From contig JBKAGE010000078.1 in assembly GCA_046290225.1 (NCBI GenBank), positions 448,001-512,000 on the forward strand: 64,000 nt of DNA. The letters run 5' to 3'. The stretch is from Bradymonadia bacterium. GTDB taxonomy: Bacteria > Myxococcota_A > Bradymonadia > UBA7976 > UBA1532. How positions within the stretch are numbered: the first letter of the stretch is position 1; every line of letters begins with the position of its first letter. Below are positions 1 to 64,000 of the stretch, one piece after another. The notes beneath the pieces are model-generated. The model saw only the letters and a program-made list of their open reading frames with translations, had not been told where the DNA came from and did no database searches. The translations under genes were made by a program, and so were the position numbers.

Positions 1-3000
1 GCAGCGGTACCCTCACTGTGGGCGACGAGTATCACTTCCAGTTCTCCGAGGCGATGGACACCACCAACACCGTGGCCGACGCCCAACTGGTCATGGTGGG
101 CGGTGGCAGCTACGGCAACGAGAACCAGGTGGCCTGGAGCCCCGATGAGCGCGTGGCGGTGGTCACCCTCAACGAGGGCTTCACCGTCAACGGCGATGAG
201 CAGGTCACTCCGGTGGACATGTTCGACCCCTACGGCAACGCCGTGGTGGGCACCCAGGTCCTGTCGGACATCGACACCGTGGCCCCCACCTTCCTGGCCA
301 TCGACTGGGTAGACGTGGACGACAACGGTCAAGGCAGCCTGGGCGATCAGCACATCTTCCGCTTCAGCGAGGCCATGGACACCACCATCATCGAGGGTGG
401 GGTGGATGCCAACACCCACCTGCGCCCCCAGGGCAGCCGCCGCTACGGCAGCACCAACGTGGTGGAGTGGAGCGCTGATCGCCGGTCGGTCACGGTGACC
501 ATGACCGAGGGCTACACCATCCAGGACAACGAGCTGGTGGTGCCCACCCGCTTCGTCACCGATGTGGCCGGCAACTCGGTCGTCGGCACGCAGAACCTCA
601 GCGGTCGCGACGAGATCGCACCGGAGATGCTGGCCATCCGCTTCAACGACGCCAACGGCAACGGCGCGGTCTCCCTCGGTGACAGCTTCACCTTTGTCTT
701 CAGCGAGCCCATGCGCACCGCACCGGTGTCCAACGGCACCACTGAGGCCAACATCAACCTGTCCCCTGCCGGCCGGCGCTACGGCACGGTGAACCAGGCC
801 CGTTGGAACGCCGACAACACCGAGGTCACCGTGACGGTGACCCCGGGCTTCACCATCGTCGGCAACGAGCAGGTCGCACCGGCCCCCCTCATCGCCGACG
901 TGGCAGGCAACACGGTGATCAACGGCCTGGCGCTGAACGTCCAGGACGTACAGCCCCCGAGCCTCGTGGAGATCAGCCCGCGCTACATCAGCCCGCTGAG
1001 CCCGGTGAGCGACTACCGCCTGACGCTGCGCTTCAACAGCGCCATGGATCCGAGCCAGCTGCCCAACATAGTCCTCAACAACGACGATGGCCCCAACCCC
1101 GTGGTGGTGGACGGCGAGTGGCTGACCACGCGTTACCCGAACGACACCTACACCACCGGGAACATCGACCTCACCGCGGATCACCACGGCATCCTCACGG
1201 TGGACGTCACCGACGCCACCGATGTGGCCGGGAACACCATGACCTCCGCCGAGGGGGCCTACACCCTAGATCTCGACGCCATCGAGCCCGCTGCCCCGAA
1301 CACTCAGATTCAGGTGCAGGGCTGTGACGCTGCCCGCCTCAGCTGGGCGGGCTACGACGCCCCCGAGGATCTCGCCGGCTTCCAGATTTACCGTGAAGGC
1401 GCCGCCTTCAACGAGGTGGACGGCGTGAGCCTGTTCGACCAGATCGCTTCGGATCGTCGGGAGTACACCCTGACCGGTCTGCAGCTGGACACCACCTACC
1501 ACGTGGGCGTGGCCGCCCTGGACCGGGTGACCAACTTCAGCGCCAACGTGGTCTCTCAGGCCGTGCGCATCGATCAGGTGGTGCCTCCGGCAGTGCCTGT
1601 GAGTCTCGCCGCCGGCGCTGATCCCACAACGGTGGTGGTTCGCTGGAATGGCTACAACGCCAGCGCCTACTGCGGCCTGGCAGGCTTCCGGGTGTACCTG
1701 CAAGAGGCGAACTTCAACGACGTGGGCGCCCTGGCCCCCGTCTCCACCCTCGGTGCCGAAGCGACTCAGACCGAGCTCGTGGGCCTCGCCCGGGATCGCG
1801 TCTACTACATCGCCGTCGTGGCCTTCAACGAGGCCGGCGAGGCGCTGAACGCGGTGAACACCCGCGAGTGGACCGACCCCCTCTCCGGTGCGGTCTCCAG
1901 CGATCTCACCCTGGGCAACGGCGCCCAGCGCGTCATCGACGTGAACGAGACCATGGTGGTGGTGGGCGGCGCGGTGGTCACCATCGCCCCAGGGACCACG
2001 GTGCGCTTCGGCCCCGACGCCGGCATCGTGGTGCAGGACGGCGCCCTCGTCGCCGAAGGCACCGTCTTCGAGCCCATCCTGCTCACCAGCCAGAACCACA
2101 CCCCTGCCCGGGGTGACTGGAGCGGTGTGGAGCTCACGGCGGGTGCCGGCGGCTCCATCTTGAACCATGTCGCCTTGGAGTACGGCGAGGGCCTCACCAT
2201 CGACGGCTCCAGCCCCTCGGTGGAGAACTTCACCGCTCGTCATAACCAGGGCTCCGGCATCAGCGTCAGCGGCGGGAACCTGGACCTCAGCGACGACACC
2301 CTCCTGACCTTCAACGACACGGGCATGTCGGTGGGTGCTGGCGGCAACTTCAACATCACCGGCAGCGTCATCAAGAACAACACCGTCAACGCGCTCAACG
2401 ACGGTGGCACCCTCACCGCCGAGGGCAACTGGTGGGGCTCCCTGGACGCGGGCACCATCGCCGGCGGTGTGCAGGGCGCCGTGAGCACCGACAACTTCCT
2501 CGACTATGAGCCGGTGCTCTCCCCTGCGGTCCGCGTGGCCGGTGGCGAGACCCTGGTGGTGCGACGCCGCATCAACCTCGACCTCACCGCCCGCAACGCC
2601 GTGGAGATGCGGTTCAGCGAGGACGACACCTTCAATGGTGTGTTCTTCGACGACTTCGCCACCACGGGGGAGCACCTCGTCTCCAGCGGCTCCGGGGCCA
2701 AGACCATCTACGCCCAGTTCCGCAGCATCACCGGCACCAACTCGGCGCCGGTGGCCTTCGTCTTCGACTTCGACACCACCGAGCCGGTCATCGACAACTT
2801 CAGCCTCGAAGAGGGCCAGGTCGTCGGGCGTCCCATCGAGGTGGTGGGCCAGGCCTCCTCAGGCATCGGCCTCACCCGTCTCGACATCGAGATCAACGGC
2901 GAGATCGTCTCCAGCAACGAAGTCTCCCCGGTGACCTACGCCTGGGACCCGCGTCAGTGGCCCGAGGGCATCTACACCGTCCGTCTGTGGGTGTACGACG

Positions 3001-6000
3001 TCGCCGAGAACGTCGTGGTCGTGGAGCGCACCGTGTTCGTCGAGCACCAGGCGCCGCCTCAGCCGGTCATCACCGATCCCCAAGATGGCCGTCTGTTCAA
3101 CGTGACCCAGATCAACATGCAGGGCACTGCAGAGCCCAACGTCACCGTAGACGTGAAGCGTGATGGCTTTACCGTCGGCCGGCCGGTCGCCGCAGCGAAC
3201 GGCATCTGGACCCTCGCCGACGTGGATCTGGTGGAGGGCACGCAGACCTTCGTGGCCCGCGCCGTAGACGAGATCGGCACCAGCCTGGCCTCCGAGGGCG
3301 TCACCGTGGCGCTGGACACCGGGGCGCCCGGTACGCCGGTGCTCACCGAGGCCCATCTCATCCTGGGTCGTGGTGTCATCGTAGGCTGGGAGCCTCCGGC
3401 ACAGGGCGAGGAAGCCGTCCGCTACGACGTCTACCGTCACGCCGTGGACTTCGGCAGCCCCGCCGAGGCCGTTCGGGTGGCTCAGAACATCGAGGAGCTG
3501 TCCTGGCTGGACGAGACCGGCGATGAGGGCAACTGGTACTACGCCGTCGTGGGTCTCGACACCCCCGGCAATGCCAGCGGCCTCTCCAACCGCCTCTCGG
3601 CACAGTACGACCTCACGCGGCCGGCCATCACCGTCAGCATCCCCGATCAGGCCAGCTTCGGCATCGGCCCCGTGGCGCTCACGGTGGAGTCCAGCGAGTC
3701 GCTGCAGCAGGCCCCCACCCTCACGGTGACCCCTCAGGGCGTCGGCCCAGTGGCGGTGAGCCTCGTCGAGGTGGGCGCGAACCGCTACACCGGTGTGTTC
3801 AACATCACCGGCGCCACCCCCTCCGGTCCGACAGTGCTCCGGGTCACCGCCACCGACGTGGTGGGCAACGTGTTCTCCGGCGCCCCTGTAGGGGCAGGCC
3901 CCGTGGTGGATACCCAGGGCCCCGAGGTCCAGTCGCTCACCTACAACGTGGATCCCCCAGTTCAGGTGCTCGACACCAAGGATGTGCAGGTGGATCTGGT
4001 GCTCGACGAGCCTGCGGCCATCGGCACCATCCCCAACATGACCTACGATCCGCCCATCGGGAACCCCGTGAACGTGGGCCTCGCGGGCTCTGGCGCCGTC
4101 TGGCGGGGTACCCTCCGCCTCACCTCGGCCATGGGCAGCGGCCTCGGCACCTTCAGCGTCACCGCTGAAGACACCTTCGGCAATATCCGGACCTCCCCCG
4201 GCGGCTCGCTGGAGATCTACGACGACGATGCCCCGAACCCCACCGTGCCCCCGTCGCTCACCTCGGCCACCAGCCGACCCGCAGGTGCCGTGGAGTTGCG
4301 GTGGAACGCCGTACCTCAGGCCAGCAGCTACAACGTCTACCGCAGCACCGGGAACTGCCCGGGTGACGGCTGGGTCGAGATCGCCAGCGGCATCAACGAC
4401 CTGACCTACACCGATACCCCTGAGACGGATGGCGTCTACTGCTATGGTCTGACCACCGATCGTCTCGGCGCAGAGAGTGGGGCCTCCAACCGCTTCAACG
4501 TCCTGTCCGATCGCGTGCCCCCCGAGGCGCCGACCAACCTCGCCGTGGTTCTGGCCCCTGCCGGTGTGCGGGTCACCTTTGACGCCTCACCCGGCGACGA
4601 GGTGCCCACCCGGTACCGTGTCCTGCGCAACGGCGATCAGATCCGCAGCCTCAACGGCGGCCTGAACACGTACACCTACAACGATCACCCCCCTGCTGGT
4701 GGTGACTTCGACTACACCATCGAGGCTCAGGACGGCGCCGGCAACACCGCCACCACCGCCCCCGAGACCTTCTCGCTGGCTGTGGGCGCCGTCACCCAGC
4801 TCGAGGTCCTGCTCGACCACTTTGAGCCCCCCCTCCTCACCTGGGGTCGCAGCGATCCGAACACCACCGGCTACCATGTGGAGCGTGGCGGTGTGCGGAT
4901 CACCCAGCAGCCCCTGCAGGAGCCCCGCTTCGTCGACGAGACCTACCCGGGCAACAACGTCGTGGAGTACGCCGTCATCGCCGTCAACGCCGAGGGGCAG
5001 GAGAGCCCGCCCCGAACCGTCAGCGTGAAGCCCGTCTTCTTGGACGTCTTCGCTGATCGCACGGTGTCGCACTACTTCAACCAGCTGCAGATCCAGCTCA
5101 TCAACTCCGACGGCGTTGTGCACGTCGACAGCATCGAGACCCAGATCACCGTCAACGGCGAGGAAGAGTTCCTCACCACCGACGAACTCGGTGTGGATGT
5201 TGCCGGCGCGCCCTTCGAGTTCATCCGGGTCTTCCCCACCTCGGCGAACCTGGATACCCGCATCGTCCGGGTCACCGCCCGCGTGAACAGCGAGGCAGCC
5301 ACGGTGCGGTACCGCCGCTTCGCCGCAGCCAACGTCTATCGCGCCCTGGGGCAGCTGGACCTTGTCGCCGCCGACACTCCGGTGGCCGGTACGCTCAGCA
5401 GCATCGAGGTGTGCATCAACAACCGCGGCCAAGCCCCCATGGACGTCGTCACCGCACGCGAGAACGGCAGCCAGCCTGGCGATCTCACTGTGGCGGTCAC
5501 CAGCGCCGATGGGCAGGAGCTGAGCCGGGGCACCGTGCAGACCATCCCCGCCGGGGCGCGCTTCGACGGCAACACCATCTTCACCCGAATCCCCGCCAAC
5601 GGTCGGACCTGCGTGGACGTCAACGTCGTGGTGCCCGAGGCCCTCGAGGAGGGCGCTCAGATCCAGTTCGTGGCCACAGTGCCTGCATTCTCCTGGGCTC
5701 GGGATGGCGCCAACATCCCTGCTCTGGCGCAGCTCACTGGCAGCATGAACTCCAGCATCACCACCACCGCCTACTTCGGCACAGCCCAGGCGGACCGGGA
5801 TATCTACATTGGAGACGACACGGTGGTCATCACCGGTCAGGCCATCGATCGGGAGACGAACAACCCGCTGCCCAACACGGCCCTCAAGGTGGGCTTCACC
5901 ACCCGGGGCTTCTCGTGGACCGAGGATGTCACCACCGACGACGACGGCAACTTCCAGTACAACTACAACCCGGCCCACGGCCTCGCCGGTGAGATCGTCA

Positions 6001-8135
6001 TCTGGGCGGCTCACCCCGACGTGGTCGATGTCCTCGACCAGGATCGGTTCACCATCTACCGGGTCTACACCCGACCCTCGAGCATGAACCTGCGCTCGGC
6101 CAAGGCGGACACGCTGGACTTCAACGTCAAGGTGCTCAACCCCGGCGACGTCCCCCTCACCGGCTTGCAGCTGGCCACCGAGGCCTTCATCACCGACGAG
6201 AACGGCGACGAGCAGCCCATCGACAGCATCCGGGGCAGCATCATCGACCTGCCTGCGGACTTCGAGGTGGCCGCTGGTGGCGAGGGCGAGATCACCCTCC
6301 AGCTGGAGGCGGACATCGACGCCCCGGATCACGCCCTCGTCCTCTACCGGCTGACCTCCGCCGAGGGGGCCGCCGTGGTGGTGGACGCCAACGTCACGTT
6401 GTCCGAGGCCATCCCCATCATCAACGTGAAGGCGCCGGCCCGGGGCTTCGTGGACGTCAGCATGCGGCTCGGCGAGATCGAGACTGTGCCCGTCACCCTC
6501 ACCAACGAAGGTCTGCGCCCGCTGGAGAACGCTGTCCTCACCGTACCCGCGGTGCCCTGGATCACCACCAACCGCGAGGTTGTGGATGGACAGGTGGCCC
6601 TCGGCGACATCGCCGTCGGCGAGAGCGTCACCCTCGACGTAGTGCTGACCCCCGGCGAGGATCTGGAGCAAGGCCCCTACGCCGACCAGTTCCAGCTCAC
6701 AGGCGACAACTCGGCCCAGGTGTTCGACCTGAACGTCTTCGCCCTGCTCACCTCTGCCGACGAAGGCGCCGCGGAGTTCCGGGTCCTGGCCAACACCGGG
6801 GATCCGGTGGAGGGCGCCAAGGTCCGACTCCAGAACAGCGCCATCCGCGCTGCGGACTCGGCCACCACCGACGAGAATGGGGTGGCGCGCTTCAACGCGC
6901 TGTCCACCGGGACGTGGTCCTACCAGGTCACCGCCCCAGGCCATGCCAGCGTCTACGATGTCGTGGAGGTCGAGGCAGAGCAGACCACCGTCACCACGGT
7001 GGAGTTGGAGCGGGAGCTGGTCTCCATCAACTTCCGAGTGGAGCCGGTGCCCTTCACCGACCGCTACGAGATCAAGATCGAGCAGACCTTCGTGACCAAC
7101 GTGCCTGTGCCCGTGCTCGTGATCGACCCGCCCTTCGTGCAGATCGACAACCCCGAGCCCGGGTTCCAGACCACCATCATCGCCAAGGTGAAGAACGAGG
7201 GCCTCAAGGCCATCGACGACGTCACCCTGACCCGGGACGAGATCGAGGAGGCCAGCCTCATCCCCCTCATCGAGTACATCCCACGCCTAGGCGCCATGCA
7301 GACCGTTGAGGTGCCCTTCCGGATCATCTACCGCGGTGATCAGCAGCCGGACCAGCCGGCGTGCACCGTAGGCGACGCCGGCAGCGCTGGTCAGGCGGCT
7401 CTGGGCATCGCCTCGATCATCGCCGGCAGCAGCCGCTCGGACATCTCCGGTGCCGAGAAGCGGGCCGCCGCCACGCTGACGACGGCCTTGCTCCTGCTCG
7501 CCGATCTGTCTGTCTGCCCAGGCATCCCTGGCACTCCGAGCCTCCCCGGCGGCGGCAGCTGCCTGGCGGGTCTGCTGATGCAGTTCATGCCATGCATCGG
7601 CAGTGGTAGCTCCGATGGGGGCAACAACAATGGCCCGAGCGGCCCGGGCAACAGCAGCCCTGGTGGCTTTGGTCCTCCTGGCTGCTTCACCGAGGGTACG
7701 CCGGTGCTCATGGCCGATGGCTCCCGTCAGCCCATCGAGAGCATCCAGGTGGGCGACAAGGTCGCGGGCCTGGACGGCGAGGCCGCCGAGGTCACCCGCA
7801 CCTATGTCCGAGAGAGCAGCCACGTACGCGAGGTGCGCTACCGCGACGAGAAGGGCCAGCTGAGACGGCTGGAGACCACCGACGGCCACGCATTCAGAGA
7901 GAAGAAACGAGGATGGGTGCCTGCCGGCAAACTCGAGGTGGGCGACACGCTCATCCTCGTGGAGGGAGAGGCCACCATCGTCTCCACCGAGCGCTATGAT
8001 GAGGCCGTGGAGGTGTTCAACCTCGACGTGGCCGATCAGCACGCCTACTTCGCCAACGATGCCTGGGTACAGCAGAAGTGCGATGCCGAGGTGAAGCTGG
8101 ATGAAACCAACATGACCGAGGAGGAGGGGCAGTGA
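1..8135 (+). CDS. Giant extracellular multidomain protein, 5' end outside the window: ~100-aa repeats with DxDxNG-type loops, Ig-like and FN3 domains, parallel beta-helix, carboxypeptidase-regulatory-like domain, C-terminal Hint domain
   Basis: The frame is open from the window edge (AGC GGT ACC CTC ACT GTG...) and this segment matches the internal repeat GxxSLGDxxxFxFSExM, so the true start lies upstream. Contains FN3 motifs (LSWAGY..GFQIYR..YHVGVAA), a NWWG beta-helix motif and a Hint at the end. Confidence 0.85.
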   Translation, partial: SGTLTVGDEYHFQFSEAMDTTNTVADAQLVMVGGGSYGNENQVAWSPDERVAVVTLNEGFTVNGDEQVTPVDMFDPYGNAVVGTQVLSDIDTVAPTFLAIDWVDVDDNGQGSLGDQHIFRFSEAMDTTIIEGGVDANTHLRPQGSRRYGSTNVVEWSADRRSVTVTMTEGYTIQDNELVVPTRFVTDVAGNSVVGTQNLSGRDEIAPEMLAIRFNDANGNGAVSLGDSFTFVFSEPMRTAPVSNGTTEANINLSPAGRRYGTVNQARWNADNTEVTVTVTPGFTIVGNEQVAPAPLIADVAGNTVINGLALNVQDVQPPSLVEISPRYISPLSPVSDYRLTLRFNSAMDPSQLPNIVLNNDDGPNPVVVDGEWLTTRYPNDTYTTGNIDLTADHHGILTVDVTDATDVAGNTMTSAEGAYTLDLDAIEPAAPNTQIQVQGCDAARLSWAGYDAPEDLAGFQIYREGAAFNEVDGVSLFDQIASDRREYTLTGLQLDTTYHVGVAALDRVTNFSANVVSQAVRIDQVVPPAVPVSLAAGADPTTVVVRWNGYNASAYCGLAGFRVYLQEANFNDVGALAPVSTLGAEATQTELVGLARDRVYYIAVVAFNEAGEALNAVNTREWTDPLSGAVSSDLTLGNGAQRVIDVNETMVVVGGAVVTIAPGTTVRFGPDAGIVVQDGALVAEGTVFEPILLTSQNHTPARGDWSGVELTAGAGGSILNHVALEYGEGLTIDGSSPSVENFTARHNQGSGISVSGGNLDLSDDTLLTFNDTGMSVGAGGNFNITGSVIKNNTVNALNDGGTLTAEGNWWGSLDAGTIAGGVQGAVSTDNFLDYEPVLSPAVRVAGGETLVVRRRINLDLTARNAVEMRFSEDDTFNGVFFDDFATTGEHLVSSGSGAKTIYAQFRSITGTNSAPVAFVFDFDTTEPVIDNFSLEEGQVVGRPIEVVGQASSGIGLTRLDIEINGEIVSSNEVSPVTYAWDPRQWPEGIYTVRLWVYDVAENVVVVERTVFVEHQAPPQPVITDPQDGRLFNVTQINMQGTAEPNVTVDVKRDGFTVGRPVAAANGIWTLADVDLVEGTQTFVARAVDEIGTSLASEGVTVALDTGAPGTPVLTEAHLILGRGVIVGWEPPAQGEEAVRYDVYRHAVDFGSPAEAVRVAQNIEELSWLDETGDEGNWYYAVVGLDTPGNASGLSNRLSAQYDLTRPAITVSIPDQASFGIGPVALTVESSESLQQAPTLTVTPQGVGPVAVSLVEVGANRYTGVFNITGATPSGPTVLRVTATDVVGNVFSGAPVGAGPVVDTQGPEVQSLTYNVDPPVQVLDTKDVQVDLVLDEPAAIGTIPNMTYDPPIGNPVNVGLAGSGAVWRGTLRLTSAMGSGLGTFSVTAEDTFGNIRTSPGGSLEIYDDDAPNPTVPPSLTSATSRPAGAVELRWNAVPQASSYNVYRSTGNCPGDGWVEIASGINDLTYTDTPETDGVYCYGLTTDRLGAESGASNRFNVLSDRVPPEAPTNLAVVLAPAGVRVTFDASPGDEVPTRYRVLRNGDQIRSLNGGLNTYTYNDHPPAGGDFDYTIEAQDGAGNTATTAPETFSLAVGAVTQLEVLLDHFEPPLLTWGRSDPNTTGYHVERGGVRITQQPLQEPRFVDETYPGNNVVEYAVIAVNAEGQESPPRTVSVKPVFLDVFADRTVSHYFNQLQIQLINSDGVVHVDSIETQITVNGEEEFLTTDELGVDVAGAPFEFIRVFPTSANLDTRIVRVTARVNSEAATVRYRRFAAANVYRALGQLDLVAADTPVAGTLSSIEVCINNRGQAPMDVVTARENGSQPGDLTVAVTSADGQELSRGTVQTIPAGARFDGNTIFTRIPANGRTCVDVNVVVPEALEEGAQIQFVATVPAFSWARDGANIPALAQLTGSMNSSITTTAYFGTAQADRDIYIGDDTVVITGQAIDRETNNPLPNTALKVGFTTRGFSWTEDVTTDDDGNFQYNYNPAHGLAGEIVIWAAHPDVVDVLDQDRFTIYRVYTRPSSMNLRSAKADTLDFNVKVLNPGDVPLTGLQLATEAFITDENGDEQPIDSIRGSIIDLPADFEVAAGGEGEITLQLEADIDAPDHALVLYRLTSAEGAAVVVDANVTLSEAIPIINVKAPARGFVDVSMRLGEIETVPVTLTNEGLRPLENAVLTVPAVPWITTNREVVDGQVALGDIAVGESVTLDVVLTPGEDLEQGPYADQFQLTGDNSAQVFDLNVFALLTSADEGAAEFRVLANTGDPVEGAKVRLQNSAIRAADSATTDENGVARFNALSTGTWSYQVTAPGHASVYDVVEVEAEQTTVTTVELERELVSINFRVEPVPFTDRYEIKIEQTFVTNVPVPVLVIDPPFVQIDNPEPGFQTTIIAKVKNEGLKAIDDVTLTRDEIEEASLIPLIEYIPRLGAMQTVEVPFRIIYRGDQQPDQPACTVGDAGSAGQAALGIASIIAGSSRSDISGAEKRAAATLTTALLLLADLSVCPGIPGTPSLPGGGSCLAGLLMQFMPCIGSGSSDGGNNNGPSGPGNSSPGGFGPPGCFTEGTPVLMADGSRQPIESIQVGDKVAGLDGEAAEVTRTYVRESSHVREVRYRDEKGQLRRLETTDGHAFREKKRGWVPAGKLEVGDTLILVEGEATIVSTERYDEAVEVFNLDVADQHAYFANDAWVQQKCDAEVKLDETNMTEEEGQ
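7683..8075 (+). other. Hint (intein-like/BIL) autoprocessing domain within the giant protein
   Basis: G/CFTEGTPVLMADG..PIESIQVGD (block A), TTDGH (block B TxxH), GWVPAGKLEVGD, VFNLDVADQHAYFAN (block F); ends WVQQ-K-C. Confidence 0.9.
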
Positions 8136-11100
8136 TGCGTCGGCTCACACTCATCTTCGTATTGCTCTGCCTGAGCCTGCCCGCTCAGGCGGCCCGTCAG
8201 TTCGACGGGGTCTGCTCCGTCGTCAAGATGGAGATCCTCCAGGAGCTCACGCTTGAGCGGATCGGCTTCCTGGCCACCTTGGAGATCACCAACAACGAGT
8301 CGGACGCCAGCATCACCGACTTCTCCGCGGCCCTCACCTTCCAGGTGGAGGACGAGAACGGAGAGCTCGTGGAGGCTGCCGACCTGTTCTTCGTGCAGGC
8401 CCCCGAGCTGCGCGGGGTGAGGTCCATCGACGGCACTGGGGTCATTCGCCCCGGTGAGACCGCCACCATCAGCTGGTTCATCATCCCCACCATCACCGCC
8501 GGCGGCACCGACGCCAACGGCATCAACTACAACGTCGGGGCCCTACTCGGTGGCTCCCTCCTCGGAGAGCCCATCGATCCCGACACCCTCGCGGTCATCC
8601 CCGACACCATCACGGTGCGGCCGGAGCCTCAGCTGGAGATTTTGTACTTCCAGCCCCGGGACGTGCAGGGCGACAACCCCTTCACCCCCAACGTCGAGAG
8701 CCCCATCCCCTTCACCCTGGGGGTCCGGGTCAAGAACGTGGGCTACGGCACCGCTCGCAAGCTGAAGATCGCCTCCGAGCAGCCCCGCATCGTGGAGAAC
8801 GAAGGGGGGTTGCTGCTCGTGCCGCAGCTCCTCGGCGCCCGAGTGGACGATGATCCTCTGGACAACAGCACCCTCACGGTGGACCTGGGGAACATCGAGC
8901 CGAGCAGCTGTCGAAAGGCCTCGTGGGACATGATCACCAGCCTCTCTGGTGAGTTCACCGAGTTCGAGGCCTCGTACACCCACGACCTCGACCTCGGCGG
9001 CGGCCGGGACATCTCGGTCATCACCGCCATCGACGCCCACTTCATGGTGGCGGAGGTGCTCAACGATCAGCCTGGCCGCGACAGCCTCCTGGACTTCCTC
9101 GCCACCACTGACGACAACACCCGGGAGCTGATCCCCGACACCTTGTTCGAGAGCGACTGCAACACCCTGCCGGTGAACCACCTGCAAGACGTGGAGCTGC
9201 TTGAGTTCGCCAACCTCACCGCCCGCATCCGGGTCAACGTCGATGTGGCCAACCACATCTTCTTCCGCCTCGACGATCCGGGCCAGGCCCGCTACGACAT
9301 CGTCCGAGTGACCCGCTCCGACGGCAAGGTGCTCGACAGCCACAACAGCTGGACCAACATGCGGTACCGCGAGGAGGACAACGCCCGCCTCGAGTACCTC
9401 AACGTCTTCGACTTCGCCCCCCTCGGCGAGTACGAGTACCTGGTGGAGTTCTCTGCCCCCGAGGTGGATCTCGCGCCCCCCGTGTCGCAGATGCTGTTCT
9501 CTGGCCCCCGTGAAGAGGTGGGCGGGATCAACTACATCACTCCCGAGACTCAGATGCTGTTTCTCGTGGAGGACGCCAGCCCGGTGAGCAGCTACTACCG
9601 CCTCGACGGCGGTGACACTCTCCCAGGCTTCCCCTTCACCGTCCCCGCCAGTGGGGCCCACGTGGTGGAGTTCTGGGCTGAGGATGCCTCCGGCAACATC
9701 GAGGACGTACAGCGCGCCGACCTCTTCGTCACTGTGGACGATCCCGCCCTCGCGGGTGTCGCCACCAGCACCGGTGAGGTCTTCACGGGCGGCAACTCCG
9801 TCACCGTACGACCCGAGCAGGTTGAGGTCAGCTTCGACGGCCAGACCCAGGGCGCCACCTTCACCACCTCCGCGGAGGTCTACCGCGGCGTCTACGCCTT
9901 CCCCACCCTCGCCGGCACCCCGTCCTCCCCCACTCGGGACACCGTGGCCAGCCTCACCGTGGGCGGGCACCTCGTGGACTTCTATCAGTACCGCGTCGGT
10001 GTAGAGGACTGGAGCGATGAGCGCCCTGTGGATCAGGTCATCGAGCTCGAGAACCTCTCGGGCACAGTCATTGTCTCCGTGCGGGGCCGCAGCCAGCACT
10101 CCACCGAGTGGAACACCGCCGAGCAGACGGTGACCTGGGAGGTGAATCCCCTGGCGCCCCTCACCGCCATCAGCGGTACGCCAGCCAGCCCGAGCCGGAC
10201 CGGCGACGCCACCTTCACCGTCAGCAACGTGGAGCTCTACCGCTGGCGCTTCCCCGGCAGCTTCTACCGCGCCGAGGCCGCGCCCTCCGTGGTCGTCAAT
10301 CTCAACCAGCTCGACGATGGCCAGCAGGCTCTGGACGTCATCGGGCGCAACGGCGGCCAGTGGCAGGACGAGGAGGCCCCCACCTTCGTCAACTGGCGAG
10401 TCGATCGACTCTACGGCACCCGCCTCCCCGCTGATGCCCGGGTTCGTCACGAGGCCCTCGGCGACGCCGAGCGTTTCGTGTGGGACGCCCGCAACGACGA
10501 CGGCGTGCCGGTCAGCTCGGGGTGGTACTCCATCAAGATCACCATGACCGACGGCCTGGGCCGCGAGACCGCCCAGATCGTCCCTGTGCGGGTGGGCGAT
10601 CTGCTCCCCGACGGGGAGGCCGTCTCCTACTCCGGCGCTGCCAGCCAGCGAGAGGCATACGCCTCCGGTCGGTGGGCTGTGTGGTCGGACCAGCGCCTCG
10701 GCGACTGGGACATCTGGTACCGCCCCCTCGACGTCGACGCCCCTGGGGCCCCGCTGCTCGTGAAGGCCCTGAACCAGGAGCGCCCCCACACCGATGGCCG
10801 CTATGTGGTCTGGCAGGATCGCCAGGCCGACGGCAACTACGACATCTGGATCAAGCCCATCGAGGGTGGAGAGGCCACCGCCATCACCAGCACCGCGGGT
10901 CAGAACGAGACCCGCCCGGTGGTCTCGTGGCCGTGGGTGGTCTACCAGAGCCAGTCGGTGGCGGATCAGAACAACCCGACCCAGCTCTTCGCCCACAACA
11001 TCCAGCAGCAGGAGACCTTCCAGGTGGATCCCACCGACTGGAACCAGGCAGATCCGCGCATCGACGGGGATCGGATCGTCTGGCAGGACTTCCGCGATGC

Positions 11101-12052
11101 CGGCTTCGGCGAGATCTACTTCGCCAACCTGCGCACCCGCGCAGTGCGCCGCATCACTGATGATCCCGGGGGTCAGTACCACCCGGTCATCGACGGCAAG
11201 TGGATCGTGTGGGCCGACAACCGCGATGGAGACTTCGACCTCTACGGCTTCAACCTGAAGCGTGGTGTGGAAGTCGCCCTCACCGACACGGCCATCAACG
11301 AGACCCGCCCCCACATCAACGACGGCTGGGTGACCTTCGAGGCCGACACCGCCTCGGTGGAGTACACCGACTTGCGGATGATGAACCTGGGCAACCTGGC
11401 CACCATCCAGCTGACCAACACCCCCTCCGAGAAGGAGAAGCCGGTCCACGCCGACGGCGAGCTGGTGTGGGTGGATCATCGCTCTGGCAAGCGCGATGTC
11501 ATGCACGGCGCCCTGCCCAACCTGCAGGCGGTGTACAACAACAAGAACGCTGTGGCCCTCACCGCGGGCCTCATCGCCCGAGCCAGCACTGCCCATGAGC
11601 TGCTGGCCCTGTGGCAGGCAGAGGCCGGGGTGACCGCCCTGACCCGCTACACCACCCTGCTGCCCTCGCCGGCAGCGGAGGAGGTCCGGTGGGAGAACGG
11701 CGCCCCTGTGGGCGACGACTTCAACCTCGAGGCGGGCAGCTTCCTCTGGGTGGAATTCGCCGACGGCCGCGTGGTGGACCTCATCGACGATCCCTGTAAC
11801 GCCCCGAGCCTCTCTGCTGGGGTGAACGCCTTCGGCTTCGCCTGCTTCCCCGACGACTACTCGGCTTGGCAGCTGGTCCGGGAGCTGGGGGCGGCGAACG
11901 TCAACGCGGTGCGGATGCTCGACTCGGCCACGGGCCGCTGGGTGAGCTCCGCCGTCGTCGGTGGGCAGCTCGCCGGTGACGACTTCGCCATCCCCCGGGT
12001 GGCGGTGGTGATGTTGGACATGGCAGCCCCGGTTGCGGAGTGGAACCCATGA
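8135..12052 (+). CDS. Secreted multidomain protein: conserved-looking N-terminal domain, Ig/FlgD-like module, TolB-like beta-propeller repeats, C-terminal tandem domain pair
   Basis: Signal peptide MRRLTLIFVLLCLSLPAQA; VWDARNDDG..SSGWYSIKI; repeated VVWQDxRxxGxxDIW/Y blades; start overlaps the upstream stop (GTGATG, alternative GTG start 8132). Confidence 0.8.
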   Translation: MRRLTLIFVLLCLSLPAQAARQFDGVCSVVKMEILQELTLERIGFLATLEITNNESDASITDFSAALTFQVEDENGELVEAADLFFVQAPELRGVRSIDGTGVIRPGETATISWFIIPTITAGGTDANGINYNVGALLGGSLLGEPIDPDTLAVIPDTITVRPEPQLEILYFQPRDVQGDNPFTPNVESPIPFTLGVRVKNVGYGTARKLKIASEQPRIVENEGGLLLVPQLLGARVDDDPLDNSTLTVDLGNIEPSSCRKASWDMITSLSGEFTEFEASYTHDLDLGGGRDISVITAIDAHFMVAEVLNDQPGRDSLLDFLATTDDNTRELIPDTLFESDCNTLPVNHLQDVELLEFANLTARIRVNVDVANHIFFRLDDPGQARYDIVRVTRSDGKVLDSHNSWTNMRYREEDNARLEYLNVFDFAPLGEYEYLVEFSAPEVDLAPPVSQMLFSGPREEVGGINYITPETQMLFLVEDASPVSSYYRLDGGDTLPGFPFTVPASGAHVVEFWAEDASGNIEDVQRADLFVTVDDPALAGVATSTGEVFTGGNSVTVRPEQVEVSFDGQTQGATFTTSAEVYRGVYAFPTLAGTPSSPTRDTVASLTVGGHLVDFYQYRVGVEDWSDERPVDQVIELENLSGTVIVSVRGRSQHSTEWNTAEQTVTWEVNPLAPLTAISGTPASPSRTGDATFTVSNVELYRWRFPGSFYRAEAAPSVVVNLNQLDDGQQALDVIGRNGGQWQDEEAPTFVNWRVDRLYGTRLPADARVRHEALGDAERFVWDARNDDGVPVSSGWYSIKITMTDGLGRETAQIVPVRVGDLLPDGEAVSYSGAASQREAYASGRWAVWSDQRLGDWDIWYRPLDVDAPGAPLLVKALNQERPHTDGRYVVWQDRQADGNYDIWIKPIEGGEATAITSTAGQNETRPVVSWPWVVYQSQSVADQNNPTQLFAHNIQQQETFQVDPTDWNQADPRIDGDRIVWQDFRDAGFGEIYFANLRTRAVRRITDDPGGQYHPVIDGKWIVWADNRDGDFDLYGFNLKRGVEVALTDTAINETRPHINDGWVTFEADTASVEYTDLRMMNLGNLATIQLTNTPSEKEKPVHADGELVWVDHRSGKRDVMHGALPNLQAVYNNKNAVALTAGLIARASTAHELLALWQAEAGVTALTRYTTLLPSPAAEEVRWENGAPVGDDFNLEAGSFLWVEFADGRVVDLIDDPCNAPSLSAGVNAFGFACFPDDYSAWQLVRELGAANVNAVRMLDSATGRWVSSAVVGGQLAGDDFAIPRVAVVMLDMAAPVAEWNP

Positions 12053-12753
12053 AGAATCTTCTGATTTTCGCGTTGCTGATGTTGCCGTGCGCCGCCGAGG
12101 CCATGACCGTTGACGAGCTGCGCGCTCTCCAAGAAGAGCACGCCCGGGTCATCGTCATCGACGTGCGCTCACCCTACATGTTCTCTCAGGGGCACATCCC
12201 CGGAGCCCTGAACATCCCCGCGGGCGAGCTCGCAGAGAAGCGCTTGCCCCAGCTGGGCCAGGTGGTGGTCTACGGCGACGGCATCCACGTCGATGCGGTG
12301 GACCAGGCCGTGACCGCCCTCAACAACAAAGAGGGCATCCAAGCAGAAGCCCTCGTGGGCGGCTTTCCTACCTGGGAAGGCCGCAACGGGATCACCACCC
12401 ACGCAGCGGGCATGGAGAGCCACCATGCCAAGACGCTCGACTACAAGCAGCTCAAGGCCTTGTCCACGGACCGCCCGGTCATCCTGGTGGACCTGCGCAA
12501 GCATCGGACCAACCTGCGCCGGCACTTCCCTCAGGGGCGGATGCAGTACACCTTGCCGCGCCGCGTCGACGACAGCGGTGAGATCCTCTACGTGATCATC
12601 GACGACGGTGACGGTCGCGCCGAGAAGGCCGCCCGCAAGCTGAAGGCCATGGGCACCCCCCGGGTGGCCATCCTCTCTGGTGGCGCCCACGCCATCCGCA
12701 GCGAGGGCCGCCCGCAACGCAAGATCATCCGCCCGAGGGGGGAGCAGCAGTGA
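12049..12753 (+). CDS. Secreted tandem rhodanese-homology protein, active-site Cys absent
   Basis: Signal peptide; IDVRSPYMFSQGHIPGALNIP and LVGGFPTW; second domain ILVDLR..ILSGG; ATGA overlap with the upstream stop. Confidence 0.85.
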   Translation: MKNLLIFALLMLPCAAEAMTVDELRALQEEHARVIVIDVRSPYMFSQGHIPGALNIPAGELAEKRLPQLGQVVVYGDGIHVDAVDQAVTALNNKEGIQAEALVGGFPTWEGRNGITTHAAGMESHHAKTLDYKQLKALSTDRPVILVDLRKHRTNLRRHFPQGRMQYTLPRRVDDSGEILYVIIDDGDGRAEKAARKLKAMGTPRVAILSGGAHAIRSEGRPQRKIIRPRGEQQ

Positions 12754-15700
12754 GCACCAAGATCGCAGCCATGAGTCTACGGATCGCCCTCAGCGTGGCG
12801 GCACTGACCTGCGTCGCGCCTCTGCACGCTCAGGCGCAAATCGCCATGGATGATGTGCAAGTGGTGGACGTGAGCCCCACCGGGTTCTCGGTGACCTTCA
12901 GCGCCGACGAAGGCGTGCCCCGCATCGCCATCTTTGCAGGCGACGTTGGCCAGGAAGCCGAGGTCAAGCTCTACGAGCACGAGTCGTGGCCTCTCGACTC
13001 GGGTGATCCCACCATCGTCGAGCCGTATGACCAGCGTACCTACCTCGCGGAGGTGCGTCAGGAGGCCGCCGCCCTCGGGCTGATGTGGGCCCGAGTGGAG
13101 GGCCTTGTCCCCGGTGAGACCTACAAGTACCGGGTGCTCACCGAGAGCCAGGGCGACAGCGGCACGTGGCCCGCTGATGGCAGCCTCGCCTCCATCACGT
13201 TGCCTGACGAGAACAAGTTCCTGTCTCACAGCACCGCCATCTGGCTGGGGCTGGATGACGACACCGCCCGAGGCTGGGTGATCACCGCCACCGCCCCGGG
13301 CGTCCTCTCCCCCGTCTCCGCCATCGCAGGTGACGGCGCTCCTCGGGGCAAGGCCTACATCAACCTCGCCGGCATGCTGATGCCCAATGGCGAGAGCTGG
13401 TCCCCCAACGGCGATCCCGTCACCCTGGAGGTCCAGCGCGGTGCGGGCCAGTCCAGCGCGGTGGTCGTGGACGTCGAGGCCTCCAACGGCTTCGCAGTCG
13501 GCGAAGTCATCGAGGTCCAGATCGGCGGCGCCATCTCCGCGGCCTTTGATCCTGTGGAGACCATCGTTCCTCAGCCCGACGCCCTCGACATCGACCTGGT
13601 GTTGAGCCACGTGTTGGAGGCCGACGTCCCCGTTCAGATCGCCCTGGCCAGCGATCCCCCCGGCGTGCTTTTCGACGACAGTGGTCTGCCGGACACCATC
13701 CCGGTCAACGACGAGATCGTGGCCCCTGTGGGTCTGACGCCGCCCGGACCCGGCGAGTACACCATCATCGCCACCATCACCCCCGACGAGGGCAACGCCA
13801 TCGCCACCTCGGCGACGGTCCGGTGGCTTGATCCTGCCCTGGCGCCCACCATCACCGCCATCAACTTCCCGTCGCCTGTCAACGAGGGCACCGGCTTCAC
13901 CCTCAGCGTAGAGGCTGATGATCCCAACGATGACGTCGCCACGCTCACCTATGCGCTGGATCAGGACAACGACGGCACCTTCGAGGTGAGTCAGACGGGT
14001 AACCCCGACTTCAACCTGCTCTTCGCCGACAATGGCAACATCACCGTCACCGTGGCGGTGATCGATCCCGAGGGTGGTCGTGTGGAGCAGGCTCAGCTTC
14101 TCGCTGTGCAGAACGTCGCCCCCACGGTGGACAACGTGGCGCCCGCAGTGGGCCAGGAAGGCCAGCCCTACGCCTTCGACCCTGTGGTCAGCGATCTGGG
14201 CACCGACACCTTCAGCTTCGCCTTCAACCGCGCCCCCGAGGGCGCCACCGTGGACGCCGACACCGGCGCCGTGCGGTGGACCCCCACCCTGGCCAACCGC
14301 CGGAACCGCGACACCACCTTCACCCTGGCGGTGAGCGATGATGATGGTGGCGTAGGCCTCTACACGTGGCAGGTGGATGTGAGCCTCATCGATGACAACG
14401 GTGACGGCGTGCCCGACACCTGCGCCGATGAGTTCAACCTCGCAGGCCCTGGTGATGATGATGGCGACGGCCGCTCCAACGCCTTGGAGTGCAGCGAGGG
14501 CGGCAACCCCCTCGCTGGCAGCCTCCCCACGGCGCCGGTGACCATCCGCCCCCGCAACTGCCCCACCGTGGCTGAGCGCCCCACCCTGGAGATCGAGGCC
14601 AGCTCGGATCCGGAGAACGACGCCCTCACCTACACCTTCCAGATCCTGTTCGACGCCCCCGACGTCCAGAACGCCGACGATCTCGACGTGGCGGCGGAGA
14701 TCACGGGCATCGATGCCCTCACCTGGGCGCCTGATGCCGATCTCGCGGATGGCTTCTACCACTGGCGTGCTCGGGCCAACGACGGCGTGGGCGATGGTCC
14801 CTGGAGCGTGGTGGAGCAGTTCACCGTCAACCTGCAGGCAGCCTGTGGTTGCCCCATCGGTCAGCCTGACCTCGACGGCGACGGCATCTGTCAGGACGTG
14901 GACAACTGCCCCGGAACCCCAAACCCCGATCAGACGGATGACAACGGCGACGGCTTCGGCGACGCCTGCGTGAGCCCCTCTGCCGACATCGATCCCACCG
15001 CCATTCTCGGCGAGGGCATCGTCATCGGTGAGAACGCCGAGATCGGGCCCTTCGCTCGGGTGGACGACGGCGCTCGGGTCATGGGCACCATGGGCTCCAG
15101 CTCTCGCCTCGGCGCCGGCTCGGTCCTCAGCGCAGGCTCGAGCCTGAGCAACGGCGCTCAGATCGGTGACAACGTGGGCATCGGCACCGGCACCAGCATC
15201 GGCACCATCACGCGCATTGGCGACGGCGCCACCGTGGGTGACGGCGTCACCATCGGGGCCCAGGTCAACATCGGCGCCGGCGCTGTCATCCCCGATGGCG
15301 TGCAGATGGGACAGATCATTCAGGTGGGGGCCAACACCCAGCTGGGCGGTGGCTGTGTTGTGGGCGATAACGTCATCATCGGCGCCAACGGCACGATGGG
15401 GGCTGGCTGCACGATCGAGTCGAACGCCCGCGTGGGCAACGATTTCGTCTTCGGCGCCGCCGTGCACATCGAGGCCAACGCTGTGGTCGACGACGAGGCG
15501 AACTTTGGTGAGGGTACCCGCGTGGGCGACTACGCCTTCGTGGGTCGCAACGCTCACCTCGCTGCCGGTACCACCCTCTCCTCTGGCGCCACCCTCGGCG
15601 AAGACGCCAATGTCGGCGCCAACTCCGAGATCCGCGGCGCCCTGGGCAACGGTGTGACCTTGGGTGAGGACTGCTTCGTGGGGAACCAGAGCAGCCTCGC

Positions 15701-16223
15701 CGACAGCTGCACCTTCGGCGACCGCGTCACCACCGGCATCTTCGTGAGCCTCGACGCGCGCTGCGACATCGGCGAAGACACTGCCATCTACGACGGGGTC
15801 GTCCTTGGCGCCGATGCAACGATCGGTGCCCGCGGCATCGTCTTGTTCCGGACCAACATCGGCGCCCGAGCCAACATCGGCAACGACACCATCGTCGACG
15901 CGCAGATCACCATCGGCACCGACTTCAGCCTGGGCAACAACAGTCGTCTGTGGCCCCGCTCGACCTACGGCAACACCGTCACCATCGGCAACAACGTGCT
16001 GATTCGCGACACCGCCGACGTAGGCGACGACGTCACCATCGAAGACGACGTCATCATCTTCCCCAGCACCACCATCGGCGACGACGCTACGATCCGCCAG
16101 GGTGTGGGCATTGGCGTAGCAAACTGCAGCAACCGTGTTTGCGGTCAGGTCACCATCGGCGAGTGCGCCGATGTCGACGCCGATATGTCCCCCCGCAGCA
16201 ACCGAGAGAGCGCCTGCAACTGA
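12750..16223 (+). CDS. Secreted protein: FN3-like, PKD/cadherin-like Ig domains, TSP3-type Ca-binding repeats and a ~400-aa hexapeptide (left-handed beta-helix) C-terminus
   Basis: Signal peptide; VQNVAPT..YAFDP..GATVDADTGAVRWTP; DLDGDGICQDVDNCP; continuous [IV]Gxxxx hexads from ~14970; GTGA overlap. Confidence 0.8.
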   Translation: MSTKIAAMSLRIALSVAALTCVAPLHAQAQIAMDDVQVVDVSPTGFSVTFSADEGVPRIAIFAGDVGQEAEVKLYEHESWPLDSGDPTIVEPYDQRTYLAEVRQEAAALGLMWARVEGLVPGETYKYRVLTESQGDSGTWPADGSLASITLPDENKFLSHSTAIWLGLDDDTARGWVITATAPGVLSPVSAIAGDGAPRGKAYINLAGMLMPNGESWSPNGDPVTLEVQRGAGQSSAVVVDVEASNGFAVGEVIEVQIGGAISAAFDPVETIVPQPDALDIDLVLSHVLEADVPVQIALASDPPGVLFDDSGLPDTIPVNDEIVAPVGLTPPGPGEYTIIATITPDEGNAIATSATVRWLDPALAPTITAINFPSPVNEGTGFTLSVEADDPNDDVATLTYALDQDNDGTFEVSQTGNPDFNLLFADNGNITVTVAVIDPEGGRVEQAQLLAVQNVAPTVDNVAPAVGQEGQPYAFDPVVSDLGTDTFSFAFNRAPEGATVDADTGAVRWTPTLANRRNRDTTFTLAVSDDDGGVGLYTWQVDVSLIDDNGDGVPDTCADEFNLAGPGDDDGDGRSNALECSEGGNPLAGSLPTAPVTIRPRNCPTVAERPTLEIEASSDPENDALTYTFQILFDAPDVQNADDLDVAAEITGIDALTWAPDADLADGFYHWRARANDGVGDGPWSVVEQFTVNLQAACGCPIGQPDLDGDGICQDVDNCPGTPNPDQTDDNGDGFGDACVSPSADIDPTAILGEGIVIGENAEIGPFARVDDGARVMGTMGSSSRLGAGSVLSAGSSLSNGAQIGDNVGIGTGTSIGTITRIGDGATVGDGVTIGAQVNIGAGAVIPDGVQMGQIIQVGANTQLGGGCVVGDNVIIGANGTMGAGCTIESNARVGNDFVFGAAVHIEANAVVDDEANFGEGTRVGDYAFVGRNAHLAAGTTLSSGATLGEDANVGANSEIRGALGNGVTLGEDCFVGNQSSLADSCTFGDRVTTGIFVSLDARCDIGEDTAIYDGVVLGADATIGARGIVLFRTNIGARANIGNDTIVDAQITIGTDFSLGNNSRLWPRSTYGNTVTIGNNVLIRDTADVGDDVTIEDDVIIFPSTTIGDDATIRQGVGIGVANCSNRVCGQVTIGECADVDADMSPRSNRESACN

Positions 16224-16287
16224 TGCTCTCCAGCCGTCTCGGAGACGGTGTGCGTTGAGTCAGACGGCTGCCCAAGCCGCTTCAACA

Positions 16288-16359
16288 CATCTGACATCCC
16301 ACCCCTATACAGAGCACAACACTCTTTCCCAGCCTGCATCTGCCATCCCACTTTCAGAG
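16288..16359 (+). repeat. Imperfect direct repeat CATCTG[A/C]CATCCCAC..CAGAG, 2 copies, 49-bp period
   Basis: catctgacatcccacccctatacagag at 16288 and catctgccatcccactttcagag at 16337. Confidence 0.6.
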
Positions 16360-16713
16360 GGTGGGTGAGCATGGGCAACCATGCCCCAGTGCACGCACTC
16401 ACGGGCCTCATTTCCGGGGCGTGGAATGTGCACCACAGCGCTCTATGGCCTCTGATGAGCCCCAATTGTGCAGCTGTGCACGATTCACATGGACACATCC
16501 GTGTGACGTCGGCGCTCACACAGTGAAGCCGTACACACCTGAAAACAAAAGCCTTCTACACCAATCGGTGTGACTGAGCCCACATTCACCACAGCTCACC
16601 ACACGATATCCGGTTGCCTGAATGTGCATTCATTCACAACAATCCACCACAGCTCAGGGCGCCCGGCATGGGCATCCACAGCACACATCATCGTTCTCCA
16701 AAGGAGGCCCGAC

Positions 16714-17409
16714 ATGGCTGAAGTCATCACGCTCGGCACGCGACTGAAAGGCATCTTGAAGGAGCGTGGTCGCTCCCAGACCTGGCTCGCCGAGAAGACC
16801 GGCATCGATCGCAGCGAGATCAACCGCATCTTGAACGGCCGCAAGGCCCCCCGCGGGGAGCACCTGCGCTGGATGGCCACGGCCCTGGGCATGGACGTCG
16901 ATCAACTCGTGGGCGACGCTCAGATTCCCCAGGAGACCGTCCGCGAGGCCGAGCGTCTCCAGTCGGTCATGGAGAAGAAGCTGCTCGCCGAGAGCGAGCG
17001 GGACATCGCCCTCGCTCGGGTGAAGAGCCTCGAGGCTCAGCTCGAAGCCGAGACTCAGCGGCGCATCTCTGCGGAAGCAGAGTTGGAGACCATCAAGAGC
17101 GAGCAGGCCGAGACCACCGAGATCAACCGCAGCCTGCGCAACAGCATTGATGGCATGAAGGAAGCCCGCCAGAAGCTCGCCGGGTACGCTGAGCTGCTCA
17201 AGCAGCAGCGAGACAACGCTCAGGCGGCCCTCGACGAGGCCCGCAGCTGGATTCAGCGTCTGTCCGCCGAGCACTCCGCTCAGGAGAGCTGGAACACCTT
17301 CCTCGGCCGCTTCGATCGCTTCTTCAACACGTCGTTCTCTCAGAGCGGCAACGAAGACGCCGAGCCCACCGAAGACGAGCAGCTCAACGGCGCCGCCGCT
17401 CAGGGCTGA
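16714..17409 (+). CDS. XRE-family HTH regulator with long C-terminal coiled coil
   Basis: AAGGAGG RBS before ATG 16714; LKGILKERGRSQTWLAEKTGIDRSEINRILNG; heptad-rich tail. Confidence 0.85.
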   Translation: MAEVITLGTRLKGILKERGRSQTWLAEKTGIDRSEINRILNGRKAPRGEHLRWMATALGMDVDQLVGDAQIPQETVREAERLQSVMEKKLLAESERDIALARVKSLEAQLEAETQRRISAEAELETIKSEQAETTEINRSLRNSIDGMKEARQKLAGYAELLKQQRDNAQAALDEARSWIQRLSAEHSAQESWNTFLGRFDRFFNTSFSQSGNEDAEPTEDEQLNGAAAQG

Positions 17410-17425
17410 GCTCAGCCCCCAGAGC

Positions 17426-19042
17426 TCACAGGCCCAACCCCACCAGCACCGTGTCGATGCCGAACCGATCATCCCGCCGCTCGGGATAGTCGGTGGTGAA
17501 ATGCAGGCCTCGGCTCTCCTTTCGGAGCATGGCCGAGCGAATGGTCAACTCCGCCACGAGAGCGAGGTTGCGCAGCTCGAGCAGATCCGGCGTCACCACG
17601 TAGTTCCAGTAGTACTCGTGGATCTCTTCTTGGAGCAGCTCGACGCGTCGACGGGCCCGGGCCAGGCGGCGATCGCTGCGCACGATGCCCACGTAGTTCC
17701 ACATGAACCGGCGGATCTCCTTCCAGTTCTGCAGAATGAGCACGCCCTCGTCGGTCTCTCGGGCGTCGCCTACGTCCCACGAAGGGATCTGCGCAGCCCG
17801 GGCGAGGGCCTTGCGGTGTTGCTGCGCATGATCTGCGGCACGTGTGGCAAAAACCGCCCCTTCGAGCAGGCTGTTGCTGGCGAGGCGGTTGGCGCCGTGC
17901 AAACCCGTACACGCCACCTCTCCGATGGCGTAGAGTCCCTGGATGCTCGTCTGCCCGTGTGCGTCGGTCTGCACGCCTCCGCACATGTAGTGGGCCGCAG
18001 GGACCACAGGGACCGCCTCGGTGCGCATATCGATGCCCAGAGCGAGGCACCGGCCATGAATGTTGGGGAACCGCTCCGCGAGGAAGGCGCCATCTTCTGC
18101 GGTCATGTCGAGCAGGACGTGCTGCTCGCCGCTCTTCTTGAGCTCGTTGTCGATGGCTCGGGCCACCACGTCTCGCGGGGCGAGGCTGGCGAGTGCGTGG
18201 TAGTCCTCCATGAAGGAGGTGCCATCGCGACGCCGCAAAATGCCCCCTTCCCCCCGCAACGCTTCGCTGATCAGGAAGCTGTTGGCCTTGGGGTGAAACA
18301 GGCAGGTGGGGTGGAACTGGAAGAACTCCAGGTTGGCGATGTTGGCCCCTGCCCTCCACGCCATGGCCACCCCATCACCCGTGGCCACGTCGGGGTTGCT
18401 GGTGAACTTGTAGAGCTTGCCCGCTCCACCGGTGGCGAGCACCGTGACATCGGCGTGGATCAGCTCCACACGTCGGTTGTCCACGTCGAGCACGTAGGCG
18501 CCGAGGCAGGTGTTGACGCCACCTTCGCTGAGGTGCTTCCGGGTGGTGATGAGATCGACACCGTGGAAGTCGTCAAGGATCCGAATGTTCGGGTGAGCCT
18601 CGCAGGCCGCCACCATGGCCTTCTGGATCGCCTGGCCGGTGATGTCACCGGCGTGAAGCACCCGTCGGTGGCTGTGGCCGCCCTCTTTGCCCAAGTCGTA
18701 GTCGCCGTCAGCGCCAAGATCGAAGACCACGCCAAAGCGCTCGAGACGCTTGATGGCAGCAGGGCCCTCTTCAACGCAGAGCTGAACGATATGGGGCTTG
18801 CACAACCCTGCACCCGCGGTGAGCGTGTCCTGGACATGGGCGTCGAAAGAGTCATCGTCGCCGAGGACGCTGCTGATGCCACCTTGGGCGTAGCGTGTGT
18901 TCGCCTCCTGCCGACTGCGCTTGGTGGCGATGATCACCTGCCCCTCGTCTGCAGCTTCGAGGGCGAACATCAATCCGCTGATGCCGCTGCCGAGGACGAG
19001 GTAGTCAGTCTTGATGGGAGGGCGAGGCTGATTCTGGCTCAT
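17426..19042 (-). CDS. nadB: L-aspartate oxidase
   Basis: GSGISGL FAD motif, YAQGGI, QFHPT, SEALRGEGG, HYMCGG, HGANRLASNSLLE, ESRGLH. Confidence 0.97.
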   Translation of the reverse strand: MSQNQPRPPIKTDYLVLGSGISGLMFALEAADEGQVIIATKRSRQEANTRYAQGGISSVLGDDDSFDAHVQDTLTAGAGLCKPHIVQLCVEEGPAAIKRLERFGVVFDLGADGDYDLGKEGGHSHRRVLHAGDITGQAIQKAMVAACEAHPNIRILDDFHGVDLITTRKHLSEGGVNTCLGAYVLDVDNRRVELIHADVTVLATGGAGKLYKFTSNPDVATGDGVAMAWRAGANIANLEFFQFHPTCLFHPKANSFLISEALRGEGGILRRRDGTSFMEDYHALASLAPRDVVARAIDNELKKSGEQHVLLDMTAEDGAFLAERFPNIHGRCLALGIDMRTEAVPVVPAAHYMCGGVQTDAHGQTSIQGLYAIGEVACTGLHGANRLASNSLLEGAVFATRAADHAQQHRKALARAAQIPSWDVGDARETDEGVLILQNWKEIRRFMWNYVGIVRSDRRLARARRRVELLQEEIHEYYWNYVVTPDLLELRNLALVAELTIRSAMLRKESRGLHFTTDYPERRDDRFGIDTVLVGLGL

Positions 19043-19078
19043 CTTCTTGCTCCACCGGCCCTCAGGCGGGGTGAACGT

Positions 19079-19711
19079 CTATTCGGAAACCTGAGCGTCC
19101 GGGCCGTCACCCTCGCCACGCTTGGCGTCGAGGGCCTGGAAGAAGCCGCGGAAGTACCCAAAGGCGCTGGTCAGGCTGAAGAAGACCGACCCCCACATCA
19201 CGATGATGCCCACGCGGTGAAAGTCGACGGTGGCGTCGTACAGACCGAAGAAGGACAGCTCGTAAGGGTAGTGCACCACCAGACACATAATGCCCATCAT
19301 CTGCAGGGCGGTCTTGTACTTCCCCAATTGCCCTGCGGCGATGACGAGCCCTTCGTTGATGGCCATGGCCCGTAAGCCCGTAATCGTGATCTCTCGAGCC
19401 AGGATGATGACCACCAGAGAAGCCGGCACCCGATAGAGAGGCACCAGCATCACCAGCATGGCCATGACCATCAGCTTGTCGGCGAGGGGGTCGAGGAACT
19501 TCCCCATGACAGTGACCAGCCCCTGGCGTCGTGCGAGCCACCCGTCGAGGAAGTCGGTGATGCTCGCAGCAGAGTAGACATAGCCAGCCCAGACGCAGTC
19601 TTCGGGAGAGCCTTGCCAGATGAGGGCCATGACCACGGGAATCGCCGCCACGCGGGCCAGGGTCAACAGATTGGGGAGGTTGAGGAGCTCGGCCTTGAGG
19701 GTGGACTTCAT
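19079..19711 (-). CDS. pgsA: CDP-diacylglycerol--glycerol-3-phosphate 3-phosphatidyltransferase
   Basis: NLPNLLTLAR; TDFLDGWLARR..GKFLDPLADK. Confidence 0.93.
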   Translation of the reverse strand: MKSTLKAELLNLPNLLTLARVAAIPVVMALIWQGSPEDCVWAGYVYSAASITDFLDGWLARRQGLVTVMGKFLDPLADKLMVMAMLVMLVPLYRVPASLVVIILAREITITGLRAMAINEGLVIAAGQLGKYKTALQMMGIMCLVVHYPYELSFFGLYDATVDFHRVGIIVMWGSVFFSLTSAFGYFRGFFQALDAKRGEGDGPDAQVSE

Positions 19712-20445
19712 CAGCGCCCAGGGACGGGGGGGTTGTCTTTGAACTGGTAGTAGGCGTTGAGCACGGCCCGCACATACTTGGCGGTCTGCTCATAGGGGAT
19801 CTTGGGGGTGCTGTTGCGCCCGACCGCGCCTCCACCGGCGTGGTAGCCGGAGAGGGTGAGCACCAGATCGCCGTCAAACTGGTTGGCGAGGATGCGCAGA
19901 TAGCGGGCGCCACCGAGGATGTTCTGTTGGGGATCGAAGGCGTCGGTGACCCCCATGTCACCGGCGGTCCCGGGCATGAGCTGCATGAGGCCCTGGGCCC
20001 CCTTGTTGCTCACTGCCCGCGGGTTGAAGCCGCTCTCGATCTTCATCACCGCCCAGATGAGCGCCTCGGGCAGCTGATAGTGCTCGGCGGCCTGCTGCAC
20101 CATGGGGACGAAGCTGGCAGGCACCATCACCTTGCCGCCCTTGGAGCGTGCACGCCGCTTGCCCTTGACCTTCGGTCGCTTGCTCGCGGTCGGCCGCGCC
20201 TCACCTTCGCCCTTGATGTGGTTGAGGATCTTCCCACGCTTGGGCTTGTACGAGGTGATGCGCACGACGCCTTTGTGCTCGCTGGTGTAAACGTCGGCCT
20301 CGGCAGTGCCGGGCCACACGAGCCCAGTACAGATCAACCCAGTGCAGAGCAGTCCAGCGCATGACACAGAAGACACGCTCACCCACGCCCGCATACGCGC
20401 GCGGGTCAGAAAAAACGGTGAAGGGGGGCTGTACATCTTCATCAC
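19711..20445 (-). CDS. Lytic transglycosylase (SLT domain); start uncertain (20445, 20442 or 20394)
   Basis: IESGFNPRAVSNKGAQGLMQLMP, NILGGARYL, YHAG. Confidence 0.9.
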   Translation of the reverse strand: MMKMYSPPSPFFLTRARMRAWVSVSSVSCAGLLCTGLICTGLVWPGTAEADVYTSEHKGVVRITSYKPKRGKILNHIKGEGEARPTASKRPKVKGKRRARSKGGKVMVPASFVPMVQQAAEHYQLPEALIWAVMKIESGFNPRAVSNKGAQGLMQLMPGTAGDMGVTDAFDPQQNILGGARYLRILANQFDGDLVLTLSGYHAGGGAVGRNSTPKIPYEQTAKYVRAVLNAYYQFKDNPPVPGR

Positions 20446-20599
20446 GCCTCACGTTCTACCACAAACCATCCCAAAAGACGCCAACTGCGCCACAGCGAGA
20501 CGGGCAGTGACCTCGCCTCAAAAACGGCGGGGGTCTTCAACAACCTGAACGAGAGAAGGCCCTGAAGGATTCCAGGGAAAGGTGAGCGAAGGCTGTGAC

Positions 20600-22474
20600 T
20601 CAGGGACAGCCGGCAGCGGCGCCGCAGTCAGCGTCGGCACAGTCGACGTCACCATCGCCGTCGTTGTCGATGCCGTCGAGGCAGAAACCCGCCTCGGACA
20701 TCAGGCGGCCATCACGGCCACAGGCGCCGATGTAGGGGTTGCGCTGGCATGCGAAGTCGTCGCAGTCGGCGAAGCCGTTCTCATCGTTGTCGATGCCATC
20801 GGTGCAGGTCTCGAAGGTACCCTCAGCCTGCTCGCCACAGACAGTGACGAAGGGGTTGTACTGGCAGGAGAAGTCGTCGCAGTCGGCGAAGTTGTTGCCG
20901 TCGTTGCTCACCATGTCGCTGCAGGTCTCGTCGGAGTTCTCGCGATCACCGGGGCAGCCCACTGCGGGGTTGTACTGGCACTTGAAGTCGTCACAGTCGA
21001 CGAAGCCGTCGCCGTCATCATCGACACCGTTGCTGCACATGCCGGGGCTGGACTCGTGCTCGGCGTCGATCACCGGGGGCATGCCGCCACCGGCGCCGCC
21101 CATGCCACCGCCAGCACCGCCCATGCCGCCACCGGCGCCGCCCATACCACCGCCGGCGCCGCCAGCGTTGCCGTCACACGCCGCAGCAGCGTTGCAGTCG
21201 CTGTCGTTGCAGTCGGTGTTGCCGTCGCCGTCGTTGTCCACGCCGTCGAGGCAGAAGCCACCCTCGGAGGTCAGATCGCCGTCGCGGCCACAAGCGCCCA
21301 CGTAAGGGTTGCGCTGGCAGGCGAAGTCATCACAGTCGGCGAAGCCGTTCTCATCGTTGTCGATGCCGTCGGTGCAGGTCTCGAAGGTACCCTCGGCCTG
21401 ACCACCGCAGACGGTGACAAAGGGGTTGTAGCGGCAGGTGAAGTCATCGCAGTCGGCAAAGTCGTTGCCGTCGTTGCTCACCATGTCGCTGCAGGTCTCG
21501 TCGGAGTTCTCGCGATCACCGGGGCAACCCACTGCGGGGTTGTACTGGCACTTGAAGTCTTCGCAGTCAGCGAAGCCGTCGCCATCGTCGTCCACACCGT
21601 TCACGCACAGCTCAGGGGTGGCCTCGTAGTTGCTGGCGGAGAAGGGCCCACCGCCACCGCCGCCACCAGCGCCGCCACCGGCACCGCCGCCGCCACCACC
21701 CGCACCGCCGCCACCGCCGCCACAGGCCGCAGCGCCACTGCAGTCGCTGTCGTCACAGTCGGTGCTGCCGTCGCCGTCGTTGTCCACGCCGTCGAGGCAG
21801 TAGCCGCCCTCGGAGCTGATGGCACCATCACGGCCACAGGCACCGATGTAGGGGTTGCGCTGGCAGCTGAAGTCGTCGCAGTCGGCGAAGCCGTTCTCGT
21901 CGTTGTCCACACCGTCGGTGCAGGCGGCGAAAGTGCTCTCGCCCGCCTCGCCACAGACGGTGACGAAGGGGTTGTACTGACAGGAGAAGTCATCGCAGTC
22001 GGCGAAGTCGTTGCCGTCGTTGCTCACCCCGTCGCTGCAGAGCATGTCGGAGTTCTCGCCGGCGTCGGGGCAGCCCACTGCGGGGTTGTACTGACACTTG
22101 AAGTCGGCGCAGTCGGCGAAGCCATCGCCGTCATCATCAACACCGTTGCTGCACAGGGCCGCGGTAGCCTCGTACCCGTTGGGGTTGAACCCGTTGGGGC
22201 CAGCGCCACCGGCGCCGCCAGCGCCACCGCCCGCGCCACCACCAGCACCCCCTGCGACACCGCCAGCGCCGGCAGCGCCGCCGCACGCAGCGGTCCCGGC
22301 ACAGTCGGGATCCGAGCAATCGAAGAAGCCGTCACCGTCGTTGTCGGTGTCGTCGTCGCAGATCTGCTCCCGGGTGTCCTCACCGCTGTCGTCTTCTGCG
22401 CACCCGCCCATGGCGGCGGTGATGCCTGCTGCCGCGAGCAGGGCGATGCTGAACTGCATAGGCCGAAACTTCAT
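20600..22474 (-). CDS. Lipoprotein with 13 Cys/Asp-rich CxxGxDNDGDGxxDCxDxxC-type motifs and Gly-rich linkers
   Basis: GGAGGA RBS before ATG 22474; lipobox AMGGC; one motif followed by three 4-motif modules. Confidence 0.85.
   Translation of the reverse strand: MKFRPMQFSIALLAAAGITAAMGGCAEDDSGEDTREQICDDDTDNDGDGFFDCSDPDCAGTAACGGAAGAGGVAGGAGGGAGGGAGGAGGAGPNGFNPNGYEATAALCSNGVDDDGDGFADCADFKCQYNPAVGCPDAGENSDMLCSDGVSNDGNDFADCDDFSCQYNPFVTVCGEAGESTFAACTDGVDNDENGFADCDDFSCQRNPYIGACGRDGAISSEGGYCLDGVDNDGDGSTDCDDSDCSGAAACGGGGGGAGGGGGGAGGGAGGGGGGGPFSASNYEATPELCVNGVDDDGDGFADCEDFKCQYNPAVGCPGDRENSDETCSDMVSNDGNDFADCDDFTCRYNPFVTVCGGQAEGTFETCTDGIDNDENGFADCDDFACQRNPYVGACGRDGDLTSEGGFCLDGVDNDGDGNTDCNDSDCNAAAACDGNAGGAGGGMGGAGGGMGGAGGGMGGAGGGMPPVIDAEHESSPGMCSNGVDDDGDGFVDCDDFKCQYNPAVGCPGDRENSDETCSDMVSNDGNNFADCDDFSCQYNPFVTVCGEQAEGTFETCTDGIDNDENGFADCDDFACQRNPYIGACGRDGRLMSEAGFCLDGIDNDGDGDVDCADADCGAAAGCP
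20620..22175 (-). repeat. Three ~440-bp intragenic repeat modules (offsets about 570 and 546 bp)
   Basis: cgcgatcaccggggca at 20941 and 21511; cggggttgtactg at 21535 and 22081. Confidence 0.9.
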
Positions 22475-22547
22475 GAGCGCTCCTCCAACTGTGACAGGAC
22501 CACCTCCGCTGGGTGACAACGAGGCGGCACGAACAGGTCCAGATACG

Positions 22548-22581
22548 AAAAAGCCCCCCCGAGGGGTGCTCGGGGGGGCTT
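22548..22581 (-). terminator. Rho-independent terminator after tRNA(CAU)
   Basis: AAGCCCCCCCGAG-CACCC-CTCGGGGGGGCTT followed by TTT on the minus strand. Confidence 0.9.
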
Positions 22582-22588
22582 GTTTCAG

Positions 22589-22662
22589 TGGCTTCGCAGG
22601 GACTCGAACCCCGAACCTAGCGATTATGAGTCGCTCGCTCTAACCAGTTGAGCTACGAAGCC
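22589..22662 (-). tRNA. tRNA with CAT anticodon (elongator Met favoured, Ile2 possible); CCA not encoded
   Basis: GGCTTCGTAGCTCAACTGGTTAGAGCG-AGCGA CT CAT AA TCGCT-AGGTTCGGGGTTCGAGTCCCTG-CGAAGCC-A; G1:C72 is paired, so not initiator. Confidence 0.93.
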
Positions 22663-23112
22663 GCCTCGATGCCTTCGATGGCAGCTGCCTGGGGGGTCAG
22701 ATTCCCTCTGACCTTGAGGCGGCGGAAACCTATCACTGCCCTGCTGACCACTGCAAGATGTTTCTTTGCTCTTTTCTCAGAGCTCACATTCTCAGGGGGT
22801 TAGCTGGATCCCAAGGGTTCGAGCAGACGCTCCGTTCTGGACGTGAAGGCTTTGGAATCACATACAAAAGCAGCCATCGCCCACATTCTGCCCACACCTG
22901 AAGATCAGCGGAACCGAAACGATCACAGTGACTTGCGAAAAGTTTTCCACAGGTTTTTTTGGCGCATGAAGCAAACGCTCCTATATTACCGACATCACTC
23001 GGTTTTTGCCTCAAAAACCACTCAACAAGCGTTCAGTAGAACACGGTTCATCGGGTACGGCTCATGCCATGCTCTATGACCCCTTTTTGCCTCAGCGGGG
23101 ACTCTGAGAGAC

Positions 23113-24495
23113 ATGAAGCTGCGCATTCTCACACCTGGTTTGTTGCTCGTCCATGTGCTGGCCCTGCACGGTCTCGGCGCCTGGTTCAAGTGGGGCACGC
23201 CCGATGAAGAGGTCGAGGCAGCTTCTGGAATGACCGCAGCACCAGAGATCCATCAGAGTGGCTCGGGCCCCCTCGCCCACCCACCCGAGACGTCGCCCGG
23301 CATCGAGATGATGGCCTCCGAGGCCACGAGGGCTGCGGTGGAGACTCTGCCCGGTCACCTCGATCTCGACAGCTTCGTGACCGAAGATGGGGCGATGTTT
23401 GGCGATCTGGGCAACGGTTGGACCGCAGAGCTGACCCTGGATCCCGTGCTCCAGAAGCTGGCCACTCGCGGGCTCACTCGGGGGCGGGTACCCTTTGGCG
23501 CTGTGGTCCTCCTCGATCCTCGGACCGGCGACGTGCTGGCCATGGCTGATCGCGCGCTTGCGGGCAACCCCGCTGTACCGCCGGCATCTCCCGACGGGCC
23601 CTCTCACGTGGCGCTTCGTGCTGCGGCCCCGGCAGCGAGCATCTTCAAGATGATCACCGCCTCTGCGCTGCTCGACTCTGGCATGCGCCCGCACAAGCGC
23701 GTGTGCTTCAACTCTGCTCGGCGGACGCCGAAGGCTGTGCATCTCGAGGCACCCAAGGCGGGTGGCGAGTGCAGCAACATGTTCGACGCGCTGGCGAACA
23801 GCGAGAACGCCTTCTTCGCCCGGGCAGCGCATACACAGTTCAAAGATCCGCGGGGCCTGCGGGACACGGCCCATCGATTCGGGTTCAACAAGGTGCTGCC
23901 CTTTGAGGCCAAGACCGACGCCAGCGTGGCTCAGGTGCCCGACAACCCTCTGGAGCGCGCTCGGATGGCTGCGGGGTTCTGGCATGCCCGCCTGACACCT
24001 CTGCACGGTGCTCTGCTCGCGGCCACCATCGCCGAGGGTGGCTTGATGCCCACCCCGCGTCTGGTTGCTCGAGTGCGTACGCCTGGTGGTGAGGCCCTGG
24101 ACTCCCCCACCTCTGATCCGCTGGGTCGTCCTCTGAGCCCTCAGCACGCACGCTCGGTGGCCAAAATGATGAAGCGCACGATGACCCATGGCACGGGTCG
24201 CAAGGCCTTCACCGAGAAGTTGAAGATCTACAAGCACCTGCGTGGGGTGCAGATCGCGGGCAAGACCGGTACCCTCGACGAGCGGACCGAAGACCGCACC
24301 ACCCGCTACACGTGGTTCGTTGGGTATGCCCCTGCAGACAACCCGCAGGTGGCCATCGCGGTCCTGGTGGGGAACGGCGAGACCTGGTGGCAGAAGGCGA
24401 TCCACGTGGCCCGCTATGTCCTCGACGGCTACTTCAAGCACTACCCCAACGCCCGACCCCAGTCGGTGGCCACCACACCCAGCCGCCGCGGCTGA
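23113..24495 (+). CDS. Penicillin-binding protein, transpeptidase domain only
   Basis: SIFK (SxxK), SEN (SxN), KTGT; N-terminal hydrophobic anchor. Confidence 0.92.
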   Translation: MKLRILTPGLLLVHVLALHGLGAWFKWGTPDEEVEAASGMTAAPEIHQSGSGPLAHPPETSPGIEMMASEATRAAVETLPGHLDLDSFVTEDGAMFGDLGNGWTAELTLDPVLQKLATRGLTRGRVPFGAVVLLDPRTGDVLAMADRALAGNPAVPPASPDGPSHVALRAAAPAASIFKMITASALLDSGMRPHKRVCFNSARRTPKAVHLEAPKAGGECSNMFDALANSENAFFARAAHTQFKDPRGLRDTAHRFGFNKVLPFEAKTDASVAQVPDNPLERARMAAGFWHARLTPLHGALLAATIAEGGLMPTPRLVARVRTPGGEALDSPTSDPLGRPLSPQHARSVAKMMKRTMTHGTGRKAFTEKLKIYKHLRGVQIAGKTGTLDERTEDRTTRYTWFVGYAPADNPQVAIAVLVGNGETWWQKAIHVARYVLDGYFKHYPNARPQSVATTPSRRG

Positions 24496-24620
24496 GCGGT
24501 ACACGGGTCCGCGAACACCCCCCCTTCAGTACCCACCCTCCTCGCTCCGTTGCCCGTCCATGAGCAGGACCACACGCTGTGGCTCTGCAACTGAGACTTG
24601 CCGACCGGGAGAGGAGCGCG

Positions 24621-26132
24621 ATGCGCCCCGCACCCCCATCCTCCGTTGCCTCTGCCTTCTGGCTGGGCTTGCTGCTGCAGGCGGTGGTGTGGTGTGCCCC
24701 GGCACATGGGCAGATGAGCGGGCCCTTCGTCGATCAGGGCTTCACTGGGCGTTCAGCGGACAATGATCCGGATCTGATCGTGGTCCGGGAGCTCTACGAC
24801 TCGGCCACAGGTGTGCAGAGCATCTACCTGCGCGTGCACGACGGCGCGCCCGACTTTCTTCTCATGAGCGGCCGGCTGACCTTTCGAGGGGTAGAGGTCC
24901 TCGGGGTGATCACAGATGGTGACGCCCTGGAGAACCTCGACGCGCAGTGGGGTATCCCCGAGGGGCCCTATGCCGGTGAGCGCCGTGGTCTTGAGGGTGA
25001 AGATCCCCTCACCCATGTTCCTACCCCGGGTGATGTGCGAGATGCGGCTCGGATGGAGTCCGAGAGCTCGGTGCGCTTCTGGTTCGCCAACGCCGCCGAC
25101 GTGGACGATCTCCGCGTCCTCATCCGATACCCCGGCGAGCCCGGCTCTGCCGAGTTCGACGTGGTGCTCTTCGAGAATGACCTGTTCCCTGATCCAGATG
25201 GCTGGCCCGCGACGACGACCCCAGGCATCCAAGTGGGGCGCCTCGAAGACGCCACACCTGACGACGGCGACTACTCCGAGGTGCACCGTGTCAGGCGCAT
25301 CAAGCTCACCGTGGAGGATGTGGATCTCGTCGAGGACGAGGTCTTCATCGGCGCCCTGCCTGAGGGCTCGGGTGTCGCGGGACCCGCGACGATCACCGTG
25401 GACAATTACTCCAGCGGCCAGGATGTCGATCAGGACAACGGCTTCGACCAGAACGGTTTGATCTCGCCCATCCGCACGGCCGAGGGCCTCGACCACCTGG
25501 TCTGGCGTTTGGAGCCCATGATCTCTCGCGGTGGGGCGGTCCTCCCTGCTGAGCACATAACACTGGCTTCGGCCCCTTCCGCTCTGGGCCTTGGCGAGCG
25601 TGTAGAAGTGTCGATCACCGTGGACGTGCCCTCGGGCACGCCCGTCGGTCACTACGTGGGCCGGGTCGAGGTCTTCGAGGACAACAACGAAGATGGTGAG
25701 CCAGGCCTGGGAGAGCCCATCGATCAGGCGGAGATCTCTGTCACTGTGGGCACCCCGGTCGACATTGACGCCGGGCCCGACTTCGGACCGCCTGAAGATG
25801 GCGGCCCAGGCGGTCCAGGTGGCGCTGGGGGCATCGGCGGTGCTGGTGGTGGAGCAGCCGGTGGCAGTGGCTCCGGCGGGATCGGTGCTGGGGGTGTGGG
25901 CGGCTCTGGTGGCTCTGGAGGCCTCGGTGGTTTTGGCGGCTTCGGCGGTGGCGGCGATGGCGGGGTAACGCCCCGCAGGCCGGGGGGAGGCGCTGACGGA
26001 GATCTGGGCCGACCTCGAGGCGGGGCTCTCGGCTGCGCTTCGACCCCCTCCGGCGGGGTGCCGATCTTCACAATGCTGTCACTGCTCGCCCTGATGCCTT
26101 TCAGAAAGCGACTCTTCAGGAGGAGGGGCTGA
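24621..26132 (+). CDS. Secreted acidic protein with Gly-rich linker and MYXO-CTERM-like tail
   Basis: GAGGAG RBS; signal peptide; ends GGALGCAST..IFTMLSLLALMPFRKRLFRRRG. Confidence 0.75.
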   Translation: MRPAPPSSVASAFWLGLLLQAVVWCAPAHGQMSGPFVDQGFTGRSADNDPDLIVVRELYDSATGVQSIYLRVHDGAPDFLLMSGRLTFRGVEVLGVITDGDALENLDAQWGIPEGPYAGERRGLEGEDPLTHVPTPGDVRDAARMESESSVRFWFANAADVDDLRVLIRYPGEPGSAEFDVVLFENDLFPDPDGWPATTTPGIQVGRLEDATPDDGDYSEVHRVRRIKLTVEDVDLVEDEVFIGALPEGSGVAGPATITVDNYSSGQDVDQDNGFDQNGLISPIRTAEGLDHLVWRLEPMISRGGAVLPAEHITLASAPSALGLGERVEVSITVDVPSGTPVGHYVGRVEVFEDNNEDGEPGLGEPIDQAEISVTVGTPVDIDAGPDFGPPEDGGPGGPGGAGGIGGAGGGAAGGSGSGGIGAGGVGGSGGSGGLGGFGGFGGGGDGGVTPRRPGGGADGDLGRPRGGALGCASTPSGGVPIFTMLSLLALMPFRKRLFRRRG

Positions 26133-27871
26133 TGAAGCACATCATCACCACGGCCCTCCTGCTCTGGGGGGCCCAGGCGACAGCTCAGGGCGCCAATACC
26201 CGCAGTTTCGTACCTCGGCCCTCAGGCTCGCCAACGCTCACCCTCGATGGCACCGCCCCCCTGGGATATGGCGGCCTGTCGGCGTCCCTGTGGACCGGCA
26301 TCGAGTCGCAACCGCTGATCTTCTATCGCGAGGGGGATCACACTGCGGACATCGTCACCGAGCGCACCACCCTCGACGCCGCCTTCGCCGTGGGGGTCGC
26401 CCAAGGGGTAGATCTGGGCCTCGTGGCCCCCATGGTGCTGATGCAGTCCGGACGGCAGCTGGACGATCCGAGCCCCATCGCCCGCTTCGCCTTTGGTGAT
26501 CCCCGGTTCGCCCTGAAGAGCCGGCTGCTCGACAAGCGGGTCATCAACCTCGGGCTGGCACTCACCCTCGCGGGCACCCTGCCCCTCGGTGACGCTGACG
26601 CCCTCACCGGTGAGCCCAACGCCACCGGCGAAGCTCTGCTGGCCTTCGAGGTGCCCCTCGGCCACCGACTCGATCTCCTGGTGAACACAGGCGCGCGCTT
26701 CAGAGAGCCCACCACCATCGACGAGCTGACGCTGCACCACGAGTGGCTCATGGGTTTCGGCGCCAGCTGGAGGGCCTTTCCGGGGCTGGCGGTCTCCGCA
26801 GAGGTGGTGGGACGTACGGATCTCGGCGCCCCCTTCGCCGAGGTGGAGACCTCCCCAGTGGACGTGAACGGCGCTGTGCGCATCTCGCTGTGGCACGGGC
26901 TCTCCCTCACAGTGGGTGGCGGTCTCGGGGTTCAGGCAGGCTACGGCGCCCCCGCCTGGCGGGGCATGGTGGGCATCGAAGCGGCCCCTCGACGACACGA
27001 CTTCGACGGCGACGCCCTCGCGGACGGCCTCGATCGCTGCATCACGGTGGTGGGCGTGCCAGAGCGAGACGGCTGTCCGGCACCAGTAGTCGAGGTGGAG
27101 ACCCCCACTGAGCCTGAGGCGCCCGTGATCGCGGATCGAGACGGCGATGGTCTCGAAGATGCCGTGGATGAGTGCCCCGAGATCGCCGAGGACGCTGACG
27201 GGTTTCGCGACACCGACGGCTGCCCGGACCCGGACAATGATCTCGACGGCATCGCTGACGTAGATGATGGCGCTCCACTGGCACCAGAAGACTTCGACGG
27301 CTTCGCTGACAACGATGGCGTGCCTGATCTCGACGATGACGATGATGGCGTGCTCGACGTGGTAGACGCGTGCCCCGAGGTGGCGGGGCCTGAGAATGGC
27401 TGCCCCGCACAGGTGCAAAGGCCCCGACGTGGGCCCGAGCCTGGAGGGCCTCTGCTGCTGGGCGACACGCTGCACCCCGCCTCCCCCATGCGCTTCGAGT
27501 TCGCCCGAGCCACCCTGCACGCCGCCTCTGCGGATCTGCTCGACGGCCTCGCAGATTTTCTCAACGCCCACCCCGACTGGGGCCCGGTGGAGGTGGGGGT
27601 TCACACCGACGCCCTGGGCAGCCAGTCGTGGAAGCGCGCGTTGTCGATCCAGCGGGCCGCGCAAGTACGGGCGGCCCTGGTGGCCCGTGGGGTGCCCGCA
27701 GCGCGACTCACGGCGAAGGGGTACGGCCCCTCGATCCCCGTGGCGAGCAACGAGACCCGCGAGGGCCGATATCGCAACCGCCGCGTGGAGCTGCGGTTCC
27801 TCCAACCTCCTCCGGTGAAGACCCGAGATGCCGCTGGCACCGGTCCCGTGGCCGTGGAGGATCACCGATGA
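26132..27871 (+). CDS. Outer-membrane beta-barrel + TSP3 repeats + OmpA-C protein (TraB-like architecture)
   Basis: Signal peptide, amphipathic strands, DxDGDG..DxCP repeats, HTD..LS..RA..GYG..NRRVE. Confidence 0.88.
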   Translation: MKHIITTALLLWGAQATAQGANTRSFVPRPSGSPTLTLDGTAPLGYGGLSASLWTGIESQPLIFYREGDHTADIVTERTTLDAAFAVGVAQGVDLGLVAPMVLMQSGRQLDDPSPIARFAFGDPRFALKSRLLDKRVINLGLALTLAGTLPLGDADALTGEPNATGEALLAFEVPLGHRLDLLVNTGARFREPTTIDELTLHHEWLMGFGASWRAFPGLAVSAEVVGRTDLGAPFAEVETSPVDVNGAVRISLWHGLSLTVGGGLGVQAGYGAPAWRGMVGIEAAPRRHDFDGDALADGLDRCITVVGVPERDGCPAPVVEVETPTEPEAPVIADRDGDGLEDAVDECPEIAEDADGFRDTDGCPDPDNDLDGIADVDDGAPLAPEDFDGFADNDGVPDLDDDDDGVLDVVDACPEVAGPENGCPAQVQRPRRGPEPGGPLLLGDTLHPASPMRFEFARATLHAASADLLDGLADFLNAHPDWGPVEVGVHTDALGSQSWKRALSIQRAAQVRAALVARGVPAARLTAKGYGPSIPVASNETREGRYRNRRVELRFLQPPPVKTRDAAGTGPVAVEDHR

Positions 27872-29478
27872 GGGCTCTGCTGACGATGATTGCAGTGTGC
27901 TGGGCGATGCCCGCCGCCGGGCAAGGCCCGCCAAACGGGTTTCACATCCCTTTGGGAGAAGGGCCGCCCCCTAAGTCCGCCCCAGAGCCACCACAGACAG
28001 ATCCGCCACCCAAGGCCGCTCCGAAGGCTGGCCGGAAAGAGTCACCCAAGCAGGCAAAGCCAGAGAGAGCGGTGGCCACCCCCTCTGAGCAACCATCGGG
28101 CTCGACCCAGGCCGCCCCTGCCGCTCAGGTGGCCGATGAGGGTGTCTCTGATCGTCCGGTGCGTTCCCGCGCAGTGGAGCGTGTGCTTCGAAGGGCGCTG
28201 AAACAGAGTCGAGCCCGACGTCCACGGCCGGCCTCTCCCCGACGGGCGAAGCGATATGTCGACCGCTGGGCCAAAGCGAAGGCTGTGACCCCACTCGATG
28301 CCGCGAGCCGACGGGTGCAGATCCGCGGTGACGAGGTGGAGCTGCCTGATCGGGTGCTCTTCAATCACGACGCGGTCACCTTCGCCAAAGGCACACAGTC
28401 GGTCATGCAGGCCGCAGGTGATCTGCTCCAGGCCAGCCCGGAGGTCGAGCTGGTCCTCATCGAGGGCCACACAGATGCCACGGGCCCCGCCGACTACAAC
28501 CAGCGCCTGAGCGAGGCGAGAGCGAGCGCGGTCCGTGAGGCCCTGATTCGTCATGGCGTGGCACCAGAACGTCTGGTGGCCTACGGCTTTGGGGAGACCC
28601 GGCCGGCGCAGAGCAATCAACGCGCCTCCGGCCGTCAGCGCAATCGCAGGGTGGTGATCCGGCTCATCGAAGCTGATCGCAAAGCCCTCGATGCCCGTGC
28701 CCCTGTGGAATGGGGACATGGGGTGGTGGTGGCCGCCCGCGGGGAGGCTCGATGGCACTCTGGTGAGGCCGAGGCGGCGGAGATCACCCTGGGTACATCG
28801 CTTTCCGAGGGCTCCACGATCATCACCGGTGAAGGTGAGCTGACGCTTCGGCTGCCTGATCTGGGGGTCGTCACCCTGATGCCCCACACCGAGCTGACCC
28901 TCACCAAGATCTATGCCGACGCCGAGGGGCACACGCACTACACCGCCATCAAGCTGCTCCGTGGCCGCCTGCGGGGGCTGAGCAACCCTCGTGCCCTCGC
29001 CGACAGCCGCACCCTCGTAGCCCTGCCCGGTGGCTCTGTGGAGCTCAGTGAAGGCCGCTGGGACCTCTCGGTGAAAGGTCAGCAGCGATGGCTGCGCGTG
29101 GACGAGGGCACGATGCACGTGGCCCGCGGCGGGGCACAGTCCCTCACCCTCACCGACGGCGCCATGGTACGCCTCGATCTCGATGACGCAGCCCCTGAGG
29201 CGGTCCCGGCGCCGTGGGTGGTCGTGCGACCCGCCGACGACGCACCTCAGAAGGCACTCCAGTGGGTGATCCCCGAGGGGCATGTGGGGGCCAGCGAGGT
29301 GGAGATCGCCACCGACATCGGCTTTGGGGCGTGCATCGTGCGGGAGGTCGTCGACATCGACACGCTCCCGCTGGCGGGTTTGCCTCTGCAGGTGGGTCAG
29401 ACTGTGTACTGGCGGGTGGTGCCGGTCTTCGAGGACGGCCGCCGAGGTCGGCCCTCGGCCATCTACGCCATCACGCCT

Positions 29479-31473
<1,995 letters not shown>

Positions 31474-31487
31474 CCTCTCACCTCACT

Positions 31488-33449
31488 TCAGCGGCGACGA
31501 CGGCGCCGCTTCTTCTTTTTGCCGCCATTGATGCGATTGGCCAGGGTCAGCGCGGCCTCGGCGGCCCGGGCGCGGATCAGAGGCTCTTTGTCGGTCATGC
31601 CGGGGATCACGAGCTCCAGGGAGGCCTCGCTGCCGTAGTTGGCCAGGGCGCCGTAGGCCTCGGCCCGCACGGGCAGGTGCTTGCTCTCGAGCTGCTTGCG
31701 GTAGGTGGCCATGGACTCGCCCTTGCGCATATCTGCGAGGGCCTTGAAGGCGGCGGTGGCGGTGTCGGCGTGGGCACCGTTCACCAGGCCCAGCAGGCGC
31801 GTGGCCCCGGCGTTGCCCCGAGAGACCAGGCCGTCGACGGCGTAGACCCGCTGCTCGTCGCTCCCCTTCAGGGCGATGGCCTCGAAGACGGCGATGTCCA
31901 CCTTCTCGTCTTTGGCGAGGGTCTCAATGTGGCTGGGCTGCATCCAGCGCACGGCGCTGTTGAGGCTCTTCAAGGTGGTCTTGGGGTCGAGCTTGAGCAG
32001 CTGCTGCAGGGCCAGGAACCGCACATCGAGATCAGGATCGCGCTTCACCAGACGAATGGCGGTCACCGCCTCGGTCCGGCCCGTGGCGCCAAGGGCCTTC
32101 ACCGCGGCGGTCTTGAGGCTCTTCTGCGGCGACATGACCACGAACTGCAGAGGCGAGACGATCTCGCCGGTGCCGATGTTGGCCAGGGCCTGCACCAGGG
32201 CCTCCTTCACCTGAATGTCGGGCTCCTTGCGCAGCACCTGGGAGATGCGCTTGATGTCGCCGGGCTTGGACACCGCGGCCCAGCCCTTCGCCGCGGCGAG
32301 GCGGACCTCGGTGCGGCCCTCTCGCATCGACTCTTCGAAGATGACCACGCTGGGGCGGTGCTTCAGCTCGGTGAGCACCTGCAGGGCCCGCATGCGCAGC
32401 TCGTCGCGATCGCTCTTGGCCACCTTCTGCAGCAGCTTGATCACCTCAGGCTCGCTCCGGGCTTTGGCCCAGGCCTTGAGCCAGGCATAGCCCGCGTCGG
32501 CGTCGGCCTCTTTCTCGTTGGTGAGCAGCTGCCCCTTGAGGGCCTTCAAGGCGTCCATCCGGAACACCTTGTCCATGCCAGCCCAGGCCACCCGGCGCTT
32601 GGCGGCGTGCTCGGCCTTCTTCATGCGGGCGAGGCAGGCCACCAGGGGCTTGTGCACGTCGCTGCCGATGCCGCGACGGGACATCACCGAGGCGGCGTTG
32701 AGGCGCTTGTCGAAGGGCTCCTTGTCGAAGGTCTTCTTCAACAGCTTGGTGAGCTTCTTCACCGACTTTTTGTCATCAAGGCGCACGAGGTAGTCACGGG
32801 CCAGATCGCCCATGGCGCCCATATCGTGCAGGTTGTTCGTGGCCCACTTGAAGGCTGAAGGGTGGCTGAAGGACTTGAGGGCCTCGAGGGCCTCTTTGTG
32901 CTCCGGCTCGTCGGCGGGCTCCGCGAGGCCGAGCTCGATGACCTGCCAGGCGGTCTTCCCGCCCATCTTCAACAGCGCCTTGCGCGCCTGAGCCCGGGCG
33001 TCGGGCACGCCTTCCTTCGCGGCCTTCTTGATCAGGGCCAGCTGCTGCTTCGCCGGCAGCTTGGCCACGAGGCCGTGGCCCATCTCCCGCTCCGCCTCGT
33101 CACCGGAGGCCAGCAGCTTGTCGAGGGCCGCCTGGCCCTTGCCCCGGACCTTCTTGTCCTTGGACTCGAGGGCGAGCACCACAGAGCGACCCTTGATCTC
33201 GGCGTCGCCGTCTTCGAGGCCACCCTCGATGGCCCCCTTCTGGGCGTCGCCGCCGAGGAGCAATTTGCCCCGGAAGATGGCCTGGCGCACCAGCGGATCA
33301 GTGGTGCCCTCAAGATCGGAGTACAGCGTCGTGGCCTGGGCCTCGAGCTCCTCCAGCGAGGGCAGACCCCCTTCGGGATCCTGGGCGTGGGCAGCGGAGA
33401 GGGCGATGACAGCCCACCCGACAGCGGGGAGCAGCGCGCGTCGAATCAT
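31488..33449 (-). CDS. Exported HEAT-repeat protein with basic C-terminal tail
   Basis: GGAGG RBS; signal peptide ending AHA; repeats such as EVRLAAAKGW and DVRFLALQQL; ends KKKKRRRRRR. Confidence 0.8.
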   Translation of the reverse strand: MIRRALLPAVGWAVIALSAAHAQDPEGGLPSLEELEAQATTLYSDLEGTTDPLVRQAIFRGKLLLGGDAQKGAIEGGLEDGDAEIKGRSVVLALESKDKKVRGKGQAALDKLLASGDEAEREMGHGLVAKLPAKQQLALIKKAAKEGVPDARAQARKALLKMGGKTAWQVIELGLAEPADEPEHKEALEALKSFSHPSAFKWATNNLHDMGAMGDLARDYLVRLDDKKSVKKLTKLLKKTFDKEPFDKRLNAASVMSRRGIGSDVHKPLVACLARMKKAEHAAKRRVAWAGMDKVFRMDALKALKGQLLTNEKEADADAGYAWLKAWAKARSEPEVIKLLQKVAKSDRDELRMRALQVLTELKHRPSVVIFEESMREGRTEVRLAAAKGWAAVSKPGDIKRISQVLRKEPDIQVKEALVQALANIGTGEIVSPLQFVVMSPQKSLKTAAVKALGATGRTEAVTAIRLVKRDPDLDVRFLALQQLLKLDPKTTLKSLNSAVRWMQPSHIETLAKDEKVDIAVFEAIALKGSDEQRVYAVDGLVSRGNAGATRLLGLVNGAHADTATAAFKALADMRKGESMATYRKQLESKHLPVRAEAYGALANYGSEASLELVIPGMTDKEPLIRARAAEAALTLANRINGGKKKKRRRRRR

Positions 33450-33610
33450 GAGACGGCCTCCATGGAAGAAGAGCAGATCGGTGCGCACACCGACCGGGGC
33501 TCAGGAGAGTTGCATCTGGCGGGGGTACCAGCGAAATGCCGGGATTGGCAAGGGCAAAGGCGCTCACGTGGCGTGGAGCGCCGCGGCGTCACACGACGCC
33601 CGAGGCAGGA

Positions 33611-34651
33611 TCAGACTTTTTCTTTGTACTGCTTCACCAGCACGGCGCTGGCCTCGCCGAGCTTCGTGGGGCTTGAGAGCTTCACGGGGGTGCGGTGCGG
33701 GTCGAGGCCCAGCCACAAGGTGCCCTTCTGAGGGGCCTTGTCGAGATCGGCCTTCTTGATGAAGCCGCCGGTGATCTTGGTCTCGATGTCGATCTTGTGG
33801 GTCTCGAACCAACCCGCCGGCGTCCAGACCTTCTCCTGCTTGTCCACGCTGATGGTGACGAAGCGCTCCCGGCGACCATCCCAGGCGTAGAACGAGAACT
33901 TCATCCCGGGCTTGAGGTCCATCCGGCGCAGGGCGAAGAGCATGCTCAGGGCGTCGTAAGGCCCGGCGACGTAGTTGTGCGTGCGTCGGAGCGGGTGCAC
34001 CTTGTCGCCGTTCTTCACCCGGGTGGAGCGCACCACGCTCTTCTTGGGGTCGTAGACCGACAGGTAACGCAGATCTTTACCGTTCTCCTTGATCTCGAAG
34101 TCGGTCTTGAGCGGCAGGAAGTTCGACTCCTCCACCAGCACGCTCACCTTGTCGTCGATGGGGTAGAACTTCGCCAGGAACTCGCTTGACCGCATCCAGC
34201 CCACCAGGGGCACCACGTTGCGGCCCATGAGCTCATAGGGCGCCCCGACGCCGAGGATGACGTCGGCGGCCTCGGCGTTGAGCATGCGCACCTTGAAGAC
34301 CAGACGCTCCCCAGGCTCGAAGGGGATCTGCCCCATGGCGGGGATCTTCATCTGCTCAGGTGAGGTCTTCGGTCGACGGTGGGGGTATCGGTTCGCCCGC
34401 TTCTTCGACTTTTTGCTGACAATGTGCCCCTTCTTGCCGGGCTTCACCTTGATCTTCTTGCCCTTCACCTTGGAGCTGACGGGCTTGGCCTTGAGCATCG
34501 GCACCTTCTTGCCCTTGGCCTTGACAGGGGAGTCAGCAGGGATCTTCGCCGGCTCGGGCGCCTTCTCCTGGGCCGAAGCCACCCCGGCGAAGGCGAGGAG
34601 GGCGGCAGCGAAGGCGGTGGCGAGGGTGTTCTTGGACATCAGGTGGCGCAT
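33611..34651 (-). CDS. DUF3108-like exported protein
   Basis: Signal peptide; PFEPGERLVF, DALSMLFALR, VWTPAGWFET, LWLGLDPHRTPVK. Confidence 0.75.
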   Translation of the reverse strand: MRHLMSKNTLATAFAAALLAFAGVASAQEKAPEPAKIPADSPVKAKGKKVPMLKAKPVSSKVKGKKIKVKPGKKGHIVSKKSKKRANRYPHRRPKTSPEQMKIPAMGQIPFEPGERLVFKVRMLNAEAADVILGVGAPYELMGRNVVPLVGWMRSSEFLAKFYPIDDKVSVLVEESNFLPLKTDFEIKENGKDLRYLSVYDPKKSVVRSTRVKNGDKVHPLRRTHNYVAGPYDALSMLFALRRMDLKPGMKFSFYAWDGRRERFVTISVDKQEKVWTPAGWFETHKIDIETKITGGFIKKADLDKAPQKGTLWLGLDPHRTPVKLSSPTKLGEASAVLVKQYKEKV

Positions 34652-34831
34652 GATCACTTCTCCTGACTGCGTGGCCTCGGCGAACCGGTCGGCGGCATGT
34701 CGATCTTGTAGAAACGTGCAGAGTAGAAATCTCAACGGCGCCTGACGCACCCCAGGTAGAGGTTTATTTAGGCACGTCTTGTGATTCGCATAGGTAGATT
34801 CACCTCGCCAGGGGTTTCTGGTGAAGGTGGC

Positions 34832-36118
34832 TCAGCCCAGCCCCTGCCCCCGCAGGTAGTCGATGTAGGCAGGAATCTCTGCATCAGAAGGCAACTCACC
34901 GCGACGGACCGCGGCCTCGCATACACGACGCAGCTCGCCGATCCGAGGGCCTGGGGACACCCCGAGATCCTTGATGATGGCCGTGCCCAGCCCCTTGGGG
35001 ATGCTGTGGGCCCGCTCGGCGTCTCTGCGGGCCACGTCGGCGATGCGCAGCTGCAAGTTGTGCAGGTGAAACATCACCTCGCGGCGCCGCCCGGGGCGCT
35101 TGCTGGTGACGTCGGCCCGAGAGAGCAACAACAGATCGTGCATCGCCGGCCCCACCTCGGCAGAAAAGCGGCGCACCGCGGAGTCACCCCAGCCCGCGTC
35201 AAAGGCCCCGGGCCGCAGGTGGTACAGGATCAACACCCGCATCCGCTCCGCCATGGCCGTCGGGAAGGACAACCTGTGGGCGATGCCGTCGAACATGTAG
35301 GCGCCGAGCTCGTCGTGCCGCAGGAAGCTCACCTTCTTGCCCGGGCCATAGCCCCGGGTGTGCACCTTGCCGATGTCGTGGAGCAACGCCGCCCAACGAA
35401 TCAGAGGCCGTGGCACCGCCTGCTCCACCACCTGGCGGGTGTGAGCCCACACATCCTTGTGATGGAACCGGCTTGAGCGGTGGAAGTTCCTCAGCGAGGC
35501 CACCTCAGGCAGCACAAACCCCATGAGAGAAGTCCGGCTCATCGCTTCGAGGACTGGCCCCACACTCCGGCCCACCAGCACCCCGGTGAGATCATGGCGC
35601 AGTCGGTTGGCCTCCACCCTCAACGCCACCTCGGGGATGGCGTTCATCGCGTCGGTGAGCCCCTTGAAGGGGGTGAGGTTGAGGTTGGCGCACACGGCCA
35701 GCATCGACACCAAAGCTTCAGGATGCGCAGAGGCGAGAGCCTGTGGATCGTCCACACCGAGCTGCCCCTTGGAGAGGGCGCTCATACCATCGAGAGGATC
35801 CAGCACCTCACCAGCAGGGGTGATGCCCACGGCATCTGCAGGGATCAAGCGATCTTCGAGGCCAGCGCGTAGCCCGCCGTTCGCCGGCCAGATACGCCAG
35901 CCCTGTCCCACCGCCGTACCCGGCAAATCAGGATCAGGGACGATCCCCGCGCCGGCACAGATCGTCTCCAACGTGCCCTCGACCAGGATCTCGGGCAAGC
36001 GTCGGGGCCGTCGGTGGCCCAGCACGAAGCGGGCCCCCTCTCCAACAAGGCACATCGCCGGCTCGCCGGGGATCCGCGGGGGCTCCGGGAGCGGCCTTTT
36101 CCAAACAAGCTGTTTCAT
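34832..36118 (-). CDS. HD-domain protein of the CCA/poly(A) nucleotidyltransferase family with degenerate polymerase head
   Basis: LPEV..HHKDVWAHT, AALLHDIGK, H-DELGA, HLR, SRAD, PGPRIGE; head motifs eroded (see findings). Confidence 0.85.
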   Translation of the reverse strand: MKQLVWKRPLPEPPRIPGEPAMCLVGEGARFVLGHRRPRRLPEILVEGTLETICAGAGIVPDPDLPGTAVGQGWRIWPANGGLRAGLEDRLIPADAVGITPAGEVLDPLDGMSALSKGQLGVDDPQALASAHPEALVSMLAVCANLNLTPFKGLTDAMNAIPEVALRVEANRLRHDLTGVLVGRSVGPVLEAMSRTSLMGFVLPEVASLRNFHRSSRFHHKDVWAHTRQVVEQAVPRPLIRWAALLHDIGKVHTRGYGPGKKVSFLRHDELGAYMFDGIAHRLSFPTAMAERMRVLILYHLRPGAFDAGWGDSAVRRFSAEVGPAMHDLLLLSRADVTSKRPGRRREVMFHLHNLQLRIADVARRDAERAHSIPKGLGTAIIKDLGVSPGPRIGELRRVCEAAVRRGELPSDAEIPAYIDYLRGQGLG

Positions 36119-36203
36119 GGGGCGGAAGATACTGGAGGGCGTTGGGGTTCTCAAACGCCTCGGCAGGCCAGAGGCCTGTTCACTTCGACGCGTGGGGCTC
36201 GTC

Positions 36204-36548
36204 TCAGGAGGCGATGCGGCTCAGGCTATGGCTGCGGAGGTAGTCCTCGTAGGCCCGGCGGTCGCGGGGATTGATGTACTTGAACCTGAACCCGCGAACG
36301 TCTTCATCGGCGCTGCCGTCGTGGCACAGCTCACCGAGGGCGCGAATCTCGAGGGGAAAGTCGCCGGGCAGACAGAAATGAAGCCACACGAACCGTGGTT
36401 CGCCCCATGCCTGTCCGGGAAGTCGCCGAACCCGCATGCCATCGAGGCTCATGTCTTCACTGACACACAGACATTGTGCATCTTCATCGAGAATGTGATC
36501 GACAAACACCTGGATCTGCATCCGCGCGTCAGCACGACGTTCGCTCAT
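36204..36548 (-). CDS. Stand-alone PilZ-domain protein
   Basis: ERRADAR (RxxxR), DMSLDG (DxSxxG), GFRF. Confidence 0.85.
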   Translation of the reverse strand: MSERRADARMQIQVFVDHILDEDAQCLCVSEDMSLDGMRVRRLPGQAWGEPRFVWLHFCLPGDFPLEIRALGELCHDGSADEDVRGFRFKYINPRDRRAYEDYLRSHSLSRIAS

Positions 36549-36876
36549 GGCGCACTCACCCTTTTGACTGTTGTAAGTTGTTGAGAAACCAACCTTAACG
36601 ACGGTTTATCATGCCTTCGCCAGGGGTCCAAAAAATCGTACTGGTATTTTATGTGAGGGGTAGACAGCAGGCATCAGTGTGTGCATCCACCTCACATCGG
36701 CGCTGGCCTGATGACTCGCCGTGAGCCATACGTGCCATGCCTGGGCCGATCCCCCCGTGCCGCGAAGCTCATCCTGGAAGGCTCAGTGGCGCAGGACCTG
36801 CCTTGACCCACCAGATCCAGTGGTGTATCTTGCCTGCCCGAACTTTGTAACCCCTTCAAACCGAAGGACTTTTTCC

Positions 36877-38597
36877 ATGCGAAGCCTCCTTCGGGCCCAC
36901 ATGGCGGCCCCCCTCTTCGCCCTCTGTATGTCTGCTGTGTCTGTCTCCGGCTGTGGTGAGACTGATCAGACCAAGCCCTCTTACTGGATCGAGAAGCTCG
37001 AGGGCGATCAGGCGCGAACCGCCATCAACAAGCTCGCCGAGATGAAGGCCCCCGAGTCGGTCGATCCGCTCATGAAGGCCTTCGAGAAGAGCACGCACCG
37101 GTACGAGATCATCGCCGCCCTCACCAAGATCGGCGACAAGAAGGCCGTGCCCACCCTGCTCGCAGCCCTCGCCGACGTGAGCGACGCCAAGACCGGCCAG
37201 CTCGCCGGCAACACGCTCCTCGAGTGGGATGCCAAAGAGCACCTCGGCGAGTATCTGAAGGTGCTGGCCAACACCAAGATCAAAAAAGAGACCAAGCTGG
37301 CGGTCATGGAGTTGCTGGCGAAGTTCGCCGACACCCCCGCCGCCGATCAGCTCGTGGGCATGCTCGAGCTCGACCCCGACATCGAGCCCATCGTCTTCCT
37401 CGGCCTCGCCGCCGAGGGTGTGGGCAACATCGGCGCCGAGAAGCTCGGTCCCGAGCGCACCAAGAAGGCCGTCGACGGCCTGCTGCGCTGCATGTGGCTC
37501 GACGACGCCCTGGGCCGCAATGAGGTCATGAACTGCCGCATGGCGCTGAACAAGCTGGGCCCCAAGGCCTCTGCCGACGCCATCATCGCCACCCTCGAGC
37601 GCAAGAACCGCGAAGTTGAGAAGCGGGCCCGGAAGTTCGGCTTCAACGTCGGTGGCACCATCGAGTTCAAGACCGCTGAGCTGCTCAGCGACATGAAGGT
37701 GGACCGCGCCCTCGATCCCCTGCTCGCCGCCCTCACCAAGGTGGAGGAGCCCACCCCGGCCATGCAGGCCGACGGCAAGAAGATGAACGCCTTCGTGATG
37801 AGCGGTGTGCAGAAGGTGATCTCCATCACCAACGCCCTGGCCCTCATCGGCGACGAGAAGGCCGTGGACCCGATGCTCAAGCTGGTCCTCGACGACGAGT
37901 CTCCTCTGGAGAAGCGCCTCGCCGCCGTGCAGCAGCTCGCCTTCCTCGGCAGCCAGAAGCCCGTGAAGGATCTGGTGAAGTTCTTCAAGTCGAAGGACAA
38001 CCTCAAGGCCTTCGGTACCCAGGGCTTCCGCCTCAACGTGGCCATCACCCTCGGCAACCTCATCGACGGCACCGACGCCAAGACCTTCGCCGACTTCGAC
38101 AAGACCATCAACACGGTCTACGACCAGGTCGACGCCGCCCTCAAGAAGGCCACTGCGGACTACAAGACCGCCTCCAAGGGCGCCCAGCAGGGCCTCGCCG
38201 CCGACATCCAGGGCTACCGCGAGTGGCTCAAGGGCTACACCAAGGTCAAAGAGAAGCTCGCCGTGGTCAAGGAGTGCAAGGACGAGGTGGGCTGCCTCGT
38301 AAAGAAGCTCGACGACGAGAAGACCCACGTGAAGGTGCAGGCAGCCCATCGCCTCGCCCAGAAGGCCGACGCCAAAGACACGGTGATCAAGGCCCTGCTC
38401 GCTCGGGCGGGCACCGAAGACATGGTGGTGCGCAACGCGCTGCTCTTCGGCCTCGATCGTCTCGGCGACAGCTCGCTGGTGCCCGAGCTGCAGAAGATCC
38501 GCGACAAAGACGCGGAGAAGGCCGCCAAGAACAAGAAGCTGCGGGGTCTGGTCAACGTGATGGACCTCACCCTGGCCAAGATGGCCCACCGCGGCAA

Positions 38598-38601
<4 letters not shown>
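36877..38601 (+). CDS. HEAT-repeat lipoprotein
   Basis: Lipobox VSGC; repeats ALTKIGDKKAVPTLL and ALALIGDEKAVDPML. Confidence 0.8.
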
Positions 38602-40499
<1,898 letters not shown>

Positions 40500-40506
40500 G
40501 ATCCCC

Positions 40507-41814
40507 ATGACCCGAGAGCAGCTCGTTCATCAGCTCCATCACGGCACCGAAGACGAGGCCATCGAGGCCTGCGAGCTCTTGGGGGCCATGGGTGATCCCA
40601 AAGCCCTCGGTGGCCTGCTGCACGGGCTCAAGTCCCCCAGCGCCGACGTGCGCGGTGCTGCCTGTGAGGCCCTGGGCCTGCTCGGCGACGCCCGGGCCGT
40701 CTCTCCCCTGGTGAGCATGCTCCGGGACGATGACGAAGATGTGCGGGCCGAGGCGTTCTCGGCCCTCTTCAACATCGGCCAGAGCCGGGCCTCCACCCTC
40801 AAGGTCGAGGCCTTCGTGGGGGAAGACCTCGCCAACCCCACGGCGGCCCTCACCCAGGTGGTCTGGGCTGCAGATCTCGAAGCGCTGCAGATGCTGCACG
40901 ACGGCCTCGAAGACGAAGACCCCGAGGTCCGCATCGGCTCTGCCTACACGCTGGGCCGTATGGGCGACATCAGCGCCTTCGACACCATCGCCAAGCTGCT
41001 GTCGAGCGATCCGGACGCCGACGTCCGCGCCGCGGCGGCCTTCGCCTTGGGTGATCTGCGGGCCCCCAAGGGGCTTGATGCCCTGGTTCAAGCCTGGCCT
41101 CACAACCAGCGGCCTGAAGATGACGAGGTGGCCATCTTGATCATCAGGGCCATCAACGAGTTGGAAGATCCTCGGGGTCAGTCGGCCCTGGTTCAGGGGT
41201 TGAGCCATCGCGATCCACGGACGAAGCAGCTCGCGTGCATGGGCTTGGGCTCCCAGCGCGCCACCGAGGCGATCCCCTACCTGCTGCACGTGCTCAACGA
41301 TGCCCATGAGGGGGTACAACGCTGCGCCGCCGAGGCCCTCGGCCGCATCGGTCACGACTCGGTCATTCAGCCACTCATCGACGGCTGTGGTGGTCGTGGG
41401 GCCGGGGTGCGACAGACGATCGGCCGCGCTCTCAAGCGCCTCAACGTGAACTTCGTGATCCACGCCCTCGGCGAGACCTTGAGCCGCCCGGAGACCTCGG
41501 TTCGGCAAGGGGCGGCCTACCTCATGGGCCAGGTGGGCGATGGAGGCAACATTCGCAGGGCGATCAAAGATCCGGCTTGGGAGGTCCGCAAGGCCGCGGC
41601 CCTGGGTATGGGCACCATCGGAGACGTGACGCTGAGGGCCGATCTCGAGTTGGCCCTGGGCGACGAGGCCTGGCAGGTCAGGGTGGCCGCCGCCGAGGGC
41701 CTCAAGCGGCTTGGCGACGCCGCCGCCATCCCCGCGCTGCGCAAACGCCTCGGTGACGATCACCCCGTGGTACAGAACGCCGTCACCATCGCGCTGAAGG
41801 GTCTCGAGTCGTGA
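40507..41814 (+). CDS. HEAT/PBS-lyase repeat protein
   Basis: Repeated VRxAAAxALGxxGD. Confidence 0.88.
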   Translation: MTREQLVHQLHHGTEDEAIEACELLGAMGDPKALGGLLHGLKSPSADVRGAACEALGLLGDARAVSPLVSMLRDDDEDVRAEAFSALFNIGQSRASTLKVEAFVGEDLANPTAALTQVVWAADLEALQMLHDGLEDEDPEVRIGSAYTLGRMGDISAFDTIAKLLSSDPDADVRAAAAFALGDLRAPKGLDALVQAWPHNQRPEDDEVAILIIRAINELEDPRGQSALVQGLSHRDPRTKQLACMGLGSQRATEAIPYLLHVLNDAHEGVQRCAAEALGRIGHDSVIQPLIDGCGGRGAGVRQTIGRALKRLNVNFVIHALGETLSRPETSVRQGAAYLMGQVGDGGNIRRAIKDPAWEVRKAAALGMGTIGDVTLRADLELALGDEAWQVRVAAAEGLKRLGDAAAIPALRKRLGDDHPVVQNAVTIALKGLES

Positions 41815-42440
41815 GCGCTCAACCTGATCGACCCCTCTACATCGCCGTCGAAGGCCCCATCGGGGTGGGCAAGACCACGCTGGTGCACAAGCTCTCCGAG
41901 CGACTCGATGGCCGCGTGGTGCTCGAGAACTTCGAGGAGAACCCGTTCCTCGCGCAGTTCTACGACGATCGCGACCGATACGCGTTCCAGACCCAGCTGT
42001 TCTTCTTGATGAGCCGGTTCAAGCAGCAGGAGGCCCTGGCCCAGGCGGAGCTGTTCACCCCGAACACCGTGGCCGACTACCATCTGCTCAAGGATCGCAT
42101 CTTCGCTCGCCTGACCCTGTCGAGCCACGAGCTGATGCTCTACGAGCGGGTGTACGCCGCCCTGGAGCAGCACATCATCCAGCCCGACGTGCTCATCTAC
42201 CTGCACGCCCCCATCGACGTGCTGCTCGGCCGCATCAAGAAGCGCGGCCGTGAGTTCGAGGCAGACTTCGACGCTGGGTATCTCACCGAGCTCAGCGCGA
42301 TGTACCAGCACCACTTTGCCCACTACGATCGCAGCCCACTTCTGAGCCTCGACACCGCAGATCTCGACTACGTGGCTTCTGACGAGCCCGTGGACTTCAT
42401 CTTGGACAAGGTGAGGCGTCTGGCGGCGGGGCAGAGCTGA
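41811..42440 (+). CDS. Deoxynucleoside kinase
   Basis: IAVEGPIGVGKTT, ENPFL..FY, FQTQLFFL, RIKKRGR. Confidence 0.93.
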   Translation: MSAQPDRPLYIAVEGPIGVGKTTLVHKLSERLDGRVVLENFEENPFLAQFYDDRDRYAFQTQLFFLMSRFKQQEALAQAELFTPNTVADYHLLKDRIFARLTLSSHELMLYERVYAALEQHIIQPDVLIYLHAPIDVLLGRIKKRGREFEADFDAGYLTELSAMYQHHFAHYDRSPLLSLDTADLDYVASDEPVDFILDKVRRLAAGQS

Positions 42441-42485
42441 AGGTCAGCCCGAGCGACCCGAGAGCGTGGCTCAGGTGGGTGAGCC

Positions 42486-44618
42486 TCAGACGAAATCGAC
42501 GAGATCGAAGTCGACTCGGCGCCGGCGGATGTCCACTTGGGCCACCCTCACCTGCACCGCGTCACCGAGGCGGTGCACAGTGCCTGAGCGGCGGCCCTTC
42601 ACCATCCCCTGTTCCAGATCGACCTCGTAGCGATCAGATCCGATGCGATCGATGGGCACCAGACCCTCGACGTAGTGGCCCACCAGCTCGACGAAGAGCC
42701 CGAAGTTCTGCACCCCGATGATGGTGCCCTCGAAGACCTCGCCCACGTGGCGACTCACGTACATGGCCTTGTAGAGATCCTGCACGGTGCGCTCGGCGTC
42801 GATGGCCACGCGCTCCCGACGGCTGCAATGTGCCGAAGACCCCTCGAGGGTCTCCGCATCCACCGGATCCCGGCCGTGCAGGCGATCCTTGATGAGCCGA
42901 TGCACCACAAGATCGGGGTAGCGCCGGATCGGGCTGGTGAAGTGCAAGTAGGTCTCGGTGCCGAGGCCGAAGTGCAGCGCCGGATCGGCCTCGTAGACCG
43001 CCTTGGACATCGAGCGCAGCAACAGCTGGTGCAAGATGCGCCGTCGAGGGTGATCGTCGAGAGACTTCAAGTACTTGGTGAGCTGGCCCGGAGTCACCTT
43101 GCCCTTGATGCGCAGGGGCACCCCGAAGAGCTCCGCCTGGCCCTTGAACCAGGTGAGGGCGTCTTCCGAGGGTCGGGGGTGAATCCGGAACATGGCCGGC
43201 TGGCCGCGCTCGACGAAGTCTGCGGCCACCACCTCGTTGGCCATGAGCATCGCCTCTTCGATCATCATGTGGGCTTCGTGACGCTGGTAGATGGCCACGT
43301 CGTCCACCTCACCCTGCTCGTCGAGCACGATGCGGGGCTCTGGCAGGTCGAGGTTCAGGTAACCGCGGCGCTTACGCCACCGCCGGCGTGCCCGGGTGGC
43401 ATCTCGCAAGCCCTCGAGCACCGGCCGGAGGGCCTCCATTTCGGGATCGTTGTCGGCCTGGGGCCGATCGTCGGGGCTGCGCACGCCGAGCATACGGGCC
43501 GCGCGATCGTAGGTGAACCGCCCATGGCTGCGGATGACCGCCTCGTAGAGCTGATAGGCACCGATCTCGCCGTCGCGGTAGAGCACCATCTCCGCCACCA
43601 TGGCCAGGCGCTCTTCATGGGGCCTGAGGCTGCAGAGATCGCTCGACAGGTGATGGGGCAGCATCGGCAACACCCGATCGGGCAGGTAGACGCTGGTGCC
43701 CCGCTGCCAGGCCTCGTCGTCGAGGGGGGTGCCCTCGGTGACGAAGTGGGCCACGTCGGCGATGGCCACGGTGATCGTCCAGCCACCCTCGTCGTTGGCC
43801 ACGACGTGCACCGCGTCGTCGAAGTCCTTGGCGCTCTCGGGATCGATGGTGATCAACGGCCGCGACCGCAAATCGTGGCGCGTCTTGAGCTCCCCTTCGG
43901 TCACCGCCTTCTCGTAGCCCTTTGCCTGAGCCTCCACGGCCTCGGGGAACTCGATGGGCAGCCCGAGGTCGTAGATGATGAGATCAGTCTCCTGAGCCGC
44001 CTCACCGTCCTGCTCCAATGGGCGGATGATGCGCCCCGAGGGGCCACCGACATCACCAGGGTAGAGCACGAACTCGGCGGCGACGAGGGTGCCATCGGCG
44101 AAGTCCGCGGGCCCTTCGACCTGGATGAACTCCGGCAAGCGCGGATCGTGAGCGGTGAGGATTGCCCCCCGGCGCTGTTGGCGCACAGTGGCCACGAAGG
44201 TGCGCAGCCCGCGCTCGATCACCGCGGTGATCACCCCCTCGGGACCACGAGGCCCCAAGTGCTGGCGCAGTCGAACGCGATCGCGGTGCAGCGCGGCCCC
44301 CACTGAGCGGGCGGGGATGTAGACATCGTCCCCGGCGCCGTCGAGATCGACAAAGCCGAAGCCTCGAGGGTTGAGCGTGAGCGTGCCCGTGACCTCACCA
44401 TCGTGCTCTGCGATGGTGAAACGGTTGCCGGGGTGATGCGTCACCTTGCCGAGGCGCACGAGCTGCCTCACCCGCTCTGCGAGCTCGCCCCGTGCCTCTG
44501 TCGGCAGGCCGAGCTTCCGGGCCAGATCCCGGATACGAAGGCTCTTGGGTGCCGCAGGGAAAGCGGCGATGATCTGGTCGTCGGTGAAAGCCTGTGTCAA
44601 CTTAGTCTCCCAATACAT
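42486..44618 (-). CDS. rnr: Ribonuclease R
   Basis: GFGFV cold-shock domain, TIDPESAKDFDDA, HFTSPIRRYPDL, C-terminal S1 domain. Confidence 0.93.
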   Translation of the reverse strand: MYWETKLTQAFTDDQIIAAFPAAPKSLRIRDLARKLGLPTEARGELAERVRQLVRLGKVTHHPGNRFTIAEHDGEVTGTLTLNPRGFGFVDLDGAGDDVYIPARSVGAALHRDRVRLRQHLGPRGPEGVITAVIERGLRTFVATVRQQRRGAILTAHDPRLPEFIQVEGPADFADGTLVAAEFVLYPGDVGGPSGRIIRPLEQDGEAAQETDLIIYDLGLPIEFPEAVEAQAKGYEKAVTEGELKTRHDLRSRPLITIDPESAKDFDDAVHVVANDEGGWTITVAIADVAHFVTEGTPLDDEAWQRGTSVYLPDRVLPMLPHHLSSDLCSLRPHEERLAMVAEMVLYRDGEIGAYQLYEAVIRSHGRFTYDRAARMLGVRSPDDRPQADNDPEMEALRPVLEGLRDATRARRRWRKRRGYLNLDLPEPRIVLDEQGEVDDVAIYQRHEAHMMIEEAMLMANEVVAADFVERGQPAMFRIHPRPSEDALTWFKGQAELFGVPLRIKGKVTPGQLTKYLKSLDDHPRRRILHQLLLRSMSKAVYEADPALHFGLGTETYLHFTSPIRRYPDLVVHRLIKDRLHGRDPVDAETLEGSSAHCSRRERVAIDAERTVQDLYKAMYVSRHVGEVFEGTIIGVQNFGLFVELVGHYVEGLVPIDRIGSDRYEVDLEQGMVKGRRSGTVHRLGDAVQVRVAQVDIRRRRVDFDLVDFV

Positions 44619-44776
44619 GCCCGGGGAGCATACGGATCGCGGCCCCGAGGCTCAAAAGACTTGTGTTTCTGGCCATACCGCTGGAAGGTCTCCCTCATGA
44701 CCTGAACCAGCATGGCCAGAATGGCCGGGATCCCGTTAACCCGGCCCTCGAGCCGTCATCAATCAGGGCGGAGGGA

Positions 44777-46513
44777 ATGAAGGCACAGTTCGGCCGATAC
44801 GTGTTCGTGAAAAAACTCGCCGTGGGCGGTATGGCGGAGATCTTCCTCGCCCGTCGGCTGAGTTTTGGGGGGTTCGCCAAGTTCGTGGTCATCAAGCGGC
44901 TGCTTCCGGAGCACAAGGGCCGCCCGGCCTACGAGAAGCTGTTCCTCACCGAGGCCCGGATCGGCGCGCTGCTCAACCACCCCCACATCGTGAACGTCTA
45001 CGATCTGGGCAAGCTCGACGACATGTACTTCATGGCCATGGAGTACGTGGACGGTCTCAACGCTGCAGAGCTGATGACCCGAGCGGCCCGCCGACAGAAG
45101 GCGATCCCTCTGGGCGTGAGCCTCGGTGTGGTGGCGGCGACGGCCCATGCCCTCGACTTCTCGCACCACACGCCAGCCCTCGATGGCAGCCCGTTGTCGG
45201 TGATCCACAACGATGTGAGCCCCCAGAACATCGAGCTGAGCTTCGACGGTGACGTGAAGCTCCTCGACTTCGGCGTGGCAACACAGCAGGGTCACAAGGC
45301 CCCTGGCGGCCGCCGGGGCAAGTTCGGCTACATGTCACCCGAGGCCATCCTCCGCGAGCCCATCAGCCACCAGAGCGACCTGTTCTCTCTCGGGGTGGTG
45401 CTCTACGAGATGGTCTGCGGCCGGCGCCTCTTCAAGGGTCACAACGGCGAGCAGGCCATGGCCCGGGCGAAGACCAACATGGTGCCCCGGCCCTCCGAGG
45501 TCCGCCCCGACATCTCCGGTCGTCTCGAAGAGATCATCCTCGATCAGCTGCACCTCGACCCCACGTGCCGGGCGCCCAGGGGCCGCATGCTCGCCGAGTC
45601 TCTCGAGAGCCTCGCCGAAGAGCTCGGGTGCGACATGAGCCCCGAAGCCATCCGCGCCTTCCTGCACGATCTCGACAGCGAGGCCATCACCCAGCGACGG
45701 GCCGAGCTCGCCGCCCTCGCCGAGGCCACCGACAAGAAGCGTCGGCGCAGCAAGAAGGCCCGCCCTGCAGAGGCGGCGCCGCAAGCGGCCCCGGAGATCG
45801 GCCTCGAAGAGCCGGAGCTCACCCAGGACACCGAGACCGAGCAGGCTCTGGAAGCGGCGAACCAGGACGCAGAGGCCATCGACGATCCGTCGAAAGCGGC
45901 CCTGCCCATCGATCAGAGCAAGCCGCCGTCAGTCCCGACGAAGCCACCAGAAACGCCCAAGGCACCCCCCTCAGCCCCTGCAGCTGCAGGCCCGCCGCCA
46001 CCACCTTCGAAAACCTCGGAGACACCGGGCATCACGACCTCTGGCGAGTTTGCTCAAGATGTCTTCACGGGCATGTACGACATCCCCACCGAGGCCAACA
46101 AACCCGAAGAAGACGCATGGGACACCCAGTCTTCTCAGGGCAGCGCGCCGCCACCTCCACCTCAGGCCCCGGCACCGCCTCAGAGCAAGACCCCATGGCT
46201 GATCATGGCCGCGGGCATCGTCGTCGCCGCGGCAGGCGCCTTCTTCGTGGGTCAGAAGACCACCCAGAGCGCCACCCAGAGCGTCGCCACCAGCGGTACC
46301 CTCATGGTCACCTCCGATCCTGAAGGGGCGCATGTCTACGACGGCGACACGCTGTTGGGCTTGACCCCGCTCAAGAAGAGCAACCTGCCTTTTGGCAAGC
46401 CACTCAAGCTCAAGATCGACAAAGAGGGCCACACTCCGTGGAACACCTCGGTCACTCTCGACAAGAAAGACCCTCAACAACGGGTCGTGGTCAGACTCTC
46501 CCCCGCCCCCTGA
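44777..46513 (+). CDS. Hanks-type Ser/Thr kinase with Pro-rich linker, TM helix and PEGA domain
   Basis: LAVGGMAEIF, VIK, HNDVSPQN, DFG, GKFGYMSPE; VTSDPEGA..GLTP. Confidence 0.93.
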   Translation: MKAQFGRYVFVKKLAVGGMAEIFLARRLSFGGFAKFVVIKRLLPEHKGRPAYEKLFLTEARIGALLNHPHIVNVYDLGKLDDMYFMAMEYVDGLNAAELMTRAARRQKAIPLGVSLGVVAATAHALDFSHHTPALDGSPLSVIHNDVSPQNIELSFDGDVKLLDFGVATQQGHKAPGGRRGKFGYMSPEAILREPISHQSDLFSLGVVLYEMVCGRRLFKGHNGEQAMARAKTNMVPRPSEVRPDISGRLEEIILDQLHLDPTCRAPRGRMLAESLESLAEELGCDMSPEAIRAFLHDLDSEAITQRRAELAALAEATDKKRRRSKKARPAEAAPQAAPEIGLEEPELTQDTETEQALEAANQDAEAIDDPSKAALPIDQSKPPSVPTKPPETPKAPPSAPAAAGPPPPPSKTSETPGITTSGEFAQDVFTGMYDIPTEANKPEEDAWDTQSSQGSAPPPPPQAPAPPQSKTPWLIMAAGIVVAAAGAFFVGQKTTQSATQSVATSGTLMVTSDPEGAHVYDGDTLLGLTPLKKSNLPFGKPLKLKIDKEGHTPWNTSVTLDKKDPQQRVVVRLSPAP

Positions 46514-46522
46514 ATCAAAGCC

Positions 46523-48226
46523 TCACGGGGTCTCTGATTCGCCGGCCTCGGACAATGATCCCTTCGAGGGTGCCTGGGCATCACCGCCTTGCACTCCAGT
46601 CCACTTCACACCAGCCTTCTGTCTCAAATCAGCGAGAAACCGGCGGGTCTCCGCCTCGCTCACTGGACGATGGGCCAGCTCCTTCTCCAGCTCACCACGG
46701 ACCTCTGCCAGGGGCACAGTGGTGCGGTCCACCAACTTCACGAGGTGGAAGCCCCTGCGGCTCTGCACGAGCCTGATCTGGCCGGCTTTCATCTCCTTGA
46801 GGTTGGCATCCACCTCCGGGCCGAGGAGCCCGGGGCGCCACTGGGGGATCGCGCCCCCCTGCCCTCGAGTGTTGCGATCCTCCGAAGCGGTCTTCGCCAG
46901 AGCCTCGAAGGTGATGTCGCCCTCAGCGAGGCGCTTCATGTACCCCATGGCCTTCTGCTTCGCCTGCTCGGCGATCTTGCCTTTGAGCCTGCGGGACTTC
47001 ACGCGCAGATAGGATGTGCCGACCATGATGTGCCGTACGAGGCGGCGGTCCGCCGAGGGTAGGAAGGTCCGGCTGTCCAGTTTGACAATTTGGTACCCGC
47101 CGTCCACTCGAATCGGTCCGGAGACAGAGCCCACGGTGAGAGTCTCCAACACCGCATCGGTTTCCGGGCCGAGACGCCCGGGGCCGAAGGTGCCCAGATC
47201 TCCGCCCTGCGCTCGGGTACGCATATCATTGGAGTAGCTCTTGGCCTCGGTGGCGAAGTCGCCCCCCTCGGCGAGCCGTCGGACGATCTCCTCGGCGAGG
47301 GCCAGAGCCTGGGTTTGATCGCGCTCGCCAGCCTGCTCGGCGATGAAGATGTAGCTGCCGGTGTAGCGTGCCCCTTTGCGCACCCCTTCGACCTGCACCA
47401 CATGAAAACCCTGCTCTCCTTCGAGGACCGGGGAGATCTCGCCCACGGCGAGGCGGCCCACGAGGTTCTCGAAGGCCTGTCCATATCGACCGTTCCAGTC
47501 ATCGCCGGCCCAACCACCCCGTGGCGCAGTGAAGTCATCGGAGTGTGCCTTGGCGAGGGCGGCGAAGTCGGCACCATCGATGAGACGCTTGCGCAGCTTC
47601 TTGGCCGCCAACCGTGCCTCTCGCTTGATGCTGGCCTGCTCGGCTTTGTGCTGCGCTTCGGTGTACAGGGTGCTGGACTGGATGTGGGTGGTCACCAGAA
47701 TCTGGGCCACCTTCAAGGTCGTGCCTCCGGCCCCATACCGACGTGTGTAGAGTGCCTCAATGTCTTTCTCGGGGATCTGCTTCGCCATGATCTTGCGGGT
47801 GAGCAGTTGCGTCCGCTGGTCCCGGCGACGACCTTCGAGCCAGACATCGTAGGCCCAGCCCTGCTCTGCGAGGTGACTGCGCAGCCGAGCCTCGTCTCCA
47901 CCAAAGCGCCCTTTGAGAATCGACTGCACTTCTCGATCGGCGGCGGCGTTGCACTCTGCATCTGTCACCGAGATGCCCGCCTCTGAGGCTGCCCGCTCTA
48001 CGAGCTGCTTCTCGGCATATCGATTGAAGAACGCAGGGCCTTGCTCGGCGATGAAGGCCTGAACCAGCTCACCCTGTGACACAGGCGCGTCGCCGATGGT
48101 GCCGATCACGGGATCAGATCCGCCCTTGGGTGCGGGGCCGGGGGCATCGCAGGCCATGGCCAGCGAGATCGTACACACGCCGAGGCCGATCTTGAGAGGG
48201 TGAAGCCGTGATCTCAGGGGACGCAT
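46523..48226 (-). CDS. Lipoprotein peptidyl-prolyl isomerase with three parvulin domains
   Basis: Lipobox LAMAC; FAALAKAHSDD, FATEAKSYSND, FEALAKTASED; GFH/GYQ motifs. Confidence 0.88.
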   Translation of the reverse strand: MRPLRSRLHPLKIGLGVCTISLAMACDAPGPAPKGGSDPVIGTIGDAPVSQGELVQAFIAEQGPAFFNRYAEKQLVERAASEAGISVTDAECNAAADREVQSILKGRFGGDEARLRSHLAEQGWAYDVWLEGRRRDQRTQLLTRKIMAKQIPEKDIEALYTRRYGAGGTTLKVAQILVTTHIQSSTLYTEAQHKAEQASIKREARLAAKKLRKRLIDGADFAALAKAHSDDFTAPRGGWAGDDWNGRYGQAFENLVGRLAVGEISPVLEGEQGFHVVQVEGVRKGARYTGSYIFIAEQAGERDQTQALALAEEIVRRLAEGGDFATEAKSYSNDMRTRAQGGDLGTFGPGRLGPETDAVLETLTVGSVSGPIRVDGGYQIVKLDSRTFLPSADRRLVRHIMVGTSYLRVKSRRLKGKIAEQAKQKAMGYMKRLAEGDITFEALAKTASEDRNTRGQGGAIPQWRPGLLGPEVDANLKEMKAGQIRLVQSRRGFHLVKLVDRTTVPLAEVRGELEKELAHRPVSEAETRRFLADLRQKAGVKWTGVQGGDAQAPSKGSLSEAGESETP

Positions 48227-48337
48227 ATCGCTCCTCTTCTAGGGGACCGGAGGATGGTGCGGGGGGCCCCAGCCCCCGTCAAGACTGATGACCGGCCGTG
48301 CCGACAGTCTCCTTTTTCGGAAAATTGAAAAGAAGTG

Positions 48338-48366
48338 TTGACACCCTCAGGGGTCGGCGATAAGTT
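48338..48366 (+). promoter_or_regulatory. Sigma-70 promoter for tRNA-Ala
   Basis: TTGACA-17 nt-TAAGTT, with an A/T-rich upstream tract and a GC-rich discriminator. Confidence 0.8.
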
Positions 48367-48434
48367 CCGCGTCACCTCAACGGGGCACCACCCCAAACGA
48401 GGCAACCCACTCAGCGGTAAGGCCCAATCATTTT

Positions 48435-48507
48435 GGGGCTGTAGCTCAGTTGGGAGAGCACTTGACTGGCAGTCAAGGGGTCAGGGGTTCAAGTCCCCTC
48501 AGCTCCA
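48435..48507 (+). tRNA. tRNA-Ala(GGC); followed by CCC rather than CCA
   Basis: GGGGCTG/CAGCTCC acceptor stem with G3:U70; CTTGA-CT GGC AG-TCAAG; GGTTCAAGTCC. Confidence 0.96.
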
Positions 48508-48527
48508 CCCACCGCTGAAATGTGGTG

Positions 48528-48557
48528 AAAAGGCCGGCAGAAATGCCGGCCTTTTTT
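48528..48557 (+). terminator. Rho-independent terminator, possibly bidirectional
   Basis: AAAAGGCCGGCA-GAAA-TGCCGGCCTTTTTT. Confidence 0.92.
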
Positions 48558-48750
48558 ATTTCCGTGCGCAGTTTTTCATCTCTGTGCGCAGTGTCTCCAT
48601 ACACTGCTTCTCCGCACAACCTGCCTGCCCTCCTTCCTCAAGCCAACGCCCCACGACTGTTTTATCATTGTCGCCGTGTCGCCACGCGAAACACTGCCCA
48701 TCCATGGTACAAACCGCTCGCTCGAAGACACGCCAGAATGGAGGACGTCG

Positions 48751-51700
48751 ATGCGTCGGAGCGTGAACTGGATGTTGGCCGCGGGCCTGTGCTTCGCACT
48801 GGGCTGCGACGATGGTGATGACACCGGAGATGGTGGCGCAGGAGGCGCCGGTGGCGTTGCAGGTGACGGTGGCGCCGGTGGCGTTGCTGGCATGGGCGGC
48901 GACGGCGGTGCTGGCGGTGTAGCCGGTGCTGGTGGCATGGCCGGCATGGGCGGCGCTGGTGGCGTCGCCGGTATGGGTGGTGATGGCGGCGCAGGCGGTA
49001 TGGCCGGCGCCGGTGGCGACGGTGGCGCTGGCGGAATGGCCGGTGCTGGCGGCGACGGCGGCGCAGGTGGCATGGGCGGCGACGGCGGTATGGGCGGTAT
49101 GGGCGGTATGGCTGGTGCCGGCGGCATGGGCGGTGGCGGTGTACCCGATGGCCCCGAGCAGGTCATCTGTGGTGAGCTGCCCGCTGTAGAGGGCGGCACC
49201 TGCGCGGTGACGGCCCCCGGCGGTGACGCCATGCGCATTCGGGGCACCATCCTGGCGCCCTCCACCATCTATGTGGGTGGTGAAGTCGCCGTCGACGGCA
49301 ATGGCGACATCGTGTGTGTCGGCTGTGACTGCGCCGACGCAGTGGCCCAGGCCACGGAGATCACCTGCCCCGACGGTGTCGTGTCCCCGGGCCTCATCAA
49401 CGCCCACGATCACATCTCCTTCACCCAGAACGATCCCGCCATGTGGGGGGACGAGCGCTTCGATCATCGCCACGACTGGCGCCGTGGCCTGCGCGGCCAC
49501 AACGAGATCAACGCCAGCGGCGGCGCGAGCTTCGATCAGCAGGCCTGGGGCGAGCTCCGCCAGCTGATGGGCGGCACCACCAGCATGGCGGGCTCCGGTG
49601 GCTCCCGGGGCCTGGTTCGCAACCTCGACCGCGGCAACCTGCACGAAGGGCTGAACCAGGGTGAGGTCGAATATGAGACCTTCCCCCTCGGTGACACCGG
49701 CGGTCAGCTGCGGGCCATGGGCTGCAACTACCCCGACATCAACAGCCCCAACGTGCTCGAGAACGACAGCTACCTGCCCCACGTGGCCGAGGGCATCGAC
49801 GCCGAGGCCCGCAACGAGTTCCTGTGCTTGAGCAGCGACATGGACGGCGGCGTCGACCTCACCGAGGCCAACAGCGCCTTCGTGCACGCCGTGGGCCTCA
49901 ACGCCCTCGACGGTGACGTGCTGGCCACCGAGGGCACCGCCGTGGTGTGGTCCCCCCGGTCCAACATCTCTCTCTACGGGCACACCGCGCCGGTGACCCA
50001 GTTCGACAACCAGGGCGTGCTCATCGGCCTGGGCACTGACTGGACCCCTTCGGGCAGCATCAACATGAACCGCGAGCTCGCCTGCGCGGCCTTCCTCAAC
50101 GACGTGCACTACGGCGGCCACTTCTCCACCTGGCAGCTCTGGCGCATGGCCACCATCAACAACGCCGCCGCCCTCGCTGTGGACGACGCCATCGGCAGCC
50201 TCTCCGAAGGCCTCGTGGCCGACATCGCCATCTACGACGGCGCCGGTGCTGAAGACCCCTACTCGGTCATCATCGACGCCAACGTCGGCGACGTGAGCCT
50301 CGTGCTCCGCGCCGGTGAGCCCATGTACGGCGATCGGGCCCTGGTTCAGGCCCTCGGCGCCATGGGCTGCGACAACGTCGACGACGTGTGTGGCACCGAC
50401 AAGACCGTCTGCATCGACACCGGGGCCTCCTTCGCGGAGCTCCAGGGGGCCAACAACAACAGCTACGGCCTCTTCTTCTGCGACGTGCCTGCTGGTGAGC
50501 CCACCTGTGAGCCCTCCCGCCCCGGTGAGTTCGGCGGCCCCGAGGCTGACGACACCGACGGCGACGGCGTGCTCAACGGCGACGACAACTGCCCCACGGT
50601 CTTCAACCCGGTGCGGCCCCTCGACGGTGAGACCCAGGGGGACATCGACAACGACAGTGTCGGTGACGCCTGTGATGTCTGCCCCCTCGATCCCGACACC
50701 GACGACTGCTCCCCCTTCGATCCCCTCGATCGCGATCGCGACGGCACCCCCAACGATCAGGACAACTGCCCCGCGGTGCCCAACGCCGATCAGGCCGATG
50801 CTGATGAAGACGGTGTCGGCGATCTCTGCGATCTCTGCCCCGAAGACGCCAACCCCAACGGCGCCGCCTGCCCCTTCTCCATCTACACCGTGAAGCGCGG
50901 CGAGATCCCCGAGGGCACTGACGTGCGCATCAGCGGGGTGGTCACCGCCGTAGCCGGCACCCAGGCCATCTTCGTGCAGATCCCCGAGGATGCCCCTGGC
51001 TACGACGGCGCTGACTACTCCGGTATCTACATCTTCATGGGCAATGCCGCCGACGAGGTGGCTTTCCCCGCCGTCGGTGACGCCATCGTGCTCGATGCCA
51101 CCTACAGCGTCTTCTTCGACCAGCGCCAGCTCAACGGCGTTCGCGCCATCTCCGTGGAGAGCAGTGAGAACGCCCTGCCCGCCGCCGAGACCGTCGCCGC
51201 CGCTGATGTGGCCACCAACGGCCCCCGGGCCGAGGCCCTCGAGGGTGTACGGGTAGAGGTCCTCGGTGCCTCTGTCACCGCCGTCAACCCCCCTGCTGGC
51301 CCCGGCGATCAGGATCCCAACAACGAGTTCGTGCTCGACGAGGCCCTGCGCGTGAACGATCTCATCTTCACCGTGGAGCCCTTCCCCACCGTCGGTGAGC
51401 GCCTCGAGCGCGTCGCCGGGGTGCTCCGCTTCGCCAACGGCGACAGCAAGCTCGAGCCCACTGGGCCCCAGGACATCGGCCGTGGCCTCCCCGAGGTGGC
51501 CAGCGTCGGTCCCAACGACACCTTCCTCCGCGTGGACGAGACCGCAGCGCCTCTGAACGCCGAAGGCATGATGCTGCAGGTGGTGCTCACGGGCCCCGCC
51601 GGTGAAGGCGGCCAGGTGATCGGCCTCCGCAGCGATGACATGGGCGTACTCACCGTGCCTGCCGAGGTGACGGTGCCCGCCGGCGAGCTCACTGCCCCCG

Positions 51701-52590
51701 TGGTGGTCACGGGCGTCTCCGTAGGCCAGACCGACGTCATCGCCTCGATCCCCGAGCGTGGCGAAGCCAGGGCCACCGTGCAGGTGCTCGCCGCCGACGC
51801 CGGCCCCTCCACCCTCAACATCGATCCCCCGAACATCATCCTCGCCGTGGGTGAGGTGGCTACGGTGACGGCCTTCGTGGACGTGCCTGCTGGCGAAGAG
51901 GGCTACAGCCTGGCCCTGGCCTCCGAAGGCGCCGCCTCTGCTGCGCCGAGCGTACTGATCGACCCCGGCGCCCAGTCCGCCACCTTCGAGATCACCGCAG
52001 CCATGGCCCCGGGTCAGGGCGCCGTCGTCGCCACCTTCGGCGAGCTGTCGGCCCGCGTTGAGGTCGAGGTGGTCGAGTCCGTGGGTACGCTGGTGATCAA
52101 CGAGATCGACTATGACCAGCCCGGCGCAGACAACGGCGAGTTCCTGGAGATCTACAACGGCACCGCTCAGCCTGTGGCCCTTGCTGGCCTCACCGTGGAG
52201 ACCGTGAACGGCAACGGGAACTCGGTGTACGGCAGCTTCGACCTGTCGACGGCGGGCGCTGAGCTCCCCGCTGGGGGCTACCTCGTCATCGGTGTGCCTG
52301 CGATCATCAACGCCGTGCCCGAAGGTGTACTCACCATCGAGGCCGGGGTGAACTTCCTGCAGAACGGCGCCCCTGACGGTGTGCGCCTGCTCCGCAACGA
52401 GGGCGGCGAGCTCATCGACGGTGTGGCCTACGAGGGTGAGATGGCCGGTACCGGTGAGGGCGCGTCCCTCCCTGGCGAGAACGGCGAGAACGGGTACTCC
52501 CGCTGCGCCAACGGCGCTGACACCGACGACAACGCCGCCGACTTCGCCGAGGCAGCCCTCACGCCTGGTGCCGAGAACAACTGCCCCTGA
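48751..52590 (+). CDS. Lipoprotein: amidohydrolase domain + TSP3 repeats + OB-fold-like + Ig-like + lamin-tail domain
   Basis: GGAGG RBS; lipobox ALGC; PGLINAHDH, HVAEG, HAVG, GTDW; DGDG..DNCP; LVINEIDYD..EFLEIYN; TPGAEN. Confidence 0.88.
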   Translation: MRRSVNWMLAAGLCFALGCDDGDDTGDGGAGGAGGVAGDGGAGGVAGMGGDGGAGGVAGAGGMAGMGGAGGVAGMGGDGGAGGMAGAGGDGGAGGMAGAGGDGGAGGMGGDGGMGGMGGMAGAGGMGGGGVPDGPEQVICGELPAVEGGTCAVTAPGGDAMRIRGTILAPSTIYVGGEVAVDGNGDIVCVGCDCADAVAQATEITCPDGVVSPGLINAHDHISFTQNDPAMWGDERFDHRHDWRRGLRGHNEINASGGASFDQQAWGELRQLMGGTTSMAGSGGSRGLVRNLDRGNLHEGLNQGEVEYETFPLGDTGGQLRAMGCNYPDINSPNVLENDSYLPHVAEGIDAEARNEFLCLSSDMDGGVDLTEANSAFVHAVGLNALDGDVLATEGTAVVWSPRSNISLYGHTAPVTQFDNQGVLIGLGTDWTPSGSINMNRELACAAFLNDVHYGGHFSTWQLWRMATINNAAALAVDDAIGSLSEGLVADIAIYDGAGAEDPYSVIIDANVGDVSLVLRAGEPMYGDRALVQALGAMGCDNVDDVCGTDKTVCIDTGASFAELQGANNNSYGLFFCDVPAGEPTCEPSRPGEFGGPEADDTDGDGVLNGDDNCPTVFNPVRPLDGETQGDIDNDSVGDACDVCPLDPDTDDCSPFDPLDRDRDGTPNDQDNCPAVPNADQADADEDGVGDLCDLCPEDANPNGAACPFSIYTVKRGEIPEGTDVRISGVVTAVAGTQAIFVQIPEDAPGYDGADYSGIYIFMGNAADEVAFPAVGDAIVLDATYSVFFDQRQLNGVRAISVESSENALPAAETVAAADVATNGPRAEALEGVRVEVLGASVTAVNPPAGPGDQDPNNEFVLDEALRVNDLIFTVEPFPTVGERLERVAGVLRFANGDSKLEPTGPQDIGRGLPEVASVGPNDTFLRVDETAAPLNAEGMMLQVVLTGPAGEGGQVIGLRSDDMGVLTVPAEVTVPAGELTAPVVVTGVSVGQTDVIASIPERGEARATVQVLAADAGPSTLNIDPPNIILAVGEVATVTAFVDVPAGEEGYSLALASEGAASAAPSVLIDPGAQSATFEITAAMAPGQGAVVATFGELSARVEVEVVESVGTLVINEIDYDQPGADNGEFLEIYNGTAQPVALAGLTVETVNGNGNSVYGSFDLSTAGAELPAGGYLVIGVPAIINAVPEGVLTIEAGVNFLQNGAPDGVRLLRNEGGELIDGVAYEGEMAGTGEGASLPGENGENGYSRCANGADTDDNAADFAEAALTPGAENNCP
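48830..49140 (+). repeat. Low-complexity Gly/Ala/Met tandem linker (GGAGGMAGAGGD-type units)
   Basis: Directly visible in both DNA and protein. Confidence 0.9.
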
Positions 52591-52626
52591 TGTACCGAGC
52601 GCCCCCTATGGGGCGTCCCCCCTGCT

Positions 52627-53346
52627 TTACAGAGGCACGTCCAACGCCTCGTAGTATCTGAACACCCCATCCTCGTTGAACGGTAGACGTCGCTCGCTCT
52701 GCAAGTACGCCTGTACCCTCGGCCGTGACTCTATCCGAGCCTTGAGCACCTCCAGGTGGGGATACTCACCCTCGAGCTGAGACATGGCTTTGGGGAACGC
52801 ATAGCCCAGCCCGCACAGCAGATGGAACACCGAGAGATCCACGTAGGTGTGTGCTCCACCGACGGTAAAGCCCCCTGCCACGGTGCATGCCTCGAGGTGG
52901 GCGAGGTACTTCCTCAGGCGATGTTGGACGAAGCCATTTGCGGCGATGATGGCCACATCTTTCTGATCTTCGTAGTAAAGCGAGGTGCTCACGGGGTGAT
53001 GAGTGTTGTGCGCTTCGGCGGTGACGTCCATCACCGTGAGCTGTAGTTGGTTGGCCCGCAGACGTGCGGCCTCGTTCTCAGGCACGAGGCCCAACCGCGG
53101 CGCCAGATACATGAGGATGTTGCTCGTCTGAGAGATGAGCAGCTCACCCACCCTCAGGATCGGCGGCGCGTACACCCCCTGAACATCGTCACGCTGCATA
53201 AACTCGATCACCGCCTGAGGCCCCTGACCTCGGGCGAGATCGACATAGGCGGCACCAGCATCCTCGAGGGCGAGGCGGACGAACTCTCCCCGCCCCTGAA
53301 GGACAGGCCAATACATCAATTCGTAGGGGGCGTCAGCTGCGGTCAT
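52627..53346 (-). CDS. Glutathione S-transferase
   Basis: YELMYWP..QGRGEFVRLALE, APPIL..ISQT, TYVDLS. Confidence 0.92.
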   Translation of the reverse strand: MTAADAPYELMYWPVLQGRGEFVRLALEDAGAAYVDLARGQGPQAVIEFMQRDDVQGVYAPPILRVGELLISQTSNILMYLAPRLGLVPENEAARLRANQLQLTVMDVTAEAHNTHHPVSTSLYYEDQKDVAIIAANGFVQHRLRKYLAHLEACTVAGGFTVGGAHTYVDLSVFHLLCGLGYAFPKAMSQLEGEYPHLEVLKARIESRPRVQAYLQSERRLPFNEDGVFRYYEALDVPL

Positions 53347-53422
53347 GGATGGCCTCATAGTGATGAGACCTCAACTGACCGCGCTCAGCGCGGATTGGCA
53401 AGAGGAGAGATGCTGAAGAGGC

Positions 53423-55831
53423 TCAGCTGCGGCGGCGACGGAAGAGGATCATGCCGGGCACGAGGAGCCACAGCAGAGCGGGGCCGGAGAGACCACGGCC
53501 GAAGGCGAAGCTGGAGCAGCCGCCATCGTCGTTGTCGCTGTTCTCGTTGTTCCCGTTGTCACCACCAACACCGTCACCACCAGCGCCGCCGGTCATGCCC
53601 ATGTCGAGGTTCACCGGGGCCTCCATGTCGGGCTCATCAGCGCCCATGTCGGCCTCGCCACCACCCACGCCACCCTCACCACCGGCGCCGCCGGCCATGC
53701 CCATGTCGGGCATGTCGGGCTCGGGGGGCAGCACGGGCCAGTCGGCGACACACTGAGCGGTGCCCAGCACGGCTTCGCAGCGCTGGTACTGAGGACAGGC
53801 GACGCCGTTGCAGGGATCGCCCACGCACTCACCGAGCATGCACATCTCGGCGGCGCCACACTCGACGCCGTCACAGGGATCGGCGACGCAGGAGTTGTCG
53901 ACGCAGATCTGACCCTCTTCGATGCAGCCCACGGGGCCACAGCCGGTGTCTTCGCAGAGGCCGTCGATGCAGGTGGTGGCCTGAGGACAGCTCACGGCGG
54001 CGCAGCTGAAGACGCACTGGCCTTCGCGGCAGAAGCTGCCCAGACCACAGTCGATGCCGGCGCAGGGATCAGCCTCGCAGCCGTTGGGCATGCAGCGCTC
54101 GCCCTCGGGGCAGCCGGTGAAGCCACAGTCTGCGGGGCCACACTCGCCGCCGACGCAGGTCTCGCCCTCACCACAGCTCACGCCGTCGCAGGGATCGACA
54201 CAGCCTTGCTCGGTGCACTCCAGGCCCGCCTCACAGGCGTTGACCAGGCACCAGGGCACACACACGCCGTCGGCGCAGAAGGTGTCGGTGTTCTCGGGGC
54301 AGCTGTTGCCCTCGCCACAGGGCGGCAGGCAGGTGCCCTCGTAGCAGCCCAGGCCACCCTCGCAGAGGTCACCCTCGTCGACGGTGCCGTCGCAGTCCTC
54401 GTCGACGCCGTTGCAGGTCTCCTGAGGACGACCGCCACAGGTGCCACAGGCGTTGAGCACGTTCTCGTCGATGAGGCCGTCGCAGTCGTTGTCCTCGAGG
54501 TCGCAGACCTCTTCCGCAGGCACGGTGACGGGCACGCAGCGGGTCTGGCCGAACTGGCAGGCCCAGCTGCCGAGGCCACAGAGGCCGGAGAGGCCCGTGG
54601 CGCAGTCGCCGGGCACCACCACAGGGCTGCCGTCGGCGTTGGCGTCGACGAAGCCATCGCAGTCGTTGTCGATGCCGTCACAGACCTCGGGACCACCGTC
54701 GGGCTCGCAGACCACGGTGTCACAGGCGTCACCGTCGCCGTCGCCGTCGGTGTCGAGTTGGTCGACGTTGAGCACCTTGGGGCAGTTGTCGCAGAGATCA
54801 CCGATGCCGTCGCCGTCGAAGTCGGCCTGATCGGGGTTGGGCACGCCCGGGCAGTTGTCCTGAGGCAGGCAGATCTCGTCGAAGTCCTCGTCGGAGCAGG
54901 GCAGGCCGCGGCCCCACTGGGTGGCGAAGCAGACCTCTTCACTGGTCTGACCCGGCGCCAGGGGCCCTACGTCGTAGCGCAGAGCGATGGTGACGTCGTA
55001 GCCGCTGTCGGTCTGGAGGTTCTCGTCGAGGTCGGAGTTGTCACCGCGGCGGTTGATGTTGTTCCGCAGCTGGCTGCAGGCCCCGTTCTCCATGCTCTGG
55101 ATGAGGGTGCGCTGCTCGGAGTACTGACCGACCTCCCAGGAGGTCAGGTAGGGATCATTGCGGGCGAGGCCGTACATGCCCAGGAAGGTGGCCGGCTCTT
55201 CGGGGTTGTCACCGGAGTCAAACTGCCAGACCGTCTTGGGCACCCCAACGCTGGTGGCGCCGAAGTCGTCGCTCAGCGAGGGGTTCACGCCGAAGTACAT
55301 GTCGCCGTCGGTGTAGGGGGTCAGCGAGACCACCTGCATGGGCTGACCGGAGATGTTGGTCAGCGTGTAGCAGCGCTCGAGGATGGTGCAGTCGAGGCGG
55401 TGACGGGCCACCACCTCGAGGCCCAGCGTGTTGAACTGCGCCCGGACCTCGTTGCCGTCGACCACGGCCTGGAGCTGTGCCCCACCCTGGCGACCGCTCT
55501 CGAGCCACTGGCCCTGAGTGCCCCCTGCCCCTTCGCGGCACAGGAACACCATGGACTCGAAGATGGTGGAGGTGTCGCCCGTGTCGGGCTCGTCGTCCAC
55601 AGGGTTGTAGAATGCCCGGCTGTTCGGCGCCGAGACCGCGCTGCCCATGGCACCAAAGGCGTCGATGCCCAAACGGACCTGCCCGAGCTGAGGATCACAG
55701 AAGGGATCTGTGGCCAGCTGAGCAGAGTCGCCGTTGGCCAGTGGCTGGGCAGAAGCCCCGCTCCACCCGAAAGCGACCCCTGCCAGCGTCAGACAGGTGA
55801 GGTTGAGAATGCGATTACCGAGAAGGTTCAT
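53423..55831 (-). CDS. Cys-rich cell-surface protein with MYXO-CTERM-like tail (TraA-like architecture)
   Basis: Signal peptide; ~290-aa globular N-domain; TSP3; [12 protein letters not shown] repeats; DPCxxVxCxxGxxCxxGxC repeats; DDGGC + TM + RRRRS. Confidence 0.85.
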
Positions 55832-56047
55832 CTGGTCTCCAGCCGGTATACCCAAGTTCATACCGAGGTGGGTGCTGGGCCCACCTCACAATCGGCGTAC
55901 GTTACCAGGGGAGGCCAGATGTAGGAAAGGTGTCACCTCATCTTCATCAAAAAACTGATTGTGTGACTGGAGAAATCTGAGGGAGGCGCACTCGAAGCGG
56001 TCACCGCCTGAGTGCGCAGAGTGCGGTCCGTGAGCCCAGGCAGTGGC

Positions 56048-58108
56048 TCAGTAGGCCGCGAGGCGGGTCATGGCGGCGAGGACGTCGTCTTCCTGAGGCA
56101 GGATGGCCCGCTCGAGGATGCGGGAGAACGCCACGGGCACATCTTTGGCCCCGAGACGCATCACCGGGGCGTCAAGCCACTCGAAGGCCAACTCCCCGGC
56201 CTCGGCGGCGATCTCGGCGCCGAAGCCCTGGGTGCGGTGATCCTCATGCACGATGAGCAGCTTGCCGGTCTTCTTCACCGACTCCACCACGGCCTCTTTG
56301 TCCCAGGGGCGGATCGAGCGCAGGTCGATGACCTCGGCCTCGACGCCTTCCTTGGCGAGCTTGTTCGCCGCCCGGATGCTCCAGTGCACCGGGGTGCCCC
56401 AGGCCACCACCGTGATGTCGGAGCCAGGGCGCCGGATACGCGCCTTGCCGAAAGGCACCGCGTGATCAGTGTCACAGCGCGGTGTGGCGGCGAAGAGCTG
56501 GTTGTAGAGGAACTTGGGCTCCAGGAAGAAGCTCATGCCCCGGCTGCGGATGCAGGTGCGCAGCAAGCCCGCGGCGTCGTCGGCGAAGGCAGGCACCACC
56601 ACCCGGATGCCGGGCAGGTGGGCGAAGAGGGCCTCGACGTTCTGGGAGTGATACAGCCCGCCGCCGATGTAGCCACCGCTCGACAAACGCAAGGTGACGT
56701 TGGGGCTGAACTGGCCCACGGAGCGCCAGTAGTCGTGGCTCATCTCCACGAGCTGCTCCATGGCCGGCCACACATAGTCGGCGAACTGCGCAGCCTCCAC
56801 CACCACCCGGATGTCGTCCCGGTAGCGGCACAGGCCGTTGGCGGTGCCCACGATGTAGTCCTCGGCGATGGGGCCGTTGAACACGCGCTCGGCGCCGAAG
56901 GCCGCCTCCATCCCCTTGGTGACGTTGAACACCCCACCCTTGTCCTTGCTGGCCACGTCCTGGCCCCACAAGAAGGTGTTGGGGTTGTGGGTGAACTCCG
57001 CGTGCAGGGTCTCGTTGATGGCCTCCCGCAGCTTCCACTTGTCGCCGCTGTCGGGGGTGGCGGTCTCCCGGGGCTGCCAGGGATCAGGCCAGAGGTAGTC
57101 GAGGACCGTCTCCGGATCAGGGGTGGCCGCGGCCTCACCTCGGTCGCCGGCATCGTCGACGGTCTTCTTGTTCTGCGCCTCGATGGCCACGAGCTCGTCT
57201 TCGGTGGCGAAGCCCGCCTCGAGGATCGCCGCCCGCAGGCCCGGCAACGGATCGTGGGTGGCGGCTTCGGCGATCTCCTCGTCGGAGCGGTAGAGGTCGT
57301 GACGATCGGAGTTGCTGTGGGCGCCGATGCGCACGCACTGGGCGTGCACCAGGGCGGGGCCCTCACCGGTGCGCACGTAGGCGATGGCCTCCTGCATGGC
57401 CCGGTGACTGTCGATGAAGTCAGTGCCGTCGCAGTTGAAGATGCCCAGGTTCGCCAGGCCAGTGTAGTTGTCGCTCACCCGAGTGTTGGCGGACTGCTGC
57501 GCAGTGGGCACCGAGATGCCGTAGCCGTTGTTCTGCACCACGAAGACCACCGGGAGCTTCTCGCGGCTCGCGCCGTTGAGCGCCTCGTAGACGTAGCCCT
57601 CGCTGGTGCTCGACTCGCCCTGGCTCGAGAAGGCGATCTCGTCGCCCCCATAGAACTTGATGGCCCGGGCCACACCGACAGCGTGCAGCGTGTGGTTACC
57701 CGTGCACGACGACACGTTCTGGATACGGATCGACGGCTTGGCGATGTGGTTGGACATGTGCCGCCCACCGCTCGCCGGATCATCCGCCCGGGAGAGCCCG
57801 TTGAGCACAATCTCGTAGGGGGTGACCCCAGCGGCGAGGCAGGTGAGCATGTCCCGGTAGTACGGGAACAGGAAGTCCTGGCTCTGCCTGAAGGCCATCC
57901 CCAGAGCGAGCTGGATGCCGTCATGGCCCGCGAAGGGGGCGTGGTAGCTCCAGCCCATGGCCTTGCGGATGTAGCCGCTGGCCTTGTCTTCCATCAAGCG
58001 GCCGAGGTGGGTGGTGCGGTACCACGAGACCGCCGTCTCTCCTGGCAGATCGGCGATGGTCTGCGGCAGTTCGAGCGCCTCGTCGTTCTTGGCCACGGGG
58101 TTTTGCAC
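56048..58108 (-). CDS. 2-oxoacid (probably branched-chain) dehydrogenase E1, fused alpha+beta
   Basis: PYYRD, SGGRHMSNH, QGESSTSEG..QNN, HSNSD; GQDV..GGVF, QFADY, GLYHSQ, FLEPK, IDLRS. Confidence 0.93.
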   Translation of the reverse strand: MQNPVAKNDEALELPQTIADLPGETAVSWYRTTHLGRLMEDKASGYIRKAMGWSYHAPFAGHDGIQLALGMAFRQSQDFLFPYYRDMLTCLAAGVTPYEIVLNGLSRADDPASGGRHMSNHIAKPSIRIQNVSSCTGNHTLHAVGVARAIKFYGGDEIAFSSQGESSTSEGYVYEALNGASREKLPVVFVVQNNGYGISVPTAQQSANTRVSDNYTGLANLGIFNCDGTDFIDSHRAMQEAIAYVRTGEGPALVHAQCVRIGAHSNSDRHDLYRSDEEIAEAATHDPLPGLRAAILEAGFATEDELVAIEAQNKKTVDDAGDRGEAAATPDPETVLDYLWPDPWQPRETATPDSGDKWKLREAINETLHAEFTHNPNTFLWGQDVASKDKGGVFNVTKGMEAAFGAERVFNGPIAEDYIVGTANGLCRYRDDIRVVVEAAQFADYVWPAMEQLVEMSHDYWRSVGQFSPNVTLRLSSGGYIGGGLYHSQNVEALFAHLPGIRVVVPAFADDAAGLLRTCIRSRGMSFFLEPKFLYNQLFAATPRCDTDHAVPFGKARIRRPGSDITVVAWGTPVHWSIRAANKLAKEGVEAEVIDLRSIRPWDKEAVVESVKKTGKLLIVHEDHRTQGFGAEIAAEAGELAFEWLDAPVMRLGAKDVPVAFSRILERAILPQEDDVLAAMTRLAAY

Positions 58109-58261
58109 GGGTCATTCTCCTTGTACGGCCTTCACCGGATTTACATCAGAACCAGATGCAGGCAGTCAGGTCTGTGTCGCGTGTCAATCTAGCTGCCCCC
58201 TTGCGGCCGTCAAGGCTCTGGGGCATCTGATGGCTCAAAGACACCACATGAGGCCTTCGTC

Positions 58262-58594
58262 ATGAGCTCAGATCCCGCCCGAGACCGCCGTATCACCGCT
58301 TTGCAGCAGATGCTCGCAGAGCAGCCCGAGGACGAGTTCGCCCTCTACGCGCTGGCGTTGGAATACAAGAACGGCGGCGAAGACCATTGGGATGAGGCAG
58401 AAGCGCTCTTCGAGAAGCTGCTGAAGGTGCAGCCCGACCAGCTCTATGGCTGGTATCAGCTCGGCGACCTGCGGATCGGAGACGGACGCCCCGACGAAGC
58501 CCGCGAGGCGCTGGAGGCAGGACTCGAGCGCGCCGAAGCCCTCGGCGACGCAAAGGCTGCCGGAGAGCTACAGGCCCTGCTCGATCAGGTGTGA
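58262..58594 (+). CDS. Small TPR protein
   Basis: PEDEFALYALALEY..YGWYQLG..A..ALEAG. Confidence 0.8.
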   Translation: MSSDPARDRRITALQQMLAEQPEDEFALYALALEYKNGGEDHWDEAEALFEKLLKVQPDQLYGWYQLGDLRIGDGRPDEAREALEAGLERAEALGDAKAAGELQALLDQV

Positions 58595-58598
58595 GGGC

Positions 58599-59596
58599 TC
58601 AGCGGAGGGCGCCGGTGATGGCTGCGATCATCTCTGAGGTGGTGGCGGTGCCGCCGAGATCCTCGGTGAGATATTTCTTCTCCACCATCACGGTCTCCAC
58701 CGCAGCTTGGAGGCGATCAGCGACGTCGCCCTGACCGATGTGCCGCACCAGGTGGATACCCGGCATGATCATGGACATGGGGTTGACCTTGTTGGTGCCC
58801 GCCAGCTGCTTGAGGCGGCCGTGGAGCATCTCGAACATGGTGCAGTCTTCGCCCATGTCCACCCCCCACACAGCGCTGATGCCGCCCACGAGGCCAGCAC
58901 ACAGGTCGCTGATGATGTCACCGTAGAGGTTGCCGCAGATCAGCACGTCGAACTGGTAGGGGTTCTGCACGAGCTGCATGCAGGTGTTGTCCACGATGAG
59001 ACCCCGGGTCTCCACATTGGGGTAGTCCTGCCCCACCTCGAGGCCGGTGTTCAGGAAGAGGCCATCGGCCTTCTTCATGATGTTGGCCTTGTGGATGATG
59101 GCCACCTTCTGCCGGCCCGTCTGACGGGCATAGCGGAAGCCGAAGCGCATAATGCGCTCGGTGGCAGTGCGGGTCACCACCTTAAGCGACTCCACCACCC
59201 CGGGATGCACGGAGTGCTCGTGACCACCGTACACATCCTCGGTGTTCTCCCGGATTACCACCAGATCGAGATCGGGGTAGCGGGTGTCGAGGCCCTTGAG
59301 GGTGCGGCAGCGACGCACGCCCGCGTATAGATCGAGCTCGGTGCGCAGCTTGTACGAGGGGCTGCGGTAGCCCGCGGACATCGGCGTGCGCAGGGGGGCC
59401 TTCAACGCCACCCCGTTCGCCCGGATCGAGTCGATCCAGGCTTGGGTCACCGGGCCCTCTTCGGGATCGATCTTCGAGGGAACCTCGAGCCACTCCCATT
59501 CCACCTGTGCCCCTGCCTGAGCGAGGAGCTCGGTCACCGGGCCAGCGAGATCACGGCCCAGGAAATCGCCTGGGATCAACGAGACTTTCTTGGCGC

Positions 59597-59600
<4 letters not shown>
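58599..59600 (-). CDS. IDH/IMDH-family paralogue with degenerate nucleotide-binding loop
   Basis: GTG 59600 overlaps the upstream TGA; RENTED, HKANIMK, NLYGDIISD retained; HGSAPDI replaced by HGRLKQL. Confidence 0.88.
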
Positions 59601-60625
<1,025 letters not shown>

Positions 60626-60815
60626 TGCGCTCTCCTTGGTTGAGCGGCAGCCCGTAGAGCTGCAGCTGAGCCACCGGGCGCTCTCGATGATCTCAGTCAA
60701 CGGTGCGCGGGGCGACCCATAGGGGTGACGGCGGGGAGACTAACATTTCGCAGGATGGTTTCAAGAGCCGGCATATGAACAGCGGGCCCGGCCCCGGGCA
60801 GGACCGAGAGGAAGC

Positions 60816-61532
60816 TCAGATGCCCAACATCTGAATGGCGAGGCCACTCGACGCGATGGCGAGGCCCGCGAGGGTGTTGGCGTGGCGCTCCATGGACTTG
60901 AGAGGGGCGAAGGACAACCCCACGGCCCCCACGGCCACCGCAGCCACCATGGTGAGGATGGTCACCACGCTGAAGACCGCCGCCACCGAGATCACACCGG
61001 ACCAGTCGTGGGCATAGGCCGGCGCCATGAACATCGGGATCAACGCCTCACAGGGGCCGAGCACGAACAAGATGAACAGCGCCCACCGGGTCATGCCCTT
61101 GCGATCCCCTGCCCCATGGGCGTGGGCGTGGTTGCCCTGGTGGTTGTGATCGTGATGATGCAGCGTGCCGTCCTCGTGGGCGTGCACGTGACTGTGATGC
61201 TTGCCCTTCGCCGCCCGCCACGCCGAGATGGCGGCATAGATCAGCCCGAAGGCGATGAGGCCCCAGGCGGCGATGGACCCTCGAAAGCCCTCGATGATCT
61301 CCAACCGCTCCACGGCGACGCCGAGGCCCACCCCGATGAGGCCGAGGGCCACAGAGCCCACCACGTGGCCCACGCCACACAATGCGGTAAAGCCGAGGGT
61401 CTTGCGCAGGCTCCAGTTTCGAGCCTTGCCGATCAAGATGAAGGGCAGATAGTGGTCCACGCCGATGAGGGTGTGCATGAAGGCCACCGAGGCGGCGGCC
61501 CAGAGAAGCACTGTGAGTGTGGGATCGTTCAT
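60816..61532 (-). CDS. Nickel transporter (UreH/SodT-like) with His-rich loop
   Basis: HTLIGVDH (Hx4-5DH), GVGH, HHSHVHAH..HHHDHNH, GPCEAL, multiple TM helices; in the sodN operon. Confidence 0.85.
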   Translation of the reverse strand: MNDPTLTVLLWAAASVAFMHTLIGVDHYLPFILIGKARNWSLRKTLGFTALCGVGHVVGSVALGLIGVGLGVAVERLEIIEGFRGSIAAWGLIAFGLIYAAISAWRAAKGKHHSHVHAHEDGTLHHHDHNHQGNHAHAHGAGDRKGMTRWALFILFVLGPCEALIPMFMAPAYAHDWSGVISVAAVFSVVTILTMVAAVAVGAVGLSFAPLKSMERHANTLAGLAIASSGLAIQMLGI

Positions 61533-61834
61533 GAAGGCCCATCCAGGGGGCCCAGGATCCGACCGAGGATCAGGGCCCGTGGGAGCGCCCCGAAGCCCCT
61601 GCTGTCAGAGCTCTCGAGGCGGTTGTCGCCGACGACGAACACATGGCCCTCGTCGGTGAGGTGGGAGACGCGCTTGACGATGCGCACCCCGCTTTTGAAG
61701 GGGTGCTTTGCCAGGACCACGTCGCCGGGGCAAGGGGGCGAGTCGCTGTAGACGCCTTCAGCGACGAGCAACACGTCGCCGTCGCTGAAGGTGGGGTACA
61801 TGCTGTCACCGTCGATGCGGACGGCGAGGTGCCT
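61529..61834 (-). CDS. sodX: NiSOD maturation protease (S26 family); coding frame starts directly after the sodN stop and has no canonical start before the catalytic Ser
   Basis: VRIDGDSMYPTF..GDVV..HP..IVKRV..GDN..SSDSRGFG; the first ATG (61801) is one codon after the catalytic Ser. Confidence 0.88.
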   Translation of the reverse strand, partial: RHLAVRIDGDSMYPTFSDGDVLLVAEGVYSDSPPCPGDVVLAKHPFKSGVRIVKRVSHLTDEGHVFVVGDNRLESSDSRGFGALPRALILGRILGPLDGPS

Positions 61835-62287
61835 TCAGGAGGCGGTGTACCATGCCACGTCGCGGCCCTTGGACTTCCAGAAGATCTCGTGGATCTCCTT
61901 GATGGCGTCCATGAGCTCACCGGCGTGCTCCACGCTCACCTCGACCTTGCACGAAGAGCAGAGCTTCGCGGCCTTCCAGAAGACCTCGTGCAGGTTGGGG
62001 AAGTCGGCGAGATGCTTGGGCTTGAAGTAATCGGTCCAGAGCACGAGCAGCTCTTCCTTGGCGAGGTGAGCCTGCTCTTCCTTGATGGCCACGAACCGGG
62101 CGAAGGTGTTGTGGTAGGCCACCATGGCGGCCTTGTTGCCGGCATCGGGGACCTCTAGGGCCACAAGCTTCTTGGTCATCGAGACCACGGCCTCCGCGGC
62201 GATGCGGGCGCTGGCGGGATCGTACACGCCGCAGGGTCCATCACAATGTGCCTCGGCCACCATCACGTCGTCGATGTGAGTCTTCAC
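61835..62287 (-). CDS. sodN: Nickel superoxide dismutase precursor with 13-aa leader
   Basis: GAGGA RBS before GTG 62287; AEA/HCDGPCGVYDP Ni-hook; LWTDYFK. Confidence 0.96.
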   Translation of the reverse strand: MKTHIDDVMVAEAHCDGPCGVYDPASARIAAEAVVSMTKKLVALEVPDAGNKAAMVAYHNTFARFVAIKEEQAHLAKEELLVLWTDYFKPKHLADFPNLHEVFWKAAKLCSSCKVEVSVEHAGELMDAIKEIHEIFWKSKGRDVAWYTAS

Positions 62288-62487
62288 AAGGTCCTCTTTC
62301 CTCCCCAGGGGGAGCGCAACCAGGATTGATGAAAAAGCGTGCCCGAGTCGCCCCGAGCGCAACGCAGATTCGGCCATCCGATCCCTTGCGTCAAGGTGCA
62401 AGCGAGCCGAGTCTGCGTTGTGTGACCTGGATGCATTTCCGAGAAAATGGTGGCAACAACCCACTCAGTTTATCGAATATTTTCCGT

Positions 62488-63069
62488 TCAGGGGCAGCCG
62501 CCGGGCGTCCACTGAAGCGTTTTGGCCAGAGCGGCCTCGAGCTCAGGGTCGTCGGGGGGGATCTCGTCGTAAGTGCGCCAGACGAGGCGGCCCTGCTGAT
62601 CGAAGAGCATGCTCGCCGGCAACGAGGACACAGCCATCTTCGCCGCCTCGGTCCCCTTCGGATCACCCACGATCAGGAACGGCAGCTTCAAGCGCTGTTT
62701 CACCAACATCGCCTCTGAGGCCTGCGCGTCCAGGCTGATGGCCACCACCTCGAAGCCCTCACGGTGATGCCTTCGGTACAGCTCAGCCAGCACAGGCAAC
62801 TCTTTGACACAGGGCGCGCACCAGCTCGCCCAGAAGTTCACCAGGACCGCCTTGCCTCTCATCTTCGACAGAGACCAGTGGCCCTCGGGGCCCTTGATGG
62901 GCCCTGCGTCACCGAGCTTGGTACCCTTGAGATCCACGCCGACGGACCCGATGGCGCCCGGAAAGGCCGGCGCGGCCAGATCTGCAGGGTTCTGTGTGGT
63001 GGTCGCGGGGGGGTTCGCTGCGACAGCACCTGAGATACACAAGGTCAGGGGGATGAGCAGACGGTGCAT
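62488..63069 (-). CDS. TlpA/ResA-family thiol:disulfide oxidoreductase
   Basis: Signal peptide; LVNFWASWCAPCVKELP. Confidence 0.92.
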   Translation of the reverse strand: MHRLLIPLTLCISGAVAANPPATTTQNPADLAAPAFPGAIGSVGVDLKGTKLGDAGPIKGPEGHWSLSKMRGKAVLVNFWASWCAPCVKELPVLAELYRRHHREGFEVVAISLDAQASEAMLVKQRLKLPFLIVGDPKGTEAAKMAVSSLPASMLFDQQGRLVWRTYDEIPPDDPELEAALAKTLQWTPGGCP

Positions 63070-63189
63070 GGGCTCTCCTGCGTGGGGCGTCGACCATCAG
63101 GATGCTGGACAATGGCCTCGGGGTCCATCCTCGACGGTGGTGGGGAGAGCCTTTATGATGCCCGCCTTTGTGCTCACCGGGGAGATTTC

Positions 63190-64000
63190 ATGGCCATCTG
63201 CTCCACCGCTCACGCCCGCGCTCGAGGCCTCCTGGTCGCCGCGCTGTGGGCGCCGGTGCTCGCCCTGACGACGGCCTGCGGCGAGCAGCCAGCCGCAGCC
63301 CCGGATGCCGCAGCGGCAGTGGCCATCGACGCAGCGGTCATCGCAGCCCCCACCTCCACGACCCCCCCCTCTGAAGAGGCTGTGTCACCGGACGCATCGC
63401 TGCCCGCTGACGCCGCGACGCCACAAAGCCCCATCATCGTGAACAAGGGCAAGATTCAACGCGGCCAGGCAGTGGCCACGGCGCTGAAAAGCCACGGCCT
63501 CACCAGCGCCGACGTCGCTCAAATCGTGAAGGCCCTCGAAGGGGTGTACGACTTCCGCCGCGCCCGGCCCGGCTCGCCTTACGAGATCAAACGGCAACGG
63601 GCCGATGGTGCCCTCGTGCGGTTCCGTTTTCAGCATGGCCCCCTCGAGATCTACGAGGTGAAGCGGGGTGACGACGGGATCCTCGTCGGGGGCCCTCTCA
63701 AAGTGGAGACCCGCACCGAGATCATCAGCAGAGGGGCGAACATCGAGTCTTCACTCTATGCGGCGATGAAGGCCGCCGGTGAGGAGCCGGGCCTCGTGGC
63801 TCTGGTGGTCGACGTCTTCGCCTGGGACATCGACTTCTTCAAGCAGACCCGCAAGGGCGACACGTTTCGAGTGGTGGCCGAGAAGATCTTCGTCGCCGAC
63901 AAGTTCATCCGCTACGGCCGGATTCTCGCGGCGCAGTACGAAGGCAAGGTGGGCAGCTTCAAGGTCTTCTGGTTCGCCCCCGGAGGAGACGACACTCGGG
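63190..64000 (+). CDS. M23 (MepM/Csd3-like) peptidase lipoprotein, 3' end outside the window
   Basis: GGAG RBS; lipobox LTTAC; IESSLY..DVFAWDIDF..RKGDTFRVV.EK..YGRILAAQY; catalytic domain not in the window. Confidence 0.8.
   Translation, partial: MAICSTAHARARGLLVAALWAPVLALTTACGEQPAAAPDAAAAVAIDAAVIAAPTSTTPPSEEAVSPDASLPADAATPQSPIIVNKGKIQRGQAVATALKSHGLTSADVAQIVKALEGVYDFRRARPGSPYEIKRQRADGALVRFRFQHGPLEIYEVKRGDDGILVGGPLKVETRTEIISRGANIESSLYAAMKAAGEEPGLVALVVDVFAWDIDFFKQTRKGDTFRVVAEKIFVADKFIRYGRILAAQYEGKVGSFKVFWFAPGGDDTR

Follow-up and report, generated by a model that had tools for sequence, protein, structure and literature searches.

The window (the whole stretch of 64,000 nucleotides that was analysed) opens within the gene of a giant secreted protein, the first gene of a conserved operon (Table 1). 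The complete protein has 6,849 amino acids (aa), with a start 12.4 kb upstream of the window and a body of 6,699 aa, a size that corrects the >2500 aa of the preliminary description. Its features include a signal peptide (recognised by eye), beta-helix, FN3, Ig and carboxypeptidase-regulatory-like repeats, and its cysteines, over the full protein, occur mostly as neighbouring pairs. The C-terminal end reads ...GGFGPPG/CFTEG...ETTDGH...NDAWV-Q-Q-K-C-DAEVKLDETNMTEEEGQ-stop, the slash marking the entry into the Hint domain.

Table 1. Features of the giant gene and its operon in the window.
Feature	Position	Strand	Remarks
Last 2,710 aa of the 6,849-aa secreted giant	3..8135	+	Start upstream of the window, at contig C78:435586
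Anchor domain, Ig/CARDB-like, no family name	7005..7340	+	Conserved, defines the superfamily; partner of the ORF2 N-domain
Hydrophobic helical segment between Cys(a) and Cys(c)	7362..7595	+	Cys(a) in 60/60 and Cys(c) in 59/60; Ser at Cys(b) position (7437-7439)
Flexible G/S/P/N linker, 29 aa	7596..7682	+	Ends at the predicted scissile Gly; family median 35 aa
Hint domain, 131 aa	7683..8075	+	Cys1 (7683-7685), Thr66/His69 (TxxH, block B; 7878-7889), block-F His120, Gln130-Gln131 (CAG CAG, 8070-8075) replacing His-Asn
Cys+2	8079..8081	+	156/156 in the family; proposed disulfide partner of Cys1
Unconserved 17-aa tail and stop	8082..8135	+	Holds the ORF2 ribosome-binding site (8118-8129); stop (TGA, 8133-8135) overlaps the ORF2 start
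ORF2, 1,306 aa	8132..12052	+	Signal peptide, N-domain without a family name (O2N, 8192-9211), FlgD-Ig, beta-propeller; Cys8 at 8213-8215
Rhodanese-like protein, secreted	12040..12753	+	In 65/65 loci having enough DNA
ORF4, secreted	12750..16223	+	N-terminal ~250 aa conserved; variable rest, here PKD, Ig and hexapeptide repeats

The Cys-containing hydrophobic helices and the G/S/P/N linker ending in PPG that had been described upstream of the Hint are borne out by the relatives and by the linker composition (90% G/S/P/N/T), the helices being modelled by AF2 at low confidence (block means 48-69). A further cysteine, Cys(b), occurs in 45 of 60 family members; no covarying Cys to pair with it was found in the 700 aa upstream or in ORF2. 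The ESM Atlas gave nothing beyond clusters without a name or weak leads to DUF11/CARDB, with recognition below threshold. The Hint domain matches PT-HINT (Pfam PF07591) with 55 bits (cut-off 27.7), and 23 of 26 family members match that profile at E≤0.001; the AF2 model has a pLDDT of 90-98 across the domain and its best Foldseek matches are BIL2 (6y75) and a BIL (2lwy). Cys1 and TxxH are intact and Gln-Gln replaces His-Asn, as first reported, the two codons being an assembly reading that is backed by related xQ ends in relatives; contigs from three small-share DNA sequencing runs did not reach them. Since the window copy departs from the family consensus at Gly68 (E/D in 57/60 relatives), Arg72 (W in 56/60) and Ser46 (D/E in 92/156 members), it may be less active.

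The anchor-plus-Hint ending is common to 80 of 84 loci, the other four being contig ends or a frameshift, and ORF2 is the next gene in 73 of 76. The stop of the giant overlaps or abuts the ORF2 start in 54 of 60 cases; in the window the ribosome-binding site of ORF2 (GAGGAGGAGGGG) lies within the tail codons of the giant, and SD-like 4-mers occur in 41 of 60 tails against a background of 19%. The acidic tail noted earlier is present here but has an acidic counterpart in just 7 of 60 relatives, and this count, together with the ribosome-binding site that it holds, led to its rejection as a functional C-extein. The mature N-terminus of ORF2 is conserved, (A/Q)QQxQGxC, with Cys8 invariant (59/59) and no invariant partner Cys inside ORF2; the first mature residue would be Gln in 40 of 60 ORF2s. 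No Pfam family name was found for O2N, and a DUF11-type isopeptide in this domain, judged by eye only, was set aside, Lys12 being often replaced in the fused forms described below. The active-site loop of the rhodanese-like protein reads YGDG (among 24 relatives, Cys takes the Tyr position in four and the next position in none), and a role as sulfur donor for a thiocarboxylate was rejected because the active-site Cys is not conserved. Two further candidates were dropped: a known sorting signal in ORF4 (0 CTERM family matches in 19 downstream proteins) and a genomic island at tRNA-Gly, whose 3' repeat was not found on the contig.

Conservation was examined in 156 complete non-redundant relatives (158 for Cys1 and residue -1), with 63 unrelated PT-HINTs as controls. 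Despite identities of ~30-50%, Cys1 occurs in 158/158 members, the block-B His in 156/156 and the block-B Thr in 152, with Ser in the other four. The terminal Hint residue is Asp in 75, Gln in 45, Glu in 22 (Q/D/E in 142/156), His in 14 and Asn in none, whereas His-Asn ends 63/63 controls and the block-F His is kept in 62/63 of them. Within the family the penultimate His is found in 77/156, the block-F His in 20/156 and both in 8/156; both are present in one of the 45 Gln-ended members and neither in any of the 14 that end in His. The F4 column holds T (69), N (57) and S (23) and no Asp. Position +1 is variable (Lys in the window; Ser or Thr in 9/156, Cys in 0/156), Cys+2 is invariant, and a Cys within six residues upstream of it is absent in 152/154; the tails that follow the Hint (7-61 aa) are not conserved. 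In the tree the 156 members form one side of a branch with a support of 98, with at least 14 switches among D/Q/E/H and none back to Asn, and the His ends need up to six changes (four forced by starred branches). Because the end is D/Q/E/H in all 156 members and never Asn, against His-Asn in every control, the loss of Asn is, as judged from these sequences, a trait of the family and not decay; that homologues keep His-Asn and QQ is a one-off decay is thereby excluded. No paper on this Hint family was found in the literature.

In other organisms the anchor is fused directly to O2N in 31 proteins, none of which has a Hint, and the two also occur as separate Hint-less genes, with O2N downstream, upstream or permuted; in distant relatives the slot after the anchor carries RHS or toxin-like (DUF6973) cargo. 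Where anchor and O2N are fused, Cys8 and the upstream Cys(b) covary (24/1/2/4; Fisher p 0.002, the sequences not being independent), and in proteins without Cys(b) Cys8 is retained in 15/15 split loci vs 2/6 fused forms. The shortest fused forms have linkers of ~29-36 aa (by eye). P0197, a full-length close relative of 7,004 aa known as a single sequence, ends in linker, Cys and tail with the Hint absent, and the Hint-less P0134, P0035 and P0245 also end in linker, Cys and short tail; P0197 and P0134, single sequences with hypervariable flanks, are candidate empty alleles. The preliminary description mentions neither the invariant Cys+2 nor the operon nor the fused forms.

The reading that we prefer, with a probability of roughly 0.7, is a Hedgehog-like autoprocessing limited to the N-terminal side of the Hint, probably gated by a Cys1-Cys+2 disulfide and without splicing. 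After export Cys1 and Cys+2 would probably pair and hold the Hint shut until reduction or thiol exchange frees Cys1, which, aided by Thr66 and His69, would act on the Gly-Cys bond so that the flexible linker ends in a thioester, as the invariant residues and known chemistry suggest. The Hint would then depart with its tail, unspliced, because the family has, from its sequences, lost the machinery for Asn cyclisation. Family conservation thus sustains the core of the earlier proposal, N-terminal activation rather than splicing, but not the hallmarks it had named: QQ is found in 1/156 members, Gly at -1 in 79/158 and an acidic tail in 7/60. Several observations weigh against this core, namely the unconserved tails, which hold no conserved sterol-recognition-like region, the off-consensus residues of the window copy and the existence of P0197. 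Moreover, some inteins are able to cyclise a terminal Gln, Asp or Glu (PMC4031507, excerpt), and the window copy may cleave slowly at its C-terminal side since it retains both Gln and the block-F His.

Transfer of the thioester to a nucleophile outside the chain has somewhat less than an even chance; it is favoured over plain hydrolysis because a domain that only deletes itself fits poorly with invariance across five phyla. The docked N-terminus or Cys8 of ORF2 is a doubtful candidate acceptor, and so is another surface molecule. Ligation of two gene products in the periplasm, by which the 6,699-aa giant would be covalently joined to ORF2, is likewise speculative: signal peptidase would expose an ORF2 N-terminus of fixed length, ORF2 would dock on the anchor, and Cys8 would open the Cys1-Cys+2 lock or take the thioester, restoring the single-chain architecture of the 31 fused proteins, with Asn counter-selected to prevent self-splicing. 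The location of the Hint at the split point, the agreement between the median linker and the shortest fused forms and the retention of Cys8 without Cys(b) argue for such a ligation; split forms without a Hint, the Gln start of many ORF2s, which can cyclise, and the 3/76 loci lacking an adjacent ORF2 argue against it.

A lesser though real possibility, also within the preferred reading, is that only hydrolysis or thiolysis takes place, the Hint being a self-removing cap or a checkpoint of folding or redox state, after which the C-terminus is free and nothing is joined. The products of BILs are mostly those of cleavage (PMC4031507, PMC7664689, excerpts), no acceptor-binding tail is conserved, and, since anchor and O2N occur as Hint-less separate genes, a peptide join is in general dispensable; yet this leaves unexplained the avoidance of Asn, as C-cleavage would do no harm, and the keeping of Cys8 in all 15 loci without its presumed partner Cys(b). 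That the Hint is catalytically silent in vivo, as a structural or metal/redox module, appears unlikely. It could tether ORF2 by a Cys+2-Cys8 disulfide, which would suit a Cys8 without invariant partner in ORF2, or hold Zn via Cys1, His69 and a D/E/H/Q residue, in line with Zn binding at Hint active sites (PMC9163320, excerpt), and Cys1 could stay locked in an oxidising periplasm; the full set for the N-S shift is nevertheless invariant, and in fused forms Cys8 covaries with Cys(b) instead.

Slow atypical splicing or C-cleavage, in which the thioester passes to Cys+2 and cyclisation of Gln (or Asp/Glu) frees the Hint, leaving linker-Lys-Cys-tail, is improbable. Inteins with such ends exist (PMC4031507, excerpt), Q/D/E ends predominate in the family, the window copy retains the block-F His, and the four Hint-less proteins named above resemble the spliced product. 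However, the nucleophile stands at +2 instead of +1, and both assisting His residues are combined in a single Gln-ended member. The His-ended members have neither, and no cyclisation route is known for a terminal His. A one-off decayed pre-toxin Hint that lost its toxin is very improbable, for although PT-HINT normally precedes a toxin (PMC3482391, excerpt) and RHS or DUF6973 cargo takes the same slot in distant relatives, the shared ending at 80/84 loci, the invariant N-terminal catalytic set, the family counts and the tree contradict it.

The family represents a large coherent clade of bacterial Hints that arrived independently at the design of Hedgehog (secreted, C-terminal, Asn-less, with a second invariant Cys), and its conserved operon supplies a named candidate acceptor, ORF2. 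The in vivo role of bacterial intein-like domains is a long-standing question to which it offers a direct test; if ORF2 were the acceptor, two gene products would be joined here naturally without ATP, in a reaction that might also serve as a ligation tool. Anchor and O2N, for which there is no prior name, make up a two-part module that takes interchangeable cargo in one slot and ranges from bacteria to abalone.

The comparison with known Hint systems covers A- and B-type BILs (though not the C-type BILs of predatory bacteria), BUBL1 BIL2, class 1 inteins and the Hedgehog domain. The best profile and sequence matches are A-type BIL/PT-HINT domains (Clostridium thermocellum BIL, 2lwy; Streptomyces protein, 8w20), with which the family shares Cys1, TxxH, the lack of a +1 nucleophile and a secreted modular host; it differs in that His-Asn, the criterion for A-type BILs (PMC7765530, PMC4031507, excerpts), occurs in 0/156 members, the block-F His is mostly lost and no toxin lies behind the Hint. 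B-type BILs (Hint_2, PF13403) also lack His-Asn and uncouple cleavage from splicing, but the Hint_2 match covers only positions 2-47 of 147, and block G can be aligned to 2lwy and 8w20. Tetrahymena BUBL1 BIL2 (6y75/6tmm), the top Foldseek match, provides an earlier case in which a Hint drives conjugation to Lys residues of other substrates (PMC8616854, excerpt); its terminal Asn (structures C1A-N143A) and ubiquitin-like flanks have no equivalent here. Class 1 inteins ending in Gln or Asp (Pab PolII, CIV RNR) share the terminal Gln, and Pab PolII forms a Cys1-Cys+1 disulfide (PMC3922620, excerpt); they have the Cys/Ser/Thr nucleophile at +1 and interrupt a conserved enzyme, whereas here +1 is variable (Lys in the window) and His ends also occur. 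The Hedgehog autoprocessing domain (1at0) differs in its sterol-recognition region (Hint + SRR), absent from this PT-HINT lineage, and in its SCY motif, in which Cys+2 does not lie; its profile (PF01079) scores 21.9 bits against the window Hint, below the 29.7 cut-off, and the general base D303 (Hint D46) has a putative equivalent in position 46. Like Hedgehog, the giant is a secreted precursor with a C-terminal, Asn-less Hint and Cys1/TxxH, joined in the window by a Gly-Cys junction, and the invariant Cys+2, with its putative bond to Cys1, recalls C400, whose disulfide with C258 has to form and then be reduced (PMC3051819, excerpt).

The giant protein that carries the Hint domain is a secreted polypeptide of 6,849 aa with beta-helix, FN3 and Ig repeats (signal peptide called by eye). 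The Hint itself scores 55 bits against Pfam PT-HINT (cut-off 27.7), is the sole match to that profile in the genome, and has the BIL 2lwy and 8w20 as its nearest solved sequences. An AF2 model of the giant's C-terminal region is confident across the domain, for which Foldseek ranked Tetrahymena BIL2 and 2lwy first. Every residue named in the preliminary description was found, namely the PPG end of the linker, Cys1, TTDGH and the two CAG codons, followed by Lys, Cys, 17 residues and a stop; the observation is real and, as described below, conserved.

Coordinates of the Hint operon and of neighboring or related features
Feature	Position	Remark
Giant protein gene, last part	window 3..8135 (+)	ends in the Hint
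Anchor, unnamed Ig/CARDB-like domain	window 7005-7340	upstream of the Hint
Hint domain	window 7683-8075	
Cys1	window 7683	
Gln-Gln codons (CAG CAG)	window 8070-8075	Hint end
O2N, N-domain of ORF2	window 8192-9211	next gene
Secreted rhodanese-like gene	window 12040-12753	
XRE-type HTH protein	window 16570-17409	directly after operon
SLT lytic transglycosylase gene	window 19711-20445	farther downstream of operon
tRNA-Gly(GCC)	L104:4179-4253 (contig C78)	~1.3 kb before giant's start
UmuD/UmuC-like gene pair (by eye)	L002:18668-20642 (Thiohalocapsa locus)	just past operon

Relatives were gathered from a protein search (94 hits), genome loci (26), metagenome loci (58) and an anchor-domain profile search (best 150 of 2,007 hits); the 189 anchor+Hint sequences were reduced to 158 at <90% identity, including the window's own and two truncated ones. 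Cys1 is kept in 158/158, and the block-B Thr/Ser, the block-B His and a Cys two residues after the Hint (Cys+2) in 156/156, with Gly at +3 in 134. The terminal residue is Asp (75), Gln (45), Glu (22) or His (14) and never Asn; of the 156 complete sequences, 77 have His at the penultimate position, 20 have the block-F His and 8 have both. As controls, 63 unrelated PT-HINTs taken from the protein search were used: they end in His-Asn in 63/63 and keep the block-F His in 62/63. The missing Asn of the preliminary description is thus a family trait, but Gln-Gln itself was found once; likewise, Gly precedes Cys1 in the window but in only 79 of the 158, and the charge of the acidic tail is not conserved. 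A tree that left out the last two residues (136 columns; many of its forks were unresolved) places the family on one side of a branch with support of 98, and on it the five terminal-residue labels require 15 changes, one being the Asn split. Because Asp and His are each one base change from Asn, we infer selection against a terminal Asn.

Other Hint arrangements were also seen. Controls with Ser1 carry a Cys within 6 residues upstream in 38/43 cases (2/15 with Cys1), and a disulfide from the upstream to the downstream side might keep the toxin tethered once excision has taken place. P0037 and P0061, alpha-2-macroglobulin-family proteins (one named Patescibacteria), have an internal His-Asn Hint with a C-flank of ~620 aa.

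Anchor and Hint share one frame at 80/84 loci (some duplicates), the remainder being three contig ends and one frameshift. ORF2 lies directly after the giant in 73/76 loci with enough DNA, its translation coupled to the giant's tail, and the rhodanese-like gene, devoid of a conserved catalytic Cys, comes next in 65/65 such Hint loci, followed by a variable ORF4. Three Hint-ended giants have no ORF2 behind them (L037, L047, L052). Their contigs are named with the same assembly prefixes as the complete operons L038 and L041, so these giants may be paralogous copies that rely on ORF2 in trans. The predicted mature start of ORF2, its cleavage site placed by eye, does not vary in length and has Gln (40), Ala (19) or Val (1) at position 1, Gln3 in 58/60, and Gly6 and Cys8 in 60/60. 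Cys8 has no invariant partner within ORF2, whose other common cysteines are mostly covarying pairs.

Anchor and O2N constitute a two-part module for which no Pfam family was found; the anchor profile found 2,007 representatives, and O2N homologues are present in Haliotis and Volvox. O2N as query against longer proteins gave 38 hits, and 31 proteins among all collected sequences (sources including abalone, an ANME-2 archaeon, a cyanobacterium and planctomycetes) contain anchor, Cys-containing hairpin, Gly-rich linker, variable insert and O2N in a single chain, with a Hint in 0/31. In another 21 proteins O2N stands directly behind its own signal peptide, and in 8/10 genomes tested an O2N match was accompanied by an anchor match. 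The pair exists as a fusion, as separate genes (O2N lying either downstream or upstream) or, in L132, circularly permuted inside a single gene. After the linker, anchor+O2N relatives bear RHS repeats, DUF6973, Cys-rich tails or HExxH-like cargo (L128-L138, P0108-P0133); therefore the Hint sits in a slot whose cargo is polymorphic, and the fused form is split at this same point. Two close family members, each a single sequence, end in linker, Cys and short tail with no Hint (P0197 and P0134; 142 and 166 bits). Cys8 covaries in the fused proteins with the hairpin Cys between anchor and linker, Cys(b) (both in 24, just one in 1 and 2, neither in 4; p 0.002, the sequences being related and not independent), which suggests a disulfide between them. 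Cys(b), its helical and hairpin types equated by motif alone, is lost in 15/60 of the Hint family, the window among them, and Cys8 is kept in 15/15 of those; this may reflect a second role or merely shallower divergence.

Across the family the N-S shift residues are invariant and those of Asn cyclisation are gone, and a flanking upstream Cys that could pair with Cys+2 occurs in only 2/154. Cys1 and TxxH make the thioester, and Hedgehog performs this step only, with a disulfide from its catalytic C258 to C400 having to form and then be reduced (parts of PMC3051819, PMC9163320, and PMC7664689). Judging from sequence, we regard it as probable (about 0.7) that a Cys1-Cys+2 disulfide would lock the Hint, that the reaction would be N-terminal only and that the Hint would be lost together with its tail. 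The thioester could possibly then be hydrolysed, BILs being known mostly for cleavage (parts of PMC4031507 and PMC7765530). Ligation to ORF2 as acyl acceptor is doubtful: among the operon products only ORF2 was seen to combine a conserved N-terminus with an unpaired Cys, but split forms that have no Hint indicate that a join is not a general requirement, and pyroglutamate formation can block an N-terminal Gln, a rule that is Bacteroidetes-specific according to part of PMC5837995. Another surface nucleophile is an equally doubtful acceptor. BUBL1 BIL2 can conjugate to Lys of other substrates (part of PMC8616854). A silent Hint with a structural role is somewhat less likely again. Slow splicing of the Gln type is improbable, with the cyclisation residues gone, but inteins ending in Gln, Asp or Glu can still cyclise (same parts of PMC4031507 and PMC7765530). 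Decay is scarcely credible, as a check for homologues retaining His-Asn beside a one-off Gln-Gln found a terminal Asn in no member.

Named anchor+Hint loci belong to Myxococcota, Pseudomonadota, Thermodesulfobacteriota, Verrucomicrobiota and Kiritimatiellota. Occurrence is patchy, with the arrangement in only two (G000 and G388) of 401 genomes of the window's phylum, which suggests transfer of the operon; O2N was matched in 0/17 family-level relatives. Operon GC, however, is 0.66, close to the genome's 0.64. The tRNA-Gly gene lies upstream of the 28.6-kb operon, and a search of the contig for a repeat of its 3' end found none.

No paper on the anchor+Hint family was found in the literature searched, mostly outside subscription journals and the original BIL papers, and a term search of a giant-protein preprint (10.1101/2023.11.21.568195) gave no mention of Hint domains. 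Part of PMC2362128 notes a further set of secreted proteins from bacteria that carry a divergent Hint at the C-terminus. Relative to A-type BILs, the window Hint is PT-HINT-like by descent but is not classed with them because it has neither the His-Asn end nor a following toxin. It is proposed to work like Hedgehog, but has no SRR and fails the Hedgehog profile test. What is new here is the statistics of the Hint family, the operon and the cargo slot.

Follow-up and report, generated by a model that had tools for sequence, protein, structure and literature searches.

The window, the whole stretch of 64,000 nucleotides analysed here, originates from a marine bacterium whose genome (G000) is 99.4% complete. 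On the minus strand it carries a nickel superoxide dismutase (NiSOD) operon, in which the precursor gene sodN is followed by sodX (Table 1). The upstream frame scores 195.8 bits against TIGR02753 (cut-off 90); behind a leader of 13 residues the mature protein begins at 62248 with the Ni-hook His-Cys-Asp (HCDGPCGVYDP), and it aligns from His14 to the solved Streptomyces NiSOD 1q0d. With a score over the cut-off and the His-Cys-x-x-Pro-Cys-Gly-x-Tyr hook past the leader, SodN is assigned to the NiSOD family. The downstream stop-to-stop frame scores 70.6 bits against TIGR02754 (cut-off 63.25) and is assigned to SodX by this score, its Ser-Lys dyad, its signal-peptidase fold and the neighbouring sodN. 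At the junction, the minus strand reads YTAS*RHLAVRIDGDSM. The sodX frame continues in the sodN frame directly past the TGA, the catalytic Ser codon follows after exactly 30 nt and no ATG, GTG or TTG lies in between; an ordinary separate sodX start upstream of the first strand is thus absent in the window. This arrangement, pointed out in a preliminary description of the DNA, was confirmed in sequence and frame. If the TGA is read as Trp, the resulting fusion has a length of 252 residues. The His-rich membrane protein encoded behind sodX has no Pfam or NCBIfam match and is likely a nickel transporter, as judged from its His-rich loop and context; a gene of this type behind sodX was not found in the ORF lists of the three related loci described below.

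Table 1. Features of the sodN-sodX junction and its surroundings, with positions in the window.
Feature	Position	Strand	Remarks
His-rich membrane protein, 238 aa	60816..61532	-	ATG overlaps sodX stop (ATGA)
sodX, start-less frame of 101 codons for an S26 Ser-Lys peptidase	61529..61834	-	TIGR02754
Second, stronger predicted hairpin	61755..61791	-	L211 and L212 have predicted stems at about this place
Met12 ATG, first ATG of the sodX frame	61799..61801	-	A start here gives a product without the catalytic Ser
Catalytic Ser codon, Ser11	61802..61804	-	G-x-S-M motif; partner Lys54 at 61675-61673
Ten codons RHLAVRIDGD, from stop to catalytic Ser	61805..61834	-	First beta strand at residues 2-6 (model)
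8-bp hairpin (predicted)	61806..61827	-	Starts 7 nt past the stop; also covers the GGTGA ribosome-binding-like motif of Met12
sodN, Ni superoxide dismutase precursor	61835..62287	-	150 aa from GTG 62287; TIGR02753, PF09055
sodN TGA, candidate readthrough codon, then AGG	61835..61837	-	Read from the sequence
Out-of-frame ATG within sodN	61851..61853	-	Judged incidental
TlpA/ResA-like thioredoxin gene	62488-63069	-	Directly upstream of sodN

Other sodN-sodX junctions were collected by genome searches, one genome-contig scan and one metagenome-contig scan. The 152 loci with both genes yielded 139 distinct junctions including that of the window, and two added loci (L277 and L281) brought the survey to 141; 17 sodN loci with no sodX inside 600 nt were excluded. 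The exact layout, in which a start-less sodX follows a TGA in the same frame and has its Ser 30 nt on, occurs in 4/141 junctions: the window (L001), a metagenome contig (L011) and two loci of one cyanobacterial family (L211 in genome G562 and L212 in genome G643). A survey of relatives for a conserved in-frame UGA and spacing had been suggested in the preliminary description, and three further junctions indeed share them, a recurrence (3/140 other junctions) that exceeds chance. An ATG, GTG or TTG is available for sodX in 130/141 junctions. In the remaining 11, none of these lies six or more codons ahead of the Ser, and four of these 11 have one exact layout. Among the 139 junctions, sodN ends in TAG (52), TAA (44) or TGA (43), sodX lies in the same frame (43), the +1 frame (32) or the -1 frame (64), and the distance from stop to Ser takes 94 different values. 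SodX identity among the four members is 49-70%, and the differences at 58-79% of fourfold sites mean that silent sites are nearly saturated. Hence a conserved in-frame stop, a conserved coding sequence behind it and the lack of an own start coincide in 4/141 junctions and about three lineages.

Further traits set the four apart. TGA ends sodN in both cyanobacterial members, compared to 2/60 other cyanobacterial junctions, for which the labels were given by hand (record titles and an order search). The codon past the stop is purine-G-purine in 4/4 members and in 8/135 other junctions, and the Arg-rich N-terminal extension present in 115/125 other SodX proteins is found in 0/4. All four have short SodN leaders, while the equal length of their SodN tails is uninformative, being shared by 118/129. 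SodX of G562 matches a named record from Leptolyngbya sp. PCC 7376, P0130, at 99%. No further members were detected in 113 genomes of the window's class and 401 of its phylum, in 301 genomes of the Planctomycetota phylum and 221 of the Acidobacteriota phylum, in classes of 6, 17, 18, 182 and 107 genomes, or in viral contigs and plasmids. Apart from the four, a locus of a separate SodX lineage (L170 in genome G061) has a TGA, the same frame and 99 nt to the Ser, with no canonical or near-cognate start; this may be a further readthrough site that arose independently, or a one-base error, and a GTG overlaps its stop in the -1 frame. Two short SodX (L013 and L014) lie in the +1 frame behind TAG, and their possible starts are only a TTG inside sodN or CTG/ATA.

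In a quick tree of 140 rows, the four members were joined with ten database proteins (SH-aLRT 98). Eight of these ten are called from Met12; they were not counted as members, because P0299, which is also called from Met12, has a CTG-overlap layout at its locus (L277). A careful tree of 40 rows, which was trimmed to start at Met12 and included L277 while L174 was dropped by pattern, split the members into three supported subgroups, all within a polytomy that also contains ordinary and CTG-overlap genes; a grouping of all four did not reach rejection (p-AU 0.37). Therefore, the layout is either one old arrangement that was kept through heavy divergence, or it had up to three origins. The four junctions are counted as about three independent lineages, with L211 and L212 as one family. 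The SodN leaders of L211 and L212 are short and polar, like that of the window and unlike those of other cyanobacterial SodN, which suggests that the cassette was acquired sideways.

The codons between stop and Ser appear to be needed for the protease. In the SodX alignment, for which the search pattern prescribed the Ser and the Met, position 5 is F, V, L or Y in 115/129 proteins and position 7 is V or I in 127/129. A model built on 90 sequences (pLDDT 91.8) shows a strand at residues 2-6 (block pLDDT 94), and type I signal peptidases are its top matches by fold (4wvh, E 6e-4, TM 0.78). In the E. coli signal peptidase, the corresponding strand borders the substrate pocket. Across the 90 aligned sequences, some of which begin past the Ser, Lys54 is invariant and Ser11 nearly so; we take these two to be the catalytic residues, as established for S26 peptidases. 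Codon 3 is Leu in all four members (CTC, CTT, CTC, CTC) and codon 5 is Val (GTC, GTC, GTT, GTT). Since these two codons have changed only silently and the core strand is encoded by codons 2-6, translation must enter at or before about codon 4-5, a range in which the four have no near-cognate start codon in common. The start-less layout also explains why database starts disagree: they were put in three places, all within or after the first strand, at codon 7 (P0159, P0130), codon 4 (P0163) or Met12 (P0122, P0164, P0165), and starts at codon 7 or Met12 remove the strand or the nucleophile. Only one sodX over the cut-off was found per genome, that of the window being the sole such copy in G000. 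Among the families searched, Fe/Mn SOD was found in none of G000, G562 and G643, and Cu/Zn SOD was absent from G000 and G643 but present in G562; NiSOD is thus the only SOD found in G000. Because later starts skip a conserved core strand, no second sodX was found and NiSOD is the sole SOD found in G000, the protease should be made.

We consider low-level readthrough of the UGA, probably as Trp, leading to a 252-residue SodN-SodX fusion, the best explanation of the junction, with a probability of just under 0.6. Readthrough fits because it requires exactly what is conserved, namely the same frame, open codons and the leakiest stop. It was proposed in the preliminary description and is the best-supported reading, with a layout that recurs across phyla; a non-canonical start, named there as an alternative, is still a serious rival because related sodX genes lack canonical starts. 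Most ribosomes would stop at the UGA and release the 150-residue SodN precursor, and on a small share of ribosomes an ordinary near-cognate tRNA would decode the UGA, probably as Trp. Trp is the main amino acid inserted at UGA in E. coli and Cys the next, according to the available part of one reporter study (PMC11126739). The few fusions would be the only carriers of the protease domain, so that the Ser-Lys protease would be present at a fixed low ratio, and it would remove the 13-residue SodN leader and thereby free His1. The purine-rich codon past the UGA and the 3' structure might tune the leak. Speculatively, the SodN part could stand in for the Arg-rich/hydrophobic N-terminal extension of SodX and keep the protease near its substrate; such a takeover of positioning may be considered because the four have short leaders and no Arg-rich stretch. 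One might further speculate that the fusion enters the SodN hexamer. Taken together, a retrovirus-like chromosomal UGA readthrough, programmed by sequence and structure, might fuse a metalloenzyme to its maturase, fix the protease:substrate ratio, let the fusion co-assemble with SodN precursors, have spread sideways between phyla as a cassette and possibly tie NiSOD activation to the cell state via a growth-dependent UGA leak; as a whole, this extended picture is tentative and rather possible than probable.

A natural fusion of the two proteins, which had been named as a check of readthrough, was not found in a clean, stop-free form among the sequences searched. The best 120 of 5582 matches were all 142-163 aa long, one of 21 longer SodN proteins had both domains (P0155), and among the best 150 of 4699 representatives P0193 and P0186 spanned both parts. 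These three were rejected as fusions, as they contain scrambled stretches like indel artefacts, P0155 and P0193 being singletons. The missing stop-free fusion fits a need for excess unfused SodN, and a separate restart predicts the same. Folding of the fusion without an alignment reached a pLDDT of 34.7.

The main rival to readthrough is a coupled restart after the UGA in the sodX frame at a non-canonical codon (codon 3 CTC/CTT, codon 4 or codon 5 GTC/GTT), with TGA-RGR as ribosome-binding site and little free protease as product; we regard it as unlikely, yet as one to be taken seriously. Six other sodX genes lack ATG, GTG and TTG but contain an in-frame CTG (L174, L179, L180, L242, L269 and L277), among them the close relative L277, and for this reason weak starts look normal for sodX. 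The CTG of L174, L179, L180, L269 and L277 overlaps the TGA, whereas the stop of L242 is TAG. Initiation at CTG coupled to sodN is likely in these six genes, and weak starts may often keep sodX low. Moreover, minimal SodX proteins beginning at the codon-3 position exist (P0123, P0124 and L015), where the start triplet of P0123/P0124 could be Leu TTG. Among the four members, the only near-cognate start near the stop is ATT at codon 4 of L211, the start of database record P0163, and L212 alone has a GAGGA across the stop (-5.6 to -6.0 kcal/mol). However, none of CTG, ATT, ATC or ATA occurs early enough in L001, L011 and L212. In addition, pairing with the anti-Shine-Dalgarno (anti-SD) sequence is weak in three of the four (-1.0 to -3.3 kcal/mol), and a restart needs neither the same frame, nor exactly 30 nt, nor TGA over TAA, all of which the four have kept. 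As far as the available text of bioRxiv 10.1101/063800 goes, initiation at non-canonical codons in E. coli amounts to 0.01-3% of that at AUG; the near-cognate ones reached 0.1-3% at low copy, but five other tested codons gave only 0.01-0.1% at low copy with a strong site.

The 8-bp hairpin noticed before is indeed the predicted fold behind the UGA (-12.5 kcal/mol, z -2.5, 5/200 shuffles as good). Its spacing of 7 nt, earlier called typical of recoding, falls in the 7-9 nt 3' of the stop given for structures stimulating viral readthrough in the accessible part of PMC3159437. The register is kept in only two of the four members. In L001 and L011, all 8/8 pairs form in register with two compensatory changes between them, compared to 6/8 in L211, 4/8 in L212 and 8/8 in 1/125 other junctions. 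Synonymous recoding gave P values of 0.037 and 0.002 for L001 and L011, 0.25 for L211 and 0.78 for L212, where a different hairpin from +1 is predicted (-9.5 kcal/mol, P 0.017). Covariation, suggested earlier as a check, was not significant over the four, as 68/500 shuffles reached the observed level, and RNAalifold on the four prefers another structure. The hairpin is so far not supported as a universal stimulator of readthrough. In E. coli reporters, readthrough did not correlate with downstream folding energy and G, not A, was favoured at +4, as stated in the available part of PMC11126739. Among six codons tested, Met12 had the strongest anti-SD pairing at all four junctions (-6.9 to -7.8 kcal/mol, calculated with a generic anti-SD because the assembly yielded no 16S tail), and its ribosome-binding-like site is buried by the hairpin (unpaired probability 0.02-0.30). 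Therefore, silencing of the dead-end Met12 start is an equally good role for the hairpin as stimulation, and under readthrough it might also hold this start down.

Several variants of decoding were discarded. Global reassignment of UGA is contradicted by TGA being the main stop of G000, where it ends 1836/2286 long high-GC3 frames, a special suppressor by the ordinary 5-bp anticodon stem of the main tRNA-Trp, and stop-hopping by the different codons on either side of the stop. As a side observation, G000 encodes a second tRNA-Trp(CCA) at C77:152519-152589; the gene ends in CCA, its D-arm is shortened and its anticodon stem contains an A-A mismatch. Altered tRNA stems can increase UGA reading, according to the part of PMC13092985 available. 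Contigs C14, C20, C35, C37 and C42 of G000 contain 96 tRNA calls in several arrays, including a tRNA with a CTA anticodon at C14:27995-28067. The sequencing runs share only 6-11% of words, two of six yielded nothing that aligned, and they are no evidence of expression or habitat.

A second rival assumes that sodX has lost its start and is decaying, in which case either a different protease would mature SodN or the Met12 product would be the only one made. Met12 does have the best ribosome-binding-like site, and 4/7 changed sodX codons among those listed between contigs of ~96% identity are non-synonymous. Still, frames are open and catalytic motifs kept despite near-saturated silent divergence, there is neither a second sodX nor, in G000 and G643, another SOD, and the Met12 product lacks the nucleophile, which makes decay improbable. 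Equally, we give little credit to a start in the -1 frame, at ATG 61853 or at a CTG/TTG overlapping the stop, with a subsequent +1 shift into sodX. All four junctions have C/T-TGA at the usual overlap position, L001, L011 and L211 have an ATG, TTG or GTG 19 nt ahead of the stop's end, and CCT-C follows soon after in L001 and L211. The upstream triplet, however, is a by-product of a conserved Trp codon (ATG, GTG or TTG in 53/106 such junctions), a TAG in that frame directly precedes the CTG in L212, and no slippery site is common to all four; the shift from ATG 61853, previously listed as an alternative, is thereby largely ruled out.

A one-base assembly error masking a normal overlap from ATG 61853 was also considered before, since the one independent contig over the stop extends only 6 nt beyond it and has two differences near its ends; but this 321-nt contig from another sample is ~96% identical with 0 gaps over 61523-61843, which adds little, a second assembly in the protein collection, possibly of the same sample, also gives a Met12 call (P0122), and three unrelated assemblies have the identical layout, and therefore the error is ruled out for practical purposes. 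Insertion of selenocysteine, with the hairpin behind the UGA as SECIS, can likewise be set aside, because in the 99.4% complete G000 selA was not found, selB and selD gave nothing over the cut-off and no true tRNA-Sec was detected, and selA is absent in G562 and G643 too. An aragorn 'SeC' call was rejected since it lies inside a long open frame, presumably NhaA, and the one tRNA-Sec match over the cut-off sits at a tRNA-Ser(TGA).

No report of readthrough or of a missing start at the sodN-sodX junction was found in the literature searched, which leaves most subscription papers outside. The available text of three reviews (PMC7026636, PMC5009743 and PMC7918605) contains no such case, and the word 'superoxide' is absent from that of PMC5009743 and PMC7918605. 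As far as the available part of PMC1914089 states, readthrough with canonical amino acids is quite rare in prokaryotic genes, and the genome-wide screen described there filtered out adjacent gene pairs, the class to which the sodN-sodX case belongs. In the accessible portion of a survey supplement, Leptolyngbya sp. PCC 7376 has a NiSOD and its maturation protease is scored absent (PMC8346466), although named SodX records do exist for this strain. Some genomes listed as 'sodN without sodX' may be of the same kind as the four.

In summary, the junction is real and conserved, and on the present comparative evidence it is probably a site of recoding; the operon itself is ordinary, and the candidate readthrough layout is new to the literature searched, which mostly excludes subscription papers. 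If readthrough is true, the conserved joining of an enzyme to its maturase would offer a clear example from cellular genes. If instead a restart is true, it would still be an unusual conserved initiation without a near-cognate start codon. The window shares with the ordinary sodN-sodX operon of Streptomyces, Prochlorococcus and other cyanobacteria the same two families over curated cut-offs in the same order, and SodX is required for cutting the SodN precursor (PMC8346466, available part). However, ordinary sodX genes mostly have their own start at variable frame and spacing, whereas the four have no start, a fixed frame, 30 nt and TGA. They also differ from the termination-reinitiation at overlapping CTG codons (L174, L179, L180, L269, L277), where sodX lies in the -1 frame and not in the sodN frame. 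In Moloney murine leukaemia virus, the protease is encoded immediately past the gag stop and cleaves Gag. In its gag-pol and in the UGA readthrough of alphaviruses and furoviruses, an in-frame stop likewise separates an abundant product from a scarce enzyme (PMC3159437, accessible part). Those cases concern viral RNA on eukaryotic ribosomes and are experimental, while here a bacterial chromosomal operon with a short, partly conserved hairpin is known from sequence alone. The readthrough codon of the phage Qbeta coat gene is UGA, read as Trp. Qbeta offers functional readthrough on bacterial ribosomes with a minor extended product (PMC3159437, same part), but it extends a phage capsid protein, whereas here a cellular enzyme would be fused to its own maturase. 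Finally, the likely chemistry, which needs no special machinery, is that by which E. coli reads UGA as Trp at a basal level; in the available text of PMC11126739 this readthrough is described as error-level, whereas at the sodN-sodX junction the layout is conserved and readthrough would be the sole route to the protein.
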